The notes: generated by a model not told the origin, from the sequence alone. Counted from the first letter of the stretch, positions 1-58,194 are shown. The stretch: 58,194 bases of DNA from a virus (IMGVR_UViG_3300020034_000015:1-58194), one strand, 5' to 3'. Numbers and translations: made by a program.

Positions 1-2
1 GA

Positions 3-434
3 CCTCTACGAACTGGCGACACCGGGACCCGCCAGTTCGTAGAGGTCACCTCCGGGGCCGCCCCGGACTGGTACCGCGTCGAGAAGCTGCTCGACCAGTC
101 CGGGACCACGGACGTCAACGGCGAGCTGACCCAGGCCGCAAACCTCGAACTGGGCAACGACAACCCGCAGGTCAGCCTGTCCACGGTCACCGTCGACACC
201 GAAGACCTGCGCGCGGGCCGCGACTTCGGACTCGGCGACAAAGTCACCGTCGAACTCGCCTCCGGCTTCGAGGTCGCCGACCTCGTCTACACGATCCGCC
301 TCGAAGCCACCCCCGGCGGCGGCGAACTCGTCACCTCCGTGATCGGCAAGGGCGACCAGACCACTGACACGCGCACCGTCCAGCAGATCCGCGGGCTCGC
401 CCGGCGGCTCGGGCGCATCGAAACCAGAAGGTGA
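3..434 (+). CDS. Minor tail protein (Gp37-like), C-terminal part; continues the gene starting at 57445
   Basis: Open frame 3 (GDTGTRQFVEVTSG...GRDFGLGDKVTV...LARRLGRIETRR, TGA at 432-434). The GRDFGLGDxVTV motif is typical of the C-terminus of this family. The first ~18 nt are a fold-back. Confidence 0.8.
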   Translation, partial: PLRTGDTGTRQFVEVTSGAAPDWYRVEKLLDQSGTTDVNGELTQAANLELGNDNPQVSLSTVTVDTEDLRAGRDFGLGDKVTVELASGFEVADLVYTIRLEATPGGGELVTSVIGKGDQTTDTRTVQQIRGLARRLGRIETRR

Positions 435-440
435 GCACCT

Positions 441-1469
441 GTGGCGCAATCATCCTGGCCGTCCCCGGACACCTCCCGGGTCATCGACGACCTGGCCTAC
501 GAACGGCTCGTCGCAGCCCAGTACGTCGACGGCCTCGTCGGCAACATCACCGACACCCCGCTGGTCTACGCGGACGGCTCCGGGCGGCAGGTGTTCGTTC
601 GGGCGAGCCGCATCGCGCAGGTCCGCGGCCACGGGTGGTCGTCCGGCGGCAGCGTCCTGACGCTCTCCATCGGCGCCAACTCCTCGGGCAGCACCCGCGT
701 AGACCTCGTCGTGCTCGGGCTCAACCGCAGCACCTGGAACGTCACCGCCTACGTCAAGGCGGGCACCCCCGGGTCCGGGGCGCCCGCGTTGCAGGTCGAC
801 GCCGGCGACACTGGGATCTACGAGATCCCCCTGGCGGAAGTGACCGTGCCCAACGGCGCGACCCTCACCTCCGCAGGGCAGGTCCTGCCGCGCGCCTGGT
901 ACGCAACACCGTACGGGCCGGCCGCGCCCGGGTCGACGGTTGCGACCCGGCCGCCGGCGCCGGTTCCGGGCGTGATGATGTGGCAGAACGGCACCGGATA
1001 CGTGTGGAACGGGACGATCTGGGAGGCGATCTCCAACCCGCCTCTGCCGGTGACTTCGGACATGAGCACCACCCTGTTCGGCAACAGCATCAGGGACGAC
1101 AGCGCCTGGCACGATTTTCCGTCCGGGAACTGGGCTCCGCTGGCGTTCACCGTGCCGCCCTCCGGGCGCATCCACGTCAACATCAGCGGCTGGATCCAAA
1201 ATCTCCACGCCGCCGACAGCACGATCTGGATCAGCTGGCGGGCATCCGGCGGCGGACTGACCGTCGGCACGGACCTCGTCACCGTCCGGAACAGGGGGAT
1301 GAGCGTGCGCAGCAGCGGCATCGCCGCCACCAAACGCACGTACTTCAGCGGGCTCACCCCCGGCGCGTCCGTCACCCTCACACCCATCTACGCGAGCACG
1401 ACAACCACGAATGACGTGGACGTCAGCAGCTTGTCGTATGGGCGACTTGAAATGGAGCCGTCCGCATGA
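441..1469 (+). CDS. Minor tail / baseplate protein
   Basis: N-terminal ANSSGSTRVDLVVL...YEIPLAEVTV pattern of actinophage minor tail proteins; position directly after the Gp37-like gene. Confidence 0.75.
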   Translation: MAQSSWPSPDTSRVIDDLAYERLVAAQYVDGLVGNITDTPLVYADGSGRQVFVRASRIAQVRGHGWSSGGSVLTLSIGANSSGSTRVDLVVLGLNRSTWNVTAYVKAGTPGSGAPALQVDAGDTGIYEIPLAEVTVPNGATLTSAGQVLPRAWYATPYGPAAPGSTVATRPPAPVPGVMMWQNGTGYVWNGTIWEAISNPPLPVTSDMSTTLFGNSIRDDSAWHDFPSGNWAPLAFTVPPSGRIHVNISGWIQNLHAADSTIWISWRASGGGLTVGTDLVTVRNRGMSVRSSGIAATKRTYFSGLTPGASVTLTPIYASTTTTNDVDVSSLSYGRLEMEPSA

Positions 1470-3208
1470 GCCGCCACGTTTTCGGCCAGGGCCCCAGTGA
1501 CTGGACTTTCACTGTCGGAGCCGCCAACGCCGCCACGTTGGCCGGCGGCGTCGTCATCACCGTGTGGGACTCCGCCACCAGCGGCACGCAGCTCACCGAC
1601 CTCCTGGACGCGACCGGCTCGGCGATCAGCACGGTCACCAGCTCAACCGGCGCCTCCGGCCTGCCGGTCGGCACCATCCCCAGGTTCTCCGGCCCGGACG
1701 GCGTCACTCAGATGTGGGCCGACGCCGGCGGCGGCTACCGTTCCCTGATGGTCGCCCTCGACCTCGGCGCCGACGTCAAGACCCTCCAGACGTCAACGGC
1801 CGGGCACTACGCGGCATCGAATCCGCACAACACCACATACTTCGACCTGACGGGCGTCTACAACCCGACGGTCTCGAACCTGCTCGCGCAGCCCACGTTC
1901 ACCGCCGCCCACCGCGGCAGTGGCGGGGAGTTCCCCGAGCACACCCTGCGGTCCTACCGGTCCGCGCTCGCCGCAGGCGCTCCCGCCATCGAGGTTTCCG
2001 TCCAGCTCACCGCCGACGGCGTGCTCGTGTGCATGCATGACCTGACCCTGGACAGGACCACGGACCACACGGGGAACCTGAAGGACTGGACTCTCGCGGC
2101 GTTGAGGGAAAAGGTCCTCGTCACCCAGCAGTCGCTGCTCGGCGCGGGCTGGTCGTCCCAGCCGATCCCCACGCTGGAAGAGGTCCTGGACGCGCTGTAC
2201 GGCAAGTGCGTGATCTTCATCGAGGCCAAGAGCAACGACGCCATTGTCCCCTTGCAGAACTTGCTGCTGGCCCGGTATCCGGGGTGCCAGCGCTCGGTCC
2301 TTTGGAAGGGCTATTACCAATCGACCTCTTTTGCGTGGGCGAAAGCGAATGGTTTTTACGTGTGGGGGTACGTCGACGCCACCACGACCAACACGCAGAT
2401 GGACACCTACGACGCCAACATCGACTTCTGGGGTGTGCCGATCGCGTCGACGGACGCCCAGGTCTCTCTGGTCGTCGCCCGCGGCAAAAAAGTCATGGTC
2501 TGGGACGTCCACCGGCACATCGACGTCGAGCGCCTGACCGCCCTCGGCGTCGTCGGCTTCATGGAAGCCCAGTGGATCTACCTCAACAACTCCCCGGCGC
2601 TCACCCTGGACCGATTCGACGCGCAGATCAGCCAGCCAGGCACCCTCGGCATCGCCCGCTACGACCCCGTCTACGCGCTGAAATACGACGGCGCCTCGGG
2701 TGCCTACGTGCCGGTGGTGCCCAACGACGCGGTGGGGATGTTCGGTCACCGCCCGGCCGACGGCACCACCCACACCATCAACTTCCAGATGAAGTGGGAC
2801 ACCGCCCCCGCATCGGCGCTGCACGCCGACGTCGCCTTGTGCAGGTCGAAAGACGACCCCTGGCAGTTCGCCAACAACAACAACGCCTACGGGGCGCTGG
2901 CCTCCCCGGGCGGCTACCACTGCCTGATCCGCGGCAACGGCGACATCCAGATCTACTCGCACGTCGCTGGCAGTACGACCGGCACGCAGCTCGGGACGCT
3001 GGCCACTGTCGCGCCGGTCAACGGCACGTTCATGACTTTCCAGATCATCGTGTCGAGCACGCAGATCATCTTCAAGCGCACTGACGGTGCTGGCTGGACG
3101 CTCACCGTCACGAACAACCTCTATCGGGGCCGGTACTGGCACCTCGGCAACGGCAGCATCACCTCGCTGACCAACAAGCCCACGTGGAAGCTGCTGTCCG
3201 TCGCCTGA
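1466..3208 (+). CDS. Tail-associated glycerophosphodiester phosphodiesterase (GDPD) domain protein
   Basis: AHRGSGGEFPEHTL, IEVSVQLTADGVLVCMHDLTLDRTT, IPTLEEVL and IEAK are GDPD motifs. N-terminal virion-attachment-like segment and beta-rich C-terminus. ATGA overlap with the tail gene. Confidence 0.85.
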   Translation: MSRHVFGQGPSDWTFTVGAANAATLAGGVVITVWDSATSGTQLTDLLDATGSAISTVTSSTGASGLPVGTIPRFSGPDGVTQMWADAGGGYRSLMVALDLGADVKTLQTSTAGHYAASNPHNTTYFDLTGVYNPTVSNLLAQPTFTAAHRGSGGEFPEHTLRSYRSALAAGAPAIEVSVQLTADGVLVCMHDLTLDRTTDHTGNLKDWTLAALREKVLVTQQSLLGAGWSSQPIPTLEEVLDALYGKCVIFIEAKSNDAIVPLQNLLLARYPGCQRSVLWKGYYQSTSFAWAKANGFYVWGYVDATTTNTQMDTYDANIDFWGVPIASTDAQVSLVVARGKKVMVWDVHRHIDVERLTALGVVGFMEAQWIYLNNSPALTLDRFDAQISQPGTLGIARYDPVYALKYDGASGAYVPVVPNDAVGMFGHRPADGTTHTINFQMKWDTAPASALHADVALCRSKDDPWQFANNNNAYGALASPGGYHCLIRGNGDIQIYSHVAGSTTGTQLGTLATVAPVNGTFMTFQIIVSSTQIIFKRTDGAGWTLTVTNNLYRGRYWHLGNGSITSLTNKPTWKLLSVA

Positions 3209-3234
3209 TCCCCATCCCTACGCACCAACCGCCG

Positions 3235-3262
3235 CCCCGCGCCAGCCGGCCGGGGTTCTTTC
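3235..3262 (+). terminator. Possible intrinsic terminator before the lysis cassette
   Basis: CCCCGCGCC/GGCCGGGG imperfect stem followed by TTCTTTC. Confidence 0.4.
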
Positions 3263-3278
3263 ATGTCCGGGAGGACCC

Positions 3279-4238
3279 ATGCCGACATCGCGCGGCCTCG
3301 ATGTGTCGTCCTATCAGGGCGTCCAGGACTGGAAAGCCCTGGCCCGCAGCGGGCTCACGTTCGCGTTCGCGAAAGCGTCCGAGGGCGAGCACACACACGA
3401 CGCCAAGTTCGGCACCCACATCACCGGCATCATCGGCGCCGGACTCGTGCCGGGCGCCTACCACTACGCCTGGCCGAACCAGGACCCGGCGGCCGAAGCG
3501 GCGAACTACGTCTCCGCGGTCCACACCCACCGCGTGGCCGGCTTCGTGCACGTCCTGGATCTGGAGCGCCGCACCGACGGCGCGAACTACAAGGGCCGCA
3601 CCGCGAAGCAGATCCAGGCGTACGCGCAGGCGTGGATCGATGACGTGCACGCCGCGTTCCCGCACGACCGCGTCGGCGTCTACACCTCCGCGTCGGACAT
3701 CGCGGCCGGCCATCTGCCGCCGAACGCCAGCTTCCTCTGGTACCCGGCGTATCCGTCGGGCGCCATGTCGTACGCGGACTCGGAGAAGCACACACCCCCG
3801 GCGCCGTCCGGGCGGCACCCGCTGTTCTGGCAGTTCACCAGCACCCCGCTGGACCGTTCCCTCGCCTATCTCTCCCCGGACGACCTGCGCACGTGGGCGG
3901 CCGGCGACGCACCCAAGCCCACGCAGCCTGACCCCGTGAAGGAGCCCACCTTGCCCGCACCGATTGATGTCTGGGGCTACAAGAACGCCAAGCAGGTCAA
4001 GGCGAACCCGAAGCTCCCCGACGCCTACGCCTACCTCCAGGGCGCGTACAACACGACGCGCACCCTCACGACTCAGGTCGCCGCCCTGAACGCCACCATC
4101 GGCGCACTCACCAAGGCAGTCGGCGACCTCCACTCGGGCATCGACACCGCGACCCTCGTGGCTGCCGTAGAGAAGGCCATCGCTGACGCCGTCGTGCACG
4201 TCCAGGTGGACGTCACCGGGGCGGCGGCCGAGGCGTGA
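3279..4238 (+). CDS. Endolysin, GH25 muramidase
   Basis: GLDVSSYQG, FAFAKASEG, GAYHY, LDLE and WQFTS motifs; GGAGG RBS upstream. Confidence 0.9.
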   Translation: MPTSRGLDVSSYQGVQDWKALARSGLTFAFAKASEGEHTHDAKFGTHITGIIGAGLVPGAYHYAWPNQDPAAEAANYVSAVHTHRVAGFVHVLDLERRTDGANYKGRTAKQIQAYAQAWIDDVHAAFPHDRVGVYTSASDIAAGHLPPNASFLWYPAYPSGAMSYADSEKHTPPAPSGRHPLFWQFTSTPLDRSLAYLSPDDLRTWAAGDAPKPTQPDPVKEPTLPAPIDVWGYKNAKQVKANPKLPDAYAYLQGAYNTTRTLTTQVAALNATIGALTKAVGDLHSGIDTATLVAAVEKAIADAVVHVQVDVTGAAAEA

Positions 4239-4576
4239 TCCTCAACCTGACGCCGCACCCGATCCGCCTCTACGCCGGAGAGCGCGAGGATGGCAGCGAC
4301 GATCTCGACCCCCACCTGCGCGAGACGATCCCACCCGAGCCGACCCCGGCCCGCCTCGCCACGATCGAACTCGGCGGCGGCATGTTCCCCGAGTTGGTCG
4401 AGTTCGGGCACGCCCAGAATCTCCCGCCGAAGCGGGACGGCGTGCAGTACATCGTCTCCCTGGTCGTCGCCCTGGCCCTCTGCGACCGGCGCTCCGACCT
4501 CCTCGTCCCGTACCGCGAGGTACGCAACTCGACCGGCACGGTCATCGGCTGCCGCAGTCTCGCGCAGCCCGTCTGA
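4235..4576 (+). CDS. Small NLTPH-motif protein (candidate Crn4-like ring nuclease; unverified)
   Basis: MILNLTPHPI...YIVSLVVA...RSDLLVP...VRNSTGTVIGCRSL; GTGA overlap with the endolysin stop. Confidence 0.7.
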   Translation: MILNLTPHPIRLYAGEREDGSDDLDPHLRETIPPEPTPARLATIELGGGMFPELVEFGHAQNLPPKRDGVQYIVSLVVALALCDRRSDLLVPYREVRNSTGTVIGCRSLAQPV

Positions 4577-4602
4577 ACCCCAACCAGTAGAAACGGATCA
4601 CC

Positions 4603-4989
4603 ATGAAGATCTTCGGCAGAGAACCCGTGTACTGGCTCACCACCATCGCCGTCATCCTCAAGCTCGCCGCGGCCTACGGCATCGACGTGTCCGACAACGA
4701 GCAGGGCGCGATCAACGCAGCCCTCGCCGCCGCCGTGGGCATCGCCACCGCCATCGTCCTCAAGAGCGGGGCGCTCGCCGCGAGCATCCTCAACTTCGGA
4801 CAGGGCGGCATCGCCTTGTTCATCGCGTTCGGGCTCCACATGTCCGCACACCAGCAGGGCCTGATCATGTCCGGCATCGCGACCGTACTAGCTCTGGTGC
4901 TGCACGAGCAGGTCACAGCCCCAGTGCCGTCCGTACCCCTGGAGGAGACCAGCCCGGTGAAGACCACCCAGCCCGTTCAGGCGGTGTGA
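4603..4989 (+). CDS. Holin
   Basis: MKIFGREP start, about 4 hydrophobic segments and a QVTAP tail typical of actinophage holins; in the lysis cassette. Confidence 0.8.
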   Translation: MKIFGREPVYWLTTIAVILKLAAAYGIDVSDNEQGAINAALAAAVGIATAIVLKSGALAASILNFGQGGIALFIAFGLHMSAHQQGLIMSGIATVLALVLHEQVTAPVPSVPLEETSPVKTTQPVQAV

Positions 4990-5417
4990 TGCGCGCGGCG
5001 GTCCGGCGGGTCAGCAAACGGTTGGGCCGCCGCGGCCGGATCCTCCTCGCCTTCGGGATCATGCAAGTCCTCTACGGCGTATCCATCGTCAGCGACCCCC
5101 GCTACGGAATCGTCCGCGGCGTCGGCGTCCTCACCCACATGCAGCCCATGCCCTTCTGGGGCGCGATCTGGATCGTCTGCGGCGCCGTAGCCCTCGCCAT
5201 GGCCTGGGAAATCCGGTCCTCCCGCGACACCTGGGGGTACGGCGCCGTCACCGTACCGATGGCGTTGTGGTCCGGTGCGAACTTCGTCGCCTGGGTCTCC
5301 AGCGAATACCCGCAAGCCTGGACATCGGTATTCACCTGGGGCGCATTCGTGTACATCGCAGGCATCGTCAACCGGTGGCCGGAGTACGGCCGGAGGAGAG
5401 CCAATGGACGCGAGTAG
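4989..5417 (+). CDS. Lysis-cassette membrane protein (about 4 TM)
   Basis: TGATG coupling to the holin; basic N-terminus (LGRRG) followed by hydrophobic helices. Confidence 0.7.
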   Translation: MRAAVRRVSKRLGRRGRILLAFGIMQVLYGVSIVSDPRYGIVRGVGVLTHMQPMPFWGAIWIVCGAVALAMAWEIRSSRDTWGYGAVTVPMALWSGANFVAWVSSEYPQAWTSVFTWGAFVYIAGIVNRWPEYGRRRANGRE

Positions 5418-5772
5418 CGGCCTGTGGGGGGCCGTCGTCGCGGCCATCGGCCTGCTCAGCCTCCTCGTCACCGGACGCCGCGGCCCGCGCGAGGTGCCTC
5501 CACCGGCCGGGACCGCCCAGGACCCGACACCCGAACAACTCCAGGTGTCTCCGGCGATCTGGAAGGACATGCGCGGCGAAATCAGGGAGCTGCGCACGAA
5601 AGTCGACCACCTCACCGACGTGGTCGAGCAGGGCAGCACCCGGGAGCGGTCTCTCCGCGAGCACCTCCGGATGGCCATGAAGGTCATCCGCCGCGCGAAC
5701 CGGCGCCTACGGGCCGCCGGCCAGCCTGAAGAGCCAGTGCCTGTCGAACTCATCCCGTACTCGCTCGACTGA
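5404..5772 (+). CDS. Membrane-anchored coiled-coil protein (lysis accessory)
   Basis: GGAGGAG RBS; one N-terminal TM helix then heptad-like MRGEIRELRTKVDHL. Confidence 0.7.
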   Translation: MDASSGLWGAVVAAIGLLSLLVTGRRGPREVPPPAGTAQDPTPEQLQVSPAIWKDMRGEIRELRTKVDHLTDVVEQGSTRERSLREHLRMAMKVIRRANRRLRAAGQPEEPVPVELIPYSLD

Positions 5773-5783
5773 AAGGGGGCACG

Positions 5784-7700
5784 ATGGCGCTGCCCGTAGG
5801 CGTGCCGAAGGTGACCGTCACGACGGCGAAGCCCCTGATCACCCCGGGGGGTGCCCCGTACAAGGGGCGCCTCGTCTTCACCGGCCCCGACCTGGTGACC
5901 GTCGGTGGCCTGGACCTCGTCATCGGCGGACAGGCACCGGCGTACCTGACGGCCGGGCTGTTCTCCATCGACCTGGTGCCCTGCGACGTCGACACCATGA
6001 GCCCGAGCGGGTGGACGTACAAGGTCGACGGGGAATTCTCCAACGCCCCGGACTTCACCCGGTACGTCAGCGTCCTGTCCGGTGCCGGGCCATTGCAACT
6101 CGCGGACATCCTCGTGCCCGACCCGGTTGCCGGGGATTTCACGGTGTTGCTCGACCCGTCATCGTTGGGCGGGGCGGCGCTCCTCGACGTGGGGCAGACC
6201 GCGGCGACCGTCGCGGCCGGGGATGACGCGCGGTTCAGTACGGGTGGTCCTCCGTCTGGTGCGGCCGGCGGGGCGCTCACGGGCACCTACCCGAACCCCG
6301 CACTGAGCTCGGTCACCATCGCGGCGTTCGACCCGGCCGGGGCGGCGGCCGTCGCACAGTCGTCGGCCATCTCCGCAGCAGCCGCTGATGCCACCACGAA
6401 GGCGGGGACCGCGCAGTCCACGGCCATCTCGGTCGCGGCCTCGGACGCGACAACGAAAGCCAATGCGGCGCAGTCCGCGGCCACTTCGGCGGCTGCCACC
6501 GACGCGACGGGCAAGGTCACCGCTCACGCCGGTGCGACGGACCCCCATGCCGACCGGGCGTTCACAACCTCCGCAGTCTCCACGCACTCAGGAGCCACGG
6601 ACCCGCACGCAGACCGGGCATTCACCACGAGCTCGGTGTCTACGCACACGGGGGCAGCAGATCCCCACGGTGACCGTGCGGCGGCAGCTTCGGACGCGGC
6701 CTCGAAGGTCACCACGCACGCGGGCGCCACGGATCCGCACGCGGACCGCAGTTTCACGACCGGCGCCGTCTCAACTCATGCGGGGGCGGGCGACCCTCAC
6801 GGGGACAGGGCGGACGCCGCGGCGAAGTACGTGCCGCTCGGGGGCGGGACGATGGCTGGGGCGTTGAACCTGTCCAGCGGTGGTGTGGCCAGCAGGACCC
6901 CGGATGTCCAGGTGTTCACCGGCAGCGGGACGTGGACGAAGCCGACCGGCGCGGTGCTGGTGTCCGTGTACCTGTTGGCCGGTGGTGGCGGTGGCGGGTC
7001 GGGGCGGCGCGGTGCTGCGGGCACCATCCGCTGCGGTGGTGGCGGCGGGGCCGGCGGGTCGGTGTTCCAGGCGAACTTCCAGGCGTCGGCGCTCGGGGCG
7101 ACGGTCGCGGTGACCGTGGGCACGGGAGGCCCGGGTGGTGCGGCGAGGACGACGGACGACACCGATGGCGTGGCCGGGACCGCCGGGGGTGTGACCCTGT
7201 TCGGTCTGATCGGCCGTGTTGGAACCGGTGGTGCGGGCGGTGGTGGTACGGCGACGGCGGGCACTGGGGGCAGCACGGGCAGCGGCACTGTGACCGGGGG
7301 TGGTGGCGGTGCGGCGTCCGCAACCGGGGGCGCGGGCAACAGTGGCGGCGCGGGGGTGCTCGCGGGCCCGGGTGGGGGTTCTGGTGGTGGCATCACGGCG
7401 GCCAACGCGGCGGCCGCGGGTATCGGGGGCGGCGGCAACGGGGGCTCGGTGTCCGGCGCTGGCGGGTCCGTGGGTGGTGCTGCACCCACCCCGGCGGCGG
7501 ATTCCGCGGCGGGCTCTGGCCTGTCAGGTGGTGGCGGTGGCGGTGGTGCCGGGTCGATCACGGCGGCCGCGACCGCGGGCGCGGCCGGTGCCCTGTACGG
7601 GGCGGGTGGGGGTGGCGGTGGCGCCAGCCTGAACGGCAACAACTCGGGTGCGGGGGGCGCGGGCGGGAACGGCATCGCCATCGTGATCTCGTTCTTCTGA
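5784..7700 (+). CDS. Tail-fibre/appendage-like protein with His repeats and a Gly-rich C-terminus
   Basis: MALPVGVPKVTVT N-terminus, Ala-rich stalk, five HxGAxDPHxDR repeats, FTGSGTWTKP followed by a Gly-rich domain. Confidence 0.75.
   Translation: MALPVGVPKVTVTTAKPLITPGGAPYKGRLVFTGPDLVTVGGLDLVIGGQAPAYLTAGLFSIDLVPCDVDTMSPSGWTYKVDGEFSNAPDFTRYVSVLSGAGPLQLADILVPDPVAGDFTVLLDPSSLGGAALLDVGQTAATVAAGDDARFSTGGPPSGAAGGALTGTYPNPALSSVTIAAFDPAGAAAVAQSSAISAAAADATTKAGTAQSTAISVAASDATTKANAAQSAATSAAATDATGKVTAHAGATDPHADRAFTTSAVSTHSGATDPHADRAFTTSSVSTHTGAADPHGDRAAAASDAASKVTTHAGATDPHADRSFTTGAVSTHAGAGDPHGDRADAAAKYVPLGGGTMAGALNLSSGGVASRTPDVQVFTGSGTWTKPTGAVLVSVYLLAGGGGGGSGRRGAAGTIRCGGGGGAGGSVFQANFQASALGATVAVTVGTGGPGGAARTTDDTDGVAGTAGGVTLFGLIGRVGTGGAGGGGTATAGTGGSTGSGTVTGGGGGAASATGGAGNSGGAGVLAGPGGGSGGGITAANAAAAGIGGGGNGGSVSGAGGSVGGAAPTPAADSAAGSGLSGGGGGGGAGSITAAATAGAAGALYGAGGGGGGASLNGNNSGAGGAGGNGIAIVISFF
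6520..6820 (+). repeat. Five coding repeats (HxGAxDPHxDR), ~60-72 bp period
   Basis: Visible in the translation of 5784..7700. Confidence 0.85.
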
Positions 7701-7715
7701 ACCCGGGAACGGCAA

Positions 7716-7753
7716 CGCCCCTCACTGCCTTCGGGCGGTGAGGGGCGGCTTTC
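7716..7753. terminator. Terminator between convergent operons
   Basis: CGCCCCTCACTGCC-TTCG-GGCGGTGAGGGGCG 14-bp stem with cUUCGg loop, followed by GCTTTC. Confidence 0.85.
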
Positions 7754-7765
7754 GTACGTCCGGGA

Positions 7766-7975
7766 TCAGGAGCGGCGCCACCCCAGCGTGGTCAGCCAGC
7801 CGCCCACGCCTCCCGCGCACGCGAGCAGCACCACCACACCGACCGCCGCCGGGTGGCCGGTCGTCCACATCGTGACCGTACGGACGACGACCCACACCCC
7901 GGCAGCCACCACCGAGAGGCAGTATGCGAGCGTTCCGACACGTGCCAGGACGTCGGGCCACCAGGGCGCGGGCAC
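7766..7975 (-). CDS. Small 2-TM membrane protein
   Basis: GTG at 7975 just after the stop of the upstream ORF; two hydrophobic helices. Confidence 0.55.
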   Translation of the reverse strand: MPAPWWPDVLARVGTLAYCLSVVAAGVWVVVRTVTMWTTGHPAAVGVVVLLACAGGVGGWLTTLGWRRS

Positions 7976-7977
7976 GG

Positions 7978-8112
7978 CTACTTCTTCTCGGGCGCGGGCT
8001 GGGGCTCGACGGGCTTCGTCCACCCGCCCGCGGCCGGATCGTACTCGCGGGCATGCTCGTCGGTGTCGCCGGGGCGCTGATCCTGGCGTGTGGGCATCTT
8101 CGGCAGGGGCAT
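7978..8112 (-). CDS. Small hypothetical protein (44 aa)
   Basis: MPLPKMPTRQDQRPGDTDEHAREYDPAAGGWTKPVEPQPAPEKK, read manually; below the ORF-track cutoff. Confidence 0.45.
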   Translation of the reverse strand: MPLPKMPTRQDQRPGDTDEHAREYDPAAGGWTKPVEPQPAPEKK

Positions 8113-8191
8113 GATCGGGGTTACCTGTTCTCTCGCGGGATGGGTGGACCGGGGCGGGTGATGTCTTGGCGGATGGCACCCGCCCCGGGGT

Positions 8192-8419
8192 CTAGCGGTG
8201 GGTGATCAGGAGCAGCAAAAGCGCGGTGAGGACGATCACGGCCCAAGCGGCGGCGCGCGCGTCCACCGGGCGGCGCCGGGCGCGCTGCAAGTGCTCCCCG
8301 TCAGGGACGTGCCCGCCGTGACGACGGCGCCGGTGCGCGTCCCGCACATCGAGGACCTCGGCCCGTGTGCGCACGGGCAGGCTCGTCGTACGGCAGGAGT
8401 CACACCGGTACCGCCACAC
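8192..8419 (-). CDS. Small Zn-binding protein with a C-terminal TM anchor
   Basis: CxxC...HxxxxH followed by a hydrophobic tail; GGGGG RBS upstream. Confidence 0.65.
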   Translation of the reverse strand: MWRYRCDSCRTTSLPVRTRAEVLDVRDAHRRRRHGGHVPDGEHLQRARRRPVDARAAAWAVIVLTALLLLLITHR

Positions 8420-8422
8420 GGC

Positions 8423-9337
8423 CTACACGCCCCCCGAGATTGGCCCGAGAGCGGCCCGAGAGTGGTCCGAGGGCGGCTGAGATTCCTGCTGGTCAGAACC
8501 GCTCTCGGATGGTTGAGAGGGGGACGCCTGCCCCTTCCGGGGGAGGGCCAGGACAAGGGCCTCAACATCAGCCCGACGGACCCCCGAGCGGCCCTCAATA
8601 CCGTCCACGGACAGGGTGCGCTGGACGGGCACGGCGACGGCCTCAAGGAGGGCGCCCATATAGACCCGGGGAAGGCCCGCGAAGAGGGGGTGCGCGGCGA
8701 CCTTTCGGTGCAGCTCGCCGAGGTGCACACCGTTGCGGTGGCGGGTGACTTCCTCGAGGAGGACGAGGAGCGTGATCCGGTCCCGCTCGAGCAGGTCTTC
8801 CTCGGGCAGTCCCTTCGACTCCTCGAGCGGCTTCTGCTCGAGCACCTTCGGGGCCGGTCCGGGAGCAACCCACCAAGCGGCGATGAGCAGCCCGACCAGC
8901 CCCACCCCGGCGGCGGCCGGCAGGTACGGGGCGACCTTCGGGCCGGCGGTGACCAGCACGCCGACGGCCACGACCCCGGTGACGCCGAGGGCGAGGAGTC
9001 CGCCCGCGATGCGCTCCGCCATGTCGGCCATGGGTGTGGCCTTGGGCGGAGGCGCCTTCTTCGCCTTGCCTGGGGTGCTCTTGGCGTCGGTCGTGGCGGG
9101 CTTCCCGGTCTTGGCCGGGGGCTTGGCTGCCTGCTCGCCGAACGCGGCCTTGAGCGCTTTGCCGAGCAGTCGGAACAGGCCGCGGCCGAGGACCCCGAAC
9201 CCCGACGCGAGGGTCCGGGCGGTGGTCTTGCCGGGCAGATAGGGGCGCAGGCGCGGTCGGGCGAGGGCCCGCCGGGATGACGGCTCCCCCGCCTCCGCAT
9301 CCTCGATGATCTTGCCGAGGAGGGTTCGCGCACCCAT
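8423..9337 (-). CDS. Membrane-anchored protein with a putative C-terminal winged-helix DNA-binding domain
   Basis: ATG 9337 is TGATG-coupled. Two TM helices, then GVHLGELHRKV...LLEAVAVPVQRTLSVDG...GVRRADV. No Walker A motif. Confidence 0.7.
   Translation of the reverse strand: MGARTLLGKIIEDAEAGEPSSRRALARPRLRPYLPGKTTARTLASGFGVLGRGLFRLLGKALKAAFGEQAAKPPAKTGKPATTDAKSTPGKAKKAPPPKATPMADMAERIAGGLLALGVTGVVAVGVLVTAGPKVAPYLPAAAGVGLVGLLIAAWWVAPGPAPKVLEQKPLEESKGLPEEDLLERDRITLLVLLEEVTRHRNGVHLGELHRKVAAHPLFAGLPRVYMGALLEAVAVPVQRTLSVDGIEGRSGVRRADVEALVLALPRKGQASPSQPSESGSDQQESQPPSDHSRAALGPISGGV
8434..8519. repeat. Helically phased CCGAGAG-type direct repeats (clt-like array)
   Basis: Copies at 8434, 8445, 8456, 8467 and 8477 (11/11/11/10-bp spacing), an inverted copy at 8502, and CTGGTCAG at 8489. 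Confidence 0.7.
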
Positions 9338-9813
9338 CACGCACCGCCGGTGAAGTGCCCGACGACCATGCGGATGATGTTCACGAGGATCCCCCACACC
9401 CCGCCGGCCGTGCCGTACACCGCCGCCGCGGCGATCCCCAGCAGGCCGGGCCAGATGAGGCGTTTCCAGTGTGGGCCGAACGTCAGCAAGGTCAGGACCA
9501 GGGCGATGCCGCCCTGCCCGGGGTTCCCCAGACCGCTCCCCGGGCCGAGGACGGAGGTGGGCACCGACCCGATGTTGGCCGCGGTCGAGGCCCACGCCCC
9601 GCCTGCGGCGATCCACAGGGTGCCGGTGAGGATCCCGAACGCGCCGATGCCGTCGCGGTGGGCGACGACCTTGAACCGGTCGGCTTTGCGGACGCCGAGG
9701 ATCATCGCGACGGCGCAGGCCAGGGCGAGCCCGGACAGGGTCATCGTCCCGAGGAGCTGCCCGCCGTGGATGCCCTGCACGGTGGCGGGGGCGGCGGTAA
9801 GCATGCTGGTCAC
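9337..9813 (-). CDS. Gly-rich multi-pass membrane protein
   Basis: GTGA-coupled start with a GGAG RBS; about 4 hydrophobic helices. Confidence 0.75.
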   Translation of the reverse strand: MTSMLTAAPATVQGIHGGQLLGTMTLSGLALACAVAMILGVRKADRFKVVAHRDGIGAFGILTGTLWIAAGGAWASTAANIGSVPTSVLGPGSGLGNPGQGGIALVLTLLTFGPHWKRLIWPGLLGIAAAAVYGTAGGVWGILVNIIRMVVGHFTGGA

Positions 9814-10433
9814 TGGGGTACTCCGGGTGCGTAGAGGGCGATGGCCAGGACAGCGCTGGCGAGGGGGATGCGGCAGGCCCACGCGAGCGGCGGCCACCAC
9901 CCGCGGGTACGGCCATCGAGGAGCGCGGTGCCGAGGATGAGACCGCCGCCGAGGCACAGGGCCGCGGTGGTGCCGGACTGCCGGCCGCAGTCGGCGACCC
10001 AGCCGTGGAACAGGGGGGCGAGTCCGAGGTACCAGCCGGCCGTGGCGGCGGCGCCGTTGGTGAGGAGCCAGCGGGTGCGCCGGTCAACCTGGCCCCAGGT
10101 GGTGTGCAGTTCGCGAGCGGGGTTGCGGCGGTCGCGTCGTACGACGGCCGGGGTGGACTCGTCGACGGGCTCGGCGTCCTCCCACTCCGGGTCCGCCTCG
10201 GGCTGCTCCGTGGGCTCGGGCACCGCCTTGGGTGCGGCCGGACGGCGCAGCGGTGGGATACGGCGGCGCCGGGGCGTGGCCGCACCGTGGTGGTCGTCGG
10301 TGTCGTCGTACAGGCGGTCCCACCACTCGTCACCGGATGCGGGTGCAGCCGGGGGCTGCGGGGTGTATCCGAGACCGCGCTTGCGGAGTGCGTAGCGGAT
10401 GCGGCGCTCATCGGCACCGGGGGTGGTGGTCAC
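9810..10433 (-). CDS. Membrane protein (about 3 C-terminal TM)
   Basis: GTGA coupling at both ends; hydrophobic C-terminal half. Confidence 0.75.
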   Translation of the reverse strand: MTTTPGADERRIRYALRKRGLGYTPQPPAAPASGDEWWDRLYDDTDDHHGAATPRRRRIPPLRRPAAPKAVPEPTEQPEADPEWEDAEPVDESTPAVVRRDRRNPARELHTTWGQVDRRTRWLLTNGAAATAGWYLGLAPLFHGWVADCGRQSGTTAALCLGGGLILGTALLDGRTRGWWPPLAWACRIPLASAVLAIALYAPGVPQ

Positions 10434-10948
10434 GAGGCTTCCTTGTCGAGTGCGTCGCGGATGCGCATGGCCCGGGGCTGCCCGACTCCGTAGGTGCGCT
10501 GGATGCGCCGCAGGCTCATGGGGCCGTGTGCGGCGAGTGCACGGGCGTGCTCGATCAGCTCGGCGTCGGATGCGGCAGACGTCGGCACGGGGGGCTCAGT
10601 CCGGGCGGGGGGTGCGACTGGTGCATCCGGGTGCGCATCCGCCCTGACCGCTGTCGACACGGGCAGCATCGGTGCCAGGTGCAGTTCGAGTGCACCCGCC
10701 GGGTGCGGGGGCGGGGCGAGTGCGGTCGCCTCGGATGCAGCCCGGTCGAAGCCTGTATCCGGCTGCACCTCGGGGGCATCCTGAATACGCTCCAGCGCGT
10801 CGTGGACCTGCCGCATGAGTGCACCGAATGCGATGAGCGCAGCCGTCGGCGGCACTGCGGCGACGATGTAGTTGAGGGGAGATGCACCGGATCCGACACC
10901 GCTGATGTTCAGCGCAACCGATCCGACGGAGCCGAGTGCGGCGAGTGC
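10335..10948. repeat. Dense array of GRRTGC hexamers inside and just beyond the DUF2637 gene
   Basis: About 19 plus-strand copies (GGATGC, GGGTGC, GAGTGC, GAATGC) and about 4 inverted copies, counted by eye. Confidence 0.7.
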
Positions 10949-11188
10949 GATAGCCCAGGGGTCGACACGGCCCTTGAGGGAAGCCCGGAGGATCAGGCTC
11001 TCGCCGACGAGGATGAACCCGTCGATGGTGCCGGGCCAGGCCCAGGCTCCGTTGCCACTGAGTCCGTGGCCGCCTGCGATGTGGTGGAGGTGGTCGTAGG
11101 ACAGCCAGAATCCGGCGCCGGTGAGGACGACCGTGACGACGCCGGCGCTGATGGCGAGTGCGGTGGTGGCGCGGCGGTGGGGGTTCAC
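10430..11188 (-). CDS. DUF2637 / SpdB2-like membrane protein with a C-terminal FtsK-gamma-like HTH
   Basis: GFWLSYDHLHHIAGGHG...AWAWPGTIDGFI...SVALNI...VAAVPPTAALIAF 4-TM signature; tail SLRRIQRTYGVGQPRAMRIRD; GAGGAG RBS. Confidence 0.8.
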   Translation of the reverse strand: MNPHRRATTALAISAGVVTVVLTGAGFWLSYDHLHHIAGGHGLSGNGAWAWPGTIDGFILVGESLILRASLKGRVDPWAIALAALGSVGSVALNISGVGSGASPLNYIVAAVPPTAALIAFGALMRQVHDALERIQDAPEVQPDTGFDRAASEATALAPPPHPAGALELHLAPMLPVSTAVRADAHPDAPVAPPARTEPPVPTSAASDAELIEHARALAAHGPMSLRRIQRTYGVGQPRAMRIRDALDKEAS

Positions 11189-11265
11189 GACGCTCCTCGG
11201 CGTTGTGGGGGTGGGGACCGCGCCCGGCGGCCGGGAGGGGTGGCGCCGGGCGCGGCGGTCCGGGG

Positions 11266-11436
11266 TTAGCGGCGGTCGGGGATCGTGTCGTCGGTTTCGG
11301 TGACGGTGAGGTCCGGGATGTGATTCCGGATCCGGCCGATCCGTTCTTTGGCGAAGTCCGGGGCGTTGGTGCTGAACTCATCGAGGTGCTTGCCGTCTGG
11401 GCCGGTGACCTTGTACCGGGTGACCTTGAAGTCCAC
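11266..11436 (-). CDS. Small hypothetical protein (56 aa)
   Basis: AGGAG RBS plus GTG; MDFKVTRYKVTGPDGKHLDEFSTNAPDFAKERIGRIRNHIPDLTVTETDDTIPDRR; good codon usage. Confidence 0.65.
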   Translation of the reverse strand: MDFKVTRYKVTGPDGKHLDEFSTNAPDFAKERIGRIRNHIPDLTVTETDDTIPDRR

Positions 11437-11452
11437 GGTCGGCTCCTGGTGG

Positions 11453-11617
11453 TTACTCGTTCCAGCGGGGGCGGTTGGTCTGGTCGCGGCGCTGCCGTGC
11501 CTTGGAGTCGCGGGAGTTCCGGGCGACCCGGAGTTGGTGGTCGGCGGCGCGCTGCAGGGACTGGGCGTCGGTTTTGGGGGTGCTGCGTCCGCCGAGCCAG
11601 GAGAACCGGCCGGTCAC
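11453..11617 (-). CDS. Small basic hypothetical protein (54 aa)
   Basis: GTGA-coupled; MTGRFSWLGGRSTPKTDAQSLQRAADHQLRVARNSRDSKARQRRDQTNRPRWNE. Confidence 0.5.
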   Translation of the reverse strand: MTGRFSWLGGRSTPKTDAQSLQRAADHQLRVARNSRDSKARQRRDQTNRPRWNE

Positions 11618-11787
11618 CGGCGGTGCTGGGTGTGGGGGGTGGCGGTGAAGTGCCCGCCGGGGTTGGCGTCTTCGCGTTGCTGGTAGTCGCGGTTGCAGGC
11701 GTCGACGGTCGCCTCCTCGTAGGCGACGGTGTTGGGCTGGTGCGCGGGGGTGGGCTCGGGGTCGGGGTGATCGCTACGATTCGTCAC
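11614..11787 (-). CDS. Small hypothetical protein (57 aa), first gene of the leftward operon
   Basis: GAGG RBS plus GTG; MTNRSDHPDPEPTPAHQPNTVAYEEATVDACNRDYQQREDANPGGHF... Confidence 0.5.
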   Translation of the reverse strand: MTNRSDHPDPEPTPAHQPNTVAYEEATVDACNRDYQQREDANPGGHFTATPHTQHRR

Positions 11788-11896
11788 GGACTCGCCTCTT
11801 CGTCGTGGTTGTAGGTGGGTCTGGCCCCGGCCATGTGGAGCTGCGAACTCCGGCCGGGGCCGTTCTCGTTGAGCAGCGTGGGCTGCCTTCCATCAC

Positions 11897-11915
11897 TGTA
11901 GGGGGTTCCCCTACA
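11897..11915. promoter_or_regulatory. Palindromic operator overlapping divergent -10 elements
   Basis: TGTAGGGG-gtt-CCCCTACA; overlaps TACAAT (+, 11912) and TACAGT (-, 11900). Confidence 0.7.
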
Positions 11916-11952
11916 ATCTGGGAAGCGGCCCGCCCACAGAGAGGGGCCGGGC

Positions 11953-12264
11953 GTGAGCGAGGAGGCGCATCGGGTGTTCGATGCCATGGAGGCGCTGGGG
12001 CAGATTGCCGATCCGGTGGAGCGCGCCAGGGTCCTGACGGAGGTGCTGAAGGGACTGCCCGCTCACAACCGGCGGCTGAAGGAGGCGCGGCAGGCCACGT
12101 TCCAGGAGCTGCTGGCGCGCCCGGGCGCGACCCTGCGGAGCGTCGGGATCGAGTTGGGGATCAATCACGGGTCGGTGCAGGACATCGCGAAGGGCTACTC
12201 GGGGTCCGGCACGAAGCGGCCGAGGACGCCCCCGCCGTCACTCAGCGATGGGAGCAGTACATGA
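11953..12264 (+). CDS. HTH regulator divergent from the membrane operon (Kor-like)
   Basis: GATLRSVGIELGINHGSVQDIAKG HTH; GAGGGG RBS. Confidence 0.75.
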   Translation: MSEEAHRVFDAMEALGQIADPVERARVLTEVLKGLPAHNRRLKEARQATFQELLARPGATLRSVGIELGINHGSVQDIAKGYSGSGTKRPRTPPPSLSDGSST

Positions 12265-12491
12265 CCGCGTTCGACCCCCGCAGCCCGAGCATGCGGTTGT
12301 GGCACCGTCTTCTGGCAGGCGGCGCCACGGAGGACGAAGCCACCGCGCTGATGAATGGCTACGCCCACGAGTTGGCGGAGAGACTGATCTGTGACGAGAA
12401 GGCCGGGGTGGCCGTGTACAGGCCGGGCCTCATGTGGGCTGCCGAGGTGATCGACCCGCAGCCCGATGACGAGGAGAGCAGCAGCGCATGA
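12261..12491 (+). CDS. Hypothetical protein
   Basis: ATGA coupling and GGAG RBS. Confidence 0.6.
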   Translation: MTAFDPRSPSMRLWHRLLAGGATEDEATALMNGYAHELAERLICDEKAGVAVYRPGLMWAAEVIDPQPDDEESSSA

Positions 12492-12634
12492 GCGAGGAGC
12501 CCGAAGCTGCCGAGCAAGAGGAAGCGCCCGATCTTGCGCACTCCGAGGAGCAAGGAGTGCGCCTCCTCGTGTATCCGGGGACGCTGGAGTTCATCGGCTC
12601 GCTTTACCCGCCGAACCTGATGCCACCAATCTGA
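12488..12634 (+). CDS. Small acidic hypothetical protein (48 aa)
   Basis: ATGA coupling; MSEEPEAAEQEEAPDLAHSEEQGVRLLVYPGTLEFIGSLYPPNLMPPI. Confidence 0.45.
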   Translation: MSEEPEAAEQEEAPDLAHSEEQGVRLLVYPGTLEFIGSLYPPNLMPPI

Positions 12635-12646
12635 CCCGGAGACGAC

Positions 12647-12901
12647 ATGACGACCGATCCACCACCCTCACCACAGCGCAAGGGCAACAGGTCGGAATGG
12701 TGGCCGCTTGTCGCGGCGCTCGCGGCCTCCCTCGCACTCGGCGAGACGTATGCCGTCCACGACATCCTCACGACCACACCGCGCAACACTGGAGACTGGC
12801 TGATCGGTGTCCTCGCTGCCGGCCCGGCTCTCGCTGGAGTGATCTTCATACCGCTCCTGATCATCGGCGGACTGATCGCGATGATGAGATTCCCACGATG
12901 A
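12647..12901 (+). CDS. Small 2-TM membrane protein
   Basis: GGAG RBS; two hydrophobic segments. Confidence 0.6.
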   Translation: MTTDPPPSPQRKGNRSEWWPLVAALAASLALGETYAVHDILTTTPRNTGDWLIGVLAAGPALAGVIFIPLLIIGGLIAMMRFPR

Positions 12902-13407
12902 GCGATCTGATCGAGTTCCTGCGGGCCCGGCTGGACGAGGATGCGCTATGGGCCACCGAGGCAAGCCGCCGCAACGACGGCCCGGCCGTTGAAAGCGGCG
13001 TCCACTGGCAGTGGGAGGACGCCGACGACAAGGTGTGCCAACCTGCCCCCGACACCGAGGCGTACATCGCCGACGGTTTGACGACGGTCTCGCTACGCAG
13101 CCGGGAAGAATGGCCCTCCCGCGTCGGCAACCTTCCGCAGTTCGCGATCTCTACCGCTGAGGAGGTCCCGACTGCCGTCGGCGCCCACATCATCCGCCAC
13201 GACCCGGCGCGGGTGCTGCGCGAGGTCGAGGCCAAGCGGGCCGTCCTCGCCCAGTACGAGAGCGCGCGCGAACAGGTGCGACACCCCGTGAGTGCCGAGA
13301 ACCGCGCGGCTGCCCGCGTGGCACAGGGCGAGTTGGAAGACGTGCTCCGCCTGCTGGCCGCCGTGTACGCCGATCACCCGGACTACCGCGAGGAATGGCG
13401 GCCATGA
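12898..13407 (+). CDS. DUF6221-like protein
   Basis: DLIEFLRARLDED...RHDPARVLREVEAKR...LLAAVYADHPDYREEWRP signature. Confidence 0.8.
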   Translation: MSDLIEFLRARLDEDALWATEASRRNDGPAVESGVHWQWEDADDKVCQPAPDTEAYIADGLTTVSLRSREEWPSRVGNLPQFAISTAEEVPTAVGAHIIRHDPARVLREVEAKRAVLAQYESAREQVRHPVSAENRAAARVAQGELEDVLRLLAAVYADHPDYREEWRP

Positions 13408-13625
13408 GCGACGAGCAGGGCACCCACTTCTGGTTTATGTCGCTGATCCTGCCGAATGCGGCAGGCTTCGCCGCCTACCGACGCGTGGGGCACTGCACAC
13501 CGGAGCCCGGCGCCACCAGGCTCGATCTGTTCGACATGCTGCTGAACATGGTGAAAGAAAAGTCGCCTGAGCTAAACGATGGTGCTGTCGTCATCTCGTT
13601 CGATATCCAGCCCAACAAGCTCTGA
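13404..13625 (+). CDS. Hypothetical protein
   Basis: ATGA coupling; ends VISFDIQPNKL. Confidence 0.65.
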   Translation: MSDEQGTHFWFMSLILPNAAGFAAYRRVGHCTPEPGATRLDLFDMLLNMVKEKSPELNDGAVVISFDIQPNKL

Positions 13626-13733
13626 GGCCCCGACGCAGTACCGCCCGTCACCGCGCTGTTGGCGGGGCGTTGTCGTGTCACAACCCGGCCACAACCCGGA
13701 CGGGCCCACCCACCCCTGCCCATACTCGCGCGC

Positions 13734-13964
13734 ATGACCGACACCGCCACGAAGCCGTGGATCCGCCGCAGGACCACCATCATCGGGTTCGTACTGATCG
13801 CGTTCATCGCGTGGACCCTGGGCGCGCAGGAGTGGACCGCGAAGGACTGCGGCACATGGCAGGGCTACGGCCTCGTCGTGTCGCACTTCGGGACACCGGA
13901 CCATTACGAGGGGTGCGAGGGCGAGCCGGGCGGGCCGGCGTACACGGACGACTACCAGGGCTGA
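13734..13964 (+). CDS. Small membrane or secreted protein, probably leaderless
   Basis: One TM helix and two Cys; CATACT -10 lies 7 nt upstream of the ATG and there is no RBS. Confidence 0.6.
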   Translation: MTDTATKPWIRRRTTIIGFVLIAFIAWTLGAQEWTAKDCGTWQGYGLVVSHFGTPDHYEGCEGEPGGPAYTDDYQG

Positions 13965-14070
13965 CACTGGCCGCCATCGTCACCCGTTCGGGGGATCCGG
14001 TGGGCGTCCGGGGTCCGCGCCCCGGTGAGTCGGGCAGCATCCAGGGGTCCGCGAGTCTGGGGAGGGGTAC

Positions 14071-14310
14071 GTGCAGGGATTGTTCGCACCGGAGTCGGAG
14101 TTCAGCCGGTGGGTGAGCAACCGGGCTGACGAGGTTGCTGCGCTCAAGGGGAATCCAACGAGCGCGGCGTTGGCGGCGTGCCAGACGGCCACGCTGCACG
14201 CGATGGGTGGTGTGGCGTTGCCGCCGTTGTTTGCTGCCCGGGTGGCGCAGGTGCTGTGTGTGTCGGTGGAGGTGTTGCGGGAGGCTTTCCCGACCCCACC
14301 GGACGGCTGA
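14071..14310 (+). CDS. Hypothetical protein
   Basis: GGAGG RBS plus GTG; followed by a hairpin. Confidence 0.5.
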   Translation: MQGLFAPESEFSRWVSNRADEVAALKGNPTSAALAACQTATLHAMGGVALPPLFAARVAQVLCVSVEVLREAFPTPPDG

Positions 14311-14319
14311 CGCGCGGAA

Positions 14320-14355
14320 GGGCCGTACCGCCGGGGGGAGTCGGCGGCACGGCCC
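14320..14355. terminator. Hairpin between convergent genes
   Basis: GGGCCGTACCGCCG / CGGCGGCACGGCCC stem. Confidence 0.6.
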
Positions 14356-14365
14356 AGGTTGTCCC

Positions 14366-14403
14366 GGGTGCGCGGTGGGTGCGCGCACCCGGGCGGCACT
14401 CAG
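14366..14403. repeat. 38-bp direct repeat, copy 1
   Basis: 34/38 identical to 15136..15173. Confidence 0.8.
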
Positions 14404-14720
14404 GCCGTGGCGGCCGGGTAGACAGGCCATCCACCCATGCCGGTCGGTCGGTCGGAGCTGGGTTCGCCGACGTCGGCGGGGCGGTGGGCGTCGATGGTGC
14501 GGCGCAGCCAGTCGGACATGTCGGCGGCGGGCGGCCACAGTTCAGCCGCGTCGCTCCACTCGACGGTGATGTCGACGCGGGTGATGTCGCGGCGGAGGCC
14601 GTATTCGAGCCGCAGCCCGATCGGTTGGCGGGTGCGGCCGACGAGGTTGGTGAGCTTCGGAGCGTCGGTGAGGTCAATGCGGACCCGGTGATGTACCTCG
14701 CGGACGGTGGCAGTGGGCAC
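14400..14720 (-). CDS. Hypothetical protein
   Basis: AAGGAG RBS plus GTG; good codon usage. Confidence 0.65.
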   Translation of the reverse strand: MPTATVREVHHRVRIDLTDAPKLTNLVGRTRQPIGLRLEYGLRRDITRVDITVEWSDAAELWPPAADMSDWLRRTIDAHRPADVGEPSSDRPTGMGGWPVYPAATA

Positions 14721-14856
14721 GGCGGGCTCCTTCGGGCGGCTTCGGGTTCGGTGACGGGCTCGTCGTCCCAGCGCTCGGTCCAGTAACGCCGGTCCTCGAC
14801 CGCTACTTCGGCGGGCGTGTCCTGGGCAGGCGGGGGAGCGGGGGCGGGGGCGGCCA

Positions 14857-15096
14857 TCAGACGGTCGGAGCAGGCGACGCGATGGCCCGCTGGAGGATGG
14901 TGCGAAGCCCGGATGCGACCTCGGGGGTGATGCCGTCCCGGTCGTCGCTGAGGTAGTCGAGGGCTTCCTCGACGCCGTACCGGTACTCGGCGGCGATCCG
15001 GGCGGCGCGGCGGCCGTTGACGGCGTGGGCGCAGTCGCCGTTGGCGCACTGCTCGGCGTGGTTGGCGTTGTCCTCGACGCTGGTGCGGTCGGTCAT
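14857..15096 (-). CDS. Hypothetical protein
   Basis: GGAAGGA RBS, ATG at 15096 (MTDRTSVEDNANHAEQCANGDCAH...). Confidence 0.6.
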   Translation of the reverse strand: MTDRTSVEDNANHAEQCANGDCAHAVNGRRAARIAAEYRYGVEEALDYLSDDRDGITPEVASGLRTILQRAIASPAPTV

Positions 15097-15135
15097 TGGT
15101 TGGTCCTTCCCTTGGTTCGGGCTGAGTGTCTCGTG

Positions 15136-15173
15136 GGGTGCGCGGTGGGGGCACGCACCCGGAAGGCACTCAG
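15136..15173. repeat. 38-bp direct repeat, copy 2
   Basis: 34/38 identical to 14366..14403. Confidence 0.8.
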
Positions 15174-15178
15174 ACGAA

Positions 15179-15424
15179 TCAAGCGATCCGCTTGGGGGAC
15201 TCCGGACCGCGCGGACCGCCGTCCTCAAACTCGGAGTGCTGCCATACCTCGCCGTTCGGCTCTATGCGGATGTACGCCCGACATCGGGGCTTGGAGGGCT
15301 CGAAGTCGAGGCCGTGGTGGCGGGGGGTCAGGTACTGGGTTGCACCCTCGGCGGCCGCGACCTGCTGCGCCATGCGGATCATCCCGGCGCGGTCGGCGCA
15401 TTTCGCTCGAATTCTGCTGGCCAT
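15179..15424 (-). CDS. Hypothetical protein
   Basis: GGGAG RBS plus ATG. Confidence 0.6.
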   Translation of the reverse strand: MASRIRAKCADRAGMIRMAQQVAAAEGATQYLTPRHHGLDFEPSKPRCRAYIRIEPNGEVWQHSEFEDGGPRGPESPKRIA

Positions 15425-15457
15425 CTTGATCTCCCTGCGGCTGGTGGCGGGCTGCGG

Positions 15458-15874
15458 TCAGGCGGCGTGTGCGTAGCGGGTGCCGCGTTCGTCGCGGGCG
15501 ATCTCGTACGCGGTGAGCGCGGCGGGGGTCCGGAAGACGGGGGCGGCGGTCACCGGGCGGTCGGTGGCGGAGGTGGCGCGGGGGACCAGGTACGCGGTCC
15601 GGTGCGCGGTGTAGCTGAGGACGCGGTCCAGGCGGAACGAGCGGCGCTTGCCGGTCTCGCGGTCCATGCCGATGAGGAGGACGTTCCCGGCGGCGGTGAC
15701 CTGGATGTCGTACAGCTCAAGGGTGCGGATCGTGGGGACGAGGTTGCCGGTCTTGCGGCCGCGCTCGTCCTTCTCTTCCTTCAGCGCGGTGATGGTGACG
15801 GGGTGCTGGCGGTCCATCGCGCGGTAGAGGTCGGTGAGGGTCCGGGCGCTGGTCTGGTTCTTGGTGAGCTTCAT
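15458..15874 (-). CDS. Stand-alone WYL-domain protein
   Basis: AMDRQHPVTI...TIRTLELYDI...LLIGMDRETGKRRSFRLDRV WYL signature; no HTH. Confidence 0.8.
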   Translation of the reverse strand: MKLTKNQTSARTLTDLYRAMDRQHPVTITALKEEKDERGRKTGNLVPTIRTLELYDIQVTAAGNVLLIGMDRETGKRRSFRLDRVLSYTAHRTAYLVPRATSATDRPVTAAPVFRTPAALTAYEIARDERGTRYAHAA

Positions 15875-15902
15875 CCGGTCCCCCGTGGTCGCCGCTTGTT
15901 TC

Positions 15903-15977
15903 TGTAATACAAGAATGCGCTCGACCGGAGGTTATGTCAACCCCCAATCCCAGATCAGTTCGGGTTTCTGTAATACG
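15903..15977 (-). promoter_or_regulatory. Sigma70-type promoter flanked by two TGTAATAC operators
   Basis: Minus strand TTGACA (15940-15935), 17-bp spacer, CATTCT (15917-15912); operators at 15903 and 15969. Confidence 0.8.
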
Positions 15978-16033
15978 CCCCCGAACATGGCGACGCCCGG
16001 CGACCCCAAAGGGCGCCGGGCGGAGCGCTCCCG

Positions 16034-16567
16034 TCAGCCCAGCAGCAGGCTGTCGTCAGAGAAGGGGCTCGTGAAGCGGCTGTCGGGGTGGGTGCCGACA
16101 TGCCCGTCGCCGCCCCACTCGTTGCGGTTGTGGGTACCCCGCTTGTTGAGGCGGCGGATGCAGGTGTGGCCGTCCCGGCTCATCAGCCCGCACTCGCCCT
16201 CCCGGGCCAGCGGGTTGCGGAACGGCGCCCGGGCCCGCGCAGGGGTGATGCCGGCGTCGATGAGGGCCTGCGCGTATTCGCTGAGCGCTTCGGCGAACAG
16301 TTCGCTGGCGCGGGTCGCCTCGACTTCGGTGAGGACGGCGGTGCCGGGTCCGGAGCAGGTCTCGTTGCGGGCGTTGCGGATGGTGGCGCAGGAGGACCAG
16401 CCGTTGCCGATCTCGACGGTGGCTGCGCAGTCGGTGCAGGTTCCTTCGTACACGAGGGCGTGGTCCCGGGACGGGCGGGGGAGACGCTTCCAGGTGAGGG
16501 CGTGGCCGTTCGCGGCGGCAGTCTCATTCATGTGCTGCTTGCCGAGGGTCCACCACTGCTGCGCCAT
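16034..16567 (-). CDS. Cys/His-rich hypothetical protein
   Basis: GGGGAG RBS; CxxC and further Cys/His residues. Confidence 0.65.
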   Translation of the reverse strand: MAQQWWTLGKQHMNETAAANGHALTWKRLPRPSRDHALVYEGTCTDCAATVEIGNGWSSCATIRNARNETCSGPGTAVLTEVEATRASELFAEALSEYAQALIDAGITPARARAPFRNPLAREGECGLMSRDGHTCIRRLNKRGTHNRNEWGGDGHVGTHPDSRFTSPFSDDSLLLG

Positions 16568-16596
16568 GTCCGTCTCCCCTGCCTGCGGTCCGTTTC

Positions 16597-16672
16597 TGTA
16601 TTACAAGAATGCTCCCATCCGTCGAGCTTGTCAACACCCAACCGCAGATGAGACACTGTTCCTGTAATACAG
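16597..16672 (-). promoter_or_regulatory. Second copy of the promoter/operator unit
   Basis: TTGACA (16634-16629), 17-bp spacer, CATTCT (16611-16606); operators at 16597 (TGTATTACA) and 16662 (CTGTAATACAG). Confidence 0.8.
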
Positions 16673-16690
16673 ACCCGAGAGGATCACCCC

Positions 16691-16876
16691 ATGGCCCGCC
16701 CCGCCACCGGCAAGACCCCCGGCAAGACCTTCCGACCACCCAAACCCCTATGGGCCGAGGTGATGGAGTACGTCAAGGCAGAAGAGCGCCCCTACGGGGA
16801 CGTCATCATCGAGGCCCTTCACGACTGGCTGAACAAGAAACGACGCGAACACCCCACCGCGCCGACCGACCTCTAG
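16691..16876 (+). CDS. Ribbon-helix-helix regulator
   Basis: MARPATGKTPGKTFRPPKPLWAEV...YGDVIIEALHDWL pattern; GAGGA RBS. Confidence 0.7.
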   Translation: MARPATGKTPGKTFRPPKPLWAEVMEYVKAEERPYGDVIIEALHDWLNKKRREHPTAPTDL

Positions 16877-16910
16877 CCGCCTGCCCGCGCCCGGGTGCGT
16901 CCTGGCCGCC

Positions 16911-16953
16911 GCGCCCCGTCCCCCTCATCCACCAGGGAGACGGGGCGCCGTTT
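16911..16953 (+). terminator. Intrinsic terminator after the RHH gene
   Basis: GCGCCCCGTCCCC / GGGAGACGGGGCGC stem followed by CGTTT. Confidence 0.6.
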
Positions 16954-17266
16954 GCGTTATCCTCGGAGCGCCCCGCCCATGGTTGGTATCCGAGCAGGCA
17001 GACGTTTCCGGTCGCAAGATGTGGCCCTCACCGTGATCCGGTGGGGGCCTCGTCGCGTCGGGCTACCCTGGCCGTGCGGCATCCGGGTGCGAGACCCGGC
17101 GCATGCGATCCGGACGCGCGAGAGGCTGCCCCGCCTGGCGGGACTACCCCTGTGCCGCACTCAACCCGACTTGAAAACCGGCCCGCCAAATTCAAGGTTC
17201 GGGTCACCACCGGCGCGTCGGGGCCTTGTGCTACTGGTCTGGGTCCAACTGGTAGATCACCGGGAC

Positions 17267-17443
17267 CTACGCCCGCGCGGTCTCCCGCTCCACCGCGACC
17301 CGCCACTCCGCACGCAACCTGCCCAGCTCGGCCAGCGCCTCCGGAGTCCACACCGTACGGCCCTCGCACAGCTGCCGTATCCGCTGGTTCAGCTCAGCCG
17401 CACCAGGGCACACCGGGGCCGGGGAACAGGACGGACAGGGCAT
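17267..17443 (-). CDS. Small helical protein divergent from the XRE regulator (58 aa), probably leaderless
   Basis: MPCPSCSPAPVCPGAAELNQRIRQLCEGRTVWTPEALAELGRLRAEWRVAVERETARA; TAGGCT -10 just upstream of the ATG. Confidence 0.55.
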   Translation of the reverse strand: MPCPSCSPAPVCPGAAELNQRIRQLCEGRTVWTPEALAELGRLRAEWRVAVERETARA

Positions 17444-17587
17444 GCCACCAGCCTACGGGCCGACGATGTACACCCGGTATACGCGCAGGCCGGACGGCAT
17501 ATACCAACCCCCACCAACAGGATCACCCCCACAAGCACCCCCGCCCGGCGTACCGTGAAAGGACAACTCTCTGGCGGGGGTACCCAC

Positions 17588-18811
17588 ATGGCACGCGAAA
17601 ACAGCCCCATCGGCGACCGCATCCGCGTCCTACGCGAATTCCGCGACGTCACCCAACAAGAACTCGCCGACCGCGCCGGCTGCTCCATCGACACCATCCG
17701 AAAACTCGAACAGGGCGTACGGCAGTCCGCTGCACTAGCCACCCTCCGCGCCCTCGCACGCGCCCTGGACGTCGAACTCGAACGCCTCCTAGGACAGCCC
17801 ACCGTGACCAGCTCCGCGCCGGACGACGGCGGCCTCCTCGCACTCCGCGACGCGATCCAGGACGTCGGCGCGATCCCCGGCGTCCTCACCGCCGACCTCG
17901 CCGACGACCCGCCCGACACGGGAGCGTGGCTGGCGTCCGTTGCGCACGCCACGAACCTCTACTGGCAGGGCGGCTATTCCGAGCTGTCCGGTGTGCTACC
18001 GCTGCTGCTCCGCGACGGGCGCGCGGTCGCCCGCGACACCGCGGGCCACGACGCCGAACGCGTCTGGGGGCAACTGGCATTGTCGTATCAGCTCGCCGCG
18101 TCCCTGGCCACACAGTCCGGGCACACCGACTGGGCATACCAGGCCGTCGAGAAGCAGCTCCAGGCCGCGGAGCGCGCGAGCGACCCGCTGATGTCCGGCA
18201 TGGGCGTGTCCACGCTGAGCTGGGTGCTGCTCCGCCAGGGCCGGTGGGAGCAGGCCCAGCAGGTCGCGGAGACGAAGGCGGACTCCCTGGAGCCGTCGAT
18301 CCGCCGGGCGACCGCATCTCAGTACGCCGTGTACGGGAACCTGCTGATCGCCGCGGCGACGCCGGCCGCACGCCGGGACCAGCATGATGAGGCGTCGGAG
18401 CTGATCAACCTCGCCGAGGCCGCCGCCACCCGCAGCGGGCCCACCCGGGCGTACGGCAGCGCGTTCAGCGTGGTGGACGTGCAGACGCAGGCTGTGAACG
18501 TCGCCTTGGCCGGCCGCCGGTCCCGCCCGGAGGTCGCCTTGCGCCTCGCTGCCCGCGTCGACTTGACGGCTATCAGCCGCCCGGTGCACGCCGCGTCGCA
18601 CCGGGTGGACGTGGCGCACGCGCAGTACGCCACTGGGGACTCCGACGGGGCGTTGGGGACGCTGCTTGAGGTAGAGGCGGTGCAGCCGGAGTGGATCCGT
18701 TACCAGACCCTCGCGGCGGCGACGGTGCGGGAGATGTTGGAGGCGGAGCGGCGGAAGAACACCCCACTGAGGGGGCTGGCCGCCCGGCTCGGTGTCGAGC
18801 CCGCATTGTGA
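17588..18811 (+). CDS. XRE-family HTH regulator with a large helical (TPR-like) C-terminal domain
   Basis: IGDRIRVLREFRDVTQQELADRAGCSIDTIRKLEQG HTH followed by Ala/Leu-rich helical repeats. Confidence 0.85.
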   Translation: MARENSPIGDRIRVLREFRDVTQQELADRAGCSIDTIRKLEQGVRQSAALATLRALARALDVELERLLGQPTVTSSAPDDGGLLALRDAIQDVGAIPGVLTADLADDPPDTGAWLASVAHATNLYWQGGYSELSGVLPLLLRDGRAVARDTAGHDAERVWGQLALSYQLAASLATQSGHTDWAYQAVEKQLQAAERASDPLMSGMGVSTLSWVLLRQGRWEQAQQVAETKADSLEPSIRRATASQYAVYGNLLIAAATPAARRDQHDEASELINLAEAAATRSGPTRAYGSAFSVVDVQTQAVNVALAGRRSRPEVALRLAARVDLTAISRPVHAASHRVDVAHAQYATGDSDGALGTLLEVEAVQPEWIRYQTLAAATVREMLEAERRKNTPLRGLAARLGVEPAL

Positions 18812-18812
18812 A

Positions 18813-18831
18813 GTAGGACGCCTTGTCCTAC
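18813..18831. promoter_or_regulatory. Inverted repeat (putative operator) upstream of three small genes
   Basis: GTAGGAC-gcctt-GTCCTAC; TAGCGT -10-like element at 18895. Confidence 0.5.
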
Positions 18832-18983
18832 CCGGGCCGTATTCTGGTCGGCGACTGGTGAACCCTGTCCCTGTGCTGTGACCACGCACGTACGTAGCGT
18901 GATCACTAAGGCTGCGGCACTGCCCCCCACTCCCGCCAGGACCCCGGGGCGGTGCCGCGCACCGGACGCACAGGGGACACGCC

Positions 18984-19208
18984 ATGCCGGACACGGACAT
19001 CACGCACAGTTTCACCCGCGCACAGGCCACCGCCGTACGCCTCCGCGAACGCCTCACCGCCCTCGGACTCACCGACACCGAGGTCCGGCAGATACTCCCC
19101 ACCGGCGACATCAATGGCCGCCCCATGGTGCGGTTCGGCGTGATGTCCCTGGACTCGGCCGAGTTGATCCTCGCCGCGCTCACCCCGGCCGAGGAGCTGA
19201 CGTCGTGA
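18984..19208 (+). CDS. Hypothetical protein
   Basis: AGGGGA RBS; good codon usage. Confidence 0.65.
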   Translation: MPDTDITHSFTRAQATAVRLRERLTALGLTDTEVRQILPTGDINGRPMVRFGVMSLDSAELILAALTPAEELTS

Positions 19209-19375
19209 TGGCCGGTGGCCGTACCGCAGTGCGCACGTGCGCACGTTGCCAGGAGCCCGTCGCTCCCGGTACCGGGAGGCTGGTAGGGGTCGACCAGGGC
19301 ACTACGGCCTCACCCGACATCCTCATCCACAAGCGGTCCTGCGAGCCGGTCTACGTCCGCCGGAGCCAGGGATGA
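19208..19375 (+). CDS. Small Zn-finger-like protein
   Basis: TGATG coupling; CARC...HKRSC. Confidence 0.6.
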   Translation: MAGGRTAVRTCARCQEPVAPGTGRLVGVDQGTTASPDILIHKRSCEPVYVRRSQG

Positions 19376-19584
19376 GCGGTGGCCACTACCTCGACACCGG
19401 CAACGGGCCCCGCCCATTGGCCGTGACCACAGCCCGGATGGCGGACGGCGCCGTACAGATCGCGTACCAGGCGTACATGGACCACCGGCCGGGCTGCTCC
19501 CAGTGTGAACACCACGCCCTCGTGTGCGGCACCGCCCGGGAGTTGTGGGACGCGTACATCGCCGCGCGGCGCTCCACCCCATGA
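19372..19584 (+). CDS. Small Cys/His protein
   Basis: ATGA coupling; HRPGCSQC...C. Confidence 0.6.
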   Translation: MSGGHYLDTGNGPRPLAVTTARMADGAVQIAYQAYMDHRPGCSQCEHHALVCGTARELWDAYIAARRSTP

Positions 19585-19773
19585 ACCGGGCCGCCGGCGG
19601 GACGGCAAATGGCCGCCGGTTGGTCCTGCGCCTGCGTGTACGGAACCCCCTCACCGGCACCTGCCGGGCGTACACGCAGGCGCAACCCGGCGCAGATTCA
19701 CCCGATCGGGTGACGTACGCATAGTTGCCCCGGGTATCCGCATTACGAGACGGTGATGGGCCGCTCCCCGCCG

Positions 19774-20010
19774 CTAACCGCGCACCAGATGAGACAGAGG
19801 AACCCCGAGCGCATTCGCGATCATGATCAGGTGGTCGAGACGCGCAGAGGCGACGCCGGTCTCGATTCGCACGATCGTCACGCGGTCGAGGTCGGCTCGC
19901 TCGGCAAGGCGCTCCTGAGTCATCCCGGCGTGCTCGCGGGTCTGGCGGATCTGGACTCCGATCGCCCGGCGGCGCTGGAGCACCTGCTCGGGAATGGGAT
20001 CGGTAGGCAC
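19774..20010 (-). CDS. Small XRE-family HTH regulator
   Basis: IGVQIRQTREHAGMTQERLAERADLDRVTIVRIETG; the start may lie further upstream (20061). Confidence 0.85.
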   Translation of the reverse strand: MPTDPIPEQVLQRRRAIGVQIRQTREHAGMTQERLAERADLDRVTIVRIETGVASARLDHLIMIANALGVPLSHLVRG

Positions 20011-20061
20011 TTGATCAACGCTCTGGGCGACAAGATCGAATGTCTGTAGCGTCAACGCCAC

Positions 20062-20407
20062 ACTTCGACTCCGCCGCCCCTGCGTTCACGGGCGGCGGTG
20101 TCACGCTGGAGGTTCTGCGAGGTGCCTCTACCGTCAGGATGACGGAGGCGTGACCGCAGCGGGGTCGTCCGACTCACATCGGGCGACCCCCTGTGCGGGT
20201 TCCGCGATCCCCTCTACAGTCAAAGATAGTTCATTGCACATCGCTTAACTCCGAACAGCAAAGACGCAGTTCAGCACATCGCCCAGGCTCGCATAGTGCG
20301 CGACTACCTGGACTGAGCCGGGCTAAACAAAACGCCACTGACCAGCAACTATGCTGGGAAGTGGCGTTTTGCATGTTCAGCACACCGCTCTCAGGCAAGA
20401 TATCTCC
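20062..20407. other. Candidate attP region
   Basis: Non-coding, lower-GC stretch immediately upstream of the integrase, with a repeated GTTCAGCACA (about 20269 and 20376). The core sequence was not identified. Confidence 0.45.
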
Positions 20408-21313
20408 ATGGACAGCGAAGAGCTCAACTCGATGCTCGACTCCTGGCTCCTCCATCTGCGGGCCGAACGGAAAAGCGCACAGACCATCAAGACCTACGGC
20501 GACGGCGTACGGCGCTTCATGGCGTGGGCCGAAGCAGCAGAGGTCGAACCCACCCTCACCAGACCAACCGTCAACGCGTTCATCGCAGGGATCCTCGACG
20601 ACGGCAACGGGGTCCAGGCATCAACGGCACGATCCCGGCAGCTCGCCCTGCGACGCATGTCGGCGTGGCTCAAGGACGAGGGAGAGATCGAAACCGACGA
20701 GCTGGCGGGCCTGAAGCCGCCCAAGCTAGATAGCAAAATTGTTCCTGAGCTGACAGATGACCAGCTCCGCGGCCTCATCACGGCCTGCAAGGGCGCCGAC
20801 TTCCGAGAGCGGCGCGATGAGGCGATCGTACGCCTCATGACCGAGACTGCGGCCCGGGCCGGCGAAGTCGTCGCGATGACCCTTCCGGATGTCGACCTGA
20901 AGGAGGGGCTGGTCGCGGTCCGCCGCGGCAAGGGCGGAAAGGGCCGCATGATTCCGGTCGGTCCGCAGACGGTCCGCGCGATCGACCGCTACCTGCGCCT
21001 GCGACGGTCCCACCGCCTCGCACAGGCCGGGTCATCGCTGCTCTGGCTCGGAGACCGGGGGAAGGGCTTCACGTACTACGGGCTGTACAGCGCCCTCTTG
21101 TACCGGGCCGAACTGGCGGGTGTCGAGGACTTCCACCCTCATGTGCTGCGGCACACGGCGGCCGGCCGGTGGCTGGCCAGAGGGGGGTCGGAGGGCGGGC
21201 TGATGGCCATCGCGGGGTGGACGCGGCGGGAGATGGTCGACCGGTACACCCGGGCTACGTCGGAGCGGCGGGCTGCGGATGAGGCCAGGTCCCTGGGTCT
21301 GGGGGACCTGTAG
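20408..21313 (+). CDS. int: Tyrosine integrase
   Basis: RDEAIVRLMTETAARAGE (R), RGKGGK (K), HVLRHT (HxxR), AGW...MVDRY (W, Y). Confidence 0.92.
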   Translation: MDSEELNSMLDSWLLHLRAERKSAQTIKTYGDGVRRFMAWAEAAEVEPTLTRPTVNAFIAGILDDGNGVQASTARSRQLALRRMSAWLKDEGEIETDELAGLKPPKLDSKIVPELTDDQLRGLITACKGADFRERRDEAIVRLMTETAARAGEVVAMTLPDVDLKEGLVAVRRGKGGKGRMIPVGPQTVRAIDRYLRLRRSHRLAQAGSSLLWLGDRGKGFTYYGLYSALLYRAELAGVEDFHPHVLRHTAAGRWLARGGSEGGLMAIAGWTRREMVDRYTRATSERRAADEARSLGLGDL

Positions 21314-21319
21314 CAGCGG

Positions 21320-21349
21320 AGGCCCGACCGGGGATCCGGCCGGGCCTTC
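21320..21349. terminator. Hairpin between int and the convergent small gene
   Basis: AGGCCCGACCGG / CCGGCCGGGCCT stem. Confidence 0.6.
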
Positions 21350-21358
21350 TGGCGCGTT

Positions 21359-21541
21359 TCACATGCCGACGAGCTGAAGGCTTCCCACGAGTTTCGGCAG
21401 CCGGATGCACAGCAGGGTCAGGGCTTCTGCGCGGCTGATCTGGCGTGGGTCGTAGGCTGCGCGAATCCGGTGGCCAAAGTCCCGGTACATCACGTGCACG
21501 CCGTCGTCGAGCAGCTCTTCGTCGAGTTGAACATTGGCCAC
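21359..21541 (-). CDS. Small protein, candidate SOS-inducible antirepressor
   Basis: GTG at 21541 with an AGGGGG RBS; 60 aa; LexA-like box upstream. Confidence 0.6.
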   Translation of the reverse strand: MANVQLDEELLDDGVHVMYRDFGHRIRAAYDPRQISRAEALTLLCIRLPKLVGSLQLVGM

Positions 21542-21578
21542 ATGACCCCCTGTCCCGCTGGCGCCGGGCATACCGGTA

Positions 21579-21594
21579 TCGCACTAGCGTTCGA
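21579..21594. promoter_or_regulatory. LexA (SOS) box
   Basis: TCGCAC-TAGC-GTTCGA, 11/12 match to the actinobacterial consensus TCGAAC-N4-GTTCGA. Confidence 0.65.
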
Positions 21595-21737
21595 TCAGTG
21601 CGAGGTGTGGCCACTGTACGACTGCAACCACCATTTACGCAGGATGTGCAGCACATCGCGCGTAGATCGAGCCGATTGTGACACTCCAGAAACCGGTCAG
21701 TTTGTAGTACCGGTCAACCATTCGAATCCCATACCTC

Positions 21738-22154
21738 TTACGCCTCTTCATCCTCCCAGCGCTCTGCGACGCGCTGTGCGAGGGGAGTGCGCGGGACGCC
21801 GCTGCCGATGATGCGGAGCAGGGTGGCAGGCGGGCCGGCGGCCAGTTCGGTCTGGGTGTAGCCGATGATCTGAAAATGGGCCGCGGCGGCGATGACTTCG
21901 CGGGGGAGACCAAGGCCGACGGCGACAGCGCCGACGAGCTCGGGGGTGATGGTGTACCCCTGATTGTTGATGATCTTCCCGACGAGGCTCTTGCTCGGCG
22001 ACCATCTCGTCTCGGGGTCGACGGCGGCCTCAGCGAAGTCGCGGGTGGACCATCTCCGGCCGGCGCCGACGTGCTGCTGCACCAGCTCGGTCAGCGCGTC
22101 GCGCTGCTGCGCGTCGCCCTGTCCAGGGGTCACGGCTACCTCTCCCGCGCTCAT
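21738..22154 (-). CDS. Putative immunity repressor (XRE-like)
   Basis: WSTRDFAEAA...SKSLVGKII...AVAVGLGLPREVIAAAA; divergent from the Cro-like gene; no S24 peptidase domain. Confidence 0.7.
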   Translation of the reverse strand: MSAGEVAVTPGQGDAQQRDALTELVQQHVGAGRRWSTRDFAEAAVDPETRWSPSKSLVGKIINNQGYTITPELVGAVAVGLGLPREVIAAAAHFQIIGYTQTELAAGPPATLLRIIGSGVPRTPLAQRVAERWEDEEA

Positions 22155-22229
22155 AGTCCACACCTTCCGGCCGAAGTGACCCGATTTATGCAGGTCAAGC
22201 GGCACAACCTTTTCGACTAACGGGGCCAT

Positions 22230-22361
22230 TGTCCACGATCGGGGGCGTTGCGGGAGGCCTCGCCCCATCTGCACGCCGATATTGCCGAAAAGCAACCTGC
22301 CCACGGTCGTGGACAGCGAAGGAGCGCTGTGCTTTAGTGGGGCTGTCCACGAACGTGGGCA
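22230..22361. promoter_or_regulatory. Three 18-bp switch operators
   Basis: TGTCCACG-at-CGGGGGCG (22230), TGCCCACG-gt-CGTGGACA (22298), TGTCCACG-aa-CGTGGGCA (22344). Confidence 0.75.
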
Positions 22362-22379
22362 GCACTTCGGAGGCATCTT

Positions 22380-22835
22380 GTGGCGCATGTTCGACTGCAA
22401 CTGACCGATGGTGATCTGCTTCGGAAGCTCATGTGTTGGGCTCCCGGCGGCACTCCACTCACAGTCAGGGCGCTTGCGTCGCAGGTGGGCGTGTCAAAGA
22501 GCAAAGTTCAGGCGCTCCTCACCGGAGACCGCGCAACGGTGGATCGCGACACGGCGCACCGGATCGCGAAAGCTGTCGGCGTTCACGCTGGCGCTCTCTT
22601 TTTTGAGCCACTGTCCACGCCCATGGGCGTGGACACCCCCCAGGAGGATCGGAATGACCACCAGCGAACAGTCGATGCGGATGCGCGTAGCAGCGCACCT
22701 GAGCTGGGCGAACACCCCCGACAGGTCCGCCCGCACCAGGGCGGCACGCGAGGCGAGCCACTACACGCGGTTCGTCACGAAGGCCCGCGAGATGAACCCG
22801 ACCGGCAGCGAAGAGGAGATCAACGCCGCCGCTAA
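22380..22835 (+). CDS. Cro-like XRE HTH protein
   Basis: LTVRALASQVGVSKSKVQALLTG; GGAGG RBS; the C-terminal ~60 codons overlap the next gene. Confidence 0.8.
   Translation: MAHVRLQLTDGDLLRKLMCWAPGGTPLTVRALASQVGVSKSKVQALLTGDRATVDRDTAHRIAKAVGVHAGALFFEPLSTPMGVDTPQEDRNDHQRTVDADARSSAPELGEHPRQVRPHQGGTRGEPLHAVRHEGPRDEPDRQRRGDQRRR
22612..22635. promoter_or_regulatory. Perfect 24-bp palindrome with operator half-sites
   Basis: TGTCCACGCCCATGGGCGTGGACA. Confidence 0.6.
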
Positions 22836-22977
22836 GTCGCTGCGGAAGGCCCACTACACCGACCTGTCGCTGCGGTCCGCGAAGGCGCGCCGGCTGAAGG
22901 GCGCCGCGAAGAAGGCGGCTCGGGAGCGGGCGGTCGCGGATGAGATCGCCGCGTACTCGGCGGCCAAGTCCGCCTGA
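22654..22977 (+). CDS. Basic helical protein (SWANTxDRSART motif), possible excisionase/RDF
   Basis: AGGAGG RBS; second gene of the early lytic operon; very basic. Confidence 0.7.
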   Translation: MTTSEQSMRMRVAAHLSWANTPDRSARTRAAREASHYTRFVTKAREMNPTGSEEEINAAAKSLRKAHYTDLSLRSAKARRLKGAAKKAARERAVADEIAAYSAAKSA

Positions 22978-23074
22978 CCCCTCATGTGGCGCGGGGCCGA
23001 TCAGCCCTGGACGGCTGACCAGCCCCACTCGGCGCCGCACCCCATGACCCATCTCACGGAATGAGGCGAACGCC

Positions 23075-23518
23075 TTGAAGAACAACCCTATCGGGAGCCC
23101 GTACCCGACAACGATCAGCGAGCAGCAGCCCGCCATCGACGCGCTGATGGCCCTGACTGCCCTGTTCGGTTCGCTGCCCCCGGCGTACATCACCGTCACG
23201 GACACGGCCGGTAACCACGTCGCCCTCCAGCTCGACAGCCCGCACGACTTCGAGGTCTGGCGCGAGGCGCTGCGGATCCCGCCGGGTTCGGTGTCCTGGC
23301 ACGTCTTCAACGCGTCGGTGTGGATCTCCGCGTCGACTGAGGTGTATGGCGCCGTGGTCGGGCTTTCTGGTCACAACGTGCCGGTGTCGTCCGAGGTGGC
23401 GAAGGTGTCGCCTGCGGAGGATGCGGAGCGGCATCAGTTGGACGACGCGGCTGAGGCGGAGTTGGCGGCGGACCCGGGTCTGCCGTCGGCGTGGTCCGCT
23501 GCGGCGGTGTCGGCATGA
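23075..23518 (+). CDS. Hypothetical protein
   Basis: GAGG RBS plus TTG; coupled to the next gene. Confidence 0.65.
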   Translation: MKNNPIGSPYPTTISEQQPAIDALMALTALFGSLPPAYITVTDTAGNHVALQLDSPHDFEVWREALRIPPGSVSWHVFNASVWISASTEVYGAVVGLSGHNVPVSSEVAKVSPAEDAERHQLDDAAEAELAADPGLPSAWSAAAVSA

Positions 23519-23907
23519 ACGCGGCGGCCGTAGAGCAGCTGTCGCGTGCCATCCACGCGGCGATGCCGACCCACCGGACCGCCGCCGGGATCGCCTTCGC
23601 GATCGAGCCGGTCGTGATCGAGCCCCTGCGGCACCGCATCGCCGAGCTGGAGACCGCGGCCGGTCTGGTTGCCGAGTACCGGGTGCCGACGGGCGACGGC
23701 AAGTGGCTGTCCGTTCGGCGCGAACCGTGCGGCAACCGGTGGCTGATCGCGCAGTCTTTCGGGCACTCGCCGATGCGTGTGTGGACCGGCGAGCGATGGA
23801 CGTCTTGGGGCCTGGCGGGCGATGCCGAGCTGTGGGCCTACGACTCCGCTGATGCTGCGCTGTCCGAGGCGACCCGTCTGGCCGCGCTTCCCGGGAGCGC
23901 GTCGTGA
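23515..23907 (+). CDS. Hypothetical protein
   Basis: ATGA coupling. Confidence 0.65.
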   Translation: MNAAAVEQLSRAIHAAMPTHRTAAGIAFAIEPVVIEPLRHRIAELETAAGLVAEYRVPTGDGKWLSVRREPCGNRWLIAQSFGHSPMRVWTGERWTSWGLAGDAELWAYDSADAALSEATRLAALPGSAS

Positions 23908-23961
23908 TGGCCGCCGCCGGGATTTGGTTCCCCGGGAAGCCCCGCGCCCCGAGGCCGGGTG

Positions 23962-24225
23962 ATGACGATGACCAGTGACCTGATCCTCGCCGCGTCCGTC
24001 GGTGTCGTCCTGACCGCTGTGGGGGCGTCCCTGCTGGTGGGTTATGAGGCGGGGCGGACGGAGCAGATCGCGGCTGGTTGGCGTGAGGGGTGTGCGCAGT
24101 TCGCGAAGTGGTGGGCGAAGGCCCGCCCGGTGCTGCGTGCGGTCCGGGTTGCTGTGTGGCGGTGGCTGCTGGCACAGGTGCTGCTGCCCGCGCACGGCTG
24201 CCACCGAGGGGAGGCAGCCCGATGA
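23962..24225 (+). CDS. Small membrane protein
   Basis: N-terminal TM helix; coupled to the next gene. Confidence 0.6.
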   Translation: MTMTSDLILAASVGVVLTAVGASLLVGYEAGRTEQIAAGWREGCAQFAKWWAKARPVLRAVRVAVWRWLLAQVLLPAHGCHRGEAAR

Positions 24226-24431
24226 GCGCCCGCACCCGTACCCCGGACCGCGTCGAGACCACCGAGGACGGCCGGAAGCGCACCGTCATCACGATGCAGC
24301 GCTGCTGCAACGGATGCGGTGAAGCCCTCGGCGACGTCACCGACTACGAGGTCAACCACGCCATCGCAGGGCTCCCGTTGCCCGACGTGCGCGGCGAGTG
24401 CCCGCGCTGCTCGACGGGCGGCACCTCGTGA
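24222..24431 (+). CDS. Small Zn-finger protein
   Basis: GGAGG RBS; CNGC...CPRC. Confidence 0.7.
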   Translation: MSARTRTPDRVETTEDGRKRTVITMQRCCNGCGEALGDVTDYEVNHAIAGLPLPDVRGECPRCSTGGTS

Positions 24432-24553
24432 CCGCCGTGTGGGTCGTGATCGCCGTGTTCGTCGCGGTCAACGCCATCGCCGTGATCGCCGGATACCGGC
24501 ACCAGACCGCCCGCCGCCGCCACACCAACCACAAGACCGGGGGACCCCGATGA
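24428..24553 (+). CDS. Tiny 1-TM protein (41 aa)
   Basis: Coupled at both ends; MTAVWVVIAVFVAVNAIAVIAGYRHQ... Confidence 0.5.
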   Translation: MTAVWVVIAVFVAVNAIAVIAGYRHQTARRRHTNHKTGGPR

Positions 24554-24909
24554 CCGGACCCGAGCACTACCTCGCCGCCGAAGAACTGCTTCTCACCGCC
24601 GACGCCTACGACCAGGACCACGCGCCGCAGACTGCCGCCGCCCGCCGCGCCACCGCGCAGGTGCACGCCACCCTCGCGCTCGCCGCCGCCACGGCCACGC
24701 AGGCGGACGTCTCTGCGACGGTCGCGGGCATCAGCCACACCGACGTGGACGCCTGGGACGACGCCATCTGCTCGGGCAGCGCCTACGACGGCATGACCAA
24801 CGCCGACGTCGTGGGTGCCGACGAGCTGCACGAGATGGATCAGGCCGCCGAGTTCGCCCACGACGCCGCCGACGACGAGCGCCGCGCCGAGGCCGGTGAG
24901 GGTCAGTGA
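24550..24909 (+). CDS. Hypothetical protein (MTGPEHY...AQVHATLALAAAT type)
   Basis: ATGA coupling; common actinophage motif. Confidence 0.7.
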   Translation: MTGPEHYLAAEELLLTADAYDQDHAPQTAAARRATAQVHATLALAAATATQADVSATVAGISHTDVDAWDDAICSGSAYDGMTNADVVGADELHEMDQAAEFAHDAADDERRAEAGEGQ

Positions 24910-25268
24910 GCCTCAACGCGATGCTCCGCATCTTCCCCGCCGCCGCCACCACCCGCCCGGCCCGGCTCCGCGCCGACCGCATCCGCCGCGACACCCTCAC
25001 CCAACTCGCCGCCGCACTCGCCGAGGACCACGACAGCAGCGTGCAGAACGCCCTCGACGAACTGATCGACGCCGTCGCCCACGACGCACCGGACGTGGAG
25101 ATCGACGCACTCGTGCAGGACCTCGAGGACGTGGCCGACATGGGCCGCCCCGTGATGGGCCTGTCCGATGCGGACGTGCGGCAGCTCGCCGACGAGGCCG
25201 CTGCGGCTGTCCGCCCCGTCGGCACGGTCACTGCGCTCCCGCAGCAGCAGGACCGGTGGTCGGCATGA
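24906..25268 (+). CDS. Hypothetical protein
   Basis: GTGA coupling; good codon usage. Confidence 0.65.
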   Translation: MSLNAMLRIFPAAATTRPARLRADRIRRDTLTQLAAALAEDHDSSVQNALDELIDAVAHDAPDVEIDALVQDLEDVADMGRPVMGLSDADVRQLADEAAAAVRPVGTVTALPQQQDRWSA

Positions 25269-25873
25269 CCGCCCGGCAGAGCTTGTACGGCTTCGGCATG
25301 AAGGGCAAGGCGCACTCGCCCGACACCTCCGAGCGCATGTCCGAGGAGATCGACGCCTACCGCGCCGAGGTGCTGGCCGAGGCCGCGGACGTCGCCGAGA
25401 TGGTCGGCAGTGGCTTCCTCGACAACGCCCACAGCGGCGAGGGCAACGGCGCCATGGCCATCGCGGCCGAACTGCGGTCCCGCGCCGATGTCCTCACCCC
25501 GGCCGTCCCCGCCGCCGGGCAGGACGACACCAGCACGGCCGAGCCCGACCCCACTCCGATCAGCGCCCGCTGGGACCGCCTCGTCATCCACCCCGACCCG
25601 GACAGCGACGACGACACCATCGTCTGCTGCCTCGCCGACGACGGCCGCCCCGTCGCCCTGTTTCTCGACGACGAGCTGCGCGAAGCGCTCGGGATGCTGC
25701 TGGTCGACCCGGACGGCGACGACGAGCCCACCGCGCAACCGGACGGCCACGAGCCGGACTGCACCTGCGACAGCGACGACAACACCCACGACCCCGGCTG
25801 CGACACCGCCGCTCGCTGGGCCGCCGACACCTACGCGGGCACGCGCGGCGAACCCGGGGACGTGACCACATGA
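25265..25873 (+). CDS. Hypothetical protein
   Basis: ATGA coupling; good codon usage. Confidence 0.65.
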   Translation: MTARQSLYGFGMKGKAHSPDTSERMSEEIDAYRAEVLAEAADVAEMVGSGFLDNAHSGEGNGAMAIAAELRSRADVLTPAVPAAGQDDTSTAEPDPTPISARWDRLVIHPDPDSDDDTIVCCLADDGRPVALFLDDELREALGMLLVDPDGDDEPTAQPDGHEPDCTCDSDDNTHDPGCDTAARWAADTYAGTRGEPGDVTT

Positions 25874-26754
25874 CCACCATCCGCCGACGCGCAGCCGCCG
25901 AGCCCACACCCACCGGCACCGACCGCATCCCCCAACCCTCCGCCGGCTGGTACCGCGACCCCGTCACCGGCGACAAACTCCGCCGCGTCACCACCATCCT
26001 CAGCCTCGGCTGCCCGAAACCCCAGCTCGTCTTCTGGTCCGCGAACCTCACCGCAGAAGACGCCCTCAACACCCTCCCTGCGCTCGTCCACGCATCCCTG
26101 CGACCCGAAACCCGCACCGAGGCATACGACTGGCTCCGCAAGGGCCACATCCGCAAGAAGGACGAACGCGCCGACATCGGCTCCGCCGTCCACCGGATCA
26201 TCGAAGCCCACGTCCTCGGCCAGCCGATGCCAGAAGACGACTTCAACAACCCCGACATGGCCCCCTACCTGGAGAACTTCCTCCGGTGCGTCGCCGACTG
26301 GCAGATCACCTTCGAAGCCTCCGAGATGGTCGTCGGCAACCGCACCGCCGGGTACGCCGGGACCCTCGACTACCTCCTGCGGTCCCCGCTGATCGCCCGG
26401 CTCTTCAAGATCCCGGCGGACACCGTGCTGATGGGCGACACCAAGACCGGCGGTGAGCTGGATGTCAAGGGCGTCTACTCCGAGGCCGGGTTGCAGATGT
26501 CCGCCTACCGCAAGGCCGAGGTGTGCTGGCTCCGCGACGGCTCGACCGTGCCCATGCCGGCCACGCATTCCACCGGGGTCGCGCTGCACCTGCGGCCGGA
26601 GGGCTACCGGCTCATTCCCGTCAAGTGCGGTGACGACGTGTTCGCCGCGTTCTTGAACGTCCAGCGGAACGCCGAGTGGATCTCCGGCCTGTCCAAAACC
26701 GTCGTCGGAGAGGCCCTCGTGCTGCCGACCGTTCCTGAGGAGAGGGCTGCCTGA
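25870..26754 (+). CDS. PD-(D/E)XK exonuclease (RecE/Cas4-like)
   Basis: RVTTIL, GSAVH, SE...YAGTLD...GDTKTG and LQMSAY motifs. Confidence 0.85.
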   Translation: MTTIRRRAAAEPTPTGTDRIPQPSAGWYRDPVTGDKLRRVTTILSLGCPKPQLVFWSANLTAEDALNTLPALVHASLRPETRTEAYDWLRKGHIRKKDERADIGSAVHRIIEAHVLGQPMPEDDFNNPDMAPYLENFLRCVADWQITFEASEMVVGNRTAGYAGTLDYLLRSPLIARLFKIPADTVLMGDTKTGGELDVKGVYSEAGLQMSAYRKAEVCWLRDGSTVPMPATHSTGVALHLRPEGYRLIPVKCGDDVFAAFLNVQRNAEWISGLSKTVVGEALVLPTVPEERAA

Positions 26755-27911
26755 TGCCCATCATCGACCTCCAGATGCGTATGCGGCAGCTCGGCGAGAT
26801 CCGCATCGGCCGCGTCGTCGACACCGGCCGCATCTCGAAGAAGACGAACAAGCCGATCCTTCGCCCGGAGAAGCTCAAGGCGTTCCGTTTCACCAGTCCG
26901 AGCCGCGAGATCCTCGGCCAGGTCGCCACTCTGTACGGCGGCGAGGTCCAGCCCTGGACTCCCGCCAACGGCGGACCGTCCGAGTTCGAGGTGTACAGCG
27001 AGGCGACACGCCTGCCCGTCCTCATCCCCCCGCGCGATGCCGTGTCCCAGTGGTACGAGCTGTACGCCGGATCGAAGTGCCAGCGCCGATGCGACGGCCA
27101 GACCGAGCACAAGTCCGACCGGCCCTGCATGTGCAACCCCGAGGACCGGCAGTGCTCCATCACCACCCGCGTCAACGTCATGCTCCGCGACGTCGCCGCC
27201 CTCGGCCAGTGGCTCCTCATCAGCAAGGGCTACTACGCCGCCGTGGAACTCCCGCCGGCCGCTGAGCTGCTGGCTCAGGTCGGTGGCTACGTGCAGGGCT
27301 GGCTCGGCATGGAGGAGAAGTCCGTCGTCCGCGACGAGGGACCCACGCGGTTCATGGTCCCGACGCTGGACGTGGAGATCACCCCGACCCAGCTGATGGC
27401 CGGGCAGATCACCGGTGGCCCGGCGGTCACCGCTGGCCCGGAGCGGGTTGCGATCACCGCGGCGCCTTCGGCCGCCCCGGCGGGGCCACCGCGGGACTTC
27501 CTCGCCGACGCGCAGAAGGCCGTGACGCAGGCCGACGTCCTGGTCATCTTCCAGGCCGCGAAGGACGCGGGGGCTCCCCTGGACTACCAGGAGAAGCTGA
27601 AGGCCATCGGGCAGAGCAAGCCCGAGCCCGCCCCGGCAGCGGAGCCGAACACCGCCTGGCAGTCCGCGGCGGCGGACACGATGACCGACGCCCCGCACAG
27701 CGACGACATCGCGGACGCGGAGATCGTCGACGACGCCGACATCCACGAGATCTGGTTCCAGATCATCGCCGCCGCAGGCACCCGCGGATGGACCACCCCG
27801 CAGACCGAGGCGAAGTTCGCGGAGCGCAACAGCGGGCTGATGCCGGGCACGGCGCCAGCCGCCCGCCTGTCGGAGTTCCTCGCTGCGGTCAAGGCCGGTG
27901 AGGTCGCATGA
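26754..27911 (+). CDS. Gp3-like recombination protein (possible single-strand annealing partner)
   Basis: MPIIDLQ...LGEIRIG...FRFTS...LYGGEVQPW...RRCDG...PCMC...C pattern; TGATG-coupled to the exonuclease. Confidence 0.65.
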   Translation: MPIIDLQMRMRQLGEIRIGRVVDTGRISKKTNKPILRPEKLKAFRFTSPSREILGQVATLYGGEVQPWTPANGGPSEFEVYSEATRLPVLIPPRDAVSQWYELYAGSKCQRRCDGQTEHKSDRPCMCNPEDRQCSITTRVNVMLRDVAALGQWLLISKGYYAAVELPPAAELLAQVGGYVQGWLGMEEKSVVRDEGPTRFMVPTLDVEITPTQLMAGQITGGPAVTAGPERVAITAAPSAAPAGPPRDFLADAQKAVTQADVLVIFQAAKDAGAPLDYQEKLKAIGQSKPEPAPAAEPNTAWQSAAADTMTDAPHSDDIADAEIVDDADIHEIWFQIIAAAGTRGWTTPQTEAKFAERNSGLMPGTAPAARLSEFLAAVKAGEVA

Positions 27912-28636
27912 GCTGGTACACCGACCGCCTCTGCGGATTCGACCTCGAAAGTACCGGCGTCGACACCGACACAGCCCGCATCGTCACCGCCTGCATCGTC
28001 CAATGCGGAGGCGGCGTGAACACCCAGTCCGCCTCCTGGCTATCCAACGTTGACGGCGAACCCATCCCCGACGAAGCCGCCCGCATCCACGGCGTAACCA
28101 CCGAACGCGCCCAAGCCGAAGGCGTCGACCTCCGCGAAGTCGTCGACGAGTTGCTCGCCGGCCTCGCACAGGTCGCCCTCTCCGGTATCCCCATCGTCGC
28201 GATGAACGCCCGCTACGACTTCACACTCCTGGACCGCGAGGCCCGCAGGTACGGCATGACGCCGTTGCAGGAGCGCCTCGGTGACGTGTACGTCATCGAC
28301 CCGTTCGTGATCGACAAGCAGATGTCGCGGCGCCGCGGGTCCCGGAAGCTCGTGGACCTGTGCGGGCACTACCAGGTGCCGATCGGGGAGGCGCACACCT
28401 CCGACGCGGACGCGATCGCGGCGTGCCGGGTGGCGTGGCGGCAGGGGCAGCGGTATCCGCAGTTGCAGCCGCTGAGTGTGCAGGAGTTGCACGTCCGGCA
28501 GATCGGGTGGGCGAAGGAGCAGGCGGACAGTCTGCGCGCGTACTTCGCCCGTACGCCCGGCAAGGAGTCGTGGGCTCCTGGGGTGCGCGGCGAGTGGCCG
28601 CTCATCCCGTTCACCGCCGGGGGGGTGGCGGTCTGA
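27908..28636 (+). CDS. DnaQ-like 3'-5' exonuclease (DEDDh)
   Basis: FDLESTG, IHGVT, NARYD and AHTSDADA motifs. Confidence 0.9.
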   Translation: MSWYTDRLCGFDLESTGVDTDTARIVTACIVQCGGGVNTQSASWLSNVDGEPIPDEAARIHGVTTERAQAEGVDLREVVDELLAGLAQVALSGIPIVAMNARYDFTLLDREARRYGMTPLQERLGDVYVIDPFVIDKQMSRRRGSRKLVDLCGHYQVPIGEAHTSDADAIAACRVAWRQGQRYPQLQPLSVQELHVRQIGWAKEQADSLRAYFARTPGKESWAPGVRGEWPLIPFTAGGVAV

Positions 28637-29007
28637 TGCCTACCAAGCGGTATTTGGCCCGGCAACTCGCCGACGCACAGCAGCGCAACCGCGAACTCGT
28701 AGACCAGCGCGAAGAGGCCCTCGGCGACGCAGGCAGCGAGCACTTCAACACCACACGCCTCGCCAAGCAGCTCAACGAAGCGCGGGATGAGGCCGACGAC
28801 CTCCGCCGCGAACTGGCGGCCCGCCCGCCAGCCCCGAGCAACGTCCGCAGTGATCAGGCCCGGCTGCGCCAGCGGTTCGCCCTGTCGGAGCGGGCCCGCA
28901 GGCAACTCGTGGACCAGATCGAGGAGTTGCGGCGCTGCAACGACGACCTGTCGCGGCAGGCCGTGGACCGTGCGGGGAACCTCGCCGTGCCGGAGGTGAC
29001 CGGGTGA
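28636..29007 (+). CDS. Coiled-coil hypothetical protein
   Basis: TGATG coupling. Confidence 0.65.
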   Translation: MPTKRYLARQLADAQQRNRELVDQREEALGDAGSEHFNTTRLAKQLNEARDEADDLRRELAARPPAPSNVRSDQARLRQRFALSERARRQLVDQIEELRRCNDDLSRQAVDRAGNLAVPEVTG

Positions 29008-29267
29008 TGTTCACCGTCAGCACCGCGACCGCGTTCACGCTCGCCGCGATCCTCGGCCCCGGCGGCGCGGCCCTCGCGGTCGCATCCCGGTACTGGCCGT
29101 GGTGGCGCCACCGCCCGGCCCACACCCCGGCGCTCGGCCTGTCCGAGATGCCCGTGGGCTGGCGGTACTGCCCCGACGATCTCCGTCAGCGCGCCGCAGT
29201 GCTTCACACCGATGGTTCCGCCCGGTGCCTGGACTGCGGCACCCACATCCCAGCAGGTGACCTGTGA
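29007..29267 (+). CDS. Small TM plus Zn-ribbon protein
   Basis: Hydrophobic N-terminus; C...CLDC. Confidence 0.6.
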   Translation: MFTVSTATAFTLAAILGPGGAALAVASRYWPWWRHRPAHTPALGLSEMPVGWRYCPDDLRQRAAVLHTDGSARCLDCGTHIPAGDL

Positions 29268-29890
29268 CCGCCCCGACGTTGTTCACCCCCCAGCCCCCGG
29301 CCGCCACCTCCCCGGCGGCCGGGCCCCGACCCCTCGTCATCGGCCTCGACGTCGCCATCGGCACCACCGGCATCGCAGGCGAAGGCTGGACCGACCACAT
29401 CCACGCCACCGCCACCAGCCTCCACGGCCGCCTCCAGCAACAGCTCGACGGCATCACCACCTTCATCCGCCACGCCGACCACGTCGTCATCGAAGGCGCC
29501 GCGTTCTCCCGCTCCCATCTCCAGGGCATGGACCAGCTCTCCGCGATGCGGTGGATGGTCCGCCAGGAACTGTGGAAGCGCGGCATCCCCTACGCCGTCG
29601 TCCCCCCGGACAACCGCACCATCTACGCCACCGGCAAGGCCCGGTGGAAGGACGACGCGGGCAAGAAGCTGACCCCGGCGCAGGTCAAGGGCATGGTTCG
29701 CGACAACGTCAGCGCCCGGTACGGGGTGCAGATCGAAGGCCGCTGGCGGTACGACGAAGCGGACGCGTACACGCTCCTCGCGATGGGCTACGACCGGCTC
29801 GGGTGCCCGCTCGCGGAGGTGCCGGCGACGCACTCCCGGTCGCTGGACGGCTGCGACTGGTCCGACTTCCACCGGGCGGTGGCCCGGTGA
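29264..29890 (+). CDS. RuvC-like Holliday junction resolvase
   Basis: VIGLDVAIGTTGIA, VVIEG, YATGK and DEADA motifs. Confidence 0.85.
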   Translation: MTAPTLFTPQPPAATSPAAGPRPLVIGLDVAIGTTGIAGEGWTDHIHATATSLHGRLQQQLDGITTFIRHADHVVIEGAAFSRSHLQGMDQLSAMRWMVRQELWKRGIPYAVVPPDNRTIYATGKARWKDDAGKKLTPAQVKGMVRDNVSARYGVQIEGRWRYDEADAYTLLAMGYDRLGCPLAEVPATHSRSLDGCDWSDFHRAVAR

Positions 29891-30186
29891 GGCGCGCCCC
29901 GGACACCCTCGAACCCGCCACCAGCTGGCGCGACCAAGCCGAATGCGCCAACGACTACCCCGCCGACTGGTGGTACCCCATCGGCACCAACTTCACCGCC
30001 AAAGCCGACACCGCGCGCGCCACCACCATCTGCCAGCGCTGCCCCGTCGCCGTCGACTGCCTCGAACACGCCCTCACCACCCCCGAACCCTTCGGCATCT
30101 GGGGCGGACTCACCGAAGACCAGCGCGCCGAGGCCATCCACCAGCGGCGCCTCGCCCGCCGGGCCGCAACCAGGGCCGCCGCGTGA
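29887..30186 (+). CDS. whiB: WhiB-family Fe-S transcription factor
   Basis: WRDQAEC...ICQRCPVAVDCLEHAL...GIWGGLTEDQR. Confidence 0.9.
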   Translation: MRRAPDTLEPATSWRDQAECANDYPADWWYPIGTNFTAKADTARATTICQRCPVAVDCLEHALTTPEPFGIWGGLTEDQRAEAIHQRRLARRAATRAAA

Positions 30187-30407
30187 ACGCCCCGCTGATC
30201 GTCACCGCGACGCTCCGCACCGAATGCGGCGAACACCGCCGTGGTCGGTGGATCCGCCAGCCCACCGCCACCTACCAGTGCAACCGGTGCCTCTACCGGG
30301 AGACCGTCCGCGGCGCCGAACGAGTCCGCGCCTTCAACTCCCACATCCGCAACACCCACGACCAAGCCTGCCCATCAGCAGCCAACCCAAGGAGCCACAC
30401 CGCATGA
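30183..30407 (+). CDS. Small Zn-finger protein
   Basis: GTGA coupling; CNRC...H...C. Confidence 0.6.
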   Translation: MNAPLIVTATLRTECGEHRRGRWIRQPTATYQCNRCLYRETVRGAERVRAFNSHIRNTHDQACPSAANPRSHTA

Positions 30408-30772
30408 CCGACACCACCGAACAGCGGACCGGCGAAATCGTCGACCTCCCCACCTGGCTCGCCGGACACCTCGCCGGACGCACCGCCGAAGAGATCAGCG
30501 CCGAATTCCACGGCCTCCTCGACGCCGTCCGCGAACACGGCAAGAAGGGCTCCATGACGATCACGTTCGTCGTCGAACCCCCCGCCAACGGCGTCGAGTC
30601 CGCACCGCTCCCGATCGGTGTGGAGTCCGCCGTGAAGCCCCCGAAGGCCACCGCCCCCAAGGCCCTCTACTTCCTCGACGGCGACGGCAACCCCGTGCGC
30701 GACGACCCCCGCCAGATGGCCATCCCCTTCCAGACCGCCCCGACCAACAAGACCTTCAAGGACGCCAACTGA
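30404..30772 (+). CDS. YfdP-like partner of the DUF2303 protein
   Basis: AVREHGKKGSMTITF...FLDGDGNPVRDDPRQ; AAGGAG RBS. Confidence 0.7.
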   Translation: MTDTTEQRTGEIVDLPTWLAGHLAGRTAEEISAEFHGLLDAVREHGKKGSMTITFVVEPPANGVESAPLPIGVESAVKPPKATAPKALYFLDGDGNPVRDDPRQMAIPFQTAPTNKTFKDAN

Positions 30773-31581
30773 TGAGCACCCCCACCGACCTCCAGGCCGT
30801 CATCGACACGGCCGTACGCACCGTCGCCCCCGCCGAACTGACACCGGGCAAGGTCTACGCCTTCCACACGCCCAACGGCGTCGAGCAGGTCGACCTCACC
30901 GGCCCCGAATACCGCGACCTGCCCGCCCGCAAGACCGGCACCACGGTCGTGCGTGACGCGTTCTCCTTCGACGCCTACTGGGCCAAGCACTCCACCGACA
31001 ACAGCGAGATCTACGCCGACGCCGACCGGCTGTCCGTCACCGCCGTCCTCGACGCCAGCAGCGAGACCACCGCCAACTGGGGAGGCCACCGCCTGCACCT
31101 CCAGCTCCGTGAGACCGATGCCTGGAAGGCGTGGGCCGCCAACGACGGGAAGCTCCTGGACCAGGAGACCTTCGCGAACTTCATTGAGGACCGTCTCCCC
31201 GAGATCCTGGAGCCGGCCGCCGCGGACATGCTGGAGATCGCCCAGTCCATCTCCGGGACCGTCAAGGCCGAGTTCGCCTCCGGCACCCGCCTTGCGACCG
31301 GCGCACGGCAGCTCCAGTACACCGAGACCGTCACCGCGAAGGCCGGGCAGAAGGGCACCCTGACGATCCCGGAGACCTTCGTCGTCGGCCTCGTGCCGTT
31401 CGACGGCTCCGAGGGCTACAAGGTCACCGCCCGCCTCCGCTACAAGATCGAGGGCTCCAGCCTGCGGATCGGCTACAAGCTCCAGCAGCCGGCCGACACC
31501 CGCCGCACGGCGTTCGCGGACGTCCTCACCAAGATCTCCGAGCAGATCGAGACGCCGATCCTCAACGGCACCCCCGCCTGA
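30772..31581 (+). CDS. DUF2303 (YfdQ-like) protein
   Basis: VTAVLD...WGGHR...WKAW...QETFANFIED...IPETF...PFDG...ARLRY. Confidence 0.8.
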   Translation: MSTPTDLQAVIDTAVRTVAPAELTPGKVYAFHTPNGVEQVDLTGPEYRDLPARKTGTTVVRDAFSFDAYWAKHSTDNSEIYADADRLSVTAVLDASSETTANWGGHRLHLQLRETDAWKAWAANDGKLLDQETFANFIEDRLPEILEPAAADMLEIAQSISGTVKAEFASGTRLATGARQLQYTETVTAKAGQKGTLTIPETFVVGLVPFDGSEGYKVTARLRYKIEGSSLRIGYKLQQPADTRRTAFADVLTKISEQIETPILNGTPA

Positions 31582-31901
31582 TGGCCGCGCGCAGGACGGG
31601 CACCAACCCGCTCACCACCCACCGCTGCCCGTCCTGCCGCGCCCCCGTCCTCCGCCAAGTCGTCGAAGTCCTCGCCGTCACCGCCGACGCCACACCCCGA
31701 CCCCCAGGCCACAACCCCTTCGACGACCCCAACCACCTCACCTGGTGCAACCCGCCCACCAAATACGGGCCCCCGCGCCTCCGCTGGATCTACCGCTCCA
31801 CACACCCACCCAACTGCCCACACCCACACCACAAAGACCACCAATGCACCGGCCGACACCCGCCCGCCGACACCACCGAACAGACCGACCGCCTGTTCTG
31901 A
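31581..31901 (+). CDS. Cys/His-rich hypothetical protein
   Basis: TGATG coupling; CPSC...HQC. Confidence 0.6.
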   Translation: MAARRTGTNPLTTHRCPSCRAPVLRQVVEVLAVTADATPRPPGHNPFDDPNHLTWCNPPTKYGPPRLRWIYRSTHPPNCPHPHHKDHQCTGRHPPADTTEQTDRLF

Positions 31902-31918
31902 GCACCGAGGAGACCCGC

Positions 31919-33700
31919 GTGGACTCGAACGTCATCCCACACCCCAGCACCAACCACGGGGACGATGACGCCCACGCCTACCCCGTCCCCGCCGACATCG
32001 AAGCTGAACAGCTCGTCCTCGGCGCCGTCATGCACTACCCCCAGGCCCACGCCGACGCCGCCCTCATCCTCGACCGCACCGACTTCCTCCGCGAAGCCCA
32101 CCGCCTCATCTGGGACACCGTCACCCACCTCATCGAAACCGGCGCCGGCGTCCACCCCGTCGCCGTCCGCGCCCACATCGAAAAGATCAAGCAGCTCCGG
32201 CAAGTCGACGGCGGGATCCTCATCCAGCGCCTCGGCGCCGACACCATCACCCCCGGCATGGTCGGCCACTTCGCACAGATCGTCGCCGACCGCGCCCACG
32301 AACGCCGCTACGACGAACACGCCTCCGAACTCAAAGGGGCCATCGCCCGGCAGGCGTCCGCCGACGAACTCGAAAAGATCGTCGCCCAGTTCCAGCAACG
32401 CGAAACGCTCCGCGCCAACACCGGCCACGGCCCCGCCCACCTCGTCAGCAGCATCCTCGACTGGGACGTGTTCTTCGCCACCGACTTCGGGAACATCGCG
32501 ATGCTCCCCGGCCGGCTCATGGCCCCCGGCCAGCAGATCACCATCGTCGGCGACGGCAAGGCCGGCAAGTCCCTGTTCTGCCAGGAGTGGATGTGGCGCA
32601 TGGCCACCGGCCGCCCCTTCCTCGACGACGCCCCCGGCGTACCGGTGCGGATCCTCTACCTCGACGCGGAGAACGGGCAGGAGCAGGTCCAGGAGCGCTT
32701 CTACTCCTTCGGTGCCGGCCCCGGCCGCATGGGCGACCTTCGCTACGCGAGCTTCCCGCCCCTGCGCCCGCTGGACACTGCGGGCGGCGGCGCGGACCTC
32801 ATGGCCCTCATTAAGGCCACCGGCGCCGAACTCGTCGTCATCGACACCGTGTCGCGGTTCATCTCCGGCCCCGAGAACGACGCCGACACCTGGCTGAACC
32901 TCTACCGCCACACCCTGCTGGCCATGAAGCGCGACCGGGTCGCCTCCGTGCGCCTGGACCACTTCGGGAAGGACGGCGAGCGCGGTGCCCGCGGCAGTTC
33001 CGCGAAGAACCAGGACGTCGACCACGTCTGGACCCTGTCCTCGCAGGGCGGCGGCATCCTCTCGCTTCGCCGTACCCACACCCGCACCGGCATCGGCCCC
33101 GACGAATTCACCGTCCGCCGCGACGCCCGGCGCGACGGCGACAACTGGGTACCCGGCGCGACCAAGCACGTCGTCATGACGTACGAGCACGTCGAGCAGA
33201 ACCTGCCCGGCTCCGTCGAGTGGCTGATCATGCAGCTCGACGGTGCGAACGTCCCGCTGGACGCCGGCAACCGAGTCGTCCGCGCGGCCCTCGCGACGCT
33301 GAAGATTTCCGCCGGGAACAACAAGATCGCGGAGGCTGTTGCGGCCCGCAAAGCCCGAACCGGAATGACCTCCTCCAACGTTTCCGCAGACGTTTCCGCA
33401 GACCGTTCCGAGGGACGTTTCCCGGAAACGTTTCCCGGAACGGACCCCGGAACAGGCGAAACCGCAGGTCAGACGTTTCCCGGAACGCCTCCGGAAACGT
33501 CCGGAACACCCCCCGTTCCGTACCCCTCCCCCTCTCGGAGAGAGGGGGTAGGGGAACACCCGGAACACGCAGGGTCGGAAAGTCCCCTCTGCACCATTTG
33601 CGGGCAGTCCCTCCATGGCTACCGGTCCGACCGCGGATACGACACCTGCCTCTCCTGCGACCCCACCACCGGCAGCCACCCCAACACCGGAGCCGAGTGA
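31919..33700 (+). CDS. Replication protein: DnaB-like N-domain plus RecA-family (AAA_25) helicase
   Basis: DIEAEQLVLGA...DFLREAHRLIW; Walker A GDGKAGKS; YLDAEN; VVIDT; RGSSA; GAGGAG RBS. Confidence 0.85.
   Translation: MDSNVIPHPSTNHGDDDAHAYPVPADIEAEQLVLGAVMHYPQAHADAALILDRTDFLREAHRLIWDTVTHLIETGAGVHPVAVRAHIEKIKQLRQVDGGILIQRLGADTITPGMVGHFAQIVADRAHERRYDEHASELKGAIARQASADELEKIVAQFQQRETLRANTGHGPAHLVSSILDWDVFFATDFGNIAMLPGRLMAPGQQITIVGDGKAGKSLFCQEWMWRMATGRPFLDDAPGVPVRILYLDAENGQEQVQERFYSFGAGPGRMGDLRYASFPPLRPLDTAGGGADLMALIKATGAELVVIDTVSRFISGPENDADTWLNLYRHTLLAMKRDRVASVRLDHFGKDGERGARGSSAKNQDVDHVWTLSSQGGGILSLRRTHTRTGIGPDEFTVRRDARRDGDNWVPGATKHVVMTYEHVEQNLPGSVEWLIMQLDGANVPLDAGNRVVRAALATLKISAGNNKIAEAVAARKARTGMTSSNVSADVSADRSEGRFPETFPGTDPGTGETAGQTFPGTPPETSGTPPVPYPSPSRREGVGEHPEHAGSESPLCTICGQSLHGYRSDRGYDTCLSCDPTTGSHPNTGAE
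33378..33570. repeat. Iteron-like array, putative replication origin inside the helicase gene
   Basis: ACGTTTCC at 33378, 33390, 33415, 33428 and 33473, plus several CCGGAA(A)C copies. Confidence 0.75.
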
Positions 33701-34155
33701 TGCCCACCACCGCCCCCGTACCCGTCCCCGGCGTCACCGGCCCGCCCTGGAACTTCACCACCCGCACAGGCCACCGCGCATTCCTCGAACACTGCCAAAA
33801 CCGCCCCTCCATGGTCGACGAGCTGATGCGAGGCCGGACCTACACCGACGACAAACCCACGCCCCCACCCCGGCCAGTCACACGACGACGCAAGACCACC
33901 CAACCCGCCGGCGAACAACTCACCCTCGCCCTCGACTTCGAAGCCACCAGCGAGCCCGACGAGAACATCAACGCCCGCCGCAAACGCCTCCTAACCGAAG
34001 CACTCCTCGCCGACCCGGACGGCTGGACCCAAGAACGCGTCCAAGCCCTCTACGCCGCCGCAGGAGACCACGTCGACATCAACACCTGCTGGGGATGGCT
34101 CCGCCACCTCACCGTCGTCGAACCCGTCACCCGCCGCGCCACCACCAACACCTGA
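33700..34155 (+). CDS. Hypothetical protein
   Basis: TGATG coupling. Confidence 0.65.
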   Translation: MPTTAPVPVPGVTGPPWNFTTRTGHRAFLEHCQNRPSMVDELMRGRTYTDDKPTPPPRPVTRRRKTTQPAGEQLTLALDFEATSEPDENINARRKRLLTEALLADPDGWTQERVQALYAAAGDHVDINTCWGWLRHLTVVEPVTRRATTNT

Positions 34156-34166
34156 AGGACCCCGAC

Positions 34167-34586
34167 ATGATCCGACTCCGCCTCGACCTCACCGGACCCG
34201 ACACCACAGCAGCACTCATCAACCTCCTTCTCACCGCAGCCGACCGCACCGAACGCCGAAACCCCGAACTCGCCGACGAATGGCGCACCCTCGCCAACGG
34301 CATCGGAGACGGACTCGACGCACTCGACCCGGACACCCCCGAACACCCAGACCCGGCACCCCGCAAGCCATACCCGCACTGGATCAACGACCCGGAGATC
34401 GACGAACTCGCCGTCGAACGCGTCGTACGCGGTCACCTCCCCTACCCGCAGCTCACCCGCGCCGAAGCCCTGGCCGCCAGCGAACGCCTCACCCAGCAAG
34501 GCGCCAGCTCCCTCGTCATCGCCGAACGCACCGGAGTCGTACGCCGCACCGTGCACCGCTGGCGCGGCCAGTCCGAGACCGCCTGA
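34167..34586 (+). CDS. Protein with a C-terminal HTH
   Basis: IDELAVER...GASSLVIAERTGVVRRTVHRWR; AAGGA RBS. Confidence 0.7.
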   Translation: MIRLRLDLTGPDTTAALINLLLTAADRTERRNPELADEWRTLANGIGDGLDALDPDTPEHPDPAPRKPYPHWINDPEIDELAVERVVRGHLPYPQLTRAEALAASERLTQQGASSLVIAERTGVVRRTVHRWRGQSETA

Positions 34587-34624
34587 CGGACCGAACCCCA
34601 CCCGACCGAACCCCGGAGACCACC

Positions 34625-34822
34625 GTGACCAGCCAATGCCCCAACTGCACCAACGCCCGTGCCGCCCGCAAGTACCTCTGCCCGCCCTGCTGGCGCGCCC
34701 TCACCCCCGCAACCCGCGGCGCCCTCAACCGAACCGGCGACGGAGCGATCCGCCGCTATCAGGCGCTCCTCGACCAGATCCGCAACCGCACGCCGCTCGG
34801 CCAGATCGAGATCCCCGAGTGA
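34625..34822 (+). CDS. Small Zn-finger protein
   Basis: GGAG RBS; CPNC...CPPCW. Confidence 0.65.
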   Translation: MTSQCPNCTNARAARKYLCPPCWRALTPATRGALNRTGDGAIRRYQALLDQIRNRTPLGQIEIPE

Positions 34823-34941
34823 TCCACACACGGCCCGTGAAGCCCCGAACGGGCATGCGAACGGCCCGAGACCCGCGATCACTACCCCCAGCCCCGCACA
34901 CGCCCACACAGCCCTCCGCACGACACCACAGAGGATCACCG

Positions 34942-35346
34942 ATGACCCCGCAGCACGACCCGGTTCCGTCCCCGACCGCGCGCCTCACGGCCGCCGCCAC
35001 CCACCTCCGCACGCTCCTCACGGCCATCGCCACGGAGAGCCCCGCCGATCTGCCGCTCCACGCCGACGGCCGCACGATCACCCAGGGCCGCATCGGGCTG
35101 CACGACTTCGCCACTGCGGCGACGCCGGAGGTCGCCGCGTTCATCACGGCGATGGGACCGCTGGCCGGCGAGGCGATCGCGACGTTGCTGGAGACAGAGG
35201 CCCGCGTCGCCGCCGAAGACCGGGCCGCGCTCGTCGCCGAGGGCCGCATCCCCGAGGTGGAGCACCGCTCGTGCACGGTCGCCACCTGCACCACGGAAGC
35301 CGCCCTGGCGCTGGCCGACGCGATCCTCGCCGGGACCGACCAGTGA
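34942..35346 (+). CDS. Hypothetical protein
   Basis: GAGGA RBS. Confidence 0.65.
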   Translation: MTPQHDPVPSPTARLTAAATHLRTLLTAIATESPADLPLHADGRTITQGRIGLHDFATAATPEVAAFITAMGPLAGEAIATLLETEARVAAEDRAALVAEGRIPEVEHRSCTVATCTTEAALALADAILAGTDQ

Positions 35347-36107
35347 ACGCCCCACGGCCCGCGCCGTACTGGGAGGACGTCGACGCCGGGATCGCCCTGT
35401 ACCTGGGGGACTGCCGGGAGATCCTGCCCGCGCTCGGCGTGCAGGCGGATCTGATCCTGGCCGACCCGCCGTACAACGAGACCAGCCTCGCCTGGGACCG
35501 GTGGCCCGACGGGTGGCCGGCGCTCGCCGCGCAGCACTCCGCGTCGATGTGGTGCTTCGGCAGCATGCGCATGTTCCTCGACCGGGCCGGCGAGTTCGCC
35601 GACTGGAAACTCAGCCAAGACGTGGTGTGGGAGAAGCCGGTCGGCACCGGTCTGGCCGCCGACCGCTTCCGCCGCGTCCACGAACACGCATTGCACTGGT
35701 ACCGCGGCGACTGGGCCAGCCGTCACCACGACGCCGTCCGCGAGCAGTGGCACGGCCAGGACAACGGCAGCCGATCCAAGGGCGGCAGCAAAGGCGCTCA
35801 CCTCGGTGAGGCCGGGAACCGCGCCTACGCCGACGACGGGACTCGGCTGGTGCGAAGCGTGCTGCGCGTGGCCAACCTCCGACAGCGCTCAATCCATCCC
35901 ACCGAGAAGCCGCTGGGCATCCTCGCCCCGCTGATCGCCTACGCCTGCCCGCCCGCGGGCCTCGTGATCGACCTGTTCGCCGGATCGGGCAGCACCCTCG
36001 ACGCGGCCCGCCAGTCCGGCCGGCGCGCCATCGGCATCGAAGCGAACGAGACGTACTGCGAAGCCGCCGCCCGCCGCCTCTCGCAGCTCACCTTGGAGGC
36101 GTCATGA
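35343..36107 (+). CDS. Orphan N6A/N4C DNA methyltransferase (beta class)
   Basis: LYLGDC, DPPY, HPTEKP and DLFAGSGST motifs. Confidence 0.9.
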   Translation: MNAPRPAPYWEDVDAGIALYLGDCREILPALGVQADLILADPPYNETSLAWDRWPDGWPALAAQHSASMWCFGSMRMFLDRAGEFADWKLSQDVVWEKPVGTGLAADRFRRVHEHALHWYRGDWASRHHDAVREQWHGQDNGSRSKGGSKGAHLGEAGNRAYADDGTRLVRSVLRVANLRQRSIHPTEKPLGILAPLIAYACPPAGLVIDLFAGSGSTLDAARQSGRRAIGIEANETYCEAAARRLSQLTLEAS

Positions 36108-37186
36108 GCCGGGTAAGTGCCGTCCGGCCGTGGGCGATCACGGCGGCCGCCATCGCCGCGGTGGTGTGCCTGGCCGGCTGGCCACGCCCCACCCTCTACG
36201 CCCTCGCGGTGACGGCCGGCGCCGGCGTGATGCTCGCCGGGCTGCTGTGGACGGGCGCCCGGCGGGTCACGGCGGAAAGGCGCAGCAAGGAGGGTCCGGG
36301 CTGCGGTCCGGATGGTCCGGATAGGTCGTCCGGGCTGGTCAACGGGCAGGTGCCGGAGAGTTGTCCGGAGAAGTCCGCAGACAATCCGGAGACCGGGTGG
36401 GCCGAGCCGGGCGATGCCGCGCTCCGCGACCGCATCGCCGACACCCTCCGAACCGCCGCCCACCACTGCGACGGCAACTGCGGACTCACCGAACGGCAAT
36501 GCGTCGCCGCACACCCCATCCAGGTCGCAGCCTGGACCTACGGCGTAGTCACCGACGTGTACGGACCGATCGACGCCATCACCGCCGTCGTGCACGCCGT
36601 CGTGCAGCCCGAGGTGGACCGCGCCGAGAAGCGCCGACTGCAACTCACCCGTGCGGCAGGCATCCCGGAGGAGTCGACGTGGCTCGAATGCCTGGTCGCG
36701 GTCGTCAAAGCACGGCAAGGACAGGTGCGCGCCGAGCAGGTGGAAGTGCACCGCGTCGCTCTGGCTAATGCGCTCGGCGAACCCCGTGGGCGCAACTGGA
36801 CCACGCTCATCGGCCGGGCCGAATCCATCGCGACGACCGCCAGCGAACAACGCAGCGGCCTGGCCAAGCTGGACGTCCACCGCGTCACCCTCGCCGACGC
36901 CCTCGGATTCCAGGCGCAACGGACCATGCTCGGCTGGCCCGCGCTCCTTGACGCAGTCCAGGTCCTGCACGCGCTCAAGGACGACCACCGCGCCCGCGCC
37001 GAGACCGCCGAGGCCGCGATCACCCGCGTCCGGGAACTCCACCACCCAGCCAGCTACCCCGACCCGAATGGCCCCGGCGAGATCACCTACTGCGTCGGCT
37101 GCGAGGAAGGCGACGGCGGCCATCCCTGCCCGACGATCACCTCCATCACCCCGCCCGCCGACCAGCCCGACGGAGACACCACCTGA
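36104..37186 (+). CDS. Mosaic membrane-anchored hypothetical protein
   Basis: Two N-terminal TM helices, an internal repeated VHRVxLAxALG, C-terminal CxxC...PCPT. Confidence 0.6.
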   Translation: MSRVSAVRPWAITAAAIAAVVCLAGWPRPTLYALAVTAGAGVMLAGLLWTGARRVTAERRSKEGPGCGPDGPDRSSGLVNGQVPESCPEKSADNPETGWAEPGDAALRDRIADTLRTAAHHCDGNCGLTERQCVAAHPIQVAAWTYGVVTDVYGPIDAITAVVHAVVQPEVDRAEKRRLQLTRAAGIPEESTWLECLVAVVKARQGQVRAEQVEVHRVALANALGEPRGRNWTTLIGRAESIATTASEQRSGLAKLDVHRVTLADALGFQAQRTMLGWPALLDAVQVLHALKDDHRARAETAEAAITRVRELHHPASYPDPNGPGEITYCVGCEEGDGGHPCPTITSITPPADQPDGDTT

Positions 37187-37638
37187 TGACCTCGCCCGCC
37201 TCCCGCTTCGCCGCCGCATACGCCGCCCTGACCGCCTCTCACGAGTTCGCCGACCACTGGGTTCAGATCGATGCGCAGGCGACCGCCAAGGGCAACCCCG
37301 GCCCCGTCGGCGCCCGCGCCTGCGCACAGCACGTCGCGACGTACACCGCGACACAGGCCGCCGCCCTTCTGGCCGTCAACCGCACGCTCGGCCTCGGCAT
37401 CACCTGGCGGCGCGCGACTGCCGGTTTGGCGATCAGCGCACTCACGCACTACGTCGCGGACCGCCAAGGCGGCCACTGGGCAGACAAGCACCCGCGCGGG
37501 CTCGTACGGCTCGCCTCCGCCACCGGGCACGCCGGGTGGCTCCAGCGGGACCCGGGCGCGGGCTACCTGATGGATCAGGCGTGGCACAAGGCGTGGATCG
37601 CCGTGGCGGCGGCCGTCGTTGCGGGGAGCACACGGTGA
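37186..37638 (+). CDS. DUF3307-like membrane protein
   Basis: HEFADHWVQ...HVATY...THYVADR...DQAWH. Confidence 0.75.
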   Translation: MTSPASRFAAAYAALTASHEFADHWVQIDAQATAKGNPGPVGARACAQHVATYTATQAAALLAVNRTLGLGITWRRATAGLAISALTHYVADRQGGHWADKHPRGLVRLASATGHAGWLQRDPGAGYLMDQAWHKAWIAVAAAVVAGSTR

Positions 37639-37880
37639 CCGCCCCCGCCGAGCGGCTCGGCCCGCGGGAGATCGACACGCTCCGGCACCTCGCCGCCGGC
37701 CGGTCGTTGGGCGAGGCCGCCATTGAAATGCACGTCACCAAAGGCACTGTCCGCAGCTACCTGCGCGGCATCTACAGCAAGTTCGGCGTCGGCACCCGAG
37801 AAGACGCCGCGCGGGTCGGCCGGCGCCTCGGCTACGTCACCGACGCCTGCCCCACCTGCGGCCACGGAGGCACCCGATGA
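37635..37880 (+). CDS. LuxR-type HTH protein
   Basis: LGPREIDTLRHLAAGRSLGEAAIEMHVTKGTVRSYLRGIYSKFGV. Confidence 0.8.
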   Translation: MTAPAERLGPREIDTLRHLAAGRSLGEAAIEMHVTKGTVRSYLRGIYSKFGVGTREDAARVGRRLGYVTDACPTCGHGGTR

Positions 37881-37977
37881 CGCCCCCGTGGGTCTGGCAC
37901 GCCCTCGCCGTATGGCTCTGCGCCGTCGGCATCTGGGCCGTCTACCTCGCCACCAACGCCCGCCGAAAGGACCACCG

Positions 37978-38292
37978 ATGACCACCGAGCCCCTGCCGCC
38001 GTACAGCGGCGACGAACCCGATTGCCCCAAGTGCAGCCACTCGCACGCCTACACCGAATACCGGGCCCACGGCTCATGCGTCCACAGCGCAGAGGGGACG
38101 GTCGGCCTGGAGCCGAACGAGCGCCTGCACCGGCAATGCGCACGCTGCGGCTACGCCTGGGACGAGGCCACCGTCGAGCCCGCCGTGGGCTGCGGCCCGG
38201 AGTGCTCCGAGATGCACACGGAGACAGGGCGCTGCGAGATCGCCACACAGCGGAACACCACGACCGACCTCGCCACCACGAAGGGGAACTGA
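37978..38292 (+). CDS. Zn-finger hypothetical protein
   Basis: AAGGA RBS; CPKC...CARCGYAW. Confidence 0.65.
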   Translation: MTTEPLPPYSGDEPDCPKCSHSHAYTEYRAHGSCVHSAEGTVGLEPNERLHRQCARCGYAWDEATVEPAVGCGPECSEMHTETGRCEIATQRNTTTDLATTKGN

Positions 38293-38294
38293 CC

Positions 38295-38570
38295 ATGCCG
38301 CGCTTCCGCAAGAAGCCCGTTGAGATCGAGGCCGTGCAGTTCAACGGCACTGTCGAGTCAGCGAATCGCATCCTCGGATGGATCGGCGGCGACGGCGGCG
38401 TCGCGAGACGAGTGCATGCTACGAAGCCGGAACGAGGCCTCATCATCCACACGCTTGAAGGGGCGATGCGAGCAGAACCCGGCGACTGGATCATCAAGGG
38501 CGTCGTCGGCGAGTTTTACCCGATCAAGGCCGACATCTTCCGCGCCACCTACGAGCCCGCCGAGTCGTGA
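38295..38570 (+). CDS. Conserved small phage protein (RKKPVEIEA...TLEG...GDWII...YP.K.DIF..TY); candidate nucleotide sponge
   Basis: Widespread phage motif pattern; AAGGGGA RBS. Confidence 0.75.
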   Translation: MPRFRKKPVEIEAVQFNGTVESANRILGWIGGDGGVARRVHATKPERGLIIHTLEGAMRAEPGDWIIKGVVGEFYPIKADIFRATYEPAES

Positions 38571-38663
38571 CATGACGAAGGGCGCGCCCTGTCCGGCCAG
38601 ACACCCAGGCGCGCCCCTGCGATGCCGATCACCCTACGCCCCAACCAGCACCCCGAGGCGACG

Positions 38664-39365
38664 ATGACCAGCACCGCAACCGCACACCTCACCACCGTCA
38701 TCGACCGGTGGGACGACCTCACCGACATGCTCACCACCCACCACGGCACCACCTGGCCCGAGCCCATGGGCATCGCCCACCTCCTCGCCGCCGCCGACGA
38801 GCCGGACACCGCGCTCGCCGCCCGCCTCGCGGAGCGCGCCGACTCCCGGTACACCCTCGGTGCGTCACCGGCCCCGCTGCGCCTCGCGATCGTCGACACC
38901 ATCCGCATGGCCGACAACGACCTCGTGTACCTCTGCGACACCCTCGCGCAGGAGATCCAGCGGCAGCCCATGAAGGCCGCACCGTCGTTCTGGCTCCCCG
39001 CGGACCGGGCGGCACGGGACAAGCTCGCGGCCGAGGACGCGGCGGACGTGCGCCGGTGGCGGTACCGCGGCCACCGGTCCGCGCCGTACGCCGCGGCGTG
39101 GCTACTCGCCCGCGTCGAGGCAGCCCCCGGCCCGTTCCTGCGCCTCACCACGATGCAACTCGGCCGCGTCGAGGGCGTGGCCAAGCACGTAGCCGGGCGC
39201 ATCGAGCAGGCGTTGGACATGGTCCAGTCCGTGCAGCCGGTGGGACGGCCGTGCCCGCTGTGCGATGGCCAACTGGTGGTGGCCTCAGGAGATGGGGAGC
39301 AGCCGGTCGTGACGTGCTTCGGGTGCCGGCAGACATGGACGCTGGATCTGCTCAGCGTGGCGTAA
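38664..39365 (+). CDS. Putative late-gene regulator with a C-terminal Zn ribbon
   Basis: Near the end of the early operon, before the packaging module; SPAPLRLAIVD...PCPLC...CFGC. Confidence 0.55.
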   Translation: MTSTATAHLTTVIDRWDDLTDMLTTHHGTTWPEPMGIAHLLAAADEPDTALAARLAERADSRYTLGASPAPLRLAIVDTIRMADNDLVYLCDTLAQEIQRQPMKAAPSFWLPADRAARDKLAAEDAADVRRWRYRGHRSAPYAAAWLLARVEAAPGPFLRLTTMQLGRVEGVAKHVAGRIEQALDMVQSVQPVGRPCPLCDGQLVVASGDGEQPVVTCFGCRQTWTLDLLSVA

Positions 39366-39473
39366 ACGCAGGTCAAATGCCTTGCAGCGTGGGATACTTG
39401 AGACCGAAAGGCAGACCCCGGCGGGTGCGCGAACACCCCCGGGGCATGGCCGACGCTTCGAAGGAGCATCGAC

Positions 39474-40052
39474 GTGTACGAGGATATCTGTGCCCAACTC
39501 GGGAAGTGCCTCAATCCCCTCCACGATCATGGAGAGCGGATTGGAGCCCCCGGACTGTCCAGCCTGGTGGACACCACTGACCCCGCCTTCGAGGCCATCG
39601 CCCGCGTGCTGGCCGATATGAACGCAGCAGGGGTGAAACTCACCCTGGCCAGCGTTGACGTCGCGATCAGGTTGGGCAGGCTCTACCAGTCCAAGCGAGA
39701 GCAGCCCGCAGTGCCCCAGCAGACCGCGTACGGACTCCGCCATGAGGTCGTGTACTACATGCGGTTCGGCCACCTCATCAAGATCGGCACCACGGGGCTG
39801 CTCGGGAATCGGGCGCGCGAACTGAAGCCTGACGAGGTGCTCGCCGCCGAGCCGGGCAGCTACGACCTAGAGAGCGAGCGGCATCGGCAGTTCGGCCGAT
39901 TCCTGGCCGAAGGCGAGTACTTCTTCCCCGCTCCGGCGCTCATGGCTCACATCCGTAAGGTGCGAGTCCGCTATCGGCGGACGCTTCTCGAACCCGTGGT
40001 AACCCAGCGTTACGACGATCATGCTTGCGATCCGATTCCATCCCTGTTCTAA
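39474..40052 (+). CDS. GIY-YIG-like (T5orf172-type) protein
   Basis: VVYYMRFGHLIKIGTT...R...E..RHRQF...GEYF; AAGGAG RBS. Confidence 0.7.
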   Translation: MYEDICAQLGKCLNPLHDHGERIGAPGLSSLVDTTDPAFEAIARVLADMNAAGVKLTLASVDVAIRLGRLYQSKREQPAVPQQTAYGLRHEVVYYMRFGHLIKIGTTGLLGNRARELKPDEVLAAEPGSYDLESERHRQFGRFLAEGEYFFPAPALMAHIRKVRVRYRRTLLEPVVTQRYDDHACDPIPSLF

Positions 40053-40110
40053 TCGGGGCAAGCGCATGGTGCCCGGACATAAATGATCTAGGCGCACGCT
40101 GAGTAACTTC

Positions 40111-40148
40111 CGAAGGCCCCGCAGCCCACGACGCTGACGGGGCCTTCG
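40111..40148. terminator. Hairpin at the early/late boundary
   Basis: CGAAGGCCCCG...CGGGGCCTTCG stem. Confidence 0.5.
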
Positions 40149-40175
40149 CCATTCCCCCAACCGCCAGGAGCAGCG

Positions 40176-40442
40176 ATGCAGCAGCCCAGCGTCGGCCGCG
40201 CAGTCCACTACGTCAGCCACGGCACCCCCGTGCGTGAGGACGGCACCCAGACGTACGTGTCCGCGTGTCGCGCCGCGACCATCACCGAGGTCAGCGAAGA
40301 GAACCCGGGCCTGATCGGCATCTCGGTCACCAACCCGACCGGGATGTTCTTCCACCCCCTGGAGTCCGGCGGCTGCCGCTACGACGAGACGGGCACCGAC
40401 GCCACTTCCGGCGGCACTTGGCACTGGCCCGAGCGCGTCTGA
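40176..40442 (+). CDS. Conserved small phage protein (PSVGRAVHY...GTWHWPERV)
   Basis: AGGAG RBS; common phage motif. Confidence 0.75.
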   Translation: MQQPSVGRAVHYVSHGTPVREDGTQTYVSACRAATITEVSEENPGLIGISVTNPTGMFFHPLESGGCRYDETGTDATSGGTWHWPERV

Positions 40443-40449
40443 CCCCCTC

Positions 40450-40704
40450 GTGGACAGCGACGACGGCGCGGAGCAGCCGATCGGCTCCACCCTCGACGCC
40501 CTCGGCATCACCGCCACGATCACCCCCGGCACCCTCGTCTCCGGTGCGATCGTCCTCCTCAAACTCCTGCTCCCCGACGGCCGCGAACGCCTCTCCGTGA
40601 CCCACTCCGACGGGCTCGGCTGGATCGAACGCGCCGGGATGCTCCGCGTCGCCGAAACCATCGAAACCGCGTCGGCTGCCGGGAGCAGGGCAAGCGGCGC
40701 CTGA
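40450..40704 (+). CDS. Hypothetical protein
   Basis: Good codon usage; fills the gap before terS. Confidence 0.6.
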   Translation: MDSDDGAEQPIGSTLDALGITATITPGTLVSGAIVLLKLLLPDGRERLSVTHSDGLGWIERAGMLRVAETIETASAAGSRASGA

Positions 40705-40713
40705 CCCAAGGGG

Positions 40714-41247
40714 GTGGCCATGGGCGCCGCACCTCTCACTGAAGGCGAGATCCAGGCGATCCGCGACCTGCACGCCCAGGGCCTCGGCCGCAATGAGATC
40801 GCGCGGGCGATCGGCCGTGGAACCCGCACCGTCAGCGTCCACGCCGCCGACATGGGCCTCGCCTTTGACCGGGCGGAGATGACCGAGACCGCCACCCGTG
40901 TCCGCACCGCCGACCTCGCTGAGAAGCGCGCGATCCTCGCCGAGGCCCTCACCGACGACGCGCTGCGCCTCAGCGAGCAGATGTGGCAGCCCGCGAAGGT
41001 CTTCAACATCGGCGGCAAGGACAACACGTACACCGACAAGGACGTGCCCGAGCCGCCGGCCGACGCCAAGCGCGCCCTGATGGGCGCCGCCGGCATGGCG
41101 ATCGACCGCTCCCTCAAGCTCGTACCGCCCGTCCACGGCGACGGCGCAGACGAAGCCCGCTCCATGGTCGGCAAGATCATGACCGGGCTCGCTGCGATCT
41201 ACGAGGAGCAGCAGGCCGCAGACGAGGGGGCCGGTGATGCTCCGTGA
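40714..41247 (+). CDS. terS: Terminase small subunit
   Basis: N-terminal HTH (LHAQGLGRNEIARAIGRGTRTVS); directly upstream of terL. Confidence 0.75.
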   Translation: MAMGAAPLTEGEIQAIRDLHAQGLGRNEIARAIGRGTRTVSVHAADMGLAFDRAEMTETATRVRTADLAEKRAILAEALTDDALRLSEQMWQPAKVFNIGGKDNTYTDKDVPEPPADAKRALMGAAGMAIDRSLKLVPPVHGDGADEARSMVGKIMTGLAAIYEEQQAADEGAGDAP

Positions 41248-42505
41248 CGCACCCCCGCTGTCCCGCAAGCAGGTCGCCTCGATCGTTGAGTCGCAGCACC
41301 GCATCAACGCCTGGGAAGGCTCGGTCCGGTCCGGGAAGACCATCGCGTCCATCCTGCGCTGGTTCGGCTACGTAGCTGCCCCACCGGCCGGCGGCGAACT
41401 GGTGATGATCGGCCGCACCCGCGACTCCCTGTACCGCAACGTCCTCAAGCCGATGATGGACCGCACCCTGTTCGGCGAGCTCGCCAAGCAGGTCCGGTAC
41501 ACCAACGGCGCCTCCACAGCGGTCATCATGGGCCGCGAGGTCCACATCATCGGCGCCAACGACGCCTTGGCCGAGCCGAAAGTCCGCGGCCTCACCTGCG
41601 CCGGCGCGTACGTCGATGAGGCCACGACGCTCCCGCAGGAGTTCTTCGACCAGCTCGTCGCACGCTGCTCCGTCCCCGGCGCGAAGATCTTCGCGACGAC
41701 CAACCCCGGTGCGCCCGGCCACTGGTTCCGGAAGCAGTACCTGCTGCGCCCGGACGCGACCCGGCTGAAGAGCTGGCACTTCACCCTCGACGACAACCCG
41801 GCGCTCGACCCCGAATACGTGGCCGCTCTGAAGGCCACCTACACCGGCCTGTGGTACCGGCGGTTCATCCTCGGCGAGTGGTGCCTCGCCGAGGGCGTCG
41901 TCTGGGACTCCTGGGACGAGAACAAGCACGTCGTGGACATCCTCCCGGCGATGCAGCGCTGGATGGCAGTCGGCGTCGACTACGGCACGTCGAATCCCTT
42001 CGCGGCGCTGCTCCTCGGCCAGGGCATCGACAACCGGCTGTACGTGGCCAGTGAGTACCGGCACGATTCGCGGGCCGCTCAACGGCAGCTCACCGATGCG
42101 CAGTACAGCACCGGCGTCCAGGACTGGCTGGGCTCGTACAAGCACGCGTCCGGTCTCGGTGTCACCCCTGAGTGGATCTTCGTGGACCCGAGTGCGGCGT
42201 CATTCATCACGCAACTGTGGTCCGACGGCGTCGGCAGCGTCGCCCGCGCGAAGAACGACGTCCTCGACGGGATCCGGTCCGTCGGCGTCGCGCTCGGCTC
42301 CGGGATCGTCTCCGTCCACCGCTCCTGCGAGGGCCTCATCACCGAGGTGCCGGGCTACGCGTGGGACGACAAGGCCAGCGAGCGCGGCGAGGACAAGCCC
42401 CTCAAGGCCGATGACCACTCGTGCGATGCCCTGCGGTACGCGCTGCACTCCACGGCGCACGACTGGCGGCACCTGATCCGAGCAGACCTGACGGAGGCGG
42501 CATGA
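41237..42505 (+). CDS. terL: Terminase large subunit (PBSX-like)
   Basis: GSVRSGKT Walker A, YVDEA Walker B, TTNP, VDYGTSNP, VDPSAA and DHSCDALRY motifs. Confidence 0.95.
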   Translation: MLRDAPPLSRKQVASIVESQHRINAWEGSVRSGKTIASILRWFGYVAAPPAGGELVMIGRTRDSLYRNVLKPMMDRTLFGELAKQVRYTNGASTAVIMGREVHIIGANDALAEPKVRGLTCAGAYVDEATTLPQEFFDQLVARCSVPGAKIFATTNPGAPGHWFRKQYLLRPDATRLKSWHFTLDDNPALDPEYVAALKATYTGLWYRRFILGEWCLAEGVVWDSWDENKHVVDILPAMQRWMAVGVDYGTSNPFAALLLGQGIDNRLYVASEYRHDSRAAQRQLTDAQYSTGVQDWLGSYKHASGLGVTPEWIFVDPSAASFITQLWSDGVGSVARAKNDVLDGIRSVGVALGSGIVSVHRSCEGLITEVPGYAWDDKASERGEDKPLKADDHSCDALRYALHSTAHDWRHLIRADLTEAA

Positions 42506-42933
42506 TCCCCCGGCACGCGACGATCGCCGTGCAGTCACCCGGCCGCGCCACCATCACCGTTGACGGGCAGGAGCTGCACGGCGTCACCGGCATCAAGTTC
42601 GGTGCCAACCGCGGCGAGCTGGCGACGCTGATCCTCGACATGCCGCTGCTCACCTTCGACCTCGACAGCGACGCCGTGATCACCGTGCCCGAGGAGACGG
42701 CAGAGGCGCTGCTCGCGCTCGGATGGACGCCACCAGCGGAGCAGCCCTACGGCGGATCGGGGCGGCCCACGGCATGGCGGCACTCCTGCGGTGAGCTGAA
42801 CGAAGGCGCTGAGCACGGTATGTGCGGGGCCTGCCGCTTCGACGTCGACAGCAACCCCGAGGACATCGAGCACCGGTACGTCCTCGTTGAACTGCCCACT
42901 ATCGATCGGGGGGACGATGCCGCTTCCCGATAA
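42502..42933 (+). CDS. Hypothetical protein inserted between terL and portal
   Basis: GGAGG RBS, ATGA coupling; C-terminal HSC...CGAC. Confidence 0.65.
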   Translation: MIPRHATIAVQSPGRATITVDGQELHGVTGIKFGANRGELATLILDMPLLTFDLDSDAVITVPEETAEALLALGWTPPAEQPYGGSGRPTAWRHSCGELNEGAEHGMCGACRFDVDSNPEDIEHRYVLVELPTIDRGDDAASR

Positions 42934-44488
42934 GAACACCGCGTGGCCGCCGACCGCCCCGGAGATCCGTACCGCCCTCGACGACTGGGCTGCCTGGTAC
43001 AGCAGCAACCCCGACAAGATCGCCGACCGGTACTACTGGCGATCCACCCGCATCGGCCAGTACGGGCAGCAGCCCGTCAACCGCCCCTCCCAGATGCGCG
43101 GCGGCCTCATCGGCCAGTTGGCCAGGTTCTTCTGGGGTGAGCCGGTCCCCTTCGGCGAGAAGCGCACCAAGCTCCACATCCCGCTGGCCGGAGACATCGC
43201 CCGCACGTCCGCCGACCTCCTGTTCTCCGAGCCCGCGACGCTCCTCGCCGACAACAAGGACACCCAGGAACGGCTGGAGGAGTTGCAGGAGACCGGCTTC
43301 AACCGGACGCTCCTCGCCGCGGGGGAAATCAGTGCAGCCCTCGGCGGGGTGTACCTGCGCACCGTGTGGGACGACGAGATCTCCGACCGGCCGTGGATCG
43401 ACGCCGTCCACGCCGACGCCGCCGCCCCGGAGTTCAAGCTCCAGACGCTGATGGCCGTGACGTTCTGGACGGTCATCGCCGCCGACGGCACGAAGGTCGT
43501 CCGGCACCTGGAGCGGCACGAGCGCGGCGGGGTCATCCTTCATGGCGTGTACGAGGGATCGGACGTCAACCTCGGCAAGCGCATCGACAGCTTCGACTCG
43601 TTCCCGGAGACGAAGGGTCTGATCGCCGAGCGGAAGGTCGACATCGGCCGGCTGATGACCGTGTCGTACATCCCGAACACGGTCACCGCCCGCGCGTGGC
43701 GGGACATCCCCGGCACCAAGGGCCTGGGCTTGTCGGACTATCAGGGCTCCGAGTCGCTGTTCGATGCTCTCGATGAGACGTACACGTCGTGGATGCGGGA
43801 CATCCGCCTCGGCAAGGGCCGCATCATCGTGCCGTCCGGGTTCCTCACCAACAACGGTGTGGGGCAGGGCATGACGTGGGAGGACCGTGAGGTCTTCGCG
43901 GGCATGAACATCCCGCCGACCGAGCAGGGCAACATGATCACCCTGAACCAGTTCAAGATCCGCAATGCGGAGCACAAGGCGACCGCTGAGGAGCTGATCC
44001 GGCAGATCATCCGCAACGCCGGGTACAGCACCGGCACGTTCGGGGATGACGCTGATGGTCGGGCGGTCACCGCGACGGAGATCAAAGCCAAAGAGGGCCG
44101 CTCCATGAGCACCCGGGCGCGGAAGGCTGAGATGTTCTCCGTGAGCATCCCCGACATCGTCGAGGCGCTCCTCGCCCTGGAGAACACCAGCCTCTTCCCC
44201 GGGCAGGGCGTCGAGATGGAACGGCCCACGGTGCGGTTCCAGGACTCCGTGCAGGACGACCCCCTGAACCTCGCGCAGACCGCGCTGGCGCTCCGGCAGG
44301 CCGAAGCCGCATCGACCGAGACCCTCGTGAAGCTCACCCAGCCAGACCTTGATACCGACGCTCAGGCCGCCGAGGTGGCCCGGATCCTCACCGAAGCCGG
44401 CCGCGCCGTGAACGACCCGACGACAACAGGGGGCGGCGGTGGCGGTTTCCCCGGCAACAGCGGAGGGCCTGGCCCAACCGGTCCATGA
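42917..44488 (+). CDS. Portal protein
   Basis: LHIPLAGDIARTSADLLFSE, GLSDY, LDETYTSWMRDIRLGK and TATEI; size and position fit. Confidence 0.9.
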   Translation: MPLPDKNTAWPPTAPEIRTALDDWAAWYSSNPDKIADRYYWRSTRIGQYGQQPVNRPSQMRGGLIGQLARFFWGEPVPFGEKRTKLHIPLAGDIARTSADLLFSEPATLLADNKDTQERLEELQETGFNRTLLAAGEISAALGGVYLRTVWDDEISDRPWIDAVHADAAAPEFKLQTLMAVTFWTVIAADGTKVVRHLERHERGGVILHGVYEGSDVNLGKRIDSFDSFPETKGLIAERKVDIGRLMTVSYIPNTVTARAWRDIPGTKGLGLSDYQGSESLFDALDETYTSWMRDIRLGKGRIIVPSGFLTNNGVGQGMTWEDREVFAGMNIPPTEQGNMITLNQFKIRNAEHKATAEELIRQIIRNAGYSTGTFGDDADGRAVTATEIKAKEGRSMSTRARKAEMFSVSIPDIVEALLALENTSLFPGQGVEMERPTVRFQDSVQDDPLNLAQTALALRQAEAASTETLVKLTQPDLDTDAQAAEVARILTEAGRAVNDPTTTGGGGGGFPGNSGGPGPTGP

Positions 44489-45542
44489 CCTCTACCAGGC
44501 CGCTGAGCTCGACCTCCTCGGCCACCTCGCCCGCATCATCGGGCAGGACATCGACTCACCTCGGTGGGCGGATCGGCGGATCCGGGCGAATGGGGACCTG
44601 CGGAGTGCCGCCGACGTGGTGTCGATGGCACTCCGCAGGGACACAACCCGGGCCGTAGACGCTGCTCTGCTGGAGGCGTACGACCGTGGCCGGCAGGCGG
44701 CCGTGACCGATCTGGGACACCTGGATGCCGCAGCCGCGCGCACCGTACAGGGCGCCGGCCGCAGCGATGAGGTGCCCCGTCAGCTCGCGGCCGCCGTCGA
44801 GCGCGACACCCGGCCGCTGTACCGGCGCATCGTCACCAGCGTGACCACCGCGTACCGGCAGATCGTTGACCGGGCGGCGGCCAGTGCCAACGCCCGCCGT
44901 GGTGTGGCGCAGCAGGCCCTCAACCACTTTGCGGGGCGCGGCATCACCGGGATGGTCGACCCGCGCGGGCGCGGCTGGTCGATGACCGCCTACGCCGACA
45001 TGGCCATGCGGTCGGCGACGGGGCGCGCGGTCGTCGACGGCGGGACCGACCTCCTCGCCGGTGTCGGCCTCGGCCTGATCATCGTGTCCAACAGCCCGCT
45101 GGAGTGCCCGCTGTGCCGCCCCTGGGAGTCCAAGGTCCTCACCCTGGACGCGTCGCCCGGTGCCCGCGTGGTGCAGGGTCGTCCGGCGGTCGGCTCCCCG
45201 GTGACCGTGCCCGTACGCGTCGCCGGGTCCCTCGAAGAGGCGCGCACTGCCGGTCTGTACCACGTCAACTGCCGTCACAGCCTGCGCCCGTTCCTCCCCG
45301 GTGTGACCCGGCCGGACCCGCCAGCACCAGGCCCGCCCGGGGTGACGTACGAGGACACGCAGGAGCAGCGGCGGTTGGAGCGGCAGTTGCGGGCCTGGCA
45401 GCGCCGCGAGGCCGTCGCCCTAGACGACCGCGCCCGGGGCGATGCTGCGGCGAGTGTCCGCGCCACCCAGGGCCGCCTGGCCGGCCTGACCGCGAGCACG
45501 GGCCTGCGCAGGCAGCGCGCCCGCGAGCGCACCACCCTCTGA
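44439..45542 (+). CDS. Minor capsid protein (phage minor capsid 2 / MuF-like)
   Basis: GITGMVDPRGRGW...YADMAMRS, CPLCRPWE, GLYHVNCRHSL and QRRLERQLRAW. Confidence 0.85.
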   Translation: MAVSPATAEGLAQPVHDLYQAAELDLLGHLARIIGQDIDSPRWADRRIRANGDLRSAADVVSMALRRDTTRAVDAALLEAYDRGRQAAVTDLGHLDAAAARTVQGAGRSDEVPRQLAAAVERDTRPLYRRIVTSVTTAYRQIVDRAAASANARRGVAQQALNHFAGRGITGMVDPRGRGWSMTAYADMAMRSATGRAVVDGGTDLLAGVGLGLIIVSNSPLECPLCRPWESKVLTLDASPGARVVQGRPAVGSPVTVPVRVAGSLEEARTAGLYHVNCRHSLRPFLPGVTRPDPPAPGPPGVTYEDTQEQRRLERQLRAWQRREAVALDDRARGDAAASVRATQGRLAGLTASTGLRRQRARERTTL

Positions 45543-45553
45543 TCGGAGACCTC

Positions 45554-45712
45554 ATGGCCATGGCACCGAAGTCCGGGCGCTTCCAGAAGCTCGCCGCGCA
45601 GCTCGCTGCGAAGGGCGCCGACGACCCCAAGGGCCTCGCCGCCGTCATCGGCCGGAAGAAGCTTGGCAAGGCGAAGTTCCAGAAGCTCGCCGCCGCCGGC
45701 AAGAAGGACTGA
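45554..45712 (+). CDS. Tiny Lys/Ala-rich basic protein (52 aa)
   Basis: GGAG RBS; MAMAPKSGRFQKLAAQLAAKGADDPKGLAAVIGRKKLGKAKFQKLAAAGKKD. Confidence 0.65.
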   Translation: MAMAPKSGRFQKLAAQLAAKGADDPKGLAAVIGRKKLGKAKFQKLAAAGKKD

Positions 45713-45723
45713 CCCCACAGCTT

Positions 45724-45860
45724 CGGCCCGCCAGGCAGCGGGCCGGGAACCACAGGGTGCGCCTGGTGCGCGCCCAATGCACCACCCCACGTTGCGGTCC
45801 GCCAGGAGCGGGCCACCCATCGCCCCGCCAGGTGCGGGCTGATCCATGCCCTGGAGGGCA
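45724..45860 (+). promoter_or_regulatory. Array of five C(A/T)GG-loop hairpins in the scaffold leader
   Basis: Stems at 45724, 45755, 45796, 45824 and 45847; the last contains the GGAGG RBS. Confidence 0.7.
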
Positions 45861-45862
45861 CC

Positions 45863-46669
45863 ATGCGCAAGAAGACCCTGCCCCGCGGTCTCGCGGGCAC
45901 CGGCTGGTCACACCCCTACGGCAACGCCCCTTTCTCCCCGTTCCTCTACGCGGACGGAGGGGACGGCGACGGCTCCGGATCCGGCAGCGGAGACGAGGGC
46001 GCGGGTGACGGCGGCACCGGAGACGGTGACGGAACAGGTGATGGTGCTGGAGCCGGCGGGACCGGCGACGAAGGCACCGGCAAGGGCGACGGCGCAGGCA
46101 AGGGCGCTGCGGGTAAGGGCGGCGATCCGGCTGCGGAGGTCGCACGGCTCAACAAGGAGCTCGCCGACGTCCGTAAGGAAGCCGGTAAGGACCGCACCGC
46201 AGCGAAGCAGGCAGCGGCAGACGAGGCCGTGAAGGCGCTCACCGAGAAGTTGGGTAAGGCGCTGGGTCTGGTCAAGGACGACGACACCACCGAGACGGAC
46301 CCGGCGAAGCTCCTGGCCAAGTTGCAGGAGTCCCAGGGGCAGATCACCGCGGCGCAGCAGGACGCGGTGGACGCGCAGATCGAGGCGACTGTCGTACGGA
46401 CTGCGTACGCCATGGGCGTCGACGGCGACCGGCTGCTCGACTCCCGGGCGTTCTGCGACGACGTCGACAGCCTCGACCCGGCCGACCCCGCGAAGTTCAA
46501 GACGGCCCTGAAGGCCCTCATCAAGGCATCCGCGGAGAAGAACACCGCGCTGCGCACCCAGACCGCCGGCCGGTCCGGCGGGGACATGGGCGGTGGCTCG
46601 CGCGAGGACGGCGCACGCAAGCGTCCCACCAGCATCGGCACCGCTATCAAGAGCACCTACAACACCTGA
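45863..46669 (+). CDS. Capsid scaffolding protein
   Basis: Gly/Asp-rich N-terminus, coiled coil, LLDSRAF; lies before the major capsid gene. Confidence 0.85.
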
Positions 46670-46685
46670 GACATAGGAGGGCACC

Positions 46686-47750
46686 GTGCCCGTCACCCTT
46701 GCCCAGGCGCAGGTCAACGTCCAGTCGGACATCGACTACGCCGTCATCGACAACCTGCGCCGCTACTCGTGGCTGCTCGACCAGATCGCGTTCGACGACA
46801 CCGTCAACCCGGGCACCGGTGGCGGCACCCTCACCTACGGCTACACCCGGCTGACGGCCGCCAGGCCGGCGCAGTTCCGGCAGTTCAACCAGGAGTACAC
46901 CGCGTCGCAGGCGACTCGGGCGCGCTTCACGGTGGACCTGAAGCCGCTCGGCGGGTCATTCAACATCGACCGTGTCCTGGCCAAGCTCGGATCCGCAGCC
47001 AGCAACGAGATCGAGTTCCAGTCGCAGCAGCTCCTCACGTCCATCCGGACGAAGTTTCAGGAGCAGCTCATCCTCGGCGACAACGCGACGGACGACGGCT
47101 TCGACGGCCTCGACAAGTCCCTGACCGGCACCGTCACCGAGTTCCTGCCGATCAACCAGGGCATCACCGCCGGGTACCTCGACTGGACCCCGGGCGCGAT
47201 CATCACGCAGGCCCTGGCGATGGCGGCCCTGGACCAGCTCGACAACTTCCTGTCCACGATCGTCCCGTCGCACACCGGCGGCGGCGACCAGGGCACCCCG
47301 GGCGCTCTGCCGCCGGGCGTGAAGGCCATCATCGGCAACACCCAGTCGATCACCCGCGTGCGGGCGCTCGCCCGGTGGGCTGCGATGTACACCGCCACCG
47401 AGGACAGCCTCGGCCGGAAGATCGAGTCTTATGGTCAGTGGGTCCTCGTCGACATCGGCGACACCTCCACCGGAGTCGGCCCGATCATCCCCGTCCAGTC
47501 CCGCGACGCGGACGGTGCGGGCGGCGGCGGCCTCATCACCGGACTCACCGACCTGTACGCCGTGTCCTTCGGCATGGACGCCCTGCACGGTGCGTCGCTC
47601 GCCGGGCAGGCCCTCGTCAACACCTACATGCCCGACTTCAGCCTCCCCGGCGCGGTCAAGACCGGCGAGATCGAAATGGGCCCCGTCGCCGGAGTCATCC
47701 GCAACACCAAGGCGTGCGGTGTGATGCGGAACCTGAAGGTGACCGGCTGA
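46686..47750 (+). CDS. Major capsid protein
   Basis: AGGAGG RBS; MPVTLAQA..., LKPLGGSFNIDRV, FDGLDK and VKTGEIEM. Confidence 0.9.
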   Translation: MPVTLAQAQVNVQSDIDYAVIDNLRRYSWLLDQIAFDDTVNPGTGGGTLTYGYTRLTAARPAQFRQFNQEYTASQATRARFTVDLKPLGGSFNIDRVLAKLGSAASNEIEFQSQQLLTSIRTKFQEQLILGDNATDDGFDGLDKSLTGTVTEFLPINQGITAGYLDWTPGAIITQALAMAALDQLDNFLSTIVPSHTGGGDQGTPGALPPGVKAIIGNTQSITRVRALARWAAMYTATEDSLGRKIESYGQWVLVDIGDTSTGVGPIIPVQSRDADGAGGGGLITGLTDLYAVSFGMDALHGASLAGQALVNTYMPDFSLPGAVKTGEIEMGPVAGVIRNTKACGVMRNLKVTG

Positions 47751-48145
47751 TGGCCAGGTTCGAAGTGCGGGCCCCGCTGCCGCAGTTCACCGGCAACGTC
47801 GTCGGCGTCGATTTCGTGGCGGGTATCGCCGAGGTCGACACCGACAACGACGCCGGCCGGTCCGCGTACGCCTACTTCGAGCGCGCCGGATACCGGCTGT
47901 CGCCCGTCCAGGCCGAGCCGGAGCCGAGCAGCACCCCCGAAGACGACGGCCCGTTCGACCCGTCCGAGCACAAGGCCGACGAAGTGCTGGCCTTCCTCGA
48001 CTCCGCTTCCTACGAGGTCGCCGTCCGTGTCCTGGAGAACGAGACCGCGGGCAAGAACCGCGTCACGATCACCGGCAAGCGCGACGAGATCCTCGCCGAC
48101 AAGACCCCGGCCCCGGCCGACGACCAGGAAGGACCGCAGGCATGA
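47750..48145 (+). CDS. Head-associated hypothetical protein
   Basis: TGATG coupling to the capsid gene; VGVDFVAG...YFERAGY. Confidence 0.7.
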   Translation: MARFEVRAPLPQFTGNVVGVDFVAGIAEVDTDNDAGRSAYAYFERAGYRLSPVQAEPEPSSTPEDDGPFDPSEHKADEVLAFLDSASYEVAVRVLENETAGKNRVTITGKRDEILADKTPAPADDQEGPQA

Positions 48146-48708
48146 CCGTCCTCGGAGCGTTCCGCGGGAACCCCCGCGACGAACTCGGTTACATGAACAG
48201 CGCAGGCCGACCCGACCCGACACAGGTCTTCCACCGGGCGAACCTGCCCCGGACCGGCCTCGACGACGTCGCCGCCCTCGCCACCGGCGTCATGACGTCC
48301 GTGCCGATCTACCTCGTCGCCGGTGACCTGATCACCAACCTCACGTTCATCTCGGCCGGGACCGCGGCTGGCACCCCGACGAACTACTTCGCGGCGCTCT
48401 ACAGCCCCGCGGGGGCGCTGCTGTCGCAGTCCGCGGACAAGACCAGCACCGCCTGGGCCGCCGACACCGCGGTGGTGTTCGCGCTGGGCACCGCGCAGCG
48501 CATCACCCGCTCGGGCCTGTACTACGCGGCACTGTCCGTGACCGCGACGACGCCCCCGACACTGATCGGCTGCCGGTCGCAGAAGGCCGTCCTCACCGGC
48601 GAGGTCAACCTGTCCCAGTCGTCCGGGACCGGCCTGACCGCAACGGCCCCGGCGACCATCGCGACCCCGACGTTCAAGGCGGCCACGCCCCTCGTCCTGG
48701 CAACCTGA
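48142..48708 (+). CDS. Putative virion structural / decoration protein
   Basis: ATGA coupling; Thr/Ala/Gly-rich, beta-like. Confidence 0.65.
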   Translation: MTVLGAFRGNPRDELGYMNSAGRPDPTQVFHRANLPRTGLDDVAALATGVMTSVPIYLVAGDLITNLTFISAGTAAGTPTNYFAALYSPAGALLSQSADKTSTAWAADTAVVFALGTAQRITRSGLYYAALSVTATTPPTLIGCRSQKAVLTGEVNLSQSSGTGLTATAPATIATPTFKAATPLVLAT

Positions 48709-48722
48709 TCGGGGTCTGACAC

Positions 48723-49058
48723 ATGGCACGCACCGCACTCAACCCGCAGCGCCTCGGGCCTCACGGGGTCCTGGCGACCTATGTCACACCGGATGCGGCG
48801 GGCGTATCGTTCCGCAGCTCCGGCAAGCAGTTCGTCCACGTCAAGAACGGCTCGGCGGCGTCGATCACGATCACCGAGAAGATCGGCCGGACCGTCCAGG
48901 GCCAGGCCGTGACCGCGCCCACCGCGACGATCGCGGCCGGGGCAGAGAAGTTCTTCGGCCCATACCCGGACGACTACGAGCAGCCGGACGGCACCGAGAA
49001 CGTCTACCTGGACATCTCGGCCGTCACCACGGTCACCGTGGCGTGCCTGTCGCTGTGA
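48723..49058 (+). CDS. Putative virion structural protein
   Basis: VHVKNGSAASITIT...FFGPYP; position in the head module. Confidence 0.65.
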   Translation: MARTALNPQRLGPHGVLATYVTPDAAGVSFRSSGKQFVHVKNGSAASITITEKIGRTVQGQAVTAPTATIAAGAEKFFGPYPDDYEQPDGTENVYLDISAVTTVTVACLSL

Positions 49059-49086
49059 CCTCCGGGTCGGGAAGGAGGCGCACCCG

Positions 49087-49485
49087 ATGAGGATCTACGC
49101 CACCGTCGAGGAGTTCGCGGACTTCCTCGACCCGGACCCGGTCCCCGCGAACGCGGCGCGCCTCCTGAAGAACGCGTCGCGGCGGCTCGACGTGCTGCTC
49201 CTCGGCGCCCGCTACGACACGGACACCGACGGCATGCCGACCGCCGCCAACTTGGTGGACCTGCTCCGGGAGGGCGTGTGCCTCCAGGCGCAGTACATCG
49301 CTGACCTGGATGACGAGACCGGGGCCAACGCCAACATCAGCACCCAGACGGTCGGCAGCGTCACTGTCACCAGGGCGCTGTCCCTCGTGGGTGGCGGCAC
49401 GCCCCGCGACTCTCCGGAGCTGCTGGACCTGCTCCGCACGTCGGGACTCGTGCCGGCCTACCCATCAACCGCCTGCAATTGGTAA
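49087..49485 (+). CDS. Head-to-tail adaptor
   Basis: YATVEE...LLKNASRRLD...VCLQAQY...VGSVTV; AGGAGG RBS. Confidence 0.75.
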   Translation: MRIYATVEEFADFLDPDPVPANAARLLKNASRRLDVLLLGARYDTDTDGMPTAANLVDLLREGVCLQAQYIADLDDETGANANISTQTVGSVTVTRALSLVGGGTPRDSPELLDLLRTSGLVPAYPSTACNW

Positions 49486-49488
49486 CCG

Positions 49489-49821
49489 ATGCTTCCTCTC
49501 ACCACGGACACCGTGACGGTCGTCCACGCCAACCTGGTCGCGGACGCGTACAACAACCTGGCCCCGGACTGGCCCAACGCGACCCGTACCGCGGTGCGCG
49601 CTGTGGTCGACGGTGCGACCACCTCCGAGTCCACCGACGGGAAGGACCAGACGACGACCGTGTACCGCTGCTACCTGCCGCCGGGCACCGCGATCACCGC
49701 GCAGGACCGCATGGAGGTCCGCGGGATGGTCCTGGAGGTCGACGGCGAACCGGTCCCGAGAACCGGGCCCACAGCGGCTCTGGCGCACATCGAGGTCATG
49801 GGGAGGCTGGTGTCGGGATGA
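49489..49821 (+). CDS. Head-to-tail stopper
   Basis: DAYNN..PDW, ITAQDRMEVRG..LEVDGEP, HIEV. Confidence 0.75.
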   Translation: MLPLTTDTVTVVHANLVADAYNNLAPDWPNATRTAVRAVVDGATTSESTDGKDQTTTVYRCYLPPGTAITAQDRMEVRGMVLEVDGEPVPRTGPTAALAHIEVMGRLVSG

Positions 49822-50120
49822 GCCTGGTCAACATCGAAGTCGACGAGGCCGCGATCCAGGCGCTGGCCGCCACGCCCGCGGTGAAGCGGGACATGCGCGC
49901 CCGCGGCCGGCGCGTCGTCCAGTCCGCGAAGGACACCGCACCGGTGGACACCGGCGAGTACCGGGACTCCATCCACCTGGAGGACGGCCCCGGCGACAGC
50001 GAGGTCCTCATCGTGGCCAGCGCCGGCCACTCGATCTACGTCGAGCACGGCACCCGAGTGCCCGGTCACCCCGCGCACAACACCCTGAACAACGCCCTCG
50101 ACGCGGCAGGAGGCCCATGA
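49818..50120 (+). CDS. HK97 gp10-like tail completion protein
   Basis: APVDTGEYRDSI...YVEHGT; GGAGG RBS. Confidence 0.8.
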   Translation: MSLVNIEVDEAAIQALAATPAVKRDMRARGRRVVQSAKDTAPVDTGEYRDSIHLEDGPGDSEVLIVASAGHSIYVEHGTRVPGHPAHNTLNNALDAAGGP

Positions 50121-50344
50121 TGCGGTTCCGACTCTCCTTCTGGATGAAGGACCCCGCCGGCGGGCCCGGCGATGTCGTAGAAGTGCCCGACTTCCGGGTC
50201 CCCGCGCTCGTGCGGGCGGGCATCGGCCACCCGGAGGACAGCGACGCGCCCCCCGCTGACGGCCCGGCGGACACTCCCAGCCAGGAGCCGCCCACGTCGG
50301 CTGCCGTGCCCAGGAAGACCGCGAAGGCCACGAAGACCGACTGA
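50117..50344 (+). CDS. Small hypothetical protein
   Basis: AGGAGG RBS; PGDVVEVPD...ALVRAGIG. Confidence 0.6.
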   Translation: MMRFRLSFWMKDPAGGPGDVVEVPDFRVPALVRAGIGHPEDSDAPPADGPADTPSQEPPTSAAVPRKTAKATKTD

Positions 50345-50360
50345 CCGACGGGAGCACACC

Positions 50361-50771
50361 GTGGCGCTCCCCGACATCGAGGCCCTCATCGTCCAGTACC
50401 TGACCGACACCGTGGACGGGCTGTACGTGTGCACCGTCCGGCCGGCCGCAGGTGAGTTCATCCCCCGGCTGCCGCTGGCGCAGATCACCCGCGTCGGTGG
50501 ACCCCGCACGATCCCCACGTGGAACGGCCGGTACACCGCAGAGGACGCCCGGGTCAGCGTGGATGTCTTCGCCGACTCCCGTGAGGGCGCCAACACCACT
50601 GTCGGCGCGGTCCGGTTGGCGCTGGAGGACCTCAAGGGCGCGGTGACGGAGGAGGGGACGGTCTCCCGGACGTGGGAGGAGACCGGTCCTACCGCCCGGC
50701 CCGAAGAGCCGAATACGGGTGTCGTCCGCACCGGGTGGATCGCGGGTCTGACGGTCCGCGGCTCCGCCTGA
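50361..50771 (+). CDS. Tail terminator
   Basis: PDIEALIVQYL...ITRVGGP...VSVDVFA; lies before the major tail gene. Confidence 0.8.
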   Translation: MALPDIEALIVQYLTDTVDGLYVCTVRPAAGEFIPRLPLAQITRVGGPRTIPTWNGRYTAEDARVSVDVFADSREGANTTVGAVRLALEDLKGAVTEEGTVSRTWEETGPTARPEEPNTGVVRTGWIAGLTVRGSA

Positions 50772-50835
50772 CTACTTCGCCCGGCTGCCGGGCTCCATCC
50801 GGCCCCGCGTGGGCCACCACATGAGGAGTACAACC

Positions 50836-51405
50836 ATGGCCATCGAGCCTGTGATGCTCGGTGTGGGCGGATTCGCGTACATCGCGGCCGTCGGCGCCAC
50901 CGCCCCTGTCGACCCGTTCGCCTCCTGGGGCGCCGAGTGGACCAACCTCGGCGACGTATCGGATGACGGTCTCGCCGAGGCACTCGGAGAGGACCGCACC
51001 CAGATCATGAAGTGGGGGTCGAACACCCCCACCCGCAGCCAGGTCAAGCAGCGCACCAGCACCTACAAGGCCGTGCTGATCAACATCACCGCGCAGGCGC
51101 TGGGCCTGTACTACTCGGTGCCCATCGCGGACATGACCTCCTCGGGCAGCGGGGGCACGCAGTTCATCTCCTTCAGCGACCCGAGCACCACCGACCCGTA
51201 CGAGGTCGCGCTCGGTTTCGACGTCCTCGACGGCGACCGGCACTGCCGCTTCGTGATCGCCCGAGCGGAGGCCACCGCGAAGGGCGACCTCACGTACAAG
51301 GCGGACGTCCCGGTCGGCTTCGACCTGACGTTCACCGCGCTCACCGCGCCCGGCGGCGCGGCGGCGATCCAGCGGATGTACGGAGCCGTGGCTCTTCCGG
51401 CCTGA
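50836..51405 (+). CDS. Major tail protein
   Basis: AAVGATAP...LGDVSDDG...DVLDGDRHCRFVI...FDLTFTA; GAGGAG RBS. Confidence 0.85.
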   Translation: MAIEPVMLGVGGFAYIAAVGATAPVDPFASWGAEWTNLGDVSDDGLAEALGEDRTQIMKWGSNTPTRSQVKQRTSTYKAVLINITAQALGLYYSVPIADMTSSGSGGTQFISFSDPSTTDPYEVALGFDVLDGDRHCRFVIARAEATAKGDLTYKADVPVGFDLTFTALTAPGGAAAIQRMYGAVALPA

Positions 51406-51505
51406 TCCGCCACCGATCGGCGGCCGGGGAGTACGTGGGTCCTCTCCGGCCGCTCAGCACGCCTTCATCCGATCCACGAGCCCCACAAGACCCACGAGGA
51501 GACCC

Positions 51506-51877
51506 ATGTCCAAGACCGGAGCACCCCGCAAGGCGTTCAACCTCAACGCCCTGCGTGCCCAGCAGGCCGATGCCCGCGGCGACAAGTACGTGGAGTTCGA
51601 GATCACCCCCGACGGCTCCGCGGACGTCCTGACCTTCCGCTTCCTGCGCCGCACCTGGTGGCCGGTGAAGTTCCTCCTGGCCATCGACCACCTCGACGGC
51701 GACGTCGCCATCCTCCGCGAGCTGATGGGCGAGGACCAGTTCGACCGGCTCATCGAGGCCGGACTGGACTTCACCGACATGAAGGCGATCTTCAAGGAGG
51801 TCATGGGCGTCGATGCCGACGCGGACGACGACGAGGGCGCGAGCCTGGGGGAATCCTCTGGCTCCTCGGAGTCCTGA
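51506..51877 (+). CDS. Tail assembly chaperone (G)
   Basis: Between the major tail and tape measure genes; ends LGESSGSSES. Confidence 0.8.
   Translation: MSKTGAPRKAFNLNALRAQQADARGDKYVEFEITPDGSADVLTFRFLRRTWWPVKFLLAIDHLDGDVAILRELMGEDQFDRLIEAGLDFTDMKAIFKEVMGVDADADDDEGASLGESSGSSES
51847..51853 (+). other. -1 programmed frameshift site G GGG GAA
   Basis: In frame near the end of G; the -1 frame is open to 52353. Confidence 0.7.
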
Positions 51878-52353
51878 CCGAGCACCCCCGCAAGGTCCAC
51901 GCCGACATCGCCCGGTACTACCCCGGCAGGTCGCTCGCCGAGTTCCACGCCAACGAGTGGGGCCAGGGCAGCATGAGCTGGCTCGAACTCCTCTGCTTCG
52001 TAGAGGGGCTCCCCGAGGACTCCGCGACCAAAGCCGCCCTGGCCGGTGACACCGAGGGCCGCCGCTGGACGCAGGCGGACTGGCTGGCGGCGTACCAGGC
52101 CAACCTGCTCCAGATCCTCATCCGCATCCAGTGGGCCGGTCACGGCATCAAGGGCACCCCGGACCTCCATCCGGTCGAGGTGCCCGTCCTGGACATTCCT
52201 CCGAGCGACGAGGACATCAGCCGGATGGAGCGCCGGGAGCAGCAACTCCAGGCCCTCTCCCGGCTGCGGCCGGTAGAAGCCATCCCCGGCCGGGATGAAC
52301 TGGCCGCGCTCGACGCGTCCCTCAAGTCCCGCAGGGGCTCCGTGAACTCGTGA
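51850..52353 (+). CDS. Tail assembly chaperone frameshift extension (T)
   Basis: ...LWLLGVLTEHPRKVHADIARYY...LPEDSAT...WTQADWLAA; no RBS of its own. Confidence 0.7.
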   Translation, partial: GILWLLGVLTEHPRKVHADIARYYPGRSLAEFHANEWGQGSMSWLELLCFVEGLPEDSATKAALAGDTEGRRWTQADWLAAYQANLLQILIRIQWAGHGIKGTPDLHPVEVPVLDIPPSDEDISRMERREQQLQALSRLRPVEAIPGRDELAALDASLKSRRGSVNS

Positions 52354-52369
52354 CGAGGGGGTCAAGCCT

Positions 52370-55300
52370 GTGCCCACGACCGTCGGTTCGGCTCAGGTCC
52401 GGCTGGCCCCTTCACTCACCGGGTTCGCCCAGCGGCTGCGCACCGAACTCCGGGGCATCAGCACCGATGACCTGAGCGTCGGGATCTTCCCCAAGCTGAA
52501 CCAGGCGGCGGCCAACAAGGTCACCCGGGACCTCGACAAGCTCACCAAGGCGCGGACCGTACCGATCTTCGCCTCCGTCGACACCCGTGTCGCCGCCGAC
52601 GAGATCGACGCGCTCACCCGCAACCGCACCTCGACCATCCGCCTCGATGCCGACACCCGCGTAGCGGCCGACGAGATCGACCTCCTCACCCGCGATCGCA
52701 CCGTCACCGTCCGAACCCGCACCGTCGGGGGCACCGGTGGCGGCTCAAGCCCCGTAGGAGCAGCCGGGGCAGGCGAGGACATCAAGGGGACGCTCATCTC
52801 CCTGGCCCCGGCCCTGGCCCCCGTCGCGGCGTACCTGACGTCCATCGCGGTGGCCGGCGGCGCAGCCCTGGTGTCCGTCGGGGCGTTCGGCGCGGCGGTG
52901 AAGCCGCAGATCGCCATGTTCACCGGCCTCGCGGCGGCCGAGGACAACGCCGGCGCGGCCGTCAAGAAGTACGGCGTCGCCTCCAAGGAGGCTTACGAGG
53001 CTCAGGACGCCGTCGCTGCGACTCTCGACGCGATGCCGGAGCAGACCCGGCGCGCCGCGGTGGCGTTCACGATCCTGCGGAGCGACTTCAAGGACTGGTC
53101 GAACTCCATGTCGGAGTTCACGATGACCCCGGTCACCCAGGGCATCGCCGTTGTCGACAAGATCCTGCCGCACCTGTCGCCGCTGGTGAAGGACACCTCC
53201 AACCAGCTGTCCCGGCTGACGACCATCGCGGGCGGCGCGGTCAACACGCCTGGCTTCGACAAGATGATGGGCAAGTTCAGCACGTTCTCCGCGAAGGTCC
53301 TCAAGGAGATCGTCGACGAGACCGTGCATTTCTCCCGGATCCTCAGCGAGGGCAAGGCCAGTGGCCCCGCCAGCGAGTTCATGGCGTACGCCAAGGAGAA
53401 CGGCCCCGAGGTCAAGAAGACCCTCACCGACATTGCCACGGCCGTCCTGCACGTCGTCCAGGGCGTCTCGGAGGCCGGCCCGAGCATGCTCACGGTGGTC
53501 GACGCCGCCGCGCAGCTGGTGTCCGCGCTGCCTCCGGAGTTCATCGGCCGCGCACTCCAGCTCTACACCACTTTCAGGCTGTACAAGCTCGCCAGCTCCG
53601 GCGTCACCGCGCTGGGGGGCAGCCTGAAAGTGGTGTAGAGCTGGCTGACCGCCGTCCGCGCCGCCTCGACAGCGGCCGGCGGCGGCCTCACGGGTGTGCG
53701 CGCAGCCATCGCCGGCCTGTCGACGGGGGCGAAGATCGGCGGGGCGCTGCTGGCGGTCGCCGCTGTGGTGCTGGTGCTCAACAAGCTGAGCAGCTCCGGT
53801 AAGAAGGCCCCCGACGTCGACCGGATGACGACCGCCATCGGGGACTTGGGCCGCACCGGCAAGGTCACCGGTGAGGCGGCGCGTTCCTTCGGCAAGGATC
53901 TGTCGGGCCTGAATGAGTCCATCGACCGCCTCAACGGCGGCGGTTCCAAGATGGATCACTTCAACGACGCGATGAACAAGGTGTTCTCGCTGGGCATGGC
54001 CAAGTCCAACAGTGCGAAGGCCGCGTCCAAGGACCTCGACGCCGTCGACAAGTCCCTGGCCAACCTGGTGTCGGGCGGCAAGGCGGATCTCGCGTCTGAG
54101 GCCGTCAAGCGGCTCACTGCCAGTTACGCCAAGACGGGCAAGCCGACGTCGGACCTCACGTCCAAGCTCGACGACTACCAGAGTGCCCTGGCCGACGCGA
54201 AGTTCGAGAGCGACCTCACCGCCGACTCGATGGGTCTGTTCGGCAACCAGGCGCAGCGGGTCCAGTCGCAGCTCGACGGGCAGAAGAAGAGCGCCGATGG
54301 CCTGCGGCAGTCGATCCAGGCGCTGAACGACGTCAACCGGGCAGCGATCAGTGCCCAGTCGGACTTCGAGCAGGCCATCGACGACGCGAAGAAGGCGGTC
54401 GACAAGCACCACCACGCCCTGTCGATGACCAACGGTGAGCTGAACCTCAGCAGCCAGGCCGCCCGTGACGCCTATCAGCCGCTGTCCGACCTTGCGGCGA
54501 AGACGGACGCCGCGACGGCGGCCGCCCTGGACCAGGGCAAGTCGTGGACGGACGTCAAGGGGACGTACGACCGGGGCCGCTCCTCTCTGATCAAGACCGC
54601 CCACCAGATGGGTCTGACCACCAGCGAGGCCAAGACTCTCGCCAGCCAGATCCTGAAGACCCCGGACAAGACTGCTTACCTCAGGGGCAACATCACCGAC
54701 CTGAAGGACAAGGTCGGCAAGGCGCAGGCCAGCCTCAAGGGCGTCAAGGGGCCCAAGGCGGTGGCGATCAAAGGCAACATCGCCCAGCTCAACAACGTGA
54801 TCCGGGACGCACAGGCCAAGATCAACAACCTGCACGGGACGTCCGTCGACATCCTCACCACGTACACGATCGTCAAGGGCAAGCCCGTCAACGTGGCGCA
54901 TGAGGGGGGCGGCTACGCCACCGGCGGCATCTTGCCCGGCTATACCCCCGGCAAGGACGTCCACCACTTCTACAGCCCCACCGGCGGCGGCCTGAACCTG
55001 TCCGGCGGCGAGGCCGTCATGAGGCCCGAGTGGACCCGTGCGGTCGGCCCGGCCATGGTCAACGCCTGGAACCGCCTATCGCGCTCGCAGGGCGTGGCCG
55101 GTGTCCGGCGGGCGATGGGCTTCAAGGACGGCGGCGTCCTCGGCAGGGTCCAGAGCTTCGCCACCGGCGGCGTCGTCACCCTGAAGTCGGCGCAGTCGTC
55201 GTACGACTCCATCCTGGCCCGGGTCAACGCCGACCAGACGGCCGTCAACCAGGCGCAGGCCGCATACAACCGGGCGCACAGCCAGGCCGACAAGGCCCGC

Positions 55301-56455
55301 GCCCAGTCCATGCTCCGCGACGCCCGGCTACAGCTCAAGGAGGACCGGCAGAAGGAGGCCACCGCAGCCAAGCGCCTCAACGAGGCGCAGAAGCGGGCCA
55401 ACACCTACGCGGCGGCCGTCAAGAAGCGCAACGGCGCGGTGCAGAACGTCCTCGACAAGCTCGCGGCGAACTTCACCAAGAGCATGACCGGGTCTGCGTC
55501 GCAGATCACGTCCACGTCGAACAGCATGATCACGGCGTTGCAGCGGCTCAGGGACAGCGCGGTGACCGCCAACGGGCGCAAGGCCACGATCAACACGATC
55601 AACCTGGTCCGCACCGACACCGGCAAGCTCACCACCCTCGCGGGCAAGCGCGACTCGCTCAATTCCACGATCGCCACGGCCAACGCCTACGCGGCCAGCG
55701 CCTCCGACAGCGCCAAGTCCTCCGCTGGCCTGACCAGCCTGTTCAGTGGTGCAGGGCCCTTCAACGCCAAGAGCGTCCTGTACGGCCTCAACGTCCGGCT
55801 GGCGCAGATCAAGAAGTTCTCCTCCAACCTGGCGCTGCTCGCCAAGCGCGGCCTGAACAAGGGCTTGCTCAACCAGCTCGTCCAGGCAGGCCCCGAGCAG
55901 GGCGGCACCTACGCGCAGGCGCTGGCTGACGCGTCGACTGCGGACCTCAAGTCGATCAACTCGGCTCAGGTCCAGATCGACAGCGCGTCCACGGCGTACG
56001 GCAAGGGCGTCGCCGACTCGATGTACGACAGCGGGAAGCAGGCGGGGAAGGGCTTCCTGACCGGCTTGCAGGCGCAGGAGAAGGACATCGAGAAGGAGAT
56101 GTCGGTCCTCGCCAAGAAGATCGAGGCGGCCATCAGGAAGGCCCTGGAGATCAAGTCGCCGTCGAGGCTGACGCAGCGGCTGGGCGGGCTGACCGGTGAG
56201 GGCTTCCTCGTCGGTTTCCGCAACAAGCACCCGGAGATCGAAGCCAGCGCCCGGCGCATGGCGGCGCTGGTCGCCGGGGCCTCCGCTGAGCGCGTCCGGG
56301 TGGCCCAGCCGCTGTCTGCCGCGGGCGCGCAGGGAACCGCCGGCGGCTCGATCACGTACCAGATCAACGCGAGGACGGCCGATTTCAAGATGTCGGACCT
56401 CCAGACACTCCAGCGCCAGCAGGAGGCCCGGCAACGGGTGGGGAGGCCGTACTAG
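52370..56455 (+). CDS. Tape measure protein interrupted by one in-frame TAG (53636-53638)
   Basis: ORFs 52370..53638 and 53696..56455 share a frame and the 57 nt between them are open. TMP-like start (VGSAQVRLAP) and C-terminal YATGG and IKSPSR motifs. Confidence 0.85.
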
Positions 56456-57427
56456 ATGCCCATCCTCGCGACACCGGTCATCGCACCCCCGCCACCTCCG
56501 CCTCCGCCACCGCCTCCTCCGGTGGTACTGCCGGACGTCGGACTGGCGACCGCGACGTACTTCGACCCGTCCGGTACAGCGTGGCCGCTGACGGACGACG
56601 CGCCGGAGCGCGGCTGGTTCACCCTTGCCGACGGCGTGTCCGGCCTCGGCGCGGCCCCGGTCTCGCTCACCACGGACCCGTACCCGCGGGGCGGGGCCAG
56701 GGTGCGGCACATCCAGCCGCAGCCGCGGACCATCGTCTGGCCCCTGCTCGTCTTCGGCAGCACCCACATGGAGTTCGTGGGCCGCTGGCGCAACCTGGCG
56801 CGGGCCCTGACGGACACCTCCCGCTACGGGCCGGGAATCCTGGAGATCGCCCGCCCGGACGGCAGCCTGCGGCGCATCCCGGTGTACTACCAGGACGGCT
56901 GGGAGGGCCAGGCCACACAGGGATACGGGCGGGTCATCGACAGTGGGGTCGTCACCTGGTTCTGCGAGGACCCCTACTGGACGGACCCGGTGCCCGTTAC
57001 CGATCACCGCGAGTCCGGGACCGGTGTGAGTTTCCTCGACCCGTACCCCCAGGTGTCATCCAGCCAGGTCCTCGGCGCGACGACGCTCGTCAACCCCGGC
57101 GACGCCATCGGGTGGCCGACCTGGACGATCACCGGCCCGGCATCCGCGATCACCTGCACCAACAACGACACCGGTGAGTCGTTCACGCTCACCCCGTCGG
57201 ACACCGGCCACGGCAACCTCCTGGCCGGCGAGAAGGTCACGGTCCGCACCGACCCCATGCAGGTCCGCTACCAGAACGGCGACGTGTGGACGCCGGCTCT
57301 GAACTGGCCTTCCGCACAGCTGTGGGGGCTTCAGCCCGGCACCAACGCCGTCACGTTCACGCTCTCCGGCTCCGGCACGGGCTCCGCGGTCGACGTGTCC
57401 TTCGAAGCCCGGTACGAAACAGCCTGA
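56456..57427 (+). CDS. Distal tail protein (Dit-like) with an N-terminal polyproline run
   Basis: GVSGLGAAP, PRTIVWPL, CEDPYW, NPGD..GWPTWTITGP and LQPGTN. Confidence 0.85.
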   Translation: MPILATPVIAPPPPPPPPPPPPVVLPDVGLATATYFDPSGTAWPLTDDAPERGWFTLADGVSGLGAAPVSLTTDPYPRGGARVRHIQPQPRTIVWPLLVFGSTHMEFVGRWRNLARALTDTSRYGPGILEIARPDGSLRRIPVYYQDGWEGQATQGYGRVIDSGVVTWFCEDPYWTDPVPVTDHRESGTGVSFLDPYPQVSSSQVLGATTLVNPGDAIGWPTWTITGPASAITCTNNDTGESFTLTPSDTGHGNLLAGEKVTVRTDPMQVRYQNGDVWTPALNWPSAQLWGLQPGTNAVTFTLSGSGTGSAVDVSFEARYETA

Positions 57428-57444
57428 CAGCGCTGGGGGTGACC

Positions 57445-58194
57445 ATGGCGATCGATCTGCTGGTCACCGACCGGAACCTGAACGTCCTCGGTGACCCCCT
57501 GGACGGCTGGACCGACCTCAGCTGTGACCTCAACTTCAAAACCCCGGCGACCGGGTCGGTGGCCATGCCCGCCCGCCCCGAGTACGAGGCGCTGCTCCAG
57601 CCCGGCAACAGGTTGGTCGTCATCCGTGACGGTGCTATCTGGTGCGCGGGGCCGATGGAGCAGCCCCAGCAGTTCGAGTGGGCCGTCGACGGCGAACAGG
57701 ACCCGGGCAAAGTCACCGTCGGCTTCTCCGACGACCTCGCCCGGATCGCCGGATACCTCACCTACCCCGACCCCACGGTGAACCTCGCCTCGCAGACCGT
57801 CGTCTCGGACCCCACCTACCAACTGACCGCCACCAACGCGGAGACCATCATCCGCACCCTGGTCAACCTCAACTGCGGGCCCGGCGCCATCACCGCGCGC
57901 AGGATCGAACAACTCGTCCTCGACACCGCCGCCGGCGTGGGCACCAACACCTCCATCAGCACCCGGTTCGAACCGCTCCTGGACGTGTGCCGGACCGTGG
58001 CCAGCGGGGACGGCCTCGGGTTCCGCACCTACCAGGTCGGCGACCAGATCAAGTTCGCCGTCTACGCCCCCGTCGACCGCACCGGCACCGCCCGCTTCTC
58101 CCGCAACCTCGGCAACCTGCGGTCTGCGAGTTTCACGCTCGCCGCGCCCACAGCCACCTCCGAGCTCGTCATGGGCGGTGCCGGTGCGGTCGAC
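57445..58194 (+). CDS. Minor tail protein (Gp37-like), N-terminal part, truncated by the window end
   Basis: ATG at 57445 with a GGGGG RBS; open to the end (MAIDLLVTDRNLNVLGDPLDGW...TRFEPLLD...FSRNLGNL). Confidence 0.85.
   Translation, partial: MAIDLLVTDRNLNVLGDPLDGWTDLSCDLNFKTPATGSVAMPARPEYEALLQPGNRLVVIRDGAIWCAGPMEQPQQFEWAVDGEQDPGKVTVGFSDDLARIAGYLTYPDPTVNLASQTVVSDPTYQLTATNAETIIRTLVNLNCGPGAITARRIEQLVLDTAAGVGTNTSISTRFEPLLDVCRTVASGDGLGFRTYQVGDQIKFAVYAPVDRTGTARFSRNLGNLRSASFTLAAPTATSELVMGGAGAVD

Follow-up and report, generated by a model that had tools for sequence, protein, structure and literature searches.

The window, as we call the whole 58,194-bp stretch of DNA analyzed here, is the complete genome of a temperate siphophage, and in public sequencing runs it was matched only in soil-metagenome DNA. 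Since terminase, portal, capsid, tape measure, endolysin, and tyrosine integrase genes were all found, the genome is that of a phage, and the carrier is a temperate Streptomyces-type phage. At positions 7766-12264 lies a cassette in which a leftward operon and a rightward gene for a helix-turn-helix (HTH) protein face each other. From the ORF listing, the GC-by-codon-phase plot, and inspection of starts and ribosome-binding sites (RBS), the operon (7766-11787, minus strand) was found to hold ten mostly overlapping ORFs, g1 to g10, all of them intact and with GC3 values of 0.80-0.96. Overlaps of 1-4 nt join g1/g2, g4/g5, g5/g6, and g6/g7, spacings of 2-3 nt separate g7 from g8 and g9 from g10, and the only real gaps are those between g3 and g4 (77 nt) and between g8 and g9 (79 nt). 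This layout agrees with the initial annotation, which had described a largely coupled ten-ORF leftward operon. Its protein types, namely a DUF2637 protein with four transmembrane (TM) segments and an HTH (g4), two membrane proteins (g5 and g6), a 2-TM protein with a winged helix (g7), and a TM-anchored Zn protein (g8), held up as well.

The first three genes, all on the minus strand like the rest of the operon, encode small proteins. The product of g1 (11614-11787, 57 aa, acidic), the first gene past the leader hairpin described below, carries two motifs that were seen again in other loci, ..TDQP.P.PSP.. at the N terminus and C..DY, and the basic g2 product (11453-11617, 54 aa) resembles small proteins at the same position elsewhere (MG.F...AGRESA.DRAAR); both likenesses were judged by eye and are unscored. 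For g3 (11266-11436, 56 aa, soluble, GC3 0.89, with an RBS-like AGGAG) no relatives were found. The central gene, g4 (10430-11188), encodes 252 residues comprising a membrane domain (1-137), a Pro/Ala linker, and an HTH (208-251). Residues 17-137 matched Pfam DUF2637 (PF10935) with 62.6 bits against a gathering cut-off of 22.8 (E 5.3e-17), and 162 homologues were found at E ≤ 1e-5. Hydropathy gave four hydrophobic segments, which the structural model renders as four long helices (residues 3-137), and the C terminus was modeled as a three-helix HTH (pLDDT about 91) following a disordered linker. The protein also matched phrog_733 (E 6e-24) over residues 12-222, membrane domain included. We rejected the phage excisionase function that this family's label implies, given the four TM helices, the lack of an HTH_17 match, and a tyrosine integrase gene some 9 kb away.

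The g5 product (9810-10433, 207 aa) joins a charged, Pro-rich, soluble N-terminal half to at least two C-terminal TM segments, and its homologues immediately follow DUF2637 in loci L004, L008, L010, L024, L042, and L110/L111. Syntenic homologues of g6 (9337-9813), a polytopic protein of 158 aa (155 if it starts at the ATG at 9804) with four TM segments, were present in L004, L010, L024, and L042. The g7 product (8423-9337, 304 aa) has an amphipathic, basic N terminus, two TM segments (113-157), and a C-terminal domain (179-263) modeled in the order H-beta-H-H-beta-beta (pLDDT 81-91). The top structural neighbors of this domain, among them MarR, ArsR, PadR, forkhead, and ORC, were all winged helices with weak scores (Foldseek E ≥ 0.23, VIA Z ≤ 6.7), and we therefore assign it to the predicted winged-helix fold at the level of fold class only. 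Thirteen g7 homologues are of near-equal length, and the C-terminal domain is carried by 373 cluster representatives; these membrane-anchored winged-helix proteins constitute a new, unnamed family. The g8 product (8192-8419, 75 aa) combines a zinc-finger-like N terminus (CxxC...Hx4H) with a C-terminal TM anchor (56-72); it matched phrog_32136 (E 1.7e-10), and residues C6, C9, H29, and H34 were unchanged in seven of seven aligned homologues.

The operon closes with g9 (7978-8112; 44 aa, soluble and charged, GC3 0.91), which has a relative of 56% identity by tblastn in L060/L149, and with g10 (7766-7975; 69 aa, two TM segments), called from its GC3 phase and a start 2 nt past the g9 stop. Between the end of g10 (7766) and the end of the convergent tail-fibre gene (7700) lies a GC-rich hairpin (7713-7750, core 7716-7747). 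The core folds at -45.5 kcal/mol (z -6.3), a stability equaled by none of 200 shuffles. Within 7713-7750 we found no T-run, and a consensus terminator scanner made no call there. This hairpin is probably a bidirectional terminator. The initial annotation had given the operon a terminator of its own, and a strong hairpin does end it; however, lying between two convergent genes, this hairpin would be common to both.

Divergent from the operon is the HTH gene (11953-12264, plus strand), probably the first gene of a rightward operon. Its 103-aa product matched Pfam HTH_23 below the cut-off (E 9.6e-4) and had no NCBIfam or PHROG match. Members of its family were found in 28 loci, in 25 of which the gene lies divergently upstream of DUF2637 (two others overlap DUF2637, and one has no DUF2637 call); TraB was absent from 24 of those 25. 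The intervening region holds a 39-bp palindrome (11887-11925; core TGTAGGGG-gtt-CCCCTACA, arms 11887-11904 and 11908-11925) that covers both -10 boxes, as had been proposed: TACAAT on the plus strand (11912-11917) and TACAGT on the minus strand (11900-11895). It occurs once in the genome, and its 22-mer was matched in 0 of 100 shuffles. Related palindromes were present at the same place in nine of 12 comparison loci, the other three having imperfect or repeated half-sites, and the palindromes bearing the -10 box vary in sequence between loci. By arrangement only, the palindrome is a candidate operator common to two divergent, overlapping promoters, at which a putative repressor would bind; the HTH gene product is probably an autoregulated repressor of the leftward operon. 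The 5′ leader of the operon contains a GC-rich, two-tier hairpin (11823-11861, minus strand) with perfect 10-nt arms and no match in Rfam. When its counterparts from 13 loci were aligned, three of the 12 pairs showed compensatory changes, 92.3% of alignment cells were paired, and 13 double changes were counted. Each of the latter two values was matched by 0 of 500 shuffles, and slid controls were 32-69% paired. Together, the HTH gene, the predicted operator, and the covarying leader hairpin make up, on comparative evidence, a conserved switch that is new here.

The absence of any FtsK/TraB ATPase, noted in the initial annotation, was borne out: the window has no FtsK_SpoIIIE domain, and an HMM of the TraB motor built from related loci gave no match to it at E ≤ 10. 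Neither did we find FtsK_SpoIIIE in 10 related phage records. Relatives of the DUF2637 gene, in contrast, are linked to this motor. On 7-8 kb Streptomyces plasmids DUF2637 occupies the spd slot in the order TraB, small ORF, DUF2637. Elsewhere, a TraB-like ATPase adjoins DUF2637 relatives in 32 of 84 genome loci and in 26 of 80 loci of the viral collection. Of 10 such ATPases that were sampled, six scored E < 0.001 against Pfam FtsK_SpoIIIE. Phage markers and the TraB HMM were viewed within ±10 kb of each locus only, and within that span 47 of the 84 genome loci were neither TraB-linked nor phage-marked. The DNA-binding domains of g4 and g7 bear a weak, sub-cut-off likeness to the winged helices of FtsK gamma and the TraB C terminus, respectively (FtsK_gamma against the g4 C terminus, E 0.019 in the window and 0.0012 in the L024 counterpart; hhalign of the g7 domain against the C-terminal end of TraB-like proteins, P 3.8e-4, probability 36%), whereas both proteins lack an ATPase domain. 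When 10 long or multi-domain proteins among the 150 best matches to the g7 domain were scanned with Pfam, none was seen to be FtsK/TraB-like.

Because g4 and g7 each carry TM segments followed by a linker and a DNA-binding domain, they could be membrane-tethered transcription factors that answer an envelope signal by acting at promoters of the phage or the host. The excisionase label of phrog_733 and the presence of HTH_17 in some g4 relatives fit such regulators. Both proteins lack a sensor domain, however, and their extracytoplasmic loops are very short; the recurrent family link is to a DNA translocase rather than to regulons, and a palindrome present in single copy makes no regulon of sites visible. 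We consider this role very improbable.

A cassette without traB could also be a transfer region acquired by the phage from a plasmid or AICE (a conjugative element) and since decayed, with traB lost. The frequent adjacency of TraB to DUF2637 relatives would suit this, as would the few elements that combine a TraB-like gene with a terminase or portal gene. By the standard of the initial annotation, homologous operons that nearly always carry traB would point to a remnant, and the opposite was found: within ±10 kb, TraB was present at none of the loci with g5-g8 homologues, whether from genomes (0 of 8) or from the viral sets A2 (0 of 5) and A1 (0 of 7), which argues for a conserved phage form. 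The order HTH gene, divergent g4-g5-g6-g7-g8, beside tail genes, is also found in L024 and in L042, a MAG contig, and the TraB-less layout recurs in diverged loci whose proteins are 30-63% identical. In a FastTree phylogeny of DUF2637 the window clusters with L024 and L025 (SH-like support 99) inside a TraB-free set of 25 rows (support 89). With ten intact ORFs at the GC3 given above and a switch conserved down to compensatory changes in its leader hairpin, decay is disfavored and, in our estimation, extremely improbable. Judged by gene content and order, the cassette recurs in other prophages as a conserved TraB-less phage form.

A study of SpdB2 (PMC4447253) describes a four-TM, oligomeric protein that binds dsDNA and peptidoglycan, forms pores, and is required for intramycelial spread; it lets lysozyme through and promotes spheroplasting by T7 lysozyme, and actinophage homologues are mentioned. 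Operons of the spd type, known from conjugative plasmids and AICEs in Streptomyces (for example, pSVH1 spdB3-spd79-spdB2 and pIJ101 spdA-spdB-kilB), share with the cassette coupled genes for small, mostly hydrophobic proteins and a central four-TM membrane protein, which both pSVH1 SpdB2 and g4 are. They also share a capacity for DNA binding (demonstrated for SpdB2, predicted from the HTH in g4) and a divergent repressor gene with, by arrangement, an operator in the common promoter region. Unlike them, the cassette has no TraB/FtsK-like motor and is carried by a tailed temperate phage; the SpdB2-type gene sits beside an FtsK-like traB, and g4 has no such neighbor. The DUF2637 family fills the spd slot beside TraB on conjugative Streptomyces plasmids, and g4 is a candidate SpdB2-type protein. 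For its partners g5-g8 no plasmid relatives were found, and a tblastn search of 72,556 plasmid records with g7 gave no match. A Kor-like arrangement is seen in the divergent pairing of HTH gene and predicted operator, kept at other loci, but not in the protein, since Kor/TraR repressors are GntR-type (pIJ101 KorA is so annotated) and the 103-aa candidate is not. Finally, pIJ101 SpdB compared with g4 at only E 0.25 by BLASTP and has no DUF2637 match, and neither does phage phiC31, cited in print as a carrier of an SpdB2 homologue.

The cassette is not confined to the window, and calling it an undescribed system was an overstatement in view of Thoma et al. and of the DUF2637 genes carried by OnionKnight, Dubu, and phiSASD1, three phages in culture. 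In the temperate Streptomyces phage OnionKnight (OQ938575), in which no FtsK/SpoIIIE was found, genes 56-60 comprise, as in the window, a divergent HTH gene of the same family, DUF2637 (53-60% identical to g4 in the N-domain), and then three small membrane proteins; their annotations go no further than "DNA binding protein" and "membrane protein." In OnionKnight the cassette is found not behind the tail fibre but at the right end of the genome, the membrane proteins that follow DUF2637 have no detectable homology to g5-g8, and the gap of about 150 bp from operator to DUF2637 lacks the small ORFs of the window. Closer in order is L024, from Actinacidiphila polyblastidii V4-01, a locus made up of phage-like genes that runs from early-left genes through the divergent HTH gene and small ORFs to g4-g8 and the convergent tail-fibre and lysis genes. 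Its g4 is 64% identical to that of the window and its g7 homologue only 30%; the leader hairpin is the same, but the operator palindrome differs (GTATGGCTGCCATAC), the small ORFs are unlike, and no g9 or g10 homologues were detected.

These positions bear on a kil or pore function, in which the operon proteins would permeabilize or arrest the host, for lysis timing or for growth arrest after induction, and would for that reason need a tight local repressor. The pores and spheroplasting reported for SpdB2 (PMC4447253), a regulation resembling kil/kor, and the abutting lysis and tail genes in both the window and L024 are consistent with it. Yet the operon runs opposite to the endolysin gene, beside which small ORFs (4235-4989) are better-placed holin candidates, and in other phages the cassette stands well away from the lysis genes, as in OnionKnight, where it spans genes 56-60 and the endolysin and holins are genes 22-24. 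A pure pore role would also leave the DNA-binding domains unexplained, and we regard this function as improbable.

The main rival is an exclusion or competition module, in which membrane proteins of the lysogen would block the DNA of superinfecting phages or, as decoy Spd subunits, poison the TraB-Spd apparatus of incoming plasmids and AICEs. All four integrase-checked carriers (the window, OnionKnight, Dubu, and phiSASD1) are temperate, so exclusion expressed from a lysogen fits equally well; the cassette takes accessory positions, either behind the genes for tail and lysis or directly ahead of the terminase genes, where the early region ends; its membrane-protein content varies as that of exclusion genes does; and kinship to Spd-slot proteins offers a plausible target. 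On the other hand, none of the ten proteins matched a model of PADLOC-DB 2.0, a library of described systems only, at E ≤ 0.01 (g1 gave JAB at E 0.047, the other nine nothing at all), and a self-repressing operator would hold the operon off at steady state, which is odd for constitutive exclusion. Two cytoplasmic DNA-binding domains are also untypical of known injection blockers. Exclusion strikes us as rather unlikely, though it is the alternative we take most seriously.

The best explanation, which we hold tentatively, is a Spd-like, motor-less DNA-handling membrane complex under repressor control. The HTH repressor gene and the ten-gene operon would be fired from back-to-back promoters whose -10 boxes lie within a single palindromic operator, so that binding of a repressor dimer there would silence both, like plasmid kil/kor pairs, with the leader hairpin as a possible second control layer. 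Expression would load the membrane with g4, g5, g6, g7, g8, and g10, with flexible linkers carrying the HTH of g4 and the winged helix of g7 on the cytoplasmic side. We infer that these proteins assemble into a membrane-embedded complex that would keep dsDNA at the membrane or hyphal cross-wall, as is supposed for plasmid Spd proteins, and would either tether the phage DNA or pass it to a translocase not encoded by the phage. Against a spread-like reading count the absence of the TraB motor that plasmid spread needs, the lack of plasmid relatives of g5-g8, and the failure of pIJ101 SpdB and phiC31 to match DUF2637. The observations of the initial annotation are confirmed and its interpretation is supported in part.

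Taken together, the leading reading from sequence comparison is that the cassette is an accessory module of temperate Streptomyces-group phages that has an evolutionary link to the spd (spread) genes carried by conjugative elements in actinomycetes, with a function in DNA handling that may be surmised from that link. A bolder version, to which we give little probability, sees in the cassette a phage spread apparatus without a motor of its own: the Spd-slot protein g4 and the membrane anchor g7, the latter through a TraB-like DNA-recognition winged helix, would seize the excised or replicating genome at hyphal cross-walls, borrow a host FtsK/SffA-type translocase or the TraB of a co-resident AICE or plasmid, and move the viral genome between mycelial compartments without virions. 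If true, a bacterial virus would thereby have a way to pass from cell to cell, with a repressor, an operator, and a leader hairpin of its own as the switch.

The operon consists of ten minus-strand genes at positions 7766-11787, numbered g1 to g10 in transcription order and delimited by ORF listing, a codon-phase G+C plot and inspection of start codons. Third-position G+C across g1-g10 was 0.80-0.96. A plus-strand frame at 8198-9280 was rejected as a shadow of g7 and g8, its G+C peaking at codon position 1. At four junctions neighbouring genes overlap (1-4 nt), and at two others only 2-3 nt separate them, so the initial annotation was correct in calling the operon largely coupled. Its account of the encoded proteins also held, namely a DUF2637 protein with four transmembrane (TM) segments and a helix-turn-helix (HTH) domain, further membrane proteins, a 2-TM winged-helix protein and an anchored zinc protein. 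The product of g4 matched Pfam DUF2637 (E 5e-17), and in its model four long helices lead through a disordered Pro/Ala linker to a C-terminal three-helix domain predicted with confidence. Hydropathy identified g5 and g6 as membrane proteins, structure prediction gave g7 two TM segments as well as a winged helix towards the C terminus, and g10 has two TM segments. The C-x2-C...H-x4-H motif of g8 is invariant, and its C-terminal anchor present, in 7/7 homologues. Cytoplasmic DNA-binding folds are present in two of the operon proteins. Modelling g4 and g7 as a complex returned a score of 0.00, which is no verdict either way. NCBIfam yielded no match for nine operon proteins and the HTH protein, and PDB sequence searches with the alignments A1 and A2 gave nothing significant, the top hit being TonB (E 0.087) through the Pro-rich linker. 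Foldseek with the g4 model retrieved generic helical bundles only (E >= 0.66), and the ESM Atlas returned only unnamed actinobacterial clusters for g5. When the operon proteins were compared with a library of described defence systems, none matched. That the cassette is an exclusion or competition module is an explanation that we consider rather unlikely.

Upstream, the operon faces an HTH gene on the plus strand (11953-12264, 103 aa) across a palindrome at 11887-11925 that occurs once in the genome. As had been proposed, this palindrome covers both -10 boxes, TACAAT serving the rightward HTH gene and TACAGT serving the operon. A profile search found members of the 103-aa HTH family in 28 loci, in 25 of which the gene lies on the opposite strand, 115-2,889 bp upstream of DUF2637. 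All but one of these 25 (L144) lack TraB, the FtsK-like plasmid translocase. The HTH match overlaps DUF2637 in two of the 28 loci, and L009 has no DUF2637 call. Between the HTH gene and the operon, the 12 loci that we inspected have a common intergenic plan, which from the HTH start runs through a -35-like TTGC/TTCC, the palindrome, a spacer of ~25 nt, a GC-rich two-tier hairpin and a ribosome-binding site to the first small ORF. In 9/12 the palindrome has perfect arms and its outer half provides a TAC..T -10 box; L042, L076 and L119 have imperfect or repeated half-sites in its place. The operator palindrome is TGTAGGGG-N3-CCCCTACA in the window and L029, GTATGGCTGCCATAC in L024 and TGTACGGGGCCCCGTACA in L112, while the L028 operator consists of two tandem TAGACCCTAGGGTCTA sites. 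Such locus-to-locus differences would be expected of putative repressor-operator pairs that diverge together.

The leader hairpin (11823-11861) is kept in 13 sequences, those of the window and 12 loci. Upon alignment, 92.3% of cells were paired and 13 cells were changed on both sides, values each reached by 0/500 shuffles; with slid partners as a control, 32-69% of cells paired. The hairpin is GC-rich, covaries and has no T-run, and candidate roles are those of an attenuator, a stabiliser or a protein site. Rfam gave no credible match within 7600-12400, the hairpin included. It is followed by two to five small ORFs per locus, among which g1-like and g2-like sequences recur as judged by eye. 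At the other end of the operon, the terminator described initially corresponds to a very stable hairpin 3' of g10 (z -6.3), a probable terminator that is not the operon's own: two genes converge on it, so that it is shared. Read from sequence, the locus comprises a self-contained unit in which a putative repressor gene and a coupled membrane-protein operon share an operator, with a hairpin in the operon leader.

A word-indexed protein search with g4 returned 162 homologues at E <= 1e-5, many of them full-length and some in Streptomyces genomes. Three cultured temperate phages, Dubu, phiSASD1 and OnionKnight, carry the DUF2637 family; the OnionKnight version has a divergent DNA-binding gene, then the DUF2637 gene, then three genes for membrane proteins. 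The family also occurs on three 7-8 kb Streptomyces plasmids, on two of which an FtsK/SpoIIIE gene, a small ORF and DUF2637 follow one another, matching the tra-spdA-spdB order of pIJ101. The source name of one g4 homologue is "SpdA protein". Since SpdB of pIJ101 has no DUF2637 match and no similarity to g4, and phiC31 has no DUF2637 match, the link between g4 and spread genes rests on TraB-adjacent position in relatives, on architecture and on that one name.

For the locus sample we took 80 of 494 genome stretches found with a 26-homologue alignment, four found with a single protein and 80 of 104 stretches from the viral collection, and surveyed +/-10 kb around DUF2637 for TraB and for phage markers derived from the window phage's own proteins. 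The TraB-motor profile was built from ATPases adjoining the DUF2637 genes of related loci; six of ten sampled ATPases matched Pfam FtsK_SpoIIIE at E < 0.001, and the other four gave generic AAA matches or none. With this profile, a TraB-like gene was detected within the flank of 32/84 genome loci and 26/80 viral loci, counts that are not independent because the two collections at times hold the same element (e.g. L097 = L166, L033 = L128). Relative to DUF2637, it lay downstream 54 times and upstream 6 times. In 47/84 genome and 33/80 viral loci, the survey showed no TraB and no phage marker. The window itself has no FtsK/SpoIIIE domain in the Pfam scan and no match to the TraB-motor profile at E <= 10, in agreement with the initial statement that this genome encodes no FtsK/TraB ATPase.

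Several sampled loci have features of their own. In L088, L097/L166, L154/L156 and L165, genes for DUF2637, for a TraB-like ATPase and for either a terminase or a portal lie within 10 kb of each other; these are candidate phage-like elements or plasmid-phages with a translocase, and they recall the Streptomyces plasmid-phages mentioned in PMC4170104. An apparent DUF2637-TraB fusion in L097 was rejected, the long open frame being read-through of non-coding sequence. In L040, L050, L051, L056 and L082, large ORFs adjoin the DUF2637 and TraB-like genes. Those of L040, L051 and L056 are 31-44% identical to the window's tape-measure proteins (53696-56455 and 52370-53638), and those of L050 and L082 resemble tape measures by profile search only. 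These five may be either AICE-like elements with tape-measure-like, perhaps cell-wall-active, proteins or phage-derived elements. Near the window's operon, no clt-like 8-mer clusters were found; the motif GACCCGGA has 11 scattered occurrences.

A near-length search with g7 returned 13 homologues, all metagenomic, which marks it as rare; g7 gave no tblastn match in plasmids and phages and, as a single sequence, no relative in genome contigs. Seven viral contigs encode g7 relatives, and in five of them the g7 relative is preceded on its own strand by a DUF2637 match (three above the Pfam cut-off, two weak); FtsK_SpoIIIE was found in none of the viral records with g7 relatives. Both L004 and L010 have g5-g6-g7-g8 in that order. 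The phage-like locus L024 of Actinacidiphila polyblastidii repeats the window's entire layout and position, from early-left homologues through the divergent HTH gene, small ORFs and g4-g5-g6-g7-g8 to convergent tail-fibre and lysis genes, and L042, from a MAG, has the same cassette order adjoining tail genes. Counting loci with at least one g5-g8 homologue gave 20 (8 genome, 5 viral from A2, 7 viral from A1), with TraB in 0/20. Large Walker A ORFs in the syntenic loci were terminases or unrelated to FtsK. In the TraB-less prophage loci L026, L027, L044 and L047, the g4-like gene closes the early region and is immediately followed by the terminase genes. A tree of the DUF2637 domain, built with FastTree from 172 rows and 139 columns and with many forks left unresolved, groups the window with L024 and L025 (support 99) inside 25 TraB-less rows (support 89), and TraB-linked rows form several other clusters. 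Given 0/20 and the TraB-less tree cluster, homologous operons therefore do not nearly always carry traB, as they would if this operon were a decayed remnant, and we regard such decay as very improbable indeed. Conservation of the unit extends over phages and phage-like loci that have no translocase, and the g4 family partners with TraB elsewhere. By gene order and phylogeny, we interpret the cassette as a stable TraB-less form.

To place g7, we used A5, a profile of its C-terminal domain made from 17 sequences of the window and loci. The search returned 373 cluster representatives at E <= 0.001, 115 of them at <= 1e-10. Among the best 150 of the 373, nearly all were 86-420 aa long with the domain at the C-terminal end, and the family representatives P0135-P0279 were mostly 180-330 aa. 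Pfam scans of ten A5 matches assigned no family to the ordinary-length members and showed three long ones to be generic winged-helix arrays; FtsK_SpoIIIE was present in 0/10 of the long or multi-domain matches scanned. The g7-domain proteins form an unnamed family of membrane-anchored winged-helix proteins. That the cassette proteins are membrane-tethered regulators is an explanation that we hold to be quite improbable. The g7 winged helix might derive from the C-terminal DNA-recognition domain of TraB, which would make g7 a motor-less TraB derivative: BLASTP against TraB-like proteins was non-significant, with the best five of the ten listed matches at their C-terminal ends, and hhalign gave P 3.8e-4 and a probability of 36%.

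The genome that carries the cassette is 58,194 bp long, with completeness rated 100% and G+C of ~70%. A PHROG scan identified a large terminase (41234-42505), a portal and a head-morphogenesis protein, a major head protein (46686-47750), a tape measure (53696-56455), tail-fibre proteins (1466-3208 and 5784-7700), an endolysin (3279-4238), a tyrosine integrase (20408-21313), and recombination and replication genes. This predicted gene set therefore identifies a temperate siphovirus-like actinophage, recorded in permuted order. Nucleotide searches with the operon region and with 40000-58194 found no similarity to cultured phages, and the sequencing runs listed as containing the window were of soil-metagenome DNA only, with no RNA run among them. 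Residues 1-97 of the 5784-7700 fibre belong to the same PHROG as the 1466-3208 fibre; tandem repeats like GATDPHADRAFTTS.VSTH and a long Gly/Ala-rich C-terminal half also mark this protein. At 33378-33500, the 8-mer ACGTTTCC/GGAAACGT occurs seven times in ~120 bp, against an expectation of 0.5 for the whole genome; the copies lie close to the 3' end of a DnaB-like helicase/primase gene (31919-33700), and an eighth is at 17002. The array looks like replication-origin iterons or a regulator site array. The main immunity repressor may be a 596-aa regulator encoded at 17021-18811, which has an XRE-type HTH at residues 190-260 (phrog_5823, E 4e-110). Relatives of this regulator, at 24-31% identity, are found a few kb away from DUF2637 in L052, L058, L061, L068, L086 and L089, all of which lack both TraB and phage markers.

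According to Thoma et al. 2015 (PMC4447253), spdB3, spd79 and spdB2 of pSVH1 are required for intramycelial spread and pock formation; SpdB2, a four-TM protein that oligomerises, binds both dsDNA and peptidoglycan, can form pores and also interacts with TraB. A kil or pore function of the cassette is, in our estimation, improbable. The same paper suggests, in one sentence and without a test, that actinophage SpdB2 homologues may help to spread phage DNA, an idea in print since 2015. The proposal of an undescribed system is thus overstated: the core idea had been published in that source and has cultured examples. The switch and the partner families are apparently new. Our literature searches on DUF2637 returned mentions unrelated by title, and those on intramycelial spread and phage returned no title concerned with phage spd genes. 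As far as our searches reach, the switch architecture and partner families are first described here.

Taken together, the observations first made on this operon were confirmed, and their interpretation as a spread-like phage module is supported in part: the cassette, which is borne by a phage and lacks TraB, either derives from actinomycete spread modules or is related to them. An HTH dimer would bind the palindrome and repress both promoters, following kil/kor logic. Upon derepression, the operon proteins would assemble in the membrane and bind dsDNA, where they might act as tethers that keep phage DNA at the membrane or a cross-wall, or else deliver the DNA to a borrowed motor. We favour such an Spd-like DNA-handling role tentatively, at somewhat short of even confidence; true compartment-to-compartment spread with a borrowed translocase, which forms part of that reading, is by itself improbable.

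To our knowledge, hardly any work has addressed the behaviour of phage or prophage DNA in a mycelium that is multicellular and divided into compartments. What had been a single gene resemblance is now a defined, recurrent cassette of repressor, operator, leader hairpin, DUF2637-HTH protein, anchored winged-helix protein and tail-anchored zinc protein. OnionKnight on S. lividans offers a cultured, genetically tractable example in which the function, striking if it is spread, can be tested directly. If true, exclusion would represent a new class of phage-plasmid competition gene, and DNA tethering or spread would add a new way in which viruses propagate in bacteria.
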